A stretch of 64,000 bases of DNA, taken from the NCBI GenBank assembly GCA_002633005.1, contig NMRA01000328.1, positions 123,195 through 187,194 on the forward strand. Reading direction: 5' to 3'. The translations under genes were made by a program, and so were the position numbers. The first letter of the stretch is position 1, and each line of letters opens with the position of its first letter. Under the pieces are notes generated by a model that searched no databases, was not told the origin of the DNA, and saw only the letters and a program-made list of their open reading frames with translations. Positions 1 to 64,000 of the stretch are shown one piece after another. The DNA comes from Phoronis australis. Its lineage: Eukaryota; Animalia; Phoronida.

Positions 1-1614
1 GTGAGCATCTCGTCAAATATCTAGAAAACTATAGAGATTCACTCTATAAAGTACATGTTTTCTGAAAGTAGAAAAGCTCAATATTTCTATTTTTAAGTTA
101 GTACGCATGTGTCATGAAGTGGGTCAATTGACCATGTCTTTTTAGAAAAAATGAAGCAAAGTAGAAACTAAAGGTACTTTTGTAGCAAACTAAATATATC
201 GATAACTTGACCAAATTTCATTTGAAATAAATTTATTTTTTGTTTTATGCAACTATACAGTTAGACTGTAGGTGCGCCCAATTTGTGGAAAAGCCAAGTG
301 TTTTCCCCGCTCTGTTGCAGGTGTTGTTACCACCAGGCTTTGTGGGTCAACAAAATTGTTGTCCTTGTATGCTTGCATAGTCACTTGAAATATGTTTTAG
401 GTTACTCCAAATTACCTCAAGTCCCTATAGATCTTGCAGTTACTTAACAAAGACTCAAAGTACATTGGACATGACTATATAACTGTCTGGGCCCAATGTC
501 TCCAGGGATCAACAAGGTATTGAGTGTTTGGTGCTTGTTGCTAGCAGGCCAACCAGCTGCAGTTATCCATTCTTATCTAACTGGAATACACACATTTCAT
601 CCTGTCTTTTGTGAAATATCTGGATACAAGATATTGCAATTCAGTAAAATTGTCAAATGGCTCTAGCTGAAGTTAATCTGTGTTCAAACAGAAAGTTGTC
701 CTGAGTATCGTGCACCAAGAACATCTGGTACAGTTCTGCTATAACATGGCTGAAGTGATGGAAGACACCCTGCGCATGCATAAGCTTTGCCATGACGTTA
801 AATATTATGTACCCCCTTTGATTCCTTTACATGGCCCCAAGCACTTACTAATTTGACGTTGTCAATCTTTGTCTCCCGGTTATCCCAAAGTCAGTGGATT
901 CCTTCTCATCGCTACCACTTCAGCCTTCTGTCACCAATTTCACACCGTCTCTTGGAGACTTTTCTACTTGGGGCCAGTTGGGGGCAAATCCTATGTATGG
1001 TAAGCATCCACCAGAAACTTGGGTTTTCATACTTCAACAAGATGTCCAGAGAAAGGGTCACTTTTTAGACCTGACCACGTCACACAGTTACACATTTAAA
1101 TTATGATTTTTGACCTTTAGGGCATATTTAAATGGACTTCATTAGGGTGCCAAAAAGATGTGCTCTGTGACAAAGTCATTATAATCTTTAGGAAGTATAG
1201 ACGTACTGTACGAATCTACTACTCAGGCTACGTAATCAGAAACAACATCACCTCAAAATGTGTAGATACAACATCATTTTGGAAACATCGGTTACAGTTT
1301 CACTTGTTCTTGAGTGAAAATGATGTCTGAGATCAAGATTTAGATTTGATTTATTCGGGTCTAGTTTGGAGAAACTTCACATTGAAGGGAGTGTCAGTTA
1401 AAGGGCCCCTGGTATACTGCCTGAGGGGCTGTTTGAAGTCTTGCTGAGAATCAGTTCCCATGTTTCTAGTGGCTCCCTCAGGAAAAGTGAGGCAATTGAT
1501 TTCATCATTGGGGCCCATTACATGAGTGCTTCCTTCAGAAAAAGGATATAAATACAAAAAATGGAAAAGAGTAGCCCCGGATCCCATGCCGTCATCAGAC
1601 CCTTTCCAAGAACT

Positions 1615-2795
1615 GGCCATTTTTACTGTTTTCGAGTCCACCCCTTTGTCAACCAAACCACTCTTAAGAATAATTGTGAATACTGGCATATATGTTTCTA
1701 TTGTGAAGAGGACGGTTGACGGTGATATTCAGATGACTTCAAATACTGTGGCGCCTCCTAGTGGCAGTTTTGTTTATTTGTGCACCCATAACTGCCCCTA
1801 AACCTCTTCAGGATCTTTATTAAATTTAGCAAGTGTATTTATAGGAAGTTGAAAACAGACGATGACAACTTTCAGATGGATCAGACAACTGGTGTTTCCC
1901 CTTAGTGGCAATTTTAGTTTTTTATGTAGACCTCTGTCTCTTCAAAGGTTCTCTATGGATTTTCATAAAATTTGGCAGATAGGCATCTGTTAGTGAGGCC
2001 AGATGCTATCCTCTCGTTTTTGGATTGATTCGATTTATTTTGCACCACCTAGTGGCCATTAATACTGTTTTGGAGACTGTTTTTTGGTGTCCGCCCTTCT
2101 GTCAAACAAACCATTCTAAGGATGATTGTGGATGTTGACTTGTATGTTACTACTGTGAAGAGGACAGTTGACGATTATTTTCCGATGACTTCGACTACTG
2201 TGGCACCTCCTAGTGGCAGTTTTGTTGAAACGTGAATGGCTGTATCTTCTAAACCCTCTGGAGGATCTTTATTAAATTTGTATAAAGTTGACAACGTACT
2301 ATGATGACTTTCTGACAAATGCTGTGCTCCCTAGTGGTAATTTATTTTTTTCAGTTATCCTCTGTTTCTCTAAAGCTCCTTGATGGATATTTATGAAATT
2401 TGGTAAATAGCTTTCTATTGAAACAATGATATGTTCCAATTTTCGGATGGATTTGGCATATTTTGTGCCATCTTCAGCGGCCATTTTTTTGTCTTTAGTC
2501 CGTTTTTGGCATCCATCCCTCTATTAACCAAGGATGATTGTGGAAATTGGCATATATGTTATGTTCTTAGTGTGAAGAGGACGGTTGACGATGATTTTCC
2601 GACAACTTTGACTACTGTGGTGCCTGCTAGTGGCAGTTATGTTTTTTATGCCCTCATAGCCCCCTAGTGGCAATTTCATTATTTTCTGTTTTCATCTGTT
2701 TCTTTGAAGTTCCTTGACACATTTTTATGAAGTTTGGTAAATAGCTTCCATTTTCGGATGGCTTCAGTGTATTTTGTAACATCTAGTGGCCATTT
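1615..2795. repeat. Degenerate tandem/dispersed repeat (~420-450 bp units) rich in (G)CCNCCTAGTGGC motifs
   Basis: TGTGAAGAGGACRGTTGACG recurs at ~1702, ~2155 and ~2572, each with similar flanks. Related fragments occur at ~12860-13050, ~14480-14760, ~15030-15270 and, inverted, at ~59700-59830. Confidence 0.75.
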
Positions 2796-3834
2796 TAATG
2801 ATTCAAATAAACACACCTAGAAGTACTCCGTTTGTGGTGCATTGGTAGGTGCATTTCAATGCTCTGTGTTTCTCTTATTTGGATAAGCTGTTAGACTGCA
2901 CAACAGTCAGTATGTCATTCTCTAGAACACCCTTTACATCGTCATCCTCCAAGTGTGGCAACAGTTTTCTGCCTTGTGAAGTTGACATAAGTTTCTATTT
3001 GGGGAGAGGGAGAGGTCTTTGCCATTTTTGATGGCAAGCACTGGCAAAAATAGTAAGGCATATGAGCAAAGGTCATACCGTAAACGTTCGGGTTAACGCC
3101 CATGCTCAGTTAACCGCCCACCCCTTACTTTAGGTGAATTTTTGATTTAACCGCCCACTGCTCGGTTAAGCGCCCCCTGCAATTTTTGAAGATTTCCAGT
3201 TAAGTGGCCACCTCTCGGTTAAGCACCCACCTCTCGGTTAAGCGCCCATCCCCGACTTTTAAAGAATGAAGATTTTGCGCCCAGTGCTAAGGAACCGTGC
3301 AAACACAATGAGCGCAACGATGTCGGGCTTCCAAGACGGTGGTTTAGCAATGTGAATTACAATTCAAGTAAAGAGTTATTGTCTTGGGTCATGGACTCAC
3401 TTCAAAATATAATACTTGAACGTTTTTGTCACTTTATTTTCTTTCCATGTTTGCAAAGTTTAAAGGAGCATGCCACCCAAAAAACAACCTAATTTGTATC
3501 AATTTAGATCGAGTAGTTCTACTCCATAACGACATGTATGGTTGCGATACTTGACACCTGACGGCAGACGGAGGTGTTGAAATTATCCAATGACGTCATC
3601 GGTTTCACACGCAGTCTCTTCAGCAGTTCACAACACGGGTTACATGTGTCAGCTTATCGCTTGAAGTCATCGTTTAACACCAAAAAATCATCAAAATTCG
3701 ATGTGAAACCCTTAAACATACACAGATTTCTTATAAAAATGTGTTGTTTTATTTCGTTCTTACGGATTTATTGGTATTTGGACACACCGTAGCCTACAAA
3801 GTTCGACAGGCTAATAAGGTCCGTAGCAGGAGTT

Positions 3835-3912
3835 TGGGGTCTGTTCGGAGACAATTTCGAAGTATTTTCCGTGAGATACAGACAGGAGAACCTAAATCTG
3901 TGTTGTTTAGAC
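3835..3912 (+). pseudogene. Decayed KolX-like (P2X7 C-terminal-like Cys-rich) fragment
   Basis: Translates WGLFGDNFEVFSVRYRQENLNLCCLD, resembling the WCxCGxC...ExxCCxE motif with Cys->Gly/Phe single-base changes. It lies at the opposite end and on the opposite strand to the THAP stub. Confidence 0.4.
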
Positions 3913-4774
3913 TTGTGATTTTTTGAGTTCTCAACACAAAACGCTTGTTATCCTGGCCAGTGGCTTGGAGCCCGATCAGGCCTTTCGCGGCTGGCCGGAT
4001 TTACTTGAGTTATCCCGGCGGCCAGTGGCTCGGAAACTGATCAGACATCACGAACATAAACCAGCCAAACTTCAGTGGAAACTAAACTTCGAGTCAAGAA
4101 AATACTATACTAGTGAGCCAAAGTAATGTGCACGTGATTATGTTGGTGAATTAGCTACGAAACTGCAAATCTACTTACTCGTCGGGGCCGCGAATTCACT
4201 CGGGTTCTGCTTTGGCCACAGCACCGTCAGGGCAGAAGTTGTACATTGACAATCATTATTTGAGTAATGTAAACGTAAATAAAGATTCCCCTAACACCTG
4301 GCCGTGGGATGGAAATCGAGTTGTTTCACAACAGTTTCTGCCAGCAAACACTAAATTAGCATGAACTCACACGGCCTCGGTGTCCCGTCAATTAGTTTTA
4401 TTGCACCTAAAGCCGGTAAAGCAGTGATTAATTCATTGCTGGCTTCTCAAATCATTTGCACTCACGAACACTCCAAAGGCATTACAAATTGCATCTACTG
4501 AGACAGACTTTGTTTCAGTTGGTTAGGGTGAGAATAATTCATTTTGATACAGAACGCGCAGTAATAAACGCCAACATGGCAACTCACAATCCCGACTTAG
4601 GACAAGCTAGAGCTCATCAGTCCCGACTGCGCAGGTAGATCGTTAAGTTTTACACGCTATCAATTCAAACAGGAATACAATGATGAAGAAATACTAGAGA
4701 GGTGTCGTGAACAAGCTCAGACAACGGAGCGTATGGAGTTGTTTGGTAAGCCGGCATTCGTCAGGCACTGTCGA

Positions 4775-4970
4775 CTGCAGGCCACAGACACGGAGATGTT
4801 TCACGGCCTTATACTTGCTATTTACAGCGTACATTTCATTCTTCACTACCATGAGCCACTTCCTAAGCATTTTGGACTCTCGAGGAAGTAAAAAAAAACC
4901 GATATACCCGCTTTCCTCACAGCTGCTTAGGTCGGACAAGCGGGAACGATGCACCGCAACGTAGCGGCAT
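4775..4970 (-). pseudogene. Decayed THAP zinc-finger domain (N-terminus of the Kolobok transposase)
   Basis: Across frameshifts it reads MPLR..CIVPAC..GIS.FF.LPRESKMLRKWLMVVK...KHLRVCGL, matching the THAP pattern C-x2-4-C...F.FP....KW...RVCxxH(F). It contains a stop and frameshifts. Confidence 0.7.
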
Positions 4971-5759
4971 TCACTCTGCAAACGAACCACTGACGTCACT
5001 AGCGTCTTTTCTCACCTTCCTCACAGGTTAACGCGACACCTCTTGGCAAGGTAAGGTCGACCGTATGCGAGGCGATGTGGATATAGACTGATTAAGACGG
5101 CAAAAAAGACTAATTAAATCGGGTGGCATTCTCCTTTAAGAACGCCGCTGGCATCGAAACCTCCGCTTTCAGCGACTTTGTCTGCCACGCTGAGTTTCCG
5201 TCTGCAGTGCACTAGATAAAACATATATTCAAAAAAATCAGGCCAGAGAAATGTGACAATGGTTTTGCCAACCCTCCAAATTCTATTAAGGCTCTCGTAT
5301 TTTGAACAAATCTCACAACTCACGGAAAGATGTCAAATTCTCAATATTTTGATGAATGTAACTGCCGGGTTACAGAAGATGTGTGGCGACCTAAGGGACA
5401 GTACAAGTGCCTTGCTGAGTTACCGATTTCGTTGCTGCCTATCAATTTCTGAATTCAAATGTTGGCAATAATGTATGTTTGTGTATGATCTTGAGGTAAT
5501 AAAACACTGCTAGTCAAATTTTGTTTTTCGCTTATTGCATCTCAGTCAAACTGGCGTTAGCAGATTTAACTAATGTCGCTGGCTCACCATTTCTTGCGTC
5601 AGCCCCCACGTAAGCGTGACTGTATGAATTATCGTTTCCACATCCCCTTCGCGGGTGAGAATTTTACACGTTTGACACGCTTTTGAGCGTGTCAAACGTG
5701 TAAAAAAAATGTAATACGTGTCAAAATTGCCACGCTAACGTGTAAAACGTGTAAAAACA

Positions 5760-5975
5760 TGACACGCTAGCTTGTCAAACGTGTAAAATTTGCCACGTTA
5801 GCGTGTCAAACATGTAAAATTTGCCACGTTAGCGTGTCAAACGTGTAAAATTTGCCACGTTAGCGTGTCAAACGTGTAAAATTTGACACGTTAGCGTGTC
5901 AAACGTGTAAAATTTGCCACGTTAGCGTGTCAAACGTGTAAAATTTGACACGCTAGCATGTCAAACGTGTAAAAT
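5760..5975. repeat. 31-bp tandem array (~7 copies), left arm of the foldback-like element
   Basis: Unit ACGTGTAAAATTTGCCACGTTAGCGTGTCAA starts at 5779, 5810, 5841, 5872, 5903, 5934 and (partial) 5965. Confidence 0.95.
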
Positions 5976-6977
5976 ATGATAGAACTCTTCAATAAAGATA
6001 CAATTTAAATAGGCTTGGCAGTTCTGAAAAGGCCACTGGGAGGTAATCACCCAATTTGAATGATTAAACATGTTCCCTTGATAACATCAAAGAGTTTGCA
6101 ACAAAAGTTTTCACTGCCTATTCAAATATCCAAATACTGAGTTGGAATTGGTTTAGCTGTCAGAGAGTGCAGTCCTGTCAGGAGAGCACTTATGAAGTAT
6201 GGTTTTCGAGTGTGGTGCAGCTCTAACAGAAGTTTAGTATGTATATCCTCTGGTTCACAGTGGCTTGATAAACTTTTCTTGCAAATGGTCCTTCTTTTTA
6301 CAGGTAAGTTTGATTGTAAAAGAAAACAAGAGTCAGTAGAAACTGTTGACTATGCAGTTAATACATGTATATGAAGTTGGAACGCCTCTCATCTTCAGTA
6401 GTATATCAATTCATAATATTGTTGTTATTGGATCAACTCACATTTTGTGTCATCTTGAATGAGGATAAGACATTGTGTGTAGAGGTTTGGGCTGCAAAAT
6501 CAACATGAACTCAATGTTGTGACAAATGTTGAATCACTCTTGGTAATTCAAAGATGTTACAAAGTGCGTCTGTTCTTTACTTCATAAACTGTCTTCAAGC
6601 AACTGGCCTGACTCAAAAGCTTAGACTTATATGCATATATATAGCAGCTTAAGCACTTCAAATTTGTATGTTGAACCATTTTATTATTGCTGTGTTAATG
6701 TTATTCTAGATGAAATTAAATTTAGTGACAATAGTATGTGGTAAGAGTTGGATAGTTACATTATTCTTTTAATGATTCTATATCATTATCACATTTTGGA
6801 TTATTTACATCAACAGTAACAATAAACTGTGACTTAAAGAAGAAATCCCTTTATACATTTGCTTTCAGTATGGATTAATATGGTGGATGGTGAGCTGCTA
6901 TAAACAAGAACATTATGGCTTGTACACGGCCTCAGGCTAAATGTAGGGTCGCTACCATGGCAATGACACAGATTACA

Positions 6978-7455
6978 GGCTAGCGTGTCAAAAGCGCCAC
7001 GTTTGACACGCTAGGGTGTCAAAAGTGCCACGTTTTTGCCACGTTTTGGCAAGCCACATTCGACACGCTATCGCCACGTTTGACACGCTAGCGTGTCAAA
7101 AGTGCCACGTTTTTGCCACGTTTTGGCACGCCACGTTCGACACGCTATCGCCACGTTTTACACGCTTATCGCCACGTTTGACACGCTAGCGTGTCAAAAG
7201 TGCCACGTTTTTGCCACGTTTTGGCACGCCACGTTCGACACGCTATCGCCACGTTTTACACGCTTATCGCCACGTTTGACACGCTAAGCGTGTCAAAGGT
7301 GGAGTATTGGAATGAAAATTGCACGTTTTTGCCACGTTCTTGACACGTTTGACACGCTACATTTTACACGTTTGACACGCCACGTTTTACACGTTTGACA
7401 CGTTTTTAGAGCGTTCCAATACTCCACGTTTTTAGAGCGTGTCAAACGTGTCAAA
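6978..7455. repeat. Complex array of CCACGTTT/GACACGCT subunits with a 98-bp higher-order duplication, right arm
   Basis: GCTAGCGTGTCAAAAGTGCCACGTTTTTGCCACG... recurs at 7087 and 7185, with a diverged copy near 7008. Confidence 0.9.
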
Positions 7456-7735
7456 TTCTCACCCGGGTTTTTTGCCATCCAGAATAATTTTGTTTATACA
7501 TTGGTCAGCTTCAGCCTGAACAAAAATTCTTACCATTCGAGTCTGAAATATCTACGACGTAGACTGACTGAAAATTGGCGATAATGGGTAGGAGATTCAC
7601 GCAGCTAGCTACGGGCATGGGCTTAGGGAACATTGAGCCGGGAAATATCGGAATAGACTTGACATACCAGTTTTGCGGAACATTGGCAACGGAGGAACAT
7701 CGTAAAGAACTGGGTCTTTTGTAACAACAGCTTAA

Positions 7736-8216
7736 AGTACATAGTCACTGACGCCCGTTTTTGTTACTTAGGACTGTCGCTATTCTCTTTGGTGACTTTG
7801 TAGTGGTGCACTTGCGCAAGTTCCCACACTTTGGAGTGCATGTTACCTTGACACCAACATGTGATTGACAGGTGACTCACACGTAGGCCCTGCGTGCGTG
7901 CTGAATCCGCCGCTATCTTTGGCCATAGAAACGAGATGCATATCGAAAGAGGCCATGGCATTTCCAGGTCACGATTGGCAGCCGACTGAGACATTGCGCA
8001 CTAACAGCGGGACCGAACAGTGCCGTAGTGCGATATTGCAAGTGATATAAATAGGATAATCTGGACATCTTGCATGAAAAATAAATGTTTTTCTACCACG
8101 AAGTTTGGTAAGGTGATCGTTTAAGAATGAAACATCGCTGTTTTGTGGCTTTTTATCATAAATTTATGCCGTGGCTCAAAATTTTATTCTTGATTGACGA
8201 GTGGTTCACGGCCACT
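7736..8216. mobile_element. Possible second TTAA-target (Kolobok-type) MITE remnant
   Basis: TTAA|AGT... at 7732-7738 and ...ACT|TTAA at 8214-8220. Terminal similarity beyond a few bases is weak. Confidence 0.3.
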
Positions 8217-11200
8217 TTAAACCCCAATTCTTGTCTTAGGCCTACTTCTTTGCCAAGCATGTTTGGCTCAACGGCAAGAGAGCAATGCCGGGCGGTCGAG
8301 ATAAAACAGCTAGCTGCACAACCATACGCTGAAAATGTCATTGAGTCACGGAGTGTCGACTATAAACATCCCAAACACAAAAAAAATCTGAATTAACTTT
8401 ATTACAACTAATTTGAAAACTGCTCTCTGACTATGAACTTGGCAGCTAGTATGAGACTGTAACCATAAATTTGATGTCTGCTGTGACCTCTGCAACACGT
8501 GAAGTTTGCACGCACGCACTTTAGCAAGGTCACATCTTGAAATAGTTGCAATTCAAGTAGAGGCTACGTGGTCAGTGGTCGTCTGCGCTCTGCAGGGCAA
8601 ATTAACAAGACCGCAGGACGTCACGGGTTATTACTCAGCAATTCTGTAAATTTAATAGTGAATAACTAATCTGAGTGCAAGAGAACCTTTGTTGGGATCA
8701 TCCGCTGTTATGACATTTTTCCCGTCATGTGGCGACGTGACGATAACGCTCTTTGAAAAGTGCTACGCGTTCTGAGTGCGTGTGTGGTGTGGGGACTTAG
8801 ATCACGAGGTAAGATTAACCGCCCAGGGCGGTTGTCTGTTGTAATAAGTGCCCATGTTCGGTTAACCGCCCACCCCCGATTTTTTGGGTTTACCAATTTA
8901 ACCGCCCAGGGCGTTAACCCGAACGTTTACGGTATTCACGCTGCCGTGCGATAATTTTGCTGAACTATAACTCCGAAGTTGATGGGAACACCGACGCTTA
9001 ACTTCGCAGTGAACCACAATTAAGATCGAAGCTCTGGTACTAGTGAAGTTAACTGTATGGGAAAGGACCTAAATTTGGCAGTTATATGGGGTTCATAAAG
9101 AACTGCTTTCACTGGCCTTGCATGTCAATTTCAAAAAGCTTACAGTATTGTATGTGAATGATACTCATGATTTACAACTGCCAACAAAATTCTAAGCCAC
9201 CTCTGTGGAATAGTTGCCTTCTCCAAGCCCAAAATTTTATAATGTTGGTTCCAAAACCCAATTGTGTGTAGTGTCATAGTGTCCAGATATGTGATGTATG
9301 GTCAAAAGTCTGTCTTATCCATGTGTAGCTTGTCTGAATTGATCATTCAGGCTTTTAGGTAAACCCCCACTGACAATGTCTATAACAATTTTTTAAACTC
9401 CTATGCTTGACTTAATGTACGAGAATGGTATATGCACAGTAAAATTAAAAACATCTGATAATTTTCCTACAGAGTAAGTACATTTATCAAGTTTTGTTTT
9501 GCCTGGGTAACTGATAACTGTCTTTGTAAAGCAAATGGAAGACAGTTATTTTAATTGGATAACCAAGTGAACATTTCTGTAGCTCGCAAACCACCTGTTG
9601 ATGGGAGTTGGATCATTAAATTCCTATATCATTACTAATTTAATAGTTTTCATTGGTAGTGCTGACAACAGAGAACATCTCAAACCATCTGCCGTTGATT
9701 GGGACCTGTTATAACATAGCCCATGATTGTCAACAAAAGAAACCCGCTTCAGGAATGGCAGATGAAGATCCATTGTTCTTGCAGTGAAGTTTTTGTTAAG
9801 AAACATGAAACCTGTGTTTGCATTTTTTTTCATAGAAGCTGCAGTCCATTTATTATTGTATTGTTTGAAAGTTTCTTATTCATGTTTTTGTCTCACATGT
9901 GTGTCTCAATGATCAGAATGCATCATAACAAGTGTGAAGAGATATTTTCTGCTTTCCAGTTCTAATTTTATGGCACTGTGCGTAAGTTTAATGGTCAGTT
10001 GACTTTGTGATGTGACCTGTTGATAAATGAATGAATTGACATGTTTTTGTTCTTCAAACCTGTTATGGATGCATATTTCCACTCTCCAATAGCAGCTAAA
10101 ATGATGGTTGTGACAACAATAGGTTTGAATACAAAAAATACAAAACTTGATATGGTTCACTGTCATGTCATAAAAAGCTTCTTGACCAAAGTTTCAGTTT
10201 GGTGAAGAAAATCATGCAGTCACATTACCTTCAACCTGCAGTCTTCAAGTAATCTGGCAGGAATCACATCAGCAGTAAACTAAGAATTGACAATTTACTG
10301 TACAAGTATTTATATACTATAACACATTTAGTGTGCTTGTCCTTTCCCATCACTTCTTTTCTGTTGAGCAGTGGGGACTATTGGCAACAAACACTATGCC
10401 ATATGCCATGTAGCCAGTCGTGCTCATGTACCGTCAACCACAATTAAACTGTAACGCTGTCACAGAAACACATTTCAATGGTGTTTTAAGCACTTCTTAT
10501 AGGATTATATGTGTATAAACTTTTCCTTGTTCAGAAGAATCATTGTCATCCTCTAGAATGCAAGGCCTAGATTTCTCTCTGAAGGTATGCATATTAATTA
10601 TGCCTCAATTTGAGTGATTAAAGTGTAGTGAACCATCCAATAATTACAGGTAAAAGTGTTTGAAGTCACTGCATAGGCAGGTGGGAGAACAATGGTTGAT
10701 TAGCATGCCCACCTGTTGTTGATATTATTCAAAGGAACACTGAGGCATCTGTTCATGAATTTGTCAGCATTGCGATTGGCTGAAATTGTGTCGAAACTCA
10801 GGGATGAACTCTTCTATGGCATAGTCCGTTCAAAGTAACGCATCTTATAATTATGTATTTGAAGTTATAAGACTCGTATTTCAGAGTCGATAATTCTCCG
10901 TATTAACCTTTCATACATTCTTATTGACCGGTTCCATGGTAATGCAATTTTGTTTAAGTTTTTAAAAACTTTTGTGATGTAATGCAGAAGTCATGGTGAT
11001 TTGATCATGCAGGGGATTTTCATGTTTCCAAGTCACTATTTTACCTCTGCAGCACCAGCACATCATCACCACACCCAAAAGTGTTCTCAGCTTTTTTGAG
11101 TCATCTGGATTCTGACGTCGCAGTTGCATTTAAATAATTCAAAAATACAAACATGCAGGTGAATGCAAACCTGCATCAAGACATGGTAGTTCCTACTGTC

Positions 11201-11233
11201 ATATTATTGCACAAATGGTGTGTTATTGTTATT

Positions 11234-11434
11234 GTTATTAAAGGCTGAAATGTTCACCCACTTTCAATACATGTCATTTGTGCGTTATTGAAGGCTGAAA
11301 TGTTCACCCACTTTCAATACATGCCATTTGTGTGTTATTAAAGGCTGAAATGTTCACGACTTTCAATACATGTCATTTATATGTCATTAAAGGCTGAAAT
11401 GTTCACCCACTTTCAGTACATGTCATTTGTGTGT
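11234..11434. repeat. 50-bp minisatellite, ~4 copies
   Basis: AAGGCTGAAATGTTCAC recurs at 11241, 11291, 11341 and 11390. Confidence 0.95.
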
Positions 11435-13190
11435 ACTTTAGCGCATGCATGCTGAGAGTGGTGACATGCAGCTTGCGATTGCATTGATATTCCGATGTTT
11501 AATGTTGAAGTTTCCGCCTCTTATTGTGAAGCGATTGTGACTCACAAATAGGAGTAGGGATGCACAGTCACATCAACTTTTCAAAAAATTTACAGGTCTT
11601 GATTTTTTTTGCGATTCAAGTAACCACAAGGGCAATTTACCACTTGAAATTTTACTAAATTATGTTTTTGGATTAATCAGTTTGCTCCAAAAAGGGTAGG
11701 CTCATTGTATGCTAATAGGGAGTTGGAAAGGGTTGTGATTGACTAGGTCTATCGCCAGATAATTTTCGAAATGCTTAGTAATTTACAACTCTACGTCAGT
11801 GTGGTGTAATTATGATTATACTTTTTAAGTTTGGCATTTTGATTTTATTTGACCTGTTCCAAAATGTTACAATGACATCATACAAAAAATGAATAACCAA
11901 ATGACACTTGTAGATCGTTTTACTGACCCCAAAAAATTTAATGACCTCGGCTGACCCCTTCGACTATCACATTTTTGAGCCATGAAAACCAACACATTGA
12001 CCTCAGGACAAAATCATTAATTGTATCATTTATTGTTTCAAGTTGATGAATAATTTCTGGATGTAATAAAGAATACACAAAAGAATGGCGTTTGCCTTGT
12101 GAAATCATTTCCATAATTTAAAACAGTTTAATATTTCTGTTGACTGATTGTAATTGCTAAATAAAACATGGTGGATTTTTAGAGCCCAAAATTAAGAAAC
12201 CACAGTGATTTCAAAACTTTCAAAGGATATGTATTTGGGCAGATTGGATATATCCCACATCAAGAGAGAATTGTGATTGCTGTGACTTAGTGTAAAACTC
12301 TTGGAAAGTTGTAATTACATAGGAGTTTATATTGACATTGACATCTGTAACCCTGATTTGTAAATCTACATTGAGAGCCTGTGTCTTAAATAGTGTCCTG
12401 TTACACAACATGTAATACTTTTTGTTACAGATTGTCCAGTGGCAGAAATGTAATTTCCATTCATCTATTTTTATGAATGTGACAATCTTTTAGCAGATAT
12501 AAGTCTGTTTACCAAGGTTTGTCTTTAGACAAGTACCTTTAACCAAACATGCCTGAATATAGCCCTGTAATCACTATTATACCATATCATCCTGGATAAC
12601 CTTGTGATAAACGCACTGTTTTGGGCCATTTAGTTCTCCACTCTATTGAAGTTTGTCATTTTATCTGCTTCGTACCATTGATACCTAGTTGAGAGAGTTT
12701 GCCTTGCGAGATCTTAATCGTCGATTTCGGAAAATCCTTCACTCCACAGTTTGCCTGTCTGATACATTAAGTAGTCCCTGGTGATCATGGAAAATGAGGA
12801 TGATTGCGGCCATCATTAAGAAATTCATTTTCATGCACTCACACATACATGGTACTGTCATATTTGTACGGGTGTGCTGTATCTCCTAAACCCTTACAGG
12901 ATCTTCATGAAATTTGGCAGATGTGTAGTTCTATGGAGTTGACGACGAATTCCGGGAACTTTTGGATATACCCAACAACCAGTGTCCCCAGTGGCTTTTT
13001 CTGGTTTACCCTGTATTTTTTAATTTGGTAAATAGGTTGCTATTGAGATGACATTAACAGACGTAGGATGGGACAAGATGCCCGAGCTAAGGGAGAACGT
13101 CCATAATTTTGTTTCCTGTTGAACTTTCAACTCAGAAAGTGAGTGAGGAATGACTCTCTTCCAGTCAAGTGAGTATCTTATTTAATTATC

Positions 13191-13230
13191 ACTAGTCGTT
13201 ACCCGTGCTTAAGCACGGGTAGCAGCTAGT
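13191..13230. other. 40-bp quasi-palindrome with a Helitron-like 3' end signature (hairpin + CTAG)
   Basis: Perfect 22-bp palindrome TACCCGTGCTTAAGCACGGGTA (13200-13221), bracketed by ACTAG (13191) and CTAGT (13226-13230). Confidence 0.5.
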
Positions 13231-15334
13231 GTATGGGAAATGGCGAGGGGAAATAGTTACACCTTCAAGTGAACATTTAAGCTAAGCTGTCATTGCAAGA
13301 GACAGGGATATTTCTTGAAGAGACCGTTTTTTGAAAGCTTCAGTCAGAATTTCTGTCAGATTTAGACAGGGTGTGCTGCTGTGGGATTCTTTCCCCAGGC
13401 AGTAAAAATATTTTTTCTTTCCAGAACATTTGACCCTGTCATTACATAATGTACCGGTACGGCAGTCAGCTATTTTTTAAAGTGAAAACTAAGGAAGCAT
13501 TAAAAAATACTGCTATTGTACACAAAGTATACAATGTATTTACAAAAGTCACATCGTAAATGTAAATTCTCAGGGTAGAAAGCCAGCTAGCTGTTTGAAG
13601 ACTATTGTCAACTTACAGCTAAGGTAGCTGTATCTTGAGATCTGTTGAGACACTGAAACTTCACACAACTGAATAGCTCACCTCATCACCTCATCGTGAA
13701 ATTTTTGTCAACATGTAGAGCTAACTACCGGGGGGCGGGGGTGTATGCAGAATCCGTGGGAATCAACCGACACTCACCTTGCCCGTTGCAATCAATAAAC
13801 ATCATTTTTGCGTAATTCTCTGCCTTTTGTAACAAAGAAAGTCTATTTTTGAAAACGATGCACTTGTGAAACGCGAACGTGTCATTTCCTGCTGAAATTA
13901 TGTAATATCTCTCGGGAGATGATGACAGCTATCACAGCAAATTGGGTTTGCTGGTATTAAAATACTAATAAGTTATAAGCAAATGAAATCACAATTGTTA
14001 TGACATGTACACAACCTCGTGGAAGAGAAGAACAGTTGATTGAACAATCGGGGAAATTGGCCAATAGGTGACGCAATTGCTCCGAAAGCCGACCCAAAAG
14101 AGCCCACCACAATTTCAGAACAAAATAACGGTAGAATGCCAATTTTTCCTACTTCGGTAAATAGTTAAGTTTATTCAAGGAAAAGTTTAGTTTTTAATGA
14201 CATCATTAATTTTGACAGCGACAGGCCCGAAGAAGTATATACGCGACAAAAGCCGGAGGGAGTGAAATTAAACCGACTGACTAATGTCACCCAGGCCACT
14301 ATGAAACTGGCCACCCTCCCTCCACGTCTGCGAAAAAACAGCCTGAAAAATAGAACACCGCGAATCTAAATAGAGGGCCAGCAGTGCACTACCTGGAACC
14401 ATTAGGTGGTGCCGAAACGGGTAGTGGAGCGGGGGAGATGGAGTTCATGCGAACAATGCATTTTTTATAATGAACAAAATTTTTGTTTCCACTTGAATAT
14501 CAATCAGGTCTTGATGTTTCTGCATGATATTTTTATGTTTTCCTATTGAGGAGAGCACATTGATTTTGGGATGAGTCCAACTACTGTGGTATCTTCAGTG
14601 GCAATTTAAGTTTTCTTCCCATATGCCCCATTTCTAGAAAGTTCCTTCATAGATTTCATGAAGTTTGGCGTAATATGTAATCTATTGAGGAAAAGTGTAT
14701 CAATGTTTGGACAAGTTTGACTATTGTGGGCACCCCAAAGAGGGATTGTGATTTTGTCTGTGTTGACATCTATCAAGTGCTGTGATTGTATCTTCATGAT
14801 TAGGAGAACCTGCTCAATAGTTATTGAACTACCATAGTATTATTTGACGTCCTTATTTCTTTATTGTTACATGGTTTGTGCATACGCATTGCTCTTGTAC
14901 CACTCATGTGGTGAATGCTGTGACTGATGGTGTCAAATCTATTATGTCTAATTTTTATGTGCCCACACATGGGTATGTGGCTGCATATTGCTGTCACTCT
15001 GTTTGGGTACCTCGCCCTGACATTGGCCTTGAATAACTTCCAGGATCTTTGTCAGATTTGGCAGATGTGTTCCTATGATGTTGACTACCGATGATGATAA
15101 GTTTGGCATTGATCTAGCTTAACTGCTGAATGCCCCCTAGTGGGAATTTTAGTTTCCTTAGCATCATGTTTCTTGACAAATAGCATGAAATTTGGCAAAT
15201 AGGTTTCTATCAGGGAGCTAACAATGCCTTGGATTTGACTTATGTTGTGCTACCTTGTGGCCATTTTCAATGTTTTTAATCGAGTTTGCTTCTTAGCATT
15301 CACTTCTCTATCCACCACACTGCTCAAAGGATCA

Positions 15335-15430
15335 TTTGAAAATTGGCATTTTGGAATTGTTGAGCAATTGAAATTAAGTTATTTTGAAAATTGGCATTTT
15401 GGAATTGTTGGGGAATTGAAATAAGTTGTT
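15335..15430. repeat. ~48-bp direct duplication
   Basis: TTTGAAAATTGGCATTTTGGAATTGTTG occurs twice in tandem. Confidence 0.85.
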
Positions 15431-16325
15431 TTGGAAACAACGTAGTAAAAATGTTCATCTGGCTATAAACAAAAAACATTACCACAAACAATGATAGCCT
15501 TGTACATCCCTACGTGCAGGAATAAGTTGGTCATTATGTGACAAATGCTTGTTTTATTTCGTTTTATCTTATTTGTTTTTCTCTCTGTCATAATGGCCGG
15601 TGCTTTATCAATTAATGTGTTGGTGCCAGTGTGAGATGGCAAATGTGTGGGCGGACAAATAATAGGGTAGATTAAATATGATGCTGAAGACTATTTGAGC
15701 ACTTTCAACAGATAATATCTTAAGACTGTCTTAAAGGGAAAATATTACAAAAATATCGAACTACAACATCAATTTTTTAGACATTGCTAGCCTAAGTTAG
15801 TTCTGACTAAGGGCTCTGTCACACCAAGGTAGTTCTCACAACCGATTCTGGGGAATTTGGACAGGGAAATTGTCCCATACTGCACGTACTGCGAAGTGTG
15901 GGAGCTGACCATTCATACGTCACTCAATGTTGTTCAAGGCGATATCTCAAGAAGGAAGATGTCAGTTATGTTTGTGTTTGTATCAAGATGGGGGAGGGTA
16001 TCTACAAGCACCTGTCACTTTTGGTATCATCATTTTCAAGTTTTAACAGCAAGAAAATCAAATTTTTAGAAAATGTTGGCATGATATCTCGAAAGAAACT
16101 TTAGATTTTGTGTACTTTGTTGTTTGGTAATAACTACACCATACAAACTACACTAAAAGCAAAGTCAATTTTCCCAGAAAGTTATTTTTGTTGAGAAAGT
16201 TGACGAAATGAAATTTCACTTGTCCACCATGTTGTGTCCCAAACTGAAGAATTGTTGGTGCTCTGATGGTTGTGTGAAAACAATCCAGAAATTATTGCAC
16301 AGAACAGTGTGAACTTTATATTGGA

Positions 16326-16447
16326 AAATGATACACATCAGTAAGGAACCTTTATCAACAGAGAGTCCAGGAAGATGTCCAAGAAATGATATACATCAGT
16401 AAGGAACCTTTATCAACAGAGAGTACAGGAAGATGTCCAAGAAATGA
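16326..16447. repeat. 58-bp tandem duplication (2 copies)
   Basis: ATGATAYACATCAGTAAGGAACCTTTATCAACAGAGAGT... at 16328 and 16386. Confidence 0.95.
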
Positions 16448-16905
16448 AACTGGTCTCTTTAGTTTTGTTTCTTAAATTTATTCAAAACTACGCCCAAGGT
16501 GACACGTGCTAAATTGCATCTCAAATGATGTCAGGCTAAGGCGAACATACCAGTGTAGAGGAAGTGTAGTTCTAACTCATTGACATCAAAACTCCATGGC
16601 ACTTGTCAATAAACTAGCTAGGTTAGCAGCTATGCACAGTTATACCAGTGCTTGTTGACCTTGGGAATTCCAGTTGGTGTTTGAAACTGGATCCCTAGAG
16701 CCTCTGGAATGAGTTTTTGATGGTGGAAGATAATTTCACTTGTTCATAAAACTGTCATGTTACCTGCTGGCCAAAATTCACACAGCTGAGGTTTCGTCCT
16801 ATGGATTCAGAGATATTGTTGATATTTTCTGTAATGCTATCCACGATCAGATCACGACTTTAGTTTTTGTTTCCCCTGCTACATTCTCACGCTTAATGTT
16901 TTCAG

Positions 16906-17115
16906 ATGATAGTGAAATGAGTCTGGACGAGCCTAACATTCCAACATCAATGGCAGACTGTGGTGAATCTGGACCAGGTGGTCAACAATCAATGACCTCA
17001 CATGGTGAACTGATTCAAGAGAGTGCTATTGATGGTGTTGCCCTGGAAATATCACATGACTCCGAAATTGGGTCAGCCAATCAAGATGGTTCCATGGAGG
17101 TGATCAATATCGGAG
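16906..17115 (+). CDS. Probable internal coding exon of an unidentified plus-strand gene (acidic, Ser/Gly-rich)
   Basis: ttttcag| acceptor, |gtaaat donor, 210 nt, symmetric phase 1-1. Open frame: (D)DSEMSLDEPNIPTSMADCGESGPGGQQSMTSHGELIQESAIDGVALEISHDSEIGSANQDGSMEVINIG. Confidence 0.6.
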
Positions 17116-17647
17116 GTAAATTTTTTAGCAGGTTGTGTTGCCCGGGTAACAAAGTTTTTGAAATTTTGTAAAAGCTGCATGTGTATTTTATGATGGTTTT
17201 ACCAGATGACAAGGAAAGTATTAGGCAGTCAGCTGCAGTAATTCTTCGCTAGTTTCCTTCAAAAATAATTTCCAAAATTGCTATTTTCCATATTTTCAAA
17301 GGTTGATTAACTGACTGCAAACAATAGAAACTTAACCAAATGTCATTTTGTGACAATCTTACACATTTGAACAGCAGATTTAGGTTATCATGGAGAGTTG
17401 CATAGATGTTGGCTGTTTCGTGTGGACATGCAAATAAAGCATTGCTGCAACTTGAGTTTTGAGCATGTATGAAGTTTATTATAGAGGGTAATCACCAAAA
17501 GCACAGTATTTTATTAAAGTGGGTTATAAAGATTGAGATGGTGATCCCTGAAGTACAGTTAAAGTTGCATTTTGCCCTTTTTAGCTCGCTGAAAACAAAA
17601 ATCAAATTAAGCCTTTTCCTCTATGAAATCAGTCTCACAATTTTCCT

Positions 17648-17939
17648 TACCATAATAAGGTTTGCTTTTTGTTACCACGCACATACCATAATAAGGCCTG
17701 CTTTTTGTTACCACGCACATACCATAATAAGGCCTGTTTTTTGTTACCACGCACATACCATTATAAGGCCTGCTTTTTGTTACCACGCACATACAATAAT
17801 AAGGCCTGCTTTTTGTTACCATGCACATACTATAATAAGGCCTGCTTTTTGTTACCACGCACATACCATAATAAGGCTTGCTTTTTGTTACCACACACAT
17901 ACCATAATAAGGCTTGCTTTTTGTTACCACGAACATACC
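17648..17939. repeat. 36-bp minisatellite, 8 copies
   Basis: Unit TACCATAATAAGGCCTGCTTTTTGTTACCACGCACA from 17648, period 36. Confidence 0.97.
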
Positions 17940-18363
17940 GTTTCTGAAGAAGTTAAGACAAACATTTGGAAATTGTTGATTTTATTGCTGTTGGCCAAGA
18001 TTGAAATTTAAAAAATGGCACCCATGGAACTCCATTCAAAAATAGGTTACAAGACCATTTCCATTAAGTACACATCGCAGATCCTTCTTCAGTTAAGAAC
18101 TCCAACTGTGCTTAAAGGGGCAGCTAAAAAGGTCAAAGTGTCACTTTAACTATTTCAAAAGCATTTTGTCAACTCCTGCATAGATTTTACTTTGATTTTT
18201 CATACATAAAATTTAACGCAGGAAGTTTGTTAGCACCACACTAGACACAGGTAGTGTTGTGTTACTTACTCGAAGCAACAGTGAGAATTTCTCCAGCCTC
18301 TGTTACTATTTTTAGTTTGCATGTTTTTTTCTGGAAAGTTCATTCAACTATTCTCTTTTGCAG

Positions 18364-18383
18364 GGATCTGTAGTCAGCCATAA
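18364..18383 (+). CDS. Candidate terminal coding exon of the plus-strand gene
   Basis: Pyrimidine tract + cag acceptor (ttctcttttgcag|). Joined in phase 1 to the 16906-17115 exon it gives GICSQP-stop, followed by AT-rich UTR-like sequence with AATAAA at ~19666 and ~20475. Confidence 0.3.
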
Positions 18384-21073
18384 TGCCATTGGAGAGGTTT
18401 GACATAGCGCTGGACAGACGTCAAAGTTATAGTCATGAGGATTTATTCTAAAAGACGCCGTGTATATGTTAAGTTTGATTGACTGCAAATTGTGTGACGA
18501 TGTTTCTTGATATTCAGCGGATTCATCATTTGTTTTTTGTGCTTGAAGTGAAACGTGTGGCAACCACGATGGGAGGCAAGTTGGTAGGACTGTTTGTTCT
18601 TATATGCTGTCAGTGTCAAAACTCAAGTTACCCTTTTACCCAGAGATATAAATTATTTCCATGCTACTAGCTCCATATGTATGATGGCAGTGACAACCTT
18701 ATGCCAATTTCCTGTCAAATTTGGGTGGGGCCAATCCATCAACTTCTCTTACTGAAGGGTGTGTTCTTCGAAATAACTTCTCTTCCTCATTTTTATTAAT
18801 TCTTATAGGTATTCTCTCATTCTTTCCCTAACTTCATAAGACTTCATTTTCATGGAATGGTACAATGTCATATTTCATAATTACATTAAGTCAAAATCAC
18901 TTACAATACTATGACCACTGTCTGTAAATGCGATATGAACTACTGTTGTCATTCTCAGACATAGCATTAGGATGTGTGATAACCAACTTCACAAGTCAGA
19001 ATTTCTTCAAGGTACATTCTTGAGGGGTGCCTCTAAGCATTGTATCTCCAAATGACAGTGGAGATAGAAACTTTCCTAAGTTTTTATATAATGTTTGGCT
19101 GGTTACAACTCACCATTGATTTGTGTTAGAGGCGGGTGCTTCTGAAATTCCGACTCCTCTGAAATAACTCAAGGTCATGAAGAAAATATTGACTATGGTA
19201 TAAGAAATTAATTGAAAACAAGAATTCAAAAATTGTAACGTCAAATTTCCTATAGTCTTTTCATTGTTGTCGTTCGTTGTATTTGACTTATTTTTTCCAA
19301 CGTTCGCCAACAGTGAAGCAAAAAGAGCAGGAGTGTGTTTTCTAAATGAAGCCATAGATGTCATCACAACTTTCATGTGTGCCAAATCACTTCTTATTTC
19401 ATTCTCCTCATGAGTTTGTCATCTTGATGACTGTAGTCAAAACACGTCTGCTGACAATTTGTGAATGATAATCACGTGTTCAGCTGTTGGATCGTGAGAA
19501 ATAAGGATGTCATTGATCAAAAAGTTTCACTCAAATGTTTTGTTTTGTCTTCATTGTTGAATTATAAATAGGATTTGTTAACCCTGATGAAATATAGGAT
19601 CTAGGTGTGAAAATGTTTGTTGATGATGCTATAGCAATATGCTTGATTTCTAAGAAATATTAATTAATAAAACTGCACATTAGGGGAAATCAAAGTTTTA
19701 TCAAGGACATTTTCTCATCTGACACTTGTTGAAAATGTGTTTTTCTGAACACTAGGTTGCGATCTTTCTTCTTGGAGGCATTACCTACCCAATGCAGTTT
19801 TAATTTTAATGGCAGATTATTTTGATTGTTTCTTGAATTTTCTTCAAATGGTGCGTGAAATTTCACAGACGTCTATAGCAGGTGCAAAGAATGATTACAT
19901 CAGGTGACTTGATGTGTTGTCATGCTAAGGATAACTAAAATTGTCTGACGTGTGCTGTGACGTCAGAGGTTGATGTAATGCAGTAAGCTGTCATGACCAG
20001 CAAACAGTCCTAGGTAGTCTTATCTTGATAATCTGCTCTTTTGAGGTGTGTGAAGTGTGCCTGACGCAGAACTACATTACTCAGCAGTCATTTTCTGTGA
20101 CTATCGTGATTTGGAAGTGTTGTGTTGCTTTCTTTTTGTATCATTAACTCAAATTTATACTATACAAGTCCCTATGAGAACCATAGTAACCTTGGCTCAA
20201 GACTCGCACACTTTCATTTCACTTTGGAATTTCATAAGGTTTTTGTCTTCCAGTCCACTTCCAAGTAATGTTTGGTGGTCTGTGTCCCAGCCCCCAGGGC
20301 CCTCTTTTTACACATTTTTACCTCTTAGAGCTATGTTTCCTTACTGAGCATGCCTTGTTATGGTGGTCTGTGTTGAAATAAATAGCAGACCTCAACATTG
20401 ATACCAGTGATAACTTAGTTGCATTCGCTTTGCCAATCTAATGACAACCTGTTTTGTTGATATGTATTGGCTCAATAAATGAACAGCTTAAGAAGATTTG
20501 TGGGAAATATTCTTTCTTATTCTGATCTTGTAATGTTAAGCATTGTTGCAAATCAGATTAATACTGTATAAAGATGGTTTTGTATGAATTCAGGTACATA
20601 ACCCAGGTGGCCCCAGGCTGTCTTCACATCCCTGCTTTGTTACTCCTTCTTTGCAGTCAAACAATGAGCCTAAAATTATTATCCACACTAGGATCACGGT
20701 GGTCCTGTTGCTGACTGTTAAGGTGATTGATATTTATTTGTTGGTAGACTTGTTGAAATTGTTTATATATATTTCCCGTTAATCTTATATGCTGGTAAAT
20801 GAAATAAAAAAACTTGTTTTTGATATGTTTGATTTCAAAATATCTGAATCACATTTCTGCATGCAAAGGTTATTACAAATTGTCAAAATCCCACAATGCT
20901 CTGGGAAAAGGTGGGAAGTTGTACTTACGTCATTACTATCCCCTCATCAATTTATTAAGCTAAATATTTTTAACACAAATCAGTTTTCAATATATAGCTT
21001 TCTGTTAATGTGGCCTCGTTGCAATAAACACTATGATAAAAATTGAGTGAACTCTAATATTTGCAATAATCAC

Positions 21074-22420
21074 TCAATGACTGCTTAGTGTTAACCATTT
21101 GTGACGTACGAAACTGAATGAACAGAGTCGGGTTTCTTGTTTATGCAAGTTCAGGTGTGTCACGGTTACCTCTGGCAGGATGATCGTAATATATTCGTTT
21201 ATAGGAGAGCTCGGCTCATAGACAACAAACCGAATGATCGAGAATGTGTTTGTTTGCCAGCTAAGTTCTAAAGTAATTAAAACTAAGTTACTGAGTGCTT
21301 GAGTCTCTTTAATTATCATACATCAATCTAACCCCTCTTAAATAAATTTATCTACTGGAGATTTGAGTGGGGGTTCGAGTGTACATACATCTCCAAGTAG
21401 TTGAAGCAGACAATTCCATTACCTGGGGCACTGGTACATACCTGTAATCAGTTTGCACAGGTCAGGCAACGCCTCTATTTACCGATCCTTGTCGTAATAT
21501 ATTTTTTTAGGTGAGGTATGCCATTCACATACCTAAAATAGACAGAGACTCTTTATGAAAACTGTTGCGGGGATCTCATTGGATCTCTATTTTGAATTGC
21601 TGGGGACATTACCGCACTGAAGAGGAAAGGCCCAACACACTATGGTGTCCATGGGGCTGCCCCCTTCGGTCACGACTCGGATCAGCTTAATTGAAACTTG
21701 GTCCTTTAACCAACTCCTAACCGACTTCAAACTACAGTTTTTTGAAATTGCTTCCCTTTCCCGTTGTCAACCACCAAAATTGTGTCAGATGCCTGCACAG
21801 TCTCCAGAATCGTCAGACTGTTCCTGTTCCTGTCGTCACCCAACGCAAACATCCCATATTTCCCCCAGTTGGTTCCTGGGACATGGATCAGGTCGCTAAT
21901 TTTTTTTTGTAGGGTGGGTGCGATGGAGGTTATTGAACACTTCTCGACAGTCATCTTCCAACTGAAACACCGGATAGCTGTCAACGGAGACCGCGTCACA
22001 TAGGCAGTTCGCAACATTTTGTGACATGGACAGATGCCGGTAATTAAATCAACATTCCTATTGAATTTAAAATGGTAAAGATGTTTGTTCATAGATATCC
22101 TTGTTTTGGGGAGAAATATATTATATAACCGTATGAACGTGCATTTACGGGCTCGTACTCCATGTGAAATGATGAGTTCTTCAAAAATAGTTTTCTTCAC
22201 TCACGTGCAGGTGCGTAAAGTTCGTGTCAAGTGCTTTGTTGGACATACATGCATTTTGCATATTTCTTTCAACGTTCGTTTTTCGAAAGCATAACATCCA
22301 TTGTCACAAAATTTTACTCGTTCCCTGCTTTGCCAGCTTAAATTGTCACTTTTCAACCCCTTACTACTTATGAAAAGTGAGTGTTCTACTGGAAGTTTAG
22401 AAACAGTTCGTCGTTATCAT
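21074..22420 (-). pseudogene. Decayed, intronless TRPM-like N-terminal region (SLOG/LSDAT = MHR1/2, plus start of MHR3)
   Basis: Colinear motifs versus TRPM2 as recalled: WQSRERVKFCDNGCYA~WDPKKHVQEMPTDAFG (22335); LIIS..ARK..RLYNIF~LLIS..AKN..RLKSIF (22176); DLITG~WIITG; DLIHVPG~GLIHPTG; NSLTILE~GNLTCLD; ILVVDNGKGKQF~ILVDDGTHGQY (21780); LIRVVTEGG~IVCVVLEGG (21685); VDKFI~VDVAI; LELSWQTNTFSIIR~LKLAVAWNRVDIAR (~21270). Several in-frame stops and a frameshift near 21730. Confidence 0.7.
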
Positions 22421-22805
22421 ACTCGTGTGTAATACGTCGGGGTGCATGGCCCACAAATCCTGGTATCCGTGCAGAAGTACGGTCCCAAACAGTGACCTAA
22501 TGTAAAGTATTGGAGTAGCAAAAAACAAACACAGTCAAAGAGGAAAAACTGAAAATGTGACCCTAACGCTTGCGCGAAAAAATGACCCAAGCCCGGTCGT
22601 AACTTCGATTTCAATTTGCACACAGTTGGCTCGTGAAGACAGTCTTCAACCGACGTCAGGTCTCAAAAATTACCAATTTTACGACATGTAGTTGCGACTT
22701 TGCATCGCGTTTGCAATCGAACATGCCTATGGATCGTCTTACAAAAGTGGAGCTACGAATTAGTACGGACACAGATTTTCGTCCTTCAACAACACGGGCC
22801 CCTGG

Positions 22806-24000
22806 AACTTTCTTGGTGATATTTTTAAGTTCCCGACTCGTGAAATCCTTCCTCTGTAAAAACAGCATACCACGGGGGTTGGCTATGGTGACGGTGGTAC
22901 CATAAAAACGTGTGCAAATCTTGCAAGGCGCGTAACGCACCGGTAGTTCGAAAAAGGACCCACCGTCCATGGGTTTATTTTTGGGTTATGCCCCACGCCG
23001 GGTGTAATAGATGATGTCGTTGGCTTAGGTAGGAAATGACAAGTCGCTTCAGTTGACGAGAGCTGTAAAAATAAAATGTCTTGGAACAATCTTCATTCTT
23101 TTTTTTTAAATTTTCTTATTGTTCGTACAGTTGGATCCAGCCGGCACTTTCTACGAAATCATTGATAGGGACGTGCCTCACGTACTTGTTTCAAAATCCA
23201 GACAAATACAATAAATCATTGGCGGCCAGGCAAATGGGTATTCGAGGCAATAGCTCAAACGATGAAAAGCGGCATTACGGAGGCAACAGCCCCTCCCTTC
23301 TTTCGTTTACCCACACGAAACCGCGTATCCAATCGCGACATACGATACCTAGGACAAAACGGATGTACCCGAGACGATCGAGTTTGCGTCACATTCCTAT
23401 ACTAACCCTTCTAACGTTCGATAGAACCCCCCAGGAGTTGGATAGACAAGACAGGCCTCCGTCCGCAAGTTGCTCTCGTTGGTAACGGGATGGAAATTTA
23501 GAAGCACGGTCGATTTTTTGTCCCATTTCCCTTGACGTCATGGTGCTAACATGGCTTGCACAACGGGTATGGGGACTGTTTCTCGAAGGGTCTGTTAGTA
23601 GTCAATTTTTATATTTTGATCTGCTTCCCTGGAGGCTTCCGAGTTGTTGACAGATTTTATGACGTTCAGCTTTAACTTCAGTGATTTCACGAAACAGGTT
23701 AAGTCATCAGTAGACCGACTTTTAGGCACGAGCCTCGAGAAAGCGCCCCCTGAGGTTTGTGAGGTCTCGTGATTTTTCACGTGCAAAGCTTAGACGAGGT
23801 AATGCAATGCGAAATCGATTTCGTACCACTTCCCCCGCTCACACCGTCGAATAACGCCAGAAATGAAAGTTTGTAGTTCTAACCTACTGAATGCCTATTA
23901 TTTTTGAAGTACATAATGCAACGGGTAGTACACGGCGGATAGGTGGCCTTCTCACGAGTAAAGGATTTTTGCGGTCCTTTGCACGAGACTAATGGTTCAG
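22806..24000 (-). pseudogene. Decayed, intronless Mab-21/cGAS-like nucleotidyltransferase (cGLR)
   Basis: FISG(S)LFDGVSG(G)KWYEIDFAL at 23867-23805 (two small compensating indels; G-to-E spacing restores to 13, as in cGAS GS..E.D). FVLGIVCRDW..W..RR..P (23358-23280). ENLKKKNED..YSSRQLKRLV..Q..W~EQLKERFKD..FSSYHVKTAF..Q..W (23115-22990). LRALQDLHTFL helix, then NPRGMLF..RELKNITKKV~IPEFNLF..KEFLTKQI (22880-22806). Multiple stops and frameshifts. Confidence 0.68.
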
Positions 24001-25665
24001 TATATGATGTACAGTGTGCTTGAAATATCTTTTTAAAAAAGTAAGGTTGATGCATCTAGATTTGTTCCAGTTATAAACTCTTTAACGGCTAAGTTTCAAC
24101 TCTGACATCTTGTTAATTTTTAAAAGTCAAAACTCATCAGCTAAATTATAACTACATTTGTTCATGGCCCTTGACAACTTCTTAAGCCCCATGCATATGT
24201 ACTAAGACTTTTTGAAGAGCAAGATTAATGTAGTGAAATGACAAGAGTATATCAAATTGTAGACTTTTATTTCTCTCTTCAAGTTCATTAAAAACAAACA
24301 GATCCTGACAAGGATTCAAACATCTGCCTTTCTCCATTAGGCATAGTAGTATTACACTGAACAATTTCACCAATCTTTTCACATCCTACTAGTCACTGGC
24401 AATGTCTACAGAATTTCTTACATTCCTGTTCAGACCAAGTCAAATCCAACCAATTACTTGCTAGCTGCTTCCAGGTTTGATAGCATTTTCTGGCGACAGT
24501 GTATGAACATGAATTCACAAAATGGCATAACATTTTTTAAGCGAGCATGTTAACAGCTTAATTTCATAATAGTAGCGTCCACAATTACAGTGGACTGTAA
24601 TAATGGTCACTACATCTCCACAATCTTGACACCTTGGTTTTACAAGAATCGACGATTTCTTAGGAAGACTCATCCATGGGTCGGGAGTATTTTTTACTTT
24701 TTTTTCTCTCACACAATGTGTTGTTACAGGCACACTCACACACACCCCAAAATGTCAAAGTTCACACAAATTACGGAAAAGAGTGAAAAGACTTTTGGAC
24801 GCACACATGCATAAGTTCGCAAAATGTAATACTAAAATCCCTACCAATATTATTCAAAGTCATAAATTTATCAGTAATTGCCTTAACAGTGGTAACAACA
24901 ACAGTTTACATGGGACATTTAAATGTCAATGTCTTATGGCTATGATGAACAGCAACCAAATTATTTGCATTGTCTCGCAGTGCTTCACGCAAGCTGAGTA
25001 GATTAGTTCCACTCTCCTGAGCAAGGAGGTAAGATTGAAAAAGCACCGGGAAAGAATCAATTCACAATCAGTGGTGGAAAACAGGGAAATTCAGCAAACA
25101 CAGAGCAGTAAGTTAAAATATAATTAAAAAAACAAAAATTATTGCAAAACTAAAATTTGTTTGGAACAAGCATGAATGCAACTTTCCTCGCGAGATTTCC
25201 GTGATCTTTCAGTATCTGGAAGATCCTTAAAATTGTAAGAGGAAAAGTACATGGCTCCTTTAACACCTCAGTTCTTGACTCCTATATTACATATCACATT
25301 TTAAAGAAAAGAGGTGTTAAAAATAAATATGCAAATTAATATCTTCACTAAATAGTTTAAAAACGTCCCCTGTTTACAATCTGCGTAATTGGTAACGATA
25401 AACTAACTTATCTAAAAAAATCACAACAAGCATACTACACGGAAAGTAGACAGGGGACACACATATAATACACTATTTGACATATACACCGACGTTTGAC
25501 CAATACGGTAGAAACCATCACTTAATATAACAGTTTAACATATACCCGCAGAAAAAATGCATTTCACTCAAATTTCTCAGACCAACAAGACACGCATTGT
25601 GTACCCCACTTTCAACAATAAATCAACTGGCAACTACACTGAGGTAACATTCTCAAAGTCAAAAA

Positions 25666-25671
25666 TTTATT
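25666..25671 (-). terminator. Candidate polyadenylation signal (AATAAA) for cyclin D; a more distal candidate lies at 24266-24271
   Basis: TTTATT on the plus strand ~430 nt downstream of the stop codon. Usage is unknown. Confidence 0.35.
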
Positions 25672-26102
25672 AGTCAAAATGCAGGAATGTTGCTTTTTCT
25701 AATCTCACAAGCCTCACGGGCTACATGGGAAATTTCAATAAATCAGCGCACATTTTTTCACATAAGACAGCAAATCAAAAATTCTAATTTGACATCAACC
25801 AATGAAAGTCGTGAATGTAAGTAGAAAACAGATTTAGCATAACAGTACTACATCCTTCGAAATAAACTTTTGCATTAGATCTCGACATTACAATGGGTTT
25901 GCTATCCCATAATGTCTCTGTGATTATGACAACACAAAGTGACAGGTTCAAATTTGAAAGAATTTTGTAACGAAACGCTTGTCTGTCTCTGCCATTTAGC
26001 AACATAAGGACAGTCAAACACACACATTCAGTCATCAACATACTATCACACACATTTTCTTAAATAACGGCACAAATTTTCCGCGGCTGTATTGGACATG
26101 CT

Positions 26103-26234
26103 TCATGAAAGATGAACATCTCGTACATCCGTAGGTGTGGTTGGCTGCTCTGCTTCAGGTTTCAAAGATCCAGGTTGAGGAAGATTTGTGGCCAGGGCTT
26201 GCTCTATAAGTTCTTGACACGAGCGCAAAACGTC
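26103..26234 (-). CDS. CCND: G1/S-specific cyclin D, exon 5 (terminal)
   Basis: tttgttttgtag| acceptor. Reads DVLRSCQELIEQALATNLPQPGSLKPEAEQPTTPTDVRDVHLS-stop; TPTDVRDV is the D-cyclin phosphodegron. Confidence 0.95.
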   Translation of the reverse strand, partial: DVLRSCQELIEQALATNLPQPGSLKPEAEQPTTPTDVRDVHLS

Positions 26235-26445
26235 CTACAAAACAAAGGAAGTTATTAAGTGCTTAGCATAGCATGAACATTTGTTAGCTACCACTCATGC
26301 GGTGACCATCAACTTAACTCAAATGTTGACTTTGCCAATCATATTTGAAAGTTTATTCAAGAGGGTGGCATGAGATCAGTCAATTATCGAGTCAAGTAAT
26401 GTTTGGTGGTCATTGCAAATGGCTCAGGTGTCGTGTCAACTGAAC

Positions 26446-26612
26446 CCAGGCCCGTTCCAAGAAACTGACTTAAGTTCATTTTACTTAAGTCTAAGATTTT
26501 TATCAACCTCCAAACTTCCACATCCGGTAAGTTGGTCAAAATTAAAACAAAACTTAAAAACTGATCATAACATTTGTCTAAAGTCAGTCAGTTTTCTTGA
26601 AACATCCCCCTG
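26446..26612. mobile_element. Degenerate MITE (Harbinger-like termini) in cyclin D intron 4
   Basis: CCAGGCCCGTTCCAAGAAACTGACTT versus inverted AGTCAGTTTTCTTGAAACATCCCCCTGG; imperfect. Confidence 0.4.
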
Positions 26613-29600
26613 GCCTGTTCTGTGGCACCACAGCCTTTATATCCAATGAACCTAAACTCTGCTTGAAAAGTGTGTGTTTAGGACCTGTTGCTCAACAGAT
26701 CATAAGTTCTGCCCTGTTCAGCAGACCTCATCAGACATGTTTGACATGTTTAACTAGTCAGGACCACAACAGTTCTCTGCACAAGCTTGCTGGTCAACTG
26801 AATTGAATTTGCCAGCAGAAAGCAATTATCCATGATTGTTCCAGACACAAATGAAAATATTTCAGTCCTTCCAACACAAGAGGATGCACCAAAAAGATCC
26901 GGCTGGCTAAGTCTCAAAGTCCGCATTGTTAAGAAATTTAGTCAAACCCACGCAAATTCCTACAAGGCAAAAACAGAAAGCATACGAGGAGCGGTCATAT
27001 GATGCTAACACTTGACAGTAATCATAAAAACATTTTTAAACGGGAAAATTAAAGTAAGAGTGAAGTGTATTTTGCATTTAACTATTTCAGAGGTATTTGT
27101 GTGGATGAGCAAATGCATTGGGAATTAGTTGTTTCTGGTGGAGTACAAAAATAAAAGTATCCTCCATATGTTTCCTGTCATCTGCTCATCTGCCTAAGTT
27201 ATTACAACACCAGGTCACATGACAAAGACAGGAGGAAACTTGCATCATTTTCAGCAAGGTCATTCGCACAAAACTGTACTTCACTTAAATTTATGGCTAA
27301 TTCATATCACTGGTTGACATGTGAAGCGGAAGTATCTTGTCCCTCTCCTAAGCTAATGCATAGCTTGAAAAACTAAACATTACCAGGCCACTGATGCAGA
27401 CAATTTTTGACATGAGAAAATGTGAGAGCAGACGAAAATGTTAGCGAAGCATAAATAGCAAATAAATGTCTCTCTAGCAGCAAAGCTATTCAACAGCACT
27501 GTGTGACCCCTGCTGCAAATTTAGATCACTTGGTTGGACAGGCAGATGACGTTGAAATGGACACAATAAATCACGAAAATAGTAGCAGATATCAAATTCA
27601 TATTATGCACAGGAAGTTACACAAAACACTGGCCTCATCAAAAACCTGTCCTAGAGTTTGTTTGTGAAGGGATTTAGCAGAGAAACACAAGAGTAAAGCA
27701 TTAAAAGACATTATTCTGCTCATGGCATGGGAATCTATGGGTAAACATGCAAGGAATGCTAGCTGGTAAGGTCCGTTCCCACAGGGTGCACCACACTTGT
27801 ATTGTTCACAACATCATTGTATACATTGTCAGTTCACACTAGACAAAACATTAGGGATGTGAGAAAGTCTACAATCAGCAAATATCTGTGACTCATTTTC
27901 TGGTATTTTCTTATAATCAGTTTTGATTTTTGAACTGCTTGGTACAACCAGACCACCTGTATGAGATACTTTGTTTCAGTTGCACTTTTATGGAACTTGA
28001 TCAGTGAAAATTTCGAATAAAAATCAAGAATTAAATTACGCTTTTAAATAATTGAGGAAAAGTGAAACTCCACACCAGGAAGTGAATTTTGTTGCATCCT
28101 GTTCAACTCTTAAAAAAATCCCAATAAATAAATACAAATTTATACAAACTATTACATATCAGGAACTGAAGGGCATGCTCATTGATAAAATCTGCAGATC
28201 AGTTGAAATTTCCTCCCTCTTCAAGCTGTTGCAGAACCTTCCCACTTCACCCTTTGGCCCACCACGGTGTGGCAATCTCGTTACTGCCTTAATGGTCACT
28301 ATCAGTCATTTGCAAACATAATTTGTGCCTAACTTCCAGGATGTGGCCAATTTTCACGATTTGATCTAATGAAGTTATCAAATGCTTGGAGGACTCCACA
28401 CTCTATACTATTACCCCTATATTAAGAACTTTCATTCACAAATTGTCGCTTGTTAGAAAGGAATTCCATTCTCCGATTTCCTGACATTTGCAACACATGT
28501 ACTCCCCTGACATCGCTCACAATTATCATATGCTGGTGTTATTACATGAGAACCAGATACTCCATGTGCTTGGTCAGAGGATGAACTAAAAGCCAACAAA
28601 CCCTTTGTACAAAAATGTTTAACTATTTTTTGCAGATACAGATTTTTGAAAACAAAAGAATTGTTCGGAAAACATTTCCAAACCATCTACTAAAAATGTA
28701 CAAGACAACAGGTCAATGACTCAGAATACAAGCTTATTATCCATTTTTGTTATGACAATTTTGAAGCTGCTGATCAGTTTTTCCCACCAGATGACTGCAA
28801 GGAAACAGATAGGACACCAGTGAAGAAAAAACTAAGAAAAACAGGGAACCTTGCTGTCTGGGAACGGGGCTATTATTTACTGTTGGAATGCCGAGTACAC
28901 TCCAAAGGTCTGGGAAAATCTGCTCACCAGCAATGTTTTGGGCGAGAAAATTGAATTTAGCTGGAACAAAAGTTGCGCCAACTGAGTGCTCTGTGTGCAT
29001 AGCATTATCAGTGAAGCGTACAAAGACTGGTCAAGCAGCTTCAGGAATTCAAAAAAACAAGATCACTGCACAGAAATAAAAATGTCTCCATCTGTTTTGT
29101 CTAGGTTTGCAAATGAAGCAAAGCAAATTTGGTCAAATTATGGAAGTGCTTGTGAAGTTGTAAAACAGACATTCATTGGAAAATTGTGAGAATGTGGGAC
29201 CCAGTCATAAAATGACTTCAGTAAAAACAACATAAACCAGACAAAGCAGCAAACCGTGCATTAGAAGATAATAGTTTACTTTTTCAGACAATGGATGGGT
29301 TTTAAAATATCTATGTAAATGTGTTTTGAACATAACCTTAGCAAACCTAACTTTATTTACAACAAGCTTCTTCAAACAGGCCCTGTGAACTTGATCATGA
29401 TTTGAGCTAGTGATTTCAGTCTCTGGGTCTCCGAATAATCAAGAAATTTGACTGTTTATCAAACAAAAATTCTGATTAATTCCACAGAAATCACCTTAAA
29501 GGAATGCAGAACAGATTCAAGAATTTCATGTCGTTGTTGACCCTTAAGATTTCTACTTTCTCAGTTCACTTGGCATGAACTAACAATATTAAATTTGTAT

Positions 29601-31064
29601 AGGAAGAAAAATTGTGAGCCAACTATGTGTGCATGAACTTGAATGCACAGTGCTCGTTATAAACACTCCATATATATTGCAAATGTGTTTTCAAGTGTGC
29701 CAATGACATTTCTTCTGCAACTATTACAGGAGGCAGGTCAGTCAGACACAAGCCTCTATCAGTGTTATCTATAAAGCTTACTGGCTCTGGTTTATATTCT
29801 TGTTTTGTTACAAGTTTGGAATTTCACAAAACGAATGTCTTTGTTCTCACTGCTTCCATGAAGTACCCAAGAAAAGATTCTGCAGTTGCCATGGTAAACC
29901 ACCATGATGAGGTATGCCACCCTCAGTGACAACTGGCTTTATGTTGGTCAATTGTCTTTCCCAGCACAACCCCAGTACACGGGCCATTGACAAGGATGTG
30001 GTCTCCATGACAACCATAGGGTTGCCATGGAAACAATTACCCCAGATATACCAAGCAACAAACAGGTGTCTACCAATCCCCCAGCAAATCAGAGAGAAGT
30101 CCTGTGAGATTGGTCAAAAGCCTGTCCAGCCTGTCATCCACGATTTTTAAACAAAGCCTACTCACAAGTGCAGTTGTGGACTGGAATAGGCTTGATGGAA
30201 TTTTTATTGCTCAGGATATGTGCACGGGATGAAACAGTGGACAATATGAAAAATGATTAGACTGGCCAAAGCATGCATTAGGCCAGCCTGATGTGTATTT
30301 CTTCTGGATTTAATTACTGTGATTAAACAAACTTGATACTTGCTACTTCCTGCCTCAGCCAACACCCTGCTTGTGCACATTGACAAGATTAGCAGATAAG
30401 CTGAACCTAAGGTCTCTCATATGGTCTGGCCAGAAAGGACTGGATGGTCCCACCAGTTCATAAGTGGGGGTCTGATTAAACAAACACCACTTAATTTAGG
30501 GAAAACCTTGCTTGCCACTGTCTTTCATTCACAAAAGTGTTTGCTAGTATGGTGCAGGAAGACACATGGGAACTGGTTTCAATAGGAAACATGAGGCGCT
30601 CGGCAGGGTTGGCTCACTGGTCATTTAGTAAGTTAATCAGTGTCAAGGGGATCCTGGGTTACATTTGTTTCAAAAGCAAAAATTTTAGCTATAGATGTAA
30701 AAGCAGAAAAACAGAGAATGCAAATTTATTATCAGTTGGTACTTTGAAGTACTCTCGTCTTAACTTAAAAGTGATTTTCAGCAATGCTAGAAGAGTTTGA
30801 AGTACACCGGCATTTTTAGTAGTGTTAGTAGGCTTTCCACGACTTGCAACTCAGCATGAAACCCAATAATTTAAATCCTCAAGCAGCATCTTTGAAGACC
30901 ATTGTTTTGCACCTTTAGTACAGCAAGTTATCAGTCCTAATTACACATAACTATAGAGGGAATTGCAATTCTGATTTGACCAAATTAGCAATAGGTGGGG
31001 CTTTAAGTAAAATTATCATTTCTAGCGTTATTATTCTTAGAATAGTATAGTATTGCACACTTAC

Positions 31065-31204
31065 TGTATCGATGCCTGTAATCTGGTGAATAATCTTGAT
31101 GAGACTGTATTGGTGAACCCACTCATGCCCTAACAACCCATTGGCTGCGGCACCTATACTGCACGCTGCTATTGTGGACGGCGTGTATATGGCGAATTTG
31201 AAGT
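31065..31204 (-). CDS. CCND: Cyclin D, exon 4
   Basis: ttcag| ... |gtaagt, 140 nt. Reads (D)FKFAIYTPSTIAACSIGAAANGLLGHEWVHQYSLIKIIHQITGIDT (cyclin C-terminal domain). Confidence 0.95.
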
Positions 31205-34200
31205 CTGAAATAAACAAATGAAAACAAACATCAAAATCAATACATAAAAACAATATTAGCATGCAATGAATTTCCTTTTCTCAAATTCTTTTGGATTTGG
31301 ATGTTTCTATAACCACTCATAAGTTCAAACACAATTTAAATTTCAAAAATGACTGGCCGATTTCCTTTAAAAACGTCGTTAACATAACTAATCATCGTTA
31401 AGAATATGTTTCCAATTATTCAGTGCTTTATATAAAACATAAACAGTAACGTTGCAACAAAATCCAGGACTCCCACATAGTTACCCCACACTCTCTCACT
31501 CTCCTTCAAACCTGAAGCTGCCCATAACAACAAACATTTCATCTCAGATAACATTAACATCAACAATGCCAGCCTAGTATTTCAACTATTTCACTGAGGT
31601 AGGGAGCACTCATTATGTCACTACACTTTGAATAATGATTACTCAGTACTTACCCATGCCAAGTGTATGCTGTCTGGACATTGCTTTCTTAAAGCGACCA
31701 ACGTGTATATTACATTTTTAAAAAATTTTTACTTGACTTCATATTATTCCACTTCTCGTGACTTTAACACCTACAGTGATTAGGTCTACATGGCACCATA
31801 TCGTTAAGTTTTCAGTGAATTTTCTCATGAAAAAAATTGCCTTCAGATATCTTTAACACACATCCGACTGACAAGTGCCTATAGACACAAAGTTGATAAA
31901 CACCAATAGCAAATCTGCTGCAGTCTCATTATTGCTTAAGAAACATAATAACATGCCACAATAGAGGTTATTAAAATTCTGGGTTAAAACATATTTACCT
32001 GTTCAAAAATAATAGATATCAAATTGCTTCTGTACCAAAAGAAACCTACCAAAGTTTGTACTTAACCGTTTTGGAAAATAAGAAGTTGTTCTGAAGGTAC
32101 GTTTTACAGGCAGATTGTGATTCAACACAGCAACTAACTCAGATTACAAATCTGAGTGACTTACCAATAATGGTGTAACTTAAGTGTGACAGGCACAATT
32201 TTCAATGCACAAGTTCGACACTAGAGTGCATAAAATGGTTGAAGCCTGAACTTGATGCACGTTAAGATTTTTAAGAATTACAAAAAGCTTTATCGCCTCC
32301 AAACGGAGAGATTGGATTTTTAAGTTTCATTGCAAAAAACAAACAATGAAATCAACATACTTTCAAGTAAAAAAATCTAATCTCACAATGATTTACCCAT
32401 TATGCATGGAAGGCCATACCTTTCCAACCCTTTGGAGATCACAGGCACAAGGTTTCATCTATCAAATTTTAACACAATGGGGATGTGGTCATGAATTGGA
32501 AAGTACCTGATCTCCTTCAGGTATTCTCCTCAAGTGAACTAAATCAGCACCTGCTGTCGAATACCTCAGCATACCTGTTGATTGGCAGTGGACTAGACCA
32601 GTTTCTAACAATCAGCTTTTACTTAAGGTATTGGATGACAAAGACAGACAGATTACACCTCAACAAACCATCAACCCAAACAAAGAAAGTTTTGAACTTA
32701 AACCCCTTCAAAACATCTGCTAGCATGTTTTAATAAATCACCATAACCTATGACAAAAGTCTCATTCTTACACCTACTACTTGCAAAAGCTTAGACAACC
32801 AAATCGCATCAGTTGACCACTTATAACCCAGTTTTGACTCTTTTCACACAAAACAGAGTTCTAGATTGTTATTCAAAATCATCAAGCACATTTCAGAAAA
32901 CCCCCCTTAGTGATGACAAATTCTATAAGCCATTTAACGCACAATTTGGAAATTGCTCCGGGGTTACTGCACTGACAGACAACAGAGAAAAAAATAAGCA
33001 TATTGTTTGGTATCTCCAGCGGAGAAGAGCTTCTACAGGCTGCCACAAGTGGATTGGAATACATTCCTGAATAACATTTTATCCATTGCAATAAAGCTGT
33101 GCAAACTCTATCATAACCAAACCTCGTTCCACCAGTTAAAAGTTGCCCTGAAACAGATGTCTCAGGCAAAAGCCAAGCTGTTTCAATGTCCTTTACAAGT
33201 CAATCATTTCTACCAAGCAAGGCTCCTTCCTGAACAACTAGCATGGAGTTTTGTATCAAAACAAAAAGTCCGTGCAATGCTTCAGGGCATGTCTCATACC
33301 ACAACCATGCATGGTATGCGATGGTGGACTTTCCCAGGAATAAAATACATGGACCTGGAAGTTGAGACTTTCAAAGGCAGGAAGATTATACTATATAACC
33401 CCAAACCAAAGATGAAGAAACAGTGAGCAAAAATAGAGGATAGGTGGTTTGATTTTTAGACACCAATTTTGAAATGAAATGTAACATAATGTTGAAATTA
33501 TAGTATGTGTGCAAAATATAATTTATGGTTATTCAAGAATTATTGGTCTTTTCCACTGTTTGCATATCACGTATTTGTACAAAAGTACTGGCACTCGCTA
33601 ATCTCCTTGGTGATGTCTACTGTTTACCAAATTGGTGGACCATTTTGAAATTCAATGATCCATTGTTTCTAAATATATTTAGCAAATAGAAGCTAAGGGT
33701 TATGTTGAGATAAGCTTGAACACACCATACACTGTGTAAAGCTGGCCAAACTGCTCAAATGGCCGAAGTCAACAAACTATTGACACCCTCCATTCACCAG
33801 ACTGTCAAAGAGCTCTATATCAGTTCAGATAAGGTTTGCCTCAGTCATTCCATTATTTCTAAAAATTCCTTTTGCGTTGTGAACTCAACACCATTTCACA
33901 GCACCCTCTATAGGCACTCTGGTTCACTAGGCACTTTGGCTTGCCATCTGAAACAATTTCCCTTGGCAACACAGGCAAATTGGGTATGATAAGTTGCTTT
34001 GTAATAGCTGCTAGACTGGACATGTGTGGGAAGATTGTCAGTGAAAGTGTTCCTAGGGTTAATTTGATATGGATCTTGACAATGGACAACCACAGAGTGA
34101 AATGGCTTAGTCAACATGCAAGTGTTTCTTAACCAAACACTGACAATGGACCATGATGACAAAACATTCCCCAACTCACTTCTTAAGATGTTTACATTGA

Positions 34201-36447
34201 GACTACCTGTCCAAAAAGGTGTGTGCTTGAATCCATTGTGTAAAATTTACCTAATTACCCCAGCTGTAAAGCTCAAGCCTAAGAAAACCAAATAATTATA
34301 TTGTGTGGATTGTAGAGTACTCTGCATTTTCATTCGGCCTGAGAAAACACTGCCTCATTCTTTACTGCTTGCAACGACCACTTCTACAATTTGTTGTTTG
34401 CTCACTTTTTGTCCACAGGTCAACAATTAAATAATAATTCAACCATTGTTGCTTCAAACTGGGACAACCTTGTGTTATTGTTGCATACCTGAATTTGGGA
34501 CATGTTTATCCGACATTTTCAATTCATTATTTCTGACAGGGGTACATTCTCCAGTCTAGTAGTCTGCAAATGAGTTCCCGACATTTAATTTATTAATATA
34601 GTTATTCATTAGAATGAGCAACGCCTCATGGTATAAAGAAAACAGTTAGGAAATAATGGTTCCTGAAATGTTCTATAGCTTGTAACATATTTCAAAAAAT
34701 GCACTCAAATTACACCAGTTCTTGTGGCGTTGCTGACTCAAAATATGAATCAAACATGTGGGTTTTATATGATTAATCGATTCCTTTTGTTGGCAATTCA
34801 TTCACAAGCAGAAGTTAAGTTAGCCTATAAAGAAAGATCTGAGGCCAGACTAGTTTACTAACACATTGAGAGGCACTCAGTTGAAACTAATTCTATGTAA
34901 AGACTTGTATTGTTTTGTCATAACATATTTTCACACTAAACAAGGCTTAACAAAAGGTGCGTATTAGAGGTCTACCCCCAACAATGCCTTAGCAGTAAGT
35001 CTATAGTTTTGAGCAAGGCTCTGAAAAGCTAGGATAGAATTACAAAGTTATTTTCTGAAACCACACAGCAGGTTTTGCACTTGAGTATTTTGCTTTGGAT
35101 GGCTGTTTGGTCAATATTTCTGCAAATGTCCGAAATGACGGGTCATCATGCTTTTTTTGAAAGTTGTGACCCTAAGTTGGTGCACCAAGCCCAAATACCC
35201 TGGCTTGTCTAAATATGCCTTTCTTCTTAAATTTCATTCACCATTGGGAACAAAAAATGTGAAGATTTTTCACATCAGTTGTTCTGAATAAGAAAAGTAT
35301 TAATAGCGCATTATCAAGCGTAAAAATCATGTTTAGTGAAGTGTTGAAAGGGTGATATTATTATACAACTGAACCCTAAGAAATGCCTATTTTTATATGT
35401 GAACAATTTTGGTTAAAACAGGAGGACCCACTTTAAAATTCCAGGGCTGACCTTTCCCCTGATAAAGTCAAAATGTTATCAAGAATAATGTCATCTTTCC
35501 CAGTTTAACACTTGTTTCATCCACCTAGCGCACTTAAAGCCAGAAAGTTGGCTGGTCATAGTGACCACATTCAGTTGTGAAGCCTACTCAGAATTTTTTA
35601 CTTCAAGGTTTGTTATGGCTATCCTCAACAGTTATTATAAATGGGTTGGAAAAAGTTGGCCTCAGGTTTCAGTCTTTTCCCATCGGCTGGTGAGAAATTA
35701 GAGAGCAGCAGAACTTTTAGCAGCAGCCTTAACCTTTCTCCAATCAAATTTTATTGCAAGTTTAACCTTTTTCATGTATGCAAGAAACATTTTCGTCTGT
35801 ATCTTGTCATTTTATACTTCCTCATCAAGACAGCCACTGGGAATCGCCAGCTTACATAAAAAGCACAAACACCAATTGCCTTCTAAAAACACTTGCAAAC
35901 TGGACAAGCTTGAATAATCACCACTGGCAAGATAAACCAAGGTAAGAAGCACACAACCTTATTCAGACTTGACCTATAGTTTTCAAGCTTTTTCAGCCTA
36001 CCTTATTCAACTTCGTGGTACACAAACAAGTCATGGTATACGTTCAGTTTTGCCTGGTGACGGATTTTGATGAAGACAGTAACCTTGAGGTGTGTTACTG
36101 ACTAGCAATGTTATTCAAGCTTGTTATCTAATATTGAAAAGGGTGTCTGGTTAACAAGGTTATTCAAATTTTTTTGGCTTGCCTGATTTACCTTACTCAT
36201 CTTTCCAACCTAACAGAAGTAACACAAGGAAATTTAAACTTGGGGAAAAATCAAATAAAGTGACGTACTACAAAGTTTGACCAAACTTGGTCAAATTTAG
36301 CTATGTACTTACCATTATCAAACTCAGCAAACATAATGTTATGTTGTGTTCACAACTCATCTTGTCAGAAATTTTAAAACAATTTCCTCTCTCATCACCC
36401 ATGATCACACCTCACTCTCTCTCTCTGCAAATTATTTACACTCTCAC

Positions 36448-36607
36448 CTATACAGCAAAGAGCGATAAAAGTCTGAGCATGACGTTTCATTGTTTCCTGT
36501 CGCTCTTTGTTGATTGGAAGTCTCGTTAAGATCTGTTCTAAAAAGTCGTTAGGAGTGATTGCTGAAAGGTCCCACTTTAGTTTCTGTAGCACAAGAATTT
36601 CCCATTC
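36448..36607 (-). CDS. CCND: Cyclin D, exon 3
   Basis: ttttgtag| ... |gtgaga, 160 nt. Reads EWEILVLQKLKWDLSAITPNDFLEQILTRLPINKERQETMKRHAQTFIALCCI. Confidence 0.97.
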
Positions 36608-37746
36608 CTACAAAAGAAAGACAAATGCCACTAAAAATCAAAAATACAAATAAAGAAATAATAGCACTTTATGATGTAAATTTTTCAGTTATGTCCACGG
36701 TCATTCAAAACTCGAGCCCAAACTCAGGTAAACCATCGCATCACACATAAAACGAGCCTGACATTTAATTGAACTTCATAAAAGATTACGACACAATCAT
36801 TAACCTTTCTTCTGCGTAATACTGGCATTCTTTTAAAATTGAAAATAAATTTGATCCAACTGTTTAGTCATTCCAAACATTTCGAAAAGGAGAGCGGACC
36901 ACACTTGGTGACATGAGGTAAGATAGGTAACAAGTTGGTCACTGGGGTGAGGCTTTGTTCCCATGCCATCCCTGCAGGGATATTGCTGGGAATTAGGCTA
37001 GCAAGGCAGAAAAGTATGAAAAACAGTGATGTAATATAGTGTAAGTGAGTGCATTAGACCATACCAGTGTAGGCAGCCAGAATGAGCCAGGGACCACTTT
37101 TCACAGATCACAAACTGAGCTATGACTCATCACTCAGCAGCCCTCATGATAGTTCCGTGAAAGAATGCGGTGGATGAATACAGACAATTGTACAACCTCA
37201 ACACTTGAGAGGAATTTACATGTCATAACCAGACACATAAACTAGTCCTGGTTAGTATCACTTGAACAACACTCCCACACCTTCCAACAAGTGTTTTCAA
37301 ACTTTTTATTGGGCAAACGAACTCCCATGACCAGTGAACCAAATTTGCCTGTTGCAAAATGAAAGTGCTGAATGCATGACAAAACAAAAGTTTACATTTT
37401 AATAAATCTCTACCCAGTGTTCGTGTGGGAGGGGGTGTAACTTGTGAAATTCATTTCCAATTGTTTTCTCCCGAATCTATGCAATATTTGTCTACCCAAT
37501 ATCACCTCTGCACCAAGCCAATGACAACTCAATGAACACTGCAACAAAGAGATCATACTACATACTTTAACCAAAATATAGATATCCTGTGATGTTTCAG
37601 AAAAAAATTAAAAATTAAAACACACTAACAGGTAATGACAAAATGCACAAACCATTTTCCTAACACATGTTAAATATTATGCAGTACTTTTGCATAAAAC
37701 AGAACCCACACAGATAAAAATGCGAGCAAAAATGTCGTAGTTATAC

Positions 37747-37962
37747 CAGTAAATCTTGGAATTCGATGGAACTGTCTGTGTATATCACAAGCTTTTCCGC
37801 TTGAAGAGGCATAGTTTCTTTTAACTTTGAAGCAAGGAACATGCAAACAGCACCAAGCAGTTGCAACTGATTTTTACGGATATCCACAACGGATAAAAAT
37901 CTGTCCATATAGTTCATGGCGAGTGGAAAGACTTCTTCTTCACATCTTTGTTCCTCACAAAC
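37747..37962 (-). CDS. CCND: Cyclin D, exon 2 (cyclin box)
   Basis: tttttag| ... |gtataa, 216 nt. Reads [72 protein letters not shown]. Missing from the ORF track; translated by hand. Confidence 0.97.
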
Positions 37963-38190
37963 CTAAAAATGTGGTGAAATGAGAAATATTACAAGACCAG
38001 CCTAACTCATGACAAGACTTTTACTAACAACGCTTGCACCGACAAAATAAAACAAACAACGCAAAACAGTTCTCAATCAGATCTTAGTTAATAAATAATA
38101 CTTTTGAAAAACCTGTATTCCCACAATCGACAAAATTTCTGACCGACTTACCCTGGAAATAGCAACAGACCTAACCGTGACCCGTAAAAA

Positions 38191-38216
38191 TTTCGCGCGC
38201 TCCTCTCAGGCGCAAA
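38191..38216. promoter_or_regulatory. Candidate E2F-type sites in cyclin D intron 1
   Basis: TTTCGCGC at 38191-38198 and GGCGCAAA at 38209-38216, within a CpG-retaining region. Confidence 0.35.
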
Positions 38217-39034
38217 TACACAAACGCCGACGCCAACATAAACTAAATTCATAAAAACTTAACAACACGAGTAACAAACATAAAATGCTGAAAAATGTAA
38301 ACTATGATTATCATATTAGGCTCCCATATATTTTTTTATGCACATTTCGCTGTAAAAAGAGTTAATTGCGTCTGTGGAATTACGGCGCGCTCCGAAATCT
38401 GAAGAACTGCACAGCCATTTTGCAAGGTACACGTCTCAAATGCAAAATTGCACTTTTATTCTTGCAAAATAAGCAAAAATGCATACTAAATTTATGATCT
38501 GGGATACTATGTGTACACTTTGAAGCATATTTGGATACAGTGTATATACAAAAGAAGGCTTTAAAACATTTGTTTTAGTCAAAGCGCACGATTTAAATGA
38601 ACTTAAAAAATAACGCGTTGCATATCAACAATTCCTCGTACTCAATGGCAGATTTTAATATTTTCAATTGGAAATCACGTAAAATAAGTCAAATGTTAGA
38701 AATATAAAAAATTACTTTCTAATAAGCAGTAAATATGTTAGAGCCCCATATTGCAGTGGCCTAAATACCACTTATCACGACAAAGCACAAACATGGCCGA
38801 CAACGTGGAAATTGATCACGAAATAAATGTTATAAAAATACCACACAATTTCCAGATCGTAATCGTGTGTACATGGATTGAAGGCTACAATAACCATAGT
38901 CGTTCTAAATCTAAAAAAAATAAAAATCGAATTGAAGTTGATTTCCGAACTCAAATTTAATGTCAACGAAATTCATCGACAACGAACGTCACGACATCCA
39001 GGACATTTTTGTGCGAGGTCGACATCAGACTCAC

Positions 39035-39247
39035 CTCCAACATCCAAGATGCGACCATTTTCCTCATGAATTCCTTAATATCTGTTTGCACACATTTGAA
39101 ATACGTGGGCGAGGGAAGATACCTTTCCTCAGCTTTCAACATATTTTTCAAAACTCTGTGGTCTTTCAACAAAACGCGATCCAGCACGGCTCTTTTGATC
39201 GAGCCCACGACGTCAAACTCGCCTGCCTCACAACACATCAAATTCAT
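39035..39247 (-). CDS. CCND: Cyclin D, exon 1 coding part
   Basis: accATG start. Reads MNLMCCE (LxCxE Rb-binding)...RVLKNMLKAEERYLPSPTYFKCVQTDIKEFMRKMVASWMLE|gtgagt. The spliced CDS is 861 nt = 286 aa, with consistent phases. Confidence 0.97.
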
Positions 39248-39310
39248 GGTGAACCACTTGTTGATTGTAGACTACAACAACGACTTGGTTACTACAGATC
39301 GACTGAGGAA

Positions 39311-39418
39311 CTACGAAAACAAAAGGTTTTGCGTTTGGCCGGAGATGATCTTGGTGACAAAATTTCGCAACTTGTTCCCCTGTCTGTCGCAGTCCGGCCA
39401 ACAATTTCTAGACGACAT
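39311..39418 (-). other. Candidate upstream ORF (35 aa) in the cyclin D 5' region
   Basis: ATG at 39418 and TAG at 39313-39311, in the same frame as the main ATG. Reads MSSRNCWPDCDRQGNKLRNFVTKIISGQTQNLLFS. Confidence 0.4.
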
Positions 39419-40239
39419 GGGCTAAATATCAAATCAACGTGAGGCTCTCCATGAAAACTCTTGCGCGCGGTCCAATGTCAAAAAGCCACCCAAAACCATG
39501 TTTTAATCAAAAAGTAGATATTTCCCCAAAAAATTACAATTATTAACAATATTTATTCAACAACATTCAAAAACAAAGACAATGTGATTTTTCATTTGAA
39601 AACAACAAACACTGATGAGAGGCACTCTTCAAGGACCTCATGAAGCTCAATGGGAGACTCCACCCTCTGCAACGTCATTGGTCCAGCTCACGACACACAA
39701 AGCTTTTATAGCGATTTTACAGTAAATAAACTTTAAAATAATAGTTTTTTGTCTTAGTTTCCGATCGCTATGTGTTGAAACGACTACCGTGAGTTCAATT
39801 TTTCAGTTGTCTGAAAATCTTTGAATGAAAATTTCATACAAAATGAACTTCTTTCATAGATACTATGTTTCTTTCCTTTCGTCTCGGTAAAGATCGGGGA
39901 AAGGCCACGTGACTTATATTTGTCAAACACGATTGGATTTATTTGCAGTTGGGTTTGCAGTACAGGGGTTTTCAGTTCGCAGTTTGCGTTTGGATTTAAC
40001 TTTGCATTTGCACCGAATGGGACACTGTCAAGAAGACAAATATAAGTGAAATATTTCGTCGAACGCAGTCTGCAAATTTCACGAAACAAGTTACTTCAAC
40101 AAACGCAGAATTGAGTGAATAAATTTTCAGAGAAATTGGTATATGTGCAAATGAAAAAATTGTCAAGCCAAAATCTGAAGTTGCTGATTCTCCCGTTGCT
40201 ATGACCGCTCCGCTTCCTTTATGAAACGAGGCAACGTAT

Positions 40240-40350
40240 ATATTTGCATAAAAACATTGTTTCTCGCCTCCATAAGTTGCTGAGACGGTGGTCTATTTAT
40301 AGTATGTAAAAGGAGTGGCGAACAAGAAGTCTTATCCAATCACGTCACAG
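40240..40350 (-). promoter_or_regulatory. Candidate cyclin D core promoter cluster
   Basis: Minus-strand TATAAATA (CTATTTATAG at 40293-40302, also a MEF2-type site), CCAAT at 40336-40340 adjacent to CACGTCA (CRE/ATF-like), and octamer ATTTGCAT at 40242-40249. An alternative TATAAAAG lies at 39710-39703. The TSS is not determinable. Confidence 0.4.
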
Positions 40351-41236
40351 ACCAGTTTTATGAATGGGTACGTAGTGCGAGCACTGGCGCTGTTGTACTA
40401 GAACAAAGAGGACGGCAAACCACAACTGCCCTATACAGACCGAGAGATGAAATAATAAGAAAAGTAGACGAGCTAAAAGATAATAATATTATAACTACTC
40501 GACGATCGTTCTAACCAGCTTGTAGTTTACTTGAACTCAACAATTTCCATAACCATACTCCGAATCACGTTTAACGTACAGCTTCATATATAATTAAATA
40601 CAAGTGAGGAATGTCCAGCTGGGACCTGGTCCCGTAAAGGTAACCAGTTGACAAACCAAGATGCAATGAAGTAGACGACAAATCATTTTTGAATACTTTG
40701 GAATTCAGTGTGGCCTATTTTATCAATAGCTATTTATCAACAAAAACAATGGACTTTGCGAACCCTGGGGAAATCGCTACCTTAATTGGCATTTATATGT
40801 CGGGATTTGCATCGTTTTGTTTACGGTCTGGAATTCGATGAAATAATTCTGATTAGGTTGCCAATCAGAAATCGCCCATATCGGTAGCTACCCACTTTAA
40901 CACTAGCGCAAACACGAAAACTCGGCAACACGTTTTCAAGTTTATCTCGAATAAGTTTGTTCGATTCGACATCTAAAACAAATACGGGGGCCATACGCGG
41001 GCAATTTACTCAGGGTCTCTTTTGAACTACATGAATAAGGGTTAACAATATGTCAAAGCCGTGCAAAAAAGAACGCGTTATTTAAGTGGCCGATACACAT
41101 TGATTAATGGGAAATTGTTGAACCGTAGACAAGAGAACTATAAGCACTAGATCAACTAGTAAAATTCCTTTTTTGAAGTTGAAATGGGGTTGAAATCTAC
41201 ACTACAAACTGTGACCTGGTGCCAAAACAACTTTCT

Positions 41237-41305
41237 CATGGGCGGCGCACCATAGGGGGGAGGGAGGGCTATAGACCCCACTTTTCCAGTGCTGCGCCGC
41301 CGATG
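41237..41305. mobile_element. Micro-MITE (69 bp) with CATGGGCGGCGCA termini
   Basis: 13-bp TIR CATGGGCGGCGCA / TGCGCCGCCGATG (1 mismatch), flanked by TTTCT on both sides (41232-36, 41306-10). Confidence 0.65.
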
Positions 41306-42301
41306 TTTCTTCGTAGGCTTTTTTTGCTCCTTTAAAGCAACGCCATGACATTCTTAGGTTGTGTTTTAATTGAAATTAGTCACAATAAAACTCATGAAAA
41401 TTCCTCTGACGGCCATAGTGGTTTTGCGTCTAAAAGCAGTCCATCGCCTGACAATCATTCAACTTTAGCCCTGGAATGCCAGCTCCGATCTCGCGGCCGC
41501 TGAGGTTAAGCTACGCATGCGTGAGAGTTGTTTGCATTCGTTTGTTCCGGTGTGCGTACTTGCTATGGAATTTACTGACATTAAAACTTTTTGCAAAAGG
41601 TAAAAAATTCAATTCATAAGTAATTATCATTTCGCATACCTGACTGGTTTAAAAATATGTGTTAATACTAAAAATCAAGAGTGTTACCAAAATGCGAAAA
41701 ATAACAGCGTGTAATAGTAGCATAAAAAGGAAACGAACCAGAGAGATTATAGAAATGACCAGTTGATTCAAAAGATTTCTACCCTATAAAGACAAAGGTT
41801 TTAGACTATGGATTCCTCACGCTTGCTGTGGATAATTCTGTCAGGCATTCATTTAAAATTATGCATCTTTATATATTATAATTAATTGGGCCTTTGGTGA
41901 AAAATTTCAGAATGCAGTCACATTCACAAAAAATGCGATAAACTGCGCCAAATATCTATCAGAAATTTGTAGATAAAGGTTTTCTGAATAGATAAAAATG
42001 GGCAAACATCTATCAGTCAGCTGTGGGTGGCTCGTCATATTGGTTGCAGCGTAGGACTTTCTATAAAAGTTTAGAAGTAAACTTTTTTCTCAGTTCAGAA
42101 AGTAAATCTTAGTGATCCCGATACCTGTAGTGTGTGTTACCGTAAACAAGAGACACTGGAACACATTTTTACGATTGTTATGTTACTGAAGAAAGTGGAC
42201 TCTGGAAAATTAGAATATTCATAAAAAGAGACAATGTCATTTTTGAACACCTGTTGCATAACTGTCACGGTCAACGTTCAAGAACGAAAAAACGGAAAAA
42301 C

Positions 42302-42375
42302 TGGATTGAAAAGCGGGACTTCAGGATAAAAAGCGGGACAGATGTGGGTCTAAGCCATAACGTAAGGATGAAATG
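42302..42375. repeat. Dispersed repeat fragment; second copy at ~49083-49157
   Basis: Both copies share GGATTGAAAA(A)GCGGGAC...TGGGTCTA...AACGTAAGGATGAAATG. Confidence 0.7.
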
Positions 42376-42666
42376 TTCAATGCATCACATAGACGTAATG
42401 ACAGCGTTTTTTGTCGAAAGGGAGATGTAACACCCAAAAATGCCCGACAGCGTTTTTCGTTTTTTCATAGTTGAAATGGGAAATTGCCACAAAAACCCAT
42501 GGAAACGTACCGTTTTTTTCTTTTTAGTCGAGCGGGAAAAGATGCATGGCTATGTCGCGTCAGTGAAAAATTACAATAGTATATGATTTGGCCGCGCGTC
42601 AAAAAAGCGGAAAATTTAGATGGTGTGGCTGGATGGCGGAAAAATCTGTAGGATGTCAGCAACACG

Positions 42667-42798
42667 CATGGGCGGCGCACCATAAGGTGTCTGGGGGCTA
42701 TCATTTCCGTGCTGCGCCACCCATGTCAGCATGGGCGGTACACCACAGGGGGTTGGGGGTCTATAACCCCCACTTATTTCAGTGTTGCGCCGCCCATG
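42667..42798. mobile_element. Two tandem copies of the same micro-MITE (42667-42725, 42730-42798)
   Basis: Each copy begins CATGGGCGG and ends CGCC(A/G)CCCATG. The interiors resemble the 41237 copy. Confidence 0.7.
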
Positions 42799-43252
42799 AC
42801 AGGAAGAACTGGATTGGGTTTTTAACAAGGTAAACTTTTCATTTTTTAGAATTTTATTTCACGGGTATAGGTAAATACTACAGATAACAGTAGGCCTACG
42901 TCTCAGAAATCAGGCCTAATTTTTCATTTAGGCCTAATGTAACTTCTTTCCGTAAAATATTGCAACATGATTTTAACACGCAAAAAATGTCGGGTTTGTC
43001 GACTAATTTTGCCGAGAAATTGCTGATTGTATGGAACCATACCTCAAGAGTCTCGCTTGATAACCAATAATAACAAAATGAAAATGAAGAAGTGAAATTA
43101 GACTCGATTTGATACCTACAACTCTCGATCAAAACTCAGTCGAGCAGGCAACCGGAAATTCTCAGTGCAAACTCCACTAATACACGAGCGAAAGTTGGCA
43201 TTCTAACGAACTGTCAGTTATTCTCGTTATAGGCGGATTTAGGGGGGGGGGG

Positions 43253-43257
43253 NNNNN
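43253..43257. other. Assembly gap (5 N) within a poly-G run
   Basis: nnnnn flanked by G homopolymer and preceded by ATAGGCGGATTTAGGGG, a MITE-like end similar to 51303. Confidence 0.95.
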
Positions 43258-46200
43258 GGGGGGGGGGGCGTATTTATGGAAAATCTACTTATTTATTATA
43301 TTAGTTTTAGTCACAATCACACTGCATGGCTATGTGTTCACTTGTCCATGCCAAAAAGAGTACCAGGAATTCCAGGCTCCCAAATGTACGCCCTTTATTC
43401 TTTTTTCCACATGTAGGCCCGTGAGGATATTTTTGAAGTCACGATTATAATTTTTCATGATTTGTTGGATTCCTAAAATGAACAGTGTCGGAGAGTTTCG
43501 GTCAAAAATAAGGATTCAGGCTAATCAGATGTTTTAAATGGCGTTTTTAATCCTTATTTTGTATTTAAGAAAATACACGCAATTAGACAAAAACAAATCA
43601 CGACTCATTTGTGACGCATTTTCCTTTTATTGGAGTTTCAAATTATATTGCTGCCACCCCACGCTGGCCCTGTTGTAGAACAGCAAGAGGAAGAACACTC
43701 ATTTAAAGTTTATGGTCATTTCGGCACAAGCAATCTGTGAATTCATCCTTGAGTTAACTAGTTGTCTACCTTCAACAAACATGGCCCTGAAGTAATCGAT
43801 GTTAACGCAAAGAAATCATTCATAACAGTTGTCGCACGGAAAAGGGGCGCCAAGTTCAGTCTTTTCAAAGACAGGTGGTTTGACTCAAAGTCAAACAAGG
43901 TAGATAGCATCGCCCATTGTTCACAAAATCTTGCGTATCTGTCCGCGGGCTACATTGACCACGGTATTTACTCAGTTACAGTGTGGGCACGCGAATAGTT
44001 CAAATGAAAAACAAAGGCCAAATAACAGGCTACACATTCCAGTGCCGAGTATACATCCCACGTTTATTAAACCGCCAAGTATTATAGTCAGGTGAGGTTC
44101 CTTCAATGGCCACAAGATAATTTTTATTCAAATTGTGGTAAGACGTTACGCACGACTGATGACTGACGACACGCGAGCAGGTGCAAAAATGAAAGACATA
44201 AATTTCAGTTTATACGTCTTGATAGCAAAGATCAGGGACGACAATCTTTATTGGTTTACTGAAACTTAGGCGCGTGTCGAAAAGGCCGGGGTATCGTTTG
44301 ATGAAAGCTAAACAATAAATTCTTGTCAACCACAAAATGACGGATTCAGGATGACTGGATCCCCGATTAAGGTGTCCAAAAGCCCAAAATACAACGGACG
44401 GAACCTATGTGTGTTGAACTTGGCTAGTTACATGAAACAATTGAAAGTTTGATAGTTTACGGCTCTGCATGGGTTTCAATGCAAACCACGGTGACAGACA
44501 GGCTGTGGTGGTGATCATTAGCCCGGCTCATGGGAAAACTTTTCCTAACCGATCTAATTATTTTCTACGTTCACAAGTGATTTTGTCAACCACAATTTCT
44601 TACAACCCAGTCCTTTCATCTCCCGTCGTTGATACCTTTGTGAGACGGTAATCCATCCTTATCCAGCCCTGGGTTTACATGGTGATTACGGGGTTTATCG
44701 TCTCACGGTTTACGACCATGATCACACTAACATATCAATAATGAAGATTTCTCATCGGAGGAACAGGAAATTGGATCTTCCAGAAAATATGAAGATTTAT
44801 ACTGTCAACCAGAACATTTCATTACTATTTTATTATTTTTGTTATTATTATTGTTGTTGTTGTTGCTGTGATTATTATTAATTTTACAACTGTTTTAGAA
44901 CCAAAGCGTTAGCTAGTACTTCTACAACTTGTGCTACCGCTGTTCCTGTTACTACCCCCGTCGCCACGGTTCCTTTTACTGCCCCGCCGCGCTGCTCCCC
45001 CGCTGCCACTGTTCTGTTACTGCCTCCGCCGCCTCTGCTCCTACTGCTACTCCGCTGCGGCAATGATAGTGCCTTGAGCCAATCTAGCAACTTGGATTTT
45101 AAATCGAATAAATGACCGTTTTCTTTAACAATTATTAAATCTGCAGAAAGTGCCAAAAATCAATTGCATACGTCTTTTGCGATCATTTCTTGTAGCAGTG
45201 CGATGTGCAGAATCCCCATCCCCGAAAAATTAACTTCCGTTGAAACTAACCAGAAGTACTAATTGTCGTTATTATTTTGTGAACGAAATGACTGTTTCAT
45301 GTTTATTATCCTACGAAAAGTCCATAATGCCACCTCCCGCAATGCCTCAAGTAACCTCATTCGAAATAGCGGTGCAAACTGCCGACTTATTAAAGACCCC
45401 GCGCCCCCCCTCCCCTCCACCCTTCATGTAGTAAGGCGTGTTGCACTCAGTGGACTGACGCGGCTATATGTTCGCTGGGTTCTCGACGCCAAAGGCATTA
45501 CACGTGGCAAACCATAAGGAATCTACGTATAAGTCGAGTAAAAATAAAAGAAGCCCTGACAATAAGCCATAGAATCCACACAATACACCAGACGACGGAC
45601 CCGGGTACCTGGTTGCATTAATGGGGCACAAAAGCGGTTCTTAGACCCAACAATCACGGGGGTGCTTGGACAGAGTGCCGATGAATTATAGGGCTCCACA
45701 GGGGACATTTAGTAGAGTTAATGAGCCGAAAGGGTATGCTTGGCTGTTTAAATACATCGCATCCTTACGGACAGGGTATCACGTATTCCGGAAGCAGGTC
45801 TGGAACGAAAATAAAATTGGAAGATAGACTCCATGTTGATGGTCTGACTAGCCACGTACGTCCTATCCAAAAATACGAATGACGTTCGGACATTAAAACC
45901 AGCGGAAAATGTGACCACTTTATCTGAGGATCTTAATGAAATAGCTTTTTAGCCTGGGCACCAACTTTTTACTGTGCATTTACAAAAAAAGGTTACAAAA
46001 TAAGAAAGAGAGTCTCGAATTTGATAATCTGTTTCAGAAATTTTAAATGTAGGAAATCATCTTGACTGAATTCGCCTGTAGAAAGATGAAATGCCGGGAA
46101 CGTTTACTGAATGGCAATTCCTCAAATAATACAAGCAATGATGTCCCAGAAAAAAAGAACTTTAATAAAAATCAAAAGAAACAGTTTAATTACAGTATTT

Positions 46201-46818
46201 ACAGAACGGCAACTATGAAAAATGTTCTTTTCAAGTGCTAGAATAAAAAACAATGTACAAAAGTGTCAGCCGTGGCCGGGAAACAGTAGGCCTGTAGAAG
46301 GGTGGAGAACAAATAGCGACGAAGACTAGACGGGCGGATTGGACCCGAAAGGGACTTCACTGGGTGGCAGTGCTGAAGACCGAAACACCGATCACAAATT
46401 TTGCACAATTTTCAGCTGGTATTGTATATGGCGCCGGTGGCGCATGCGCTATAGAATGATATTTTTTCTGACATTACAACAGTTAGTAAATATCTAAACA
46501 CGCTAACTGACGTTTTTTGAAGGTGACATCAACGAGAAGATACCTTTCTTGCTAGAGTAGTGCAAAAATCGAAAAATGCTTGTACTACAAATGAACAAGA
46601 AAATGCGAAAAGTCTACGGAATTATTTACGACAAAAAGCAATCTTTCACCTCAATACAAACATTGAAACTCAATGTAAACCATTTGGCGCTACATTTACT
46701 TGTTGCAGTGTCTTTGTGTTACTATATTTACGCAGGTTCATGTTGCTTCAGTGTAAGCAAAACACCCACTCGCAATCGGACATTACGCAAATGTATTAAC
46801 GGTCTTTGCAGTGCTCAA

Positions 46819-47230
46819 TGCCCGGTTGCATGAAACAGTCCAAAATAGGGACTCAACTAAGGTCCCTAAATTTACTGCGTAATTGTGAACTTGTTCCTTC
46901 TTATGCTCTTTAAGTCTCAATACAAAGTCAATTTTGGGCTTTGATACAAACCAAGATTGAAGTGTACGTTACATTCTCAATATTATTGAAAATAAGTAGG
47001 GATCTCTTCATGCAACGCACCTAATTTAAAGACCAAGTCTGTTATTGTTTTAACTGATTCAGGGCTCAGTTTTAGCTACATTATTAGATGAAAATGTCAT
47101 TAGTCAAACAGGAGCTCATAATGAAGATAAAATGGCAGAAAAATACTACATCCGTGAGTACAGAACGAAACAAATACGCAAATAAAACTTAGCAGAGTCC
47201 CTATTTGGGACTGTTTCATGCAACCGGGCA
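46819..47230. mobile_element. PIF/Harbinger-like MITE (412 bp)
   Basis: 36-bp TIR TGCCCGGTTGCATGAAACAGTCC(A/C)AAATAGGGACTC (1 mismatch) with a 3-bp TSD CAA (46816-18, 47231-33). Confidence 0.88.
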
Positions 47231-50200
47231 CAAGTGTCTACACGAACTGGAACGATAAACATTTTCCAAAGGCATATCGTGCCCAGAGTCATACATGGGG
47301 TGCACCACTATTTTGGACCGCGGGTCGTGGGGATGGGAAATTAGAATGTCCACCCTTTTAGAAAGTCAACAGTAACCCTCTGGCATGCAGCGGCCTTTTC
47401 AACCAGACAAATCTAAATTCGAAACGGTTGTGAAGGGTTTCGTTACAAAATAGTCCCTTTTGTGTTGGGTACCTAACCCATAAAGTGAACCTTTTCACAG
47501 GGAATAAATCGCAAAGACAGCCTTCAACAGGAAATCGGACCGTGAAAATCCACCCATCTAAGCGACACCTCCCGTATCTACCTTTTATGGGGTTACCCCC
47601 GGCATGCGAGAAACCGTCCTGCAGATGAAAATATTGCGTAACATTGGAAACAAATTCCCGAGTTTATCAGGTGTTGCGTTGCCCTCGTTTTTTTCCGCTC
47701 GAAATTTTTACCAGGCCAACACTATGATACGTTATTCACAAACCTTAAGAATGAATTTTGTGTAACCCAATTCTTTTCAGAGAGTTCTATGGAACATTTG
47801 AACGGCCTGTCAATTTGCATCGCGCGACTCAACGTGTGGACAATAATATTAGCATACCGCTACATAAATAACCTTTTAATAAGTCTATTGATTTATGAAT
47901 GGAAATTTTCGTGACACGCACCAATAATACAATACTTCGGTTCTTGCGCAAATTTGGTGCCCAAAGGAGAACTGTGAAATGCAATTATTAGCAAACATTA
48001 CGGCCATACAAAGGTTCTACAAATATTCAAATACATGATATAGCAAAATTTATATAACTGAATGCCGTGCTGGCCTACACCTACCAAAAGAAGAATAAGA
48101 CTAAAGCGTTGCCCGGCACAGTTTATGTGCAACTTACAACTTTTGAAAATAAACTAGAAAAATCATGAAGTCACGGCAAACTGTTGAAACTTCGTTAAAT
48201 TGTGTTCCGCACTTGAGACACACACACGCGCTTACATGCTTTTTCAACACAATGCTGGTCAACAAAATACAGAATTTTAACTTCTAATTTTTTAAATTTT
48301 ATCAGTGCATCACAAAATGACAACAAACTTGGAATAAATTATTAGCAGTGAATATTCCAAGTGGGAAAGGGTGCCAGACGTCAGTAGTTTATGAAATGTT
48401 CCGAATTTAGTCGTGTCTTTTGATAAATGAAACTAATCCTCTTGGTGTTTGGTAAAAACGAATTGAAGTGCATACCAAAAGTTATTGATATCCCGCAAAT
48501 GTGTGAGCGGGATTCAAATCTCAATGGCACAAGCGACATTGCCCCGCATCAGGCTCACGAAGCCGAATCAGACAGTTGCGGGTTCAGAACGTGGAAGCAT
48601 GTGTGAGAAGAATCCTACATTCTTCCCCGCCTTATTATAAGACAGCAAGTAACAGGCGCTTTAACGACAGGTGCGATATTTACAACACTACATACTATAT
48701 ACGAAGTCCAATCCTAGCTAAGTAACGAAACGTCTGTATATAGTATATCGTGTTGAACATGTAACAAAACGTCTGTATATAGGGTTGTAAATATAGCACC
48801 TTTCGCTAAAGCGCCTGTTATTTGTTTTCTTGTGTTGATTTGGCATAAAACCAGTTTCACCTTATCAAGTTCGTACTGAGGACGTTGTAAACGTTTCATT
48901 TGCATACACAGGCTCATGGAACAGGCAAATGTGCTCAAAGGAACACGAAACCTGTTAAAAAACGACCATGTTTAAGAAAAATACATACACATACGCATAT
49001 ACACCTGAAAGGGCGCATTTTCGTAATCAGTGATAATATTTATATAGTTTCAAACAACCGAGAATGAAAAAAACGTGATACCAGGATTGAAAAAGCGGGA
49101 CATCCGGATGCAATGCGCCATGATCTGGGTCTACACCAAAACGTAAGGATGAAATGCCCTGAAAACGTGCCACGGCGTTTTTTTAAATTTGGTACAGTAG
49201 AACGAAAAATTCGGGTGCCGCAACAGTCGAACGTTGACACTGAATGTCAACAGTGAACATAAAAAGGCCCTGGTGTAATTTTTGTTTGGTTTAAATCGCT
49301 TGTACTCAGTAAATGAACAAAACAGTAATCTGCGCCATAAAACTTGACCAGACACATGGACTCATTTTCCTAGCAGGGAACAGCTAAGCCCATATACTGA
49401 AAGATTATTTCCCGGAATGCCAACTAGTACGCTATCTGCAGCTACCAGCCCATCACTAACCAACCAGCATGTCTAATCATCTTAAGAGTTCTAATTAATT
49501 GTTAATTAGGGTGCTTAACTAACTTGCTGATTAGAAACCGGTTTGCATAAGTGTGGTTCCCGGTGTGAGTAGAACACGACTCACGAAAAGGGAACCACTC
49601 GGCATCACTGGTCGGAAGGAGGCTGAACTCACTGAATGCTACTTCCAGTGTATGTAGATATGAAGACTGTGACAATATACAGAAACATCTAGGAAAATAT
49701 ATCCGGAAGTTGGGTGGAGACCCTGTCGAATATCAAAACCCGAAAAGTTGACAAATTGACTTCCGTATTAAGCCCACAAAACTTTTAGGCGAATATGAAA
49801 AGAAGAGCACGAGCGATTGTTTTTTTTTGTCAGGGTGAAAGTCGAACATTGTGAAGCGCGACGAAACAGGACACTATTAAAATCATAATTTTCATTGAAT
49901 GAGATGACCCTGCGCTAGTATCCATTCGCATTCTGTCTTGCCATTTCTGTCGCTGTTGGAGGCCATGGGCACGGTGGGCACATTCACTTCGTACAGCGGG
50001 GTTTACCAACGTGTAAAGGCAAATATCGCGAAAAGTGATATTCGGGGAAGTAAATGCCATTGTGAGAGACAATACCTGTGCAACCGGGAGTTCCATGGCG
50101 CAAATGGCCAAAAGTTTAATCATGTACCCTCAGTGGCAACCTCGACTGTTTCTCAGTCCGTTCAACTCCATCAACAAAACCACTTTCGCTAAAATCTGAG

Positions 50201-51302
50201 GTGAGAAGTCAACAGCTTGATACAAAGGAGCAAATGTCAATATTTTTACATTTGTTCGATTCAACGAACTCAAATATAACTTAATAGTGTTCGTGAAACG
50301 GACGTTCTTCAAAGAAAGTAATTAATTAAACATTCGCTTGCGCATTCGCTTACACAGTAACCAAATCGCATGTCAAGGATTCACACTATCGCCACAGAAA
50401 GGCTTTCGGTTGGGAAATTCATCAACATTTGTCATTGAAAATGCAGATTTTCCGCACCTCGTGAACATTGGAGAATAACTTGGAACAAACTCTTTGATCG
50501 TCTCCGACAAAAGGTGAATCAAATAACAGAAGCTACCCAATACCAATAAGCAAATGTTTAGTTAATTAAAAGCTGCAACCTGGGGCTCCAATCTGGAGCT
50601 GTTAGCTTACACGTGTATCTGAACTTGATTGTTTGGTGGGGGGGGGGGCATATAACCTATTGTCCGCATTTTCATCCCCCGGTCGTCAATTTCACCGCCC
50701 GCCGGTGTCCGCCGAATCCTCCCTCCCCTGGTCGCCACTAGTTCTACTTTCCCCCACGGTCAGCGCGAACCCCCCCCCCCCCGTTCGGTCGCCACCGATT
50801 TCACCCCACCTCTTTTATAGGCTACTCTATTGCCCAGTTTTCTTCTTATTTTGTCTTTACATTTTACCCGAATCAGAGGGACAAGTGCCACCCAACTGCG
50901 CTGTTGCTACATAAGTCATGAGGCAACGTAAGACTTATAATGAGTTGGCATGCAAGGATGGAAGTTCAACTGCGGATGCACGAGAGCAAAAACGCACCGC
51001 TTGCTAGTGACGTTCTCAAGAGAATTTGGAAGGCTTAATTTGTTCGGATAGAACAGTTGACAAGACAGATGCCAGATCAAACATGCCTCCATGCTGCTGA
51101 CATGCTTTTGTGCAGGTGATAGTGAATATTTCCCACATCTTTTTAACGGGTTTTTCTGTATAATGCGTTCTTTAAAACAACGCGCCAACTTCTACATTAA
51201 ATCGTTTTCATCAAAAACAATTTCTGCTGATGTTTTTCGCGTCACAGCTAAGCTCATATGTCTGTGTTTTACTTACAGGGACAGAGGCTCAGTTGATAAA
51301 TG

Positions 51303-51447
51303 CATAGGCGGATCCAGGAGGTCCGGAGCCCCTTTTTACCTTTGATTTTAGTTATATCAAATCTATAATTTTCCATTTGACTTGGACTCCCATTTTAAAA
51401 AAATCTTTGATCCGACCCCCTTTTAAAAAATCCTGGATCCGCCCCTG
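51303..51447. mobile_element. hAT-like MITE (145 bp)
   Basis: CATAGGCGGATCCAGGA ... TCCTGGATCCGCCCCTG inverted termini with CA...TG ends. The TSD is only partly recognisable. Confidence 0.7.
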
Positions 51448-54400
51448 ATATGTGCATGTTATGGCTGTTTTCCCTGTGTTTTTGCCTGTTCTTTCCACTT
51501 TTCATTCAAAGTGATAATCTCACCTTCCAGCAAAACAAACAACTTTTGATTTAGACCAGGCACGAAATAAGTCTCAATTTGATTCTTGGTCAAATTGGAT
51601 ACACGTTAGAATTGCTTGAGACCAAGATTTGTCACGTGACGGCAGTCCATTTTATTCCGATCGCCGAGCACGGTCTCAAGGAATAACCGAACTGACGGTT
51701 ATTAGCAAACCCAGAAATCAATTCTTATCATAGTAAGGAACAAGTTGAGACAAATTTCATATAAGTAATGACAGTAAGTGATCTTGATCAAAAGCTTGCT
51801 CTTTGCCAAGGAAAGCGGATTTTTAGCCGTTTTGTCATATAATGTTTAATTTAATACACGCTAAAATCAACCGTTTAATTACGGCTTAATAAATTTCGTC
51901 CACATACTATTCTATATTTTGTTCCTTGGTTTTTGCTCAAGCGTTTCACATTTACGCGCATACTCCCAGTTTCGAACATAGGCGCAGCTGCACTTAAAAC
52001 TCATGGGGTTTAACTCGGGCACACATGCAATAATGTTAACATTCCAATGGGTTTGACTCGTGAACTTCAGGTGCGACCTGGATGCTTTGTGCTTCGCTTC
52101 AATATAGCTATTGACGACTGCCGGCACAGTGGCTGTGATTGCAACCTTGTGGTCAGTTGAACCGAGTGACCACCAGTACAACCATGCGAGACCAACATGC
52201 ACAAGCAAAATTACAACCGTAATATGAGATGTGGCGGTTGCGTTTCACGTACAGATATTAGATAGGACCAGTCGGTGTGTGTAAGCCGATGGCGTTTTAA
52301 TTGAACAGTGTTTGTAAAACACCAAATTCCTGTCAAGAAAATTGTTTACTCTGGTTGACATTGAAATGTGCACTAGGTGTAGCTAACGCCATAGGATAGC
52401 AAGTTTCATCAAAATTTGACCAAGCGACTTCAGAAAAACATACAACTGAGGTATGGCACTGCAAACTGAATAAGTGGGATAACACGATATTTCCAAAACA
52501 GAAATACATACCCTTACTTTGCCAAGTTATTTCCCAAATTTTGATCTTATTCCCAAACTGGGCGCATATGAAATCCACGTCAACGAGCACGAGCAACACT
52601 TGGCCAGATCAGATAATATCTAGCAATTTCTATAGTCACAGCTGTCCCTCGTAGTAACGAAAAAACATTAGTACAAAATCTGAAGTTTTGTGCGAGTAAA
52701 ATAAAAATCGAAATGCAGTAGTAACTTTTATATTAAATCGAACTTTTCTGTTGTAGCCAAAACAATCAACATACATCAATAAAACTATTGCTAACACAAG
52801 GATGGAAACTTTCCAGCTACTATGTCCTAAACCCACCCTCGGCCACGCAAACACAAAACCCGCAGTACGCATTCCATACCCGCACCCTTAAACTCCGCAA
52901 ATAGTCGCTAATACAACATATCCGGTGACCAAACTCCATACCTGGTGACCAACACCAGACCGTAAGCAAAGATCTCATCGGTGTAATATCTTTACCGTAG
53001 GTCCGATTGAGGGTCATCGGGTGTGGGGGTATTGACGATACATGCGGCGCAAGCAAGCAATTTGAACCGCCGCCGATTTTGTTCATGCTTTTCTGAGACT
53101 GGGTTCATTGGGTCGTAGCACATGGAGATGCGCGGTCAGTGGAATCGGTTCCAACCCCTGTGATATCAAATTCCAAAATCTGAGCGAGGCGAAGTGCCCC
53201 ACTCAGGCACGGGGGAAGATTCCATCATATTGACGGGTAAAGTGCTGTAACAGTTGAGACAAACACCTTCACATTCTTGTAACAGATCAATCACGAACAG
53301 AAAATATCACAACGAAGCTATAACGCTCTCATTTTCACTCATTCGGCTGTTCAAGTATTCAACTGAAACATTCCGTTACGACACCCAACTCTAATGGCCT
53401 TGTCACCCTCTTGGCATACATTTCAAGCAACTCGTTAGGAGAGGTACACGGCATAGCAACAAGGCGTAGAGAACATTTCAGGTCCCAATTAGTTTTCATG
53501 CATAAAATCGCATTCTGATGACATCACTTGCAACAAAAACATGAAAATTCATGTCTATCAGTACGCGCAGTGTTAATTTGGCTGGAACTTCCCCCATTAT
53601 AGATTTAAAATCAGAGTTGATTGGGAGATCGCCCAGTACTTCGGATACAATCATCAAACTCGGTGGATTATCAAGCACAAATTGGTGCTTAACAGATCTC
53701 TACTTCTCTCTAATGCAGAAACGTAATTCTTAAGAAAGCATCGAAATAAAGAAGGGACAAATAGTTAGTTAATGAGTCAATTGACTATTTTTCACCCAGG
53801 AGAAAACCGCAAAATTCAAGACGTTTAGGTCACATTACGTAACTACTACCAACGTGGTAGTAGGTAAAAGGCTGAATGGATCACATGCAGGGTATTGCCA
53901 GTAAAGTGTCAAACGCCTGTTTGTTCAGCCAACCGTATGTAATGCACAGCCAATTATTCACCACATAATATTGACCCAAACTTGGGAAGCATATGATTTG
54001 GGGATACAAGAGTTGTTGATTTTTTTAAAGTTGTTCTTCAGTTTCAGAATAGCTAACTGGATTAGACTAGCTCGTAAAACAGTGAGATTTAGATATAACT
54101 TTACGATTCAGATTCCTGCATCATAAAATGAGCATTTTGCATTTTAAAAGCAATTACAGGCCAATGCAATTAACAGCAACGTCATTATAAAACACTTTCA
54201 TAGTAATATCTTGAAAATCTCGTTGAAAACCATCGTCTTCAGAGCATTCGGAGCATACCTGAGGTCTATGGTAATTTATGAATGAAAGATAAATCCACAT
54301 TAACCTCAATATTACACCAATCCCCATCGATGCACAATGCAGCCGAGAGGTAAAGTCAACGACGCCACTAAGTGCTTGGAAAAACAACAACAAACGATGA

Positions 54401-57400
54401 CAAAGTGCCAGGCAAGGAACAGGGAGCGCTGGAACTTGGGGGTACTTCTAACTCGCCCGCTTTGTTTTCCTATTATTTTGCACGTGCAAATATAAATAAA
54501 CAGTGGCGCAGTTAGGAGTATATAATATCCAAAATGAAAACTCTTCTGAAAGGAATAAGCCTCCCCATACAGCGGGGCGGACACCTAAGTCCGATTTTCT
54601 CACAAGCAGTGGTATTTATCAAAAGCTAAGGTCACACACAAACAGCGCGTTCCATAAATCGCAGGTACTGACCAACACCTCTATTGAAATGTCCGATTCT
54701 CGCCAGGTCATGTCAATAGAAGTATTTTGATAAAATTAATCTTTTGTTTGAAGGTAATAATCGTGCACTTTGTTTATACGGTTATCAGACAAGACAGGGC
54801 TTCCGAGCAGCAACAAGAACGCCTGTAAAACCAATCAGTGCACCTCTGTTATTGACCCAAAAATGACCCAGCAAGTTTAACTTAAACGTACCACAAACAA
54901 AACGATTAGAAAAGGACAGGTAAAAACTTGAACGTCGAAAAAAATGTGGAACTGTATTCGACCACTTCGATTTCACGGCATACGCATGCGCGCATTCCGC
55001 CGTCTGAAACATACCGCGCTACCACTTAAATTTATTTTTACAAATAGAAGTAAAACACAAAAATAAATTGTATGGTAAGATTAACTGTTTCTGGATTTTT
55101 AACATCTCCCTAAAGATGTTCACTAAATGTTATCATGTAATCATAAGGTATATAAGTGCAATTATTTAAACAAAATCCATACCGGACTGTGCAAAATAAA
55201 GTTTGTGTTAGGATTAACAACACAGACTCAAAATACCTTTGTGTACTACACGAAATGTCAATTTGTTTCAATCAATAATACAAAGTACGTTTGAGGGTCG
55301 GCTGGTGGTCATAATTTAGCACGATAGTTGCACAAAATTTTGCATCTCTAGAATAAAAAAAAACATTTGAATGAACAGTGCGCCTCAGTCGCATAAAGCT
55401 TGTACAGCCTACCCGATGATTTTGCGATCATACAGGCCGACAGTCAGGCGATTATCGAGAAATTATCGGAAGCCTGAGCTGGGCGTCAAAAATCATCGAA
55501 CCGTTGCTTTTGGGATCTGACGAAAATAGCCAGATGATTCTTGAAATCGGGATTGAACTGAATCGGAGAGATCGGTAGTTGAGGCACATTTTCAAAATTT
55601 AAACGTTTCGGATATAGCCGTGTTCCTTACACTGAGGCGCAGGAGACTATACTCTAGTTGCGTCGCTGAACAGCGTATTTTTGTCTCTTTTGTTCATTCT
55701 TGGTAACCTTCATTCAATAGTTTAAACGCCGTCAAAGAATCTGTCTTAAGAATTAGATCACATGCCGCTATGAAATTGGTCTCAATTTGTTTCTCAGTCA
55801 GACGAGGAATTAATATTCTTGCCCCAGGAAACAACAGCCATCCCGGTCACTGTAATGCTTCAGAACATAATCAGTTTATATATTAACCCGCCGTGACAGT
55901 TATTGAGGCTGGCCTCAAGTACTGACGAACTAACTATCAACTCTCTCTTAAGAACAAACTATGACCATATTTACAACGATGGGTGACCGAAATCAAAAGT
56001 TAGTTGCTTTTTAGTAGGTCGAGTTTGTAACTGGTTTCAAAACACGTCAGCATATATTGTTTTGCAACGGATAAGTCAAGTATTTCCCCACATTTGCAAT
56101 ACTAAATCACCCCAGTTACTAAGTGCATAAACTTATCAAGTTACAATCTTTTATCAAACAGACAATTCTCCTTCGTATTTCTGCAAGAGCACAGAAGGCA
56201 AAAATGGTTTTTAATTTCTTTATTAACGTAACTCAGGATACAGTAAGGTAAAGACCGGTTAATAAACAAGACGTCAAACGCAAAGAAAAACCCGCATACA
56301 GCACAAGCACACCTCTCGTCGAACGCAAATAGGTTGACGTAGAAAATTGAATGTACAGAACAAGCAATTTGATCACACGCGCATATTCCTCTCATCAGCT
56401 CAACAAATACCCACCCCCACAAGTCACGATTTCATGCCCTTCTGGAGGTAAACACACCACTAAGTTTACTGGTCTGGATTAGTAGTCAATGACCACGAAA
56501 CCAAGCATAAGTGGTATCATTTGCAAAGGCGTAATAACCACGATAATCGTGGAGACCCAAAGACGCTTGTCAACAACATAACTCGCGTGCTAATCATGTT
56601 AAATAAATATGCATCGTTTTGACGAAAGGTGAAAGGGCAAATTTTAGCATTGTCTGAATGAACATGCCCCTTGGAGTTGGAAGGGGGCCTCGGTCGTGGC
56701 ACATTACGTGACACGGTGCAGTGCAATTCAGCTCACTTGACAAATAGCAAAGCATAATTTTAGAAATGTTTCCACACCCCTAAATTAGTCAGGTGGACTC
56801 TGAAAGACCACCTTGGGGTAAAACTCAATCAAAAGCACAGGGAAACTGCGTTTAAATCTCATTGGAATAAGTGTCGAGGAATACAACAATGTAAACCATT
56901 CAAGTTTAACGAATTTTGGAGGAAGAAATAGCTAACTTCCGTAAGATCACCTGCACCAAATATTCGTTGACAAAACACAACTCTTCATCACAAAATAACA
57001 CATGGTACTAATACTTCGAAATACAATTTTTGGTTGAAAGTGGAATGCAAGTCTATTAATATTACAAGTCTATTAATATTGCCCCAAAATCCTACCAGTA
57101 AACGATCTCCTTTTTGCATGGATTTAAGAATTCTATTTTATGAAAAATTGCAACGAATTTTCCATTGCTGCCAAAAGCATAATGGATGGCAAAGTGATAT
57201 GCTTACATAGCTTCAAAACATCCACTTAATTCCAGCGTTAACACTTTGGTGCCTTTACAAGCAAATAAACATTGTAATTCCTGTCAAATCTCCTACAAAA
57301 TCAACAAGCTGCAATACATAAGTCTGTTTACTTGCTTATGTTGGGATAATCTGCTGAGAAATGCATTAAAACCATGTTTTGGAATGATGAAGTATTTCCT

Positions 57401-58090
57401 TTCTAAACTGCAATTGTTCAGACGTCAGCAAGTTTGTTGACTGATCACAAAGTAAGTGATGCTATTCCTTGATGAACAATAATCATAAATGAACAATATT
57501 TGACGACAAAATTATAACTCTGAGAAAGAATAAACTCCCTCTAAAACAAATACATGGCACACCTCTTCTCAACTTCCCAAAGCAGAAACTGCTTTCTTAC
57601 ATAACAATGATGTTTTTAGAAACATCATCATGTAAACAACCAGCAGTAGTATAAAGGAGCCTGCCAAAGCCTGAAACATTAAAGTCCTATTTAAATTTCC
57701 TCAAGTACTTTTATTTATTTTTGATTGTTATTATAGCCCTATGAGTCTTGAAAGTTAAGCACTTACAAATAAGTGGTCTAAAATAAAGTACAAGTTTATA
57801 GAATTATGTGCTTCAAAATAAAGTGAAACTCAAAAGTAATATTAAAATAAACAGAGAATTTACATTCACCAAATCTCCCAGAAAAACAAACAAACAGCTG
57901 AAAATACTTACTAATTGAGCAGTGTCCCATTTTTTACCTAATACTTAGGGTAAAACATCCTTATTAATTATGACTATATACAAAATCAAAGAAACTGCTG
58001 TAGGGAGACATGATACACATAAAAATAGTCTCCCAATAGGACTTCAATGCTTTAGTTTGTGACAGGCTCCCTTATAATGCTTTCCAGTTT

Positions 58091-58315
58091 ACACTACCAA
58101 GGTCCCCTCTACATACAGCCTATCCAAGTACAACTTGCACTAGTGCACACTACCAAGGTCCCCTCTACATACAACCTATGCAAGTACAACTTGCACTAGT
58201 GCACACTACCAAGGTCCCCTCTACATACAGCCTATCCAAGTACAACTTGCACTAGTGCACACTACCAAGGTCCCCTCTACATACAGCCTATCCAAGTACA
58301 ACTTGCACTAGTGCA
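58091..58315. repeat. 56-bp minisatellite, 4 near-identical copies
   Basis: Unit ACACTACCAAGGTCCCCTCTACATACAGCCTATCCAAGTACAACTTGCACTAGTGC starts at 58091, 58147, 58203 and 58259. Confidence 0.97.
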
Positions 58316-59967
58316 ACTCACCCCACATTTGAGTGGAGCATCCAAACATCATAAGACAAATCACAAGGATGTATCAGATACCTGAGTTTACCTCAGACAT
58401 TATTCAAACAGACAAATTGTACAGTTATGGTCATATAAAAACATGCATCAATAACTACAAGTATTTGCCAACAAAGTATATTTGATTTTCATTTCCCCTT
58501 TATTACAAAATATGAAATGTTCATTCATAAATTCACAAGATCAAATAATGATCCAAGCCCTACCTGGTTCATGCTACGGAAAAATCCACAACACACAAAC
58601 CCCAGTACTGTTTCTAAAAGTACTGCTTCTCTCATGTTCAGATGCCACCAGAATGATGTTTTTGTAAAATAATTATGCCATCTAAAGTGATTATGTCATG
58701 CTTTTCTTTTGATTAATTAATTGAACAGATAGAGAGTAATAATTAGGTCAAGTCAAACAAAATTTTGTCACAGCAATCAAATTGTCCCCTCCCCTCAGGA
58801 CGCATGCATTTTAAGGCTATAATTTTAAGTGGTAATGATTTTTGTATTAAGATGAGCAACACTTGATCTCTAACATACCCGATTGTTATGACTCATTATA
58901 ATTACTAAAAATTCCAAATGGGAAAACTTTACTCCAAGAATGAAGTTTTATACAATGCATACTGCGATGTAGATTATTTTTTGCCAAAATCTTGAAAGCG
59001 AAGTCAATTGAAGGTCACCAAGCACATATAGACATGCCCCACTCACTCCTACCTCCCAGCAAAACATGTGGTTCCTTCTTTAGAATATTATTGGTAATCA
59101 ACTTGTAAGATGTTCTCCTAAATTTCTTGCAATGACCTTGAAAACGACATCAAGTTTATCTTTGAAAATGAATTCAAGGTCACCAAAATGGACAGGTGTT
59201 TGGAATTGCCCCACCTACACCTTATCCTGTCAACATTTTTCCCAAGTCAACACTTGCTTTTCTTGCAGTCGGTAACCTTGAAAATGATGTCAAAGTCGCC
59301 AAAATGGACGGGCACCTGGCCGTTGCCCCTATTAACTCAGCAAAACTATACCTCCTTTCTAGAAACATGACACCAACAACATTTTCTCAAATCAAATTTC
59401 TGTATTTGGCCCAACTCTAATGATGGGGACAAATATAAACAGTAATCTAAAAGCCTCTCTTGGAGATATCTAAAACACTCCCTCTTGGAGATATCATGCT
59501 ATCAACATTTTCTTAACAGCATGTCAATGAACAAAAAGCCGCCTTCAATCACCTAGAACACAGTGTTCTTAACATTAACTGTAGGACAAATTTTGAATAA
59601 AATTAAGTAGAGATATTTGGTCAATAACACCACATCTGCCAAAATTCAAAACGATGCTTCAAGCGGTTTGGCAGATAGAGAGGTGCACACCAACAACAAG
59701 ACTTGAGAATAAAAAATGGCCACTAGGGGGAGCTCAATACTGACTTCAAATACAAGTATATTTGACATTGGGAAAGTGTCTCCCTAAACAAAAACTCATT
59801 TACCAAATTTCATAAAATTACATAAAGGAATTTTTAGACAAAGCGCGCCCTGACAGAGATGTTGGCAATATGTATCAAGATAATGTATATGTGGATGCAC
59901 CGAAATCAGAAAATATTTAATTAAACTTTTCATGAACCTCACATTGTGTCCCAAATTGGAGAGATCT

Positions 59968-60068
59968 TATATGATATACAGACACACTTTATTAAGTAGA
60001 ACTGAATCACTTGAATATTTATTATATGATATACAGAAACACTTTAAGTAGAACTGAATCACTTGAAT
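59968..60068. repeat. ~50-bp direct duplication
   Basis: TATATGATATACAGA(C/A)ACACTT...AAGTAGAACTGAATCACTTGAAT occurs twice. Confidence 0.85.
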
Positions 60069-60598
60069 CTTTGAAATATAATTTAATATTATGCTAACCA
60101 TGGAAGCTTGGACCTCAACTTCTCTGTAACAATGGTGGCTGGGGTCCAGGCAGACATTCACAACAAGCAGCACCTGAGACCCTTTCAGATGACTAATGAA
60201 AAATTTTAATGTGCAGCAGTCTGGGTAGGTGAATGTGGTGCAAATAACATTCCCTAAAGTCAAAATACATCCCCAGCCTCCCTTGGCTAACAAGTAATGA
60301 GGGAGGAGTAAAATAGGTGTATTTGTTGACCAAGAGCTGGTAACAACAGACCTTCCAGTGTGCACTTAAATGACAGCATACCAATCTCAGCAAGATCCTA
60401 ATGTCTAGAGGTTAAAGGTTCTCCAGCACACTACAAGGACTCGAGGTTGGTAGCTACCACTGACTACCAAATCTATACATTACTGATCATCAGATACCTG
60501 AGGTGACAACTGATGTGGTCCTGTCCAAACAGATTGTCATTTATATTTCAAATACTATGAAATGCCACTTCCAAAAATTAAAGAGGAGATATTGTGGT

Positions 60599-60716
60599 CT
60601 AATCCTGTTGGAGACAGACTTCGCCTAATTCGACTTTGTTGGTTAAGGGAACAGTGAAACTTTGGGAATCTCCACTTGTGTGTCTGGGTAGACCATTGGT
60701 TAAGTCCAGTGGAGTC
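60599..60716 (-). CDS. Candidate terminal exon of an unidentified upstream minus-strand gene
   Basis: Strong acceptor gcttttgtttctttaccaatttacag|. Phase-2 frame reads TPLDLTNGLPRHTSGDSQSFTVPLTNKVELGEVCLQQD-stop (phase 0 is also open, to 60555). It is followed by CpG-poor, UTR-like sequence. Confidence 0.25.
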
Positions 60717-63700
60717 CTGTAAATTGGTAAAGAAACAAAAGCACAATTGTTGTAATGTGAAACAAATGTGGGCGAGACAGCATCAAACTGTTTTTGGACA
60801 CTTTATACCAGGACCTCACACCAATAGAAAATCACCAAGACGTCACAGCATTGATGTGGAACACCAGGTCTCACATCAAATTCCATCAATAAGAGCGAGG
60901 GACTCCTGCAAACAACACAACCAGGGCAGTTTCAAATAAACACCAAAGAAACTTTGCAGACTTAACCAAGCACCAACTGTTATTAAACCATCAGTCTCTT
61001 TGACCAACTGAACAAATTACTGTAATAGGGGAAAAGTAATGAATCACATAAACACAACTCTTAGAGATGTTGGTTTGACCAAAAGGCAGTTGAAAGCATT
61101 ACCAGCACCATCAGCATCAGCAGTGATAACAATGGTCAAGTTGACTACAACATAATTTAACATAGAAAAATAACCAAGGAAGGGTTTTTCTTGTTTTGTG
61201 GCATAAACCAATCCAGCCAGCCATTCATCACAGTGGGAATGTTCTAGATGAGTGCATACATCTAATACACAACTCAAACAGCTATGTCAAGGTTTTGTCA
61301 GGTCATTGACAAGGATATGGCTGGACAGTGGCCACTTCTTTGGTGGTCATTAGCACTAATCCACTCAGACCATAAACTGACCATGGGAAAATCATGCTTC
61401 TATGGCAATCAGGTCCACTCATCAACTCATCTTAACGGCATTACAGGGTCTATCAGGCTTTAAGTAGCCCTAAAATGGCACACAAATATGTTGACAAGAT
61501 GGAGATGTCTAACAGTTCCAAACATTGAATTGCTAAAATAGAATGTTGGCATTCACAGAAACAAGGCAAGAATTCCTCCCCATGAGGGTCCACAGAAAAC
61601 AGTGTGAAAGATCGGAATTTTCCAGCACTTATGATTTTATTGGATAAGACAGACATATAAACATTGGTGTCTATTAAGGCTTATTAGTTTATTGTAAAAA
61701 GCAGCCATTACAAGCCATGAGAACATTCTCACAATTCCAATAGCAAATTTGAGAAGAACTAAAAGACAGATATGTTTTCCTCAGGTGTGATTAATAAAAA
61801 TGTTATCAAATATGCCGAGTGTATTCCCGGCATGTTTCAAACAATAAACATGTGTCATTGATATAGCATTTACAGAAAAACCAGACCTCTAATTCATGTA
61901 CCACATGGAAATGAAACTTAACTCCTCCCAATGAATACATTTTGTACCCCTTATAACCTCCCTAGGTACAGTGGTTACTGATGAGATTGTTTACTGTGGT
62001 GGGAAAAACAACATGATAATAAATAAATAACAAATAAGCATACACCTCAACCCTTTTTTGCTCTGATTACAACACGTTCTCGAAAAAGAACAACTAGCGA
62101 AGCATAGCACTGACCAATTGGATGCACTGGCAATGGGGCATCAGAAACATTCCCCCTACCACCACTTTTGCACTTCACGTTGTTTGCTCCCTCCGTTGTT
62201 GTCCATTTTGCTGAATTCTCCTCATAATACTTCATTGTAACTACCGGTAAGACGCCAAGTAACATGGATTTTCAATGGCAAACAAGTGTAGTGGACAGAA
62301 AGAAAAAAGTCATCTATCCCGAGTTATTTATGCAGAATATTTTTTATTGAAATTGAACAGTGGTCACTACTTGAGTGGTTGCAGCAGGTCATTGCCTGAA
62401 GGTCATTGCACCAGTCATGGCCTATCCAGGGCAGGATTATGACTAAATAATAAAAATGACCAATTATCTCCTCTGTTGCCAAACCTACACACTAGCATGG
62501 CTTCAGAAACAGTAATCAATAGGTTGACCATACTGGCATCACCCCATGAAACAGGAAGAGACAAACAATTTGTAAATGTACCTGCCAGGTAATCACCCCC
62601 AGTTATTCACTATCAAGCACAAACAGGAATATTATCTCCACTAAAACAGGTATTGTAAGAGCTTTAGATCTGATGTAAAGCACTTGGATTTAGGGTAAAC
62701 CAGCGCCTTAAAGGGAACTTTCTACGTAAGTTCCAACAAGTAGCAGTATAAATGCTTCTACAATTTTTAAAACCTTTAAAAAATCTAGTATTTGTGTATT
62801 AATAATGGCCATTGTAGATTTTTGCAGCATTAACACTATATTCACTTGCAGTTCAGTTGCATAAATTATCACCTTGTATATCAGCAGTTGGTCAGTATCT
62901 GGCCATATGAATATTGTCATGGTAAAACTCTTCATTTCCAGAAAGTGACACTATAAACTTATTTTTTGAAGCAGGCAATGTCTCCAGTCCACAGTAAAAT
63001 AAACACTTTCAAAAAGGTTTAAGTGGTTCCCTTCCATCACAAAAACAACTTTTGATTGAGACCACTTACCATTACCATATGAAATTGGTTGTTGATTATT
63101 CCTTAATCATAATAAATGAGATTTCTGGGCATAAAAAATCCGATTTGCCATGACATGTCATTTTTCTCCCTCCAACATGATTTCAAGCTAACAAACAGCC
63201 AGGACTAGCAAGACCAAAAAATCACTTGTCATGTATGCAAGTTGACTATTAGGTCAATGTTACAGGGTAGGTGGTCAAAATCTACAGGTAAGTTCTTCAA
63301 TAGTCATTAAGTTTACCTCAGTCCAATATCTTAGATTGAAAGTAACATGTAGGTATAAGTATTTCACGATGGCATTTAATTCAAGTAAAAATTGCAATTC
63401 ACAAAAAAGAAAATTGACCAGGTGCTACTTTCAGAATTTTACTATCTCCAACTTCAGTATTTGAAGAATGTCTAACTCTTTGGAACTTATCCTCGCCTTG
63501 AGAAATGACAACATGAAACGGGTTGTGAGGGTACTGTGTTCTGATTGTAATTGGAATAAGCTTTGGTCTAGACTGCCTCTTGAACCCTTCCCATCAAGGG
63601 TTTTGGTGTGACTCGTCTTCACTCAGGTATAACATTGTTAGTACACTAATTTCAAAATCCCAAGAAACTGTCCGACCTTACTGTCAAAAAATGCAACAAA

Positions 63701-64000
63701 AATGCCACTTGTAGCTTCAGTTACTCTCCTGGGGCAGTTCCAAAGATCATGTCACAACAATGACCCCATAGTGCAGTACAGTTACTACCTGAAGGCCATG
63801 CAGACTCTCAACATCTATGCCTAATGTATCAGTTTTGAGGACTGTTGCATCTAGAATTTTTACTTGTGAACTCCTAGACCTTAAAGGAGAAGGCAACCTT
63901 TTTCGTGTTATTTTTAGTAAAAATAAGTTTCGTTGATTATCCCAGATATATTTTTCATTCAATAATGGCTTCCTGTAATTTTATTATCTAGTCGTGCCTT

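Follow-up and report, generated by a model that had tools for sequence, protein, structure and literature searches.

Does the animal Phoronis australis harbour the remains of a gene in which a cGAS-like receptor (cGLR) was wired directly to a nucleotide sensor? A preliminary description of a 64,000-nt stretch of its DNA (the window, i.e. the whole stretch analysed here) had proposed that the minus strand of the segment 21074-24000 is a fossil of this kind, with a cGLR in its 5' half followed by a TRPM-type SLOG domain. Bacterial CBASS and Thoeris are synthase-plus-effector modules, and the segment is like them only in the logic proposed for it: PADLOC returned no match, and here nothing is expressed or intact. 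If the fusion were true, it would represent a cGLR architecture that is missing from Table S2 of Li et al., who surveyed about 3,100 animal cGLRs (PMC9980059), and would make an animal SLOG domain a direct candidate for sensing cyclic nucleotides independently of STING.

Genomic setting and coding trace

The segment lies between two convergent genes, one for cyclin D and the other weakly expressed from the plus strand, and fills the spacer that separates their 3' ends. The cyclin D gene lies on the minus strand and has Pfam matches to Cyclin_N (38966-39271, E 2.4e-7) and, weakly, to Cyclin_C (30954-31280, E 0.0037). RNA reads, CpG content and Pfam place its last exon and 3' UTR at 24273..26234 on the minus strand; the exon begins at 26234, where reads continue into the preceding exon, and the transcript ends fall into a cluster at 24273-24332, leaving about 270-330 nt to the segment. 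On the other flank, weak plus-strand RNA spans about 16700-20900, with the weakly transcribed 3' region of the plus-strand gene at 18005..20900 (RNA depth 1-9), and the plus frames of 9001-21000 gave no Pfam match. CpG content forms a mosaic across the window, which is animal DNA: the observed/expected ratio is 1.01 in 21000-24000 as compared to 0.40 and 0.34 in the flanks. Gene bodies of invertebrates are methylated and hence CpG-depleted. Since the window's other spacer (38-57 kb) has practically the same value (0.99), gene-body methylation explains the CpG richness of 21000-24000, which needs no insertion; we therefore dropped it as proof of one. A TIR transposon at 3075-8935 of the window is likewise CpG-undepleted.

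Practically no RNA originates from the segment itself in the three runs of a single study (X5, X6 and X7, with 18-19% of each of X5 and X7 being read). Depth in X5 and X7 is zero over 20824-24171, except for diverged reads at three small islands, and X6 shows a mean depth of 0.12-0.15 from the plus strand in 21340-22673. The stops and frameshifts that interrupt the minus-strand frames, as already noted in the preliminary description, are real. One X1 DNA contig covers 20700-24400 and differs by 1 letter; a contig of X2, extending over 21020-24400, differs by 3 letters and 27 gap letters. Both carry the same breaks, X1 and X2 representing the same sample and possibly the window's own source. 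Assembly error as cause of the breaks was rejected on these grounds. The X2 contig also reveals a second haplotype, which has a 24-nt deletion at 23869..23892 and a 3-nt insertion at 23703.

As a test that is free of homology, we determined the minimum number of stops plus frame changes required to read through a strand. The minus strand needs 25 such breaks as compared to 34.6±3.4 in shuffled sequences, a count as low occurring in 2 of 1000 dinucleotide and 16 of 1000 trinucleotide shuffles and a lower one in a single case among 114 real control tiles (2nd of 115), probabilities that are optimistic as the region was picked for its coding look. The plus strand is ordinary (135 of 200 shuffles as low). 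Taken by halves, counts as low were obtained in 4 of 200 shuffles for the 3' half and in 46 of 200 for the 5' half. The locally most open frame holds 15 of the 20 motif words discussed below, these words not being independent and readers favouring long open stretches. No single frame is strongly stop-depleted, and an ORF of 157 aa, as present in the 3' half, is expected about once per 64 kb by a rough estimate. The break test lends modest support to a decayed minus-strand gene in 21074-24000. Along with relatives elsewhere in the genome, it agrees with the earlier view of a decayed, minus-strand, probably once-coding copy, and the segment may be described as a CpG-undepleted, untranscribed spacer with a weak coding trace on the minus strand.

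The 5' half, its relatives and cGAS-like receptors

Relatives were detected among DNA contigs and RNA reads for two islands of about 40 nt each, both on the minus strand, whose copies are diverged and in part transcribed in the same sense. Judged by summed depth, island A (23682..23725) is common to about 4-5 other contigs of single-copy depth, and island B (23515..23555) to some 17 further single-copy loci. Island A is also covered by RNA reads that stem from another locus and have minus-strand sense (21 and 11), while those covering island B come from other loci and are minus-sense (10 and 35) or plus-sense (2 and 5). In the main read groups, which were read by hand, each island is open in the frame of the nearest cGLR-like motif, namely EIDF for island A and FVLGIVC for island B, an agreement that amounts to a 1-in-9 coincidence at best. 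The loose ends of the main island reads keep resembling the window. Two of nine island substitutions are at third codon positions, i.e. there is no third-position bias. In keeping with a non-coding repeat, one minor read group is hairpin-forming and none of its three minus frames is free of stops. Several island matches are located at contig ends. The core of island B does not recur exactly elsewhere in the window, in 164 loci or in viral contigs, and 29 further X1 contigs partly overlap the segment at 80% likeness. A third island (23076-23112) is T-rich, plus-sense and present in one run only. No paralogue island was found within 21050-22550, and 22560-22683 shows a trace. We also considered, and rejected, a death domain in 23760-23480: the codon for the key Trp is a stop, common to the paralogues, and Pfam returned no match.

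The motif-like strings listed in the preliminary description are present and colinear on the minus strand, and all were located by coordinate. According to Li et al. (PMC9980059), the cGLR site reads h[QT]GS X8-20 [DE]h[DE]h X50-90 h[DE]h. The candidate activation loop with [DE]h[DE]h (23811..23864, minus strand) had been described as G(S)xxDG..ExD. Its acidic part stands, E-I-D-F being present at 23822, 12-13 codons past the G and in the same frame. The G-S of the loop does not: the sequence at 23864 is I-S-G-V, which could be decay, and ISG (23864, frame 1), FDG (23851, frame 2) and EIDF (frame 1) involve two frame switches within 45 nt. In place of the third acid, I-R-F at 23364 offers an Arg, 154 codons past the E as compared to the published 50-90, one hand-counted row of Table S1 having about 160 (PMC9980059). 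Further downstream, minus frame 0 holds IRFVLGIVC (23364), W (23331), RREG (23301), LLPP (23289) and SSRQLK (23064), and frame 1 holds PRGMLF (22877) and ITKKV (22820). Among these words, W...E, RQLK, PRGMLF and ITKKV (22806..23139, minus strand) were assigned by eye to a putative cGLR helical bundle. The motif spacings would need inserts of 17-50 codons to agree with cGLRs.

To weigh these words against chance, we used a profile of 57 real cGLR ORFs, mostly of one clade, kept from a motif scan of 120 loci (the ORFs left out being short or GC-rich chance matches), and scored the target with a codon-aware, frameshift-tolerant forward score. The best look-alike, the block FVLGIVC..W.....W..R....P (23283..23364, minus strand), ranks 3rd of 127,810 positions, with two unrelated sites higher. 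For the remaining four cGLR motifs, among them the one at 23811-23864 (rank 1,901 of 127,876), ranks of 506-4,146 were obtained. The assignment of the strings to the cGLR and TRPM families was not borne out above chance, only the FVLGIVC block ranking high with the real cGLR profile. Over the whole length of the target, the main profile gave -0.5 bits as compared to a shuffle mean of 0.6, and seven cGLR profiles remained within the null (best 3.05-3.8 bits, as high in 7-9 of 150 shuffles and in 8-14 of 66 real tiles). Allowing long gaps gave no better score, and in simulation three frames stacked in one profile performed no better than single frames. Simulated decay of cGLRs from the same clade left a median of 61 bits at 40% decay, while for another clade power was low, with medians of 8.5 bits at 20% and 3.6 bits at 30%. 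Because power for other clades is low, the negative profile tests leave room for a distant cGLR.

Database searches were negative as well. Mab-21 was matched in Pfam by none of 6 frames, 10 pieces, 84 tiles and 3 long pieces, intact controls matching Mab-21/Mab-21_C, and Pfam, NCBIfam and PADLOC returned nothing relevant for frames, pieces and tiles, and Rfam no match. Searching the PDB by phmmer gave chance rows only (best E 0.063). Against 1.84 billion representatives, phmmer gave no match at E<=0.001 for one of the three minus frames over 21700-23499, a query that ended about 15 nt short of island B. Word-indexed homologue searches, covering frames other than that of island B, likewise gave no match, and the ESM Atlas held no usable match for two stop-free ORFs. 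Single-sequence AlphaFold predictions reached pLDDT 29.7 and 35.6, the latter for the frame 22954-23592, and are too poor for a fold search.

As compared by eye with animal cGLRs (Mab-21 PF03281 plus Mab-21_C PF20266), the motif order is alike (ExD, a G/A-F-x-R-L strand, F-V-L-G-I-x-C-x-x-W, W..R..P, RQLK), as is the multi-copy context; the segment differs in its missing G-S loop, an Arg in place of the third acid, its interrupted frames and the lack of RNA and of a profile match. The scallop protein XP_033761250.1 in the accessible part of Table S1 (Li et al., PMC9980059) has, by eye, a block closely resembling FVLGIVC and agrees with the window in the W...E...RQLK register. By eye, DLTCF directly follows the G-F-x-R-L strand of Mytilus CAC5365966.1, as it follows AFSRL in the window. 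The Mytilus protein is the sole cGLR in this table to hold DLTCF (PMC9980059), a placement with a rough chance estimate of about 0.08 over the word matches inspected. EGQKI, TMTS and YEIDF occur at non-matching places in Table S1 rows, and 8 of 12 words have no match there (PMC9980059). On the sequence evidence, we deem it about as likely as not that the 5' half descends from a cGLR.

The 3' half and the proposed fusion

The 3' half comprises a nearly open minus-strand frame with TRPM MHR1/2-like words (21730..22431), including the 157-aa ORF at 21730-22200, and a second minus-strand frame with VTEGG and MHR3-like words (21074..21748); neither has a database match. Minus frame 0 holds YTRV (22431), GLKSDNL (22359), ITGICP (22044) and VVDNG (21774), and frame 2 holds VTEGG (21673), LELSWQ (21271) and FVRHKWL (21112). 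Thus, short words resembling MHR1/2 plus MHR3 of the TRPM2 type follow one another in the right order (xNL, NF, GICP, VVDNG, EGG, L.L.W), and 21790-21630 resembles, by eye, the LVDDG / LRxRLE / VVLxGG blocks of TRPM2. However, the window departs from TRPM2 in two overlong spacers, two missing blocks, the lack of a channel domain and the lack of a statistical match. Hand-counted block spacings are 11/10, 61/92, 48/90 and 44/35 residues for zebrafish TRPM2 (6drj) and the window, respectively, i.e. two spacers are 31 and 42 codons longer in the window, and by eye nothing was found there to match the WIxTGG..GVMK and GSGRxAD blocks. A second SLOG look-alike, HVPGTNWG at 21885, is incompatible with the first, which indicates that such words arise easily.

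Pfam and PDB searches gave no match to LSDAT_euk (PF18139) or to TRPM chains, and Pfam gave none to the six-helix TRPM channel domain in six frames of 20900-24300, the spacer ending at about 21000. A SLOG profile (9 sequences kept, from 14 of 18 loci) scored the target at -0.57 bits, a value reached by 41 of 300 and 26 of 150 shuffles; a bacterial SLOG alignment scores the TRPM chains of the PDB at 38-89 bits. Simulated TRPM2-like fossils (85 bits when intact, 10-30% decay) sank to the target's level in 4 of 180 trials, and 50-bit controls in 26 of 180, with 12 of 36 at 25% or 30% decay, giving the test fair power in a simulation that holds no extra inserts of 30-40 codons. The TRPM/SLOG half of the earlier proposal finds no support on any of these counts, i.e. 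the Pfam, PDB and profile results, the fair-power test, the spacers and the lack of islands in 21050-22550. A canonical TRPM2-like fossil in the 3' half is unlikely, and a TRPM origin of any kind appears doubtful.

The literature is in line with this. No fusion of Mab-21/cGLR with TRPM, SLOG or LSDAT was found in openly accessible full-text literature, where three papers naming both cGLR and TRPM appear to be unrelated, and TRPM occurs nowhere in the accessible part of PMC10732462. Within these sources, the fusion appears undescribed. In the survey by Li et al., 87% of cGLRs have no added domain, and Table S2 in its accessible form has no entry for LSDAT, TRPM, SLOG, Ion_trans or Nudix and one weak entry for the TRPV superfamily (PMC9980059); its absence from so broad a survey lowers the prior of the fusion. 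The homologue searches gave no intact two-domain parent, leaving the STING-independent synthase-plus-sensor without support here. Within reach of the searches run, neither half has a significant match to its family, an outcome that the preliminary description had itself named as speaking against the proposal.

Origin of the segment

Which history, then, accounts best for these observations? We tentatively favour an inert pseudogene, in which the 5' half would be a decayed copy from a dispersed family, most plausibly of divergent cGLRs, and the TRPM-like words of the 3' half would be chance look-alikes in sequence of another origin. The minus-strand trace, the transcribed multi-copy islands and their frames, the rank of the FVLGIVC block and the likenesses to bivalve proteins by eye argue for a dead cGLR; the missing statistical match to cGLRs, the unbiased third positions, the hairpin read group and the inserts of 17-50 codons argue against it. 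A point it leaves unexplained is the coding trace of the 3' half, which is no weaker than that of the 5' half. A trace across both halves speaks for a decayed transposable element or another family specific to the lineage and belonging to neither cGLRs nor TRPMs, all family motifs being look-alikes. Multi-copy islands, several at contig ends, palindromic features, reads in both orientations and substitutions without third-position bias would fit as well, as would the negative outcome of all family searches and the undepleted CpGs of the TIR transposon in the same window. However, the segment has no terminal repeats at its edges and no transposase or RT match in Pfam, and the island frames agree with those of the cGLR-like motifs; we regard such an origin as rather unlikely, yet as one to be taken seriously. 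That the segment is plain spacer DNA containing a few short pieces of repeats, and never was coding, is less probable still. It would be in agreement with a CpG ratio like that of the other spacer, with the lack of a strongly stop-depleted frame, with a 157-aa ORF of a length expected by chance and with the ease with which SLOG-like words arise, as at 21885, but not with a strand-specific read-through signal that so few dinucleotide shuffles and real tiles attain, nor with the concentration of the (non-independent) motifs in the locally most open frame.

The fossil of a single gene joining a cGLR to TRPM-type SLOG/MHR, whose intact relatives would make and sense a cyclic nucleotide in cis, strikes us as improbable when judged by its sequence. 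The words are indeed colinear on one strand, the full 2.9 kb gives the strongest coding trace, and 21790-21630 has its TRPM2-like blocks; against this stand the SLOG score, to which TRPM2-like simulated fossils rarely fall, the two extended spacers, the two TRPM2 blocks that have no counterpart, the absence of paralogue islands from 21050-22550 and the lack of LSDAT, TRPM or SLOG in Table S2 of Li et al. (PMC9980059). We give an equally small chance to its extension to a whole lineage-specific family, in which a divergent cGLR would be fused to a channel-less TRPM-type SLOG/MHR, with a dead copy here and live members among the ~17 loci. Two separate fossils, a cGLR and a TRPM-like gene arranged head to tail by chance or left from a dead cluster, would account for the confinement of the islands to the 5' half and for a pyrimidine-rich tract ending in AG at about 22560-22500, seen by eye; the TRPM match is missing for them likewise, and two independent fossils exactly filling one spacer are less parsimonious, making this the explanation we credit least.

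If the favoured pseudogene reading holds, the 5' half (about 24000-22800) would be a copy of a member of the dispersed, partly transcribed gene family that was left in the spacer between the convergent genes by duplication or retrocopying. The copy would then have lost expression and gathered the stops and frameshifts seen in the DNA contigs, and it may have kept its CpGs since it sits outside the CpG-depleted gene bodies, as the invertebrate methylation pattern suggests. Because there is no RNA, the frames are broken and no catalytic motif is intact, no second messenger is expected from this locus. As it stands, the finding is minor, likely a further dead copy within a large invertebrate gene family. 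Nonetheless, the stretch points to a family that is matched by no protein library searched and that comprises about 17 loci, some of which are transcribed.

Indels and plus-strand neighbour of the proposed decayed copy

Within the region of the proposed decayed cGLR and TRPM/SLOG copy, the DNA contig representing the second haplotype revealed indels of 3 nt (position 23703) and 24 nt (23869–23892), and the fact that both lengths are multiples of three may reflect chance. The read-through signal, a low minimum number of stops plus frame changes, was stronger than that of the proposed copy in one control only, a 3-kb tile of the plus-strand neighbour. This neighbour comprises a 145-aa open frame on the plus strand (16734–17168), which looks like an exon, and a stretch giving weak plus-strand RNA (18005–20900); neither of them had a Pfam match.

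Cyclin D gene and repeats

The cyclin D gene next to the proposed copy occupies 24273–39271 on the minus strand, with the first coding exon at 38966–39271, a further exon near 30954–31280 and the last exon, which encodes the C-terminus TPTDV, starting from 26234 (3' UTR of ~1.8 kb). Summed DNA depth identified high-copy interspersed repeats at 12876–12926, 13600–14240, 14970–15320, ~16200 and 26449–26534, reaching 1,800–10,000 per bin, one of which is intronic and located 200 nt off the last cyclin D exon. In addition, 8.1 copies of a 36-bp unit form a tandem array (17648–17939) with open frames on both strands.

CpG-undepleted blocks

The CpG-undepleted element at 3075–8935 is likely a DNA transposon: its terminal inverted repeats (27 bp) are perfect, its internal repeats measure 31 bp, and THAP is weakly matched at 4697–5011 (E 0.014). 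Upstream of cyclin D, a 19-kb CpG-undepleted block (38000–57000) lacks a long ORF; it includes five Ns (43253–43257).

cGLR and SLOG proteins outside the window

The motif pattern used to scan for cGLRs occurs in an estimated ~3,900 stretches, chance matches included. In animal-containing metagenomes, long cGLRs encoded by a single ORF (loci L006, L020, L031 and ~50 more) make up a very large family; they reach ~970 aa and show weak TPR matches. Two bacterial loci (L126, 391–2190; L129, 241–2184) encode proteins of 600–650 aa with N-terminal SLOG domains and hydrophobic C-terminal halves, which, judged from the sequences by eye, look like SLATT modules.
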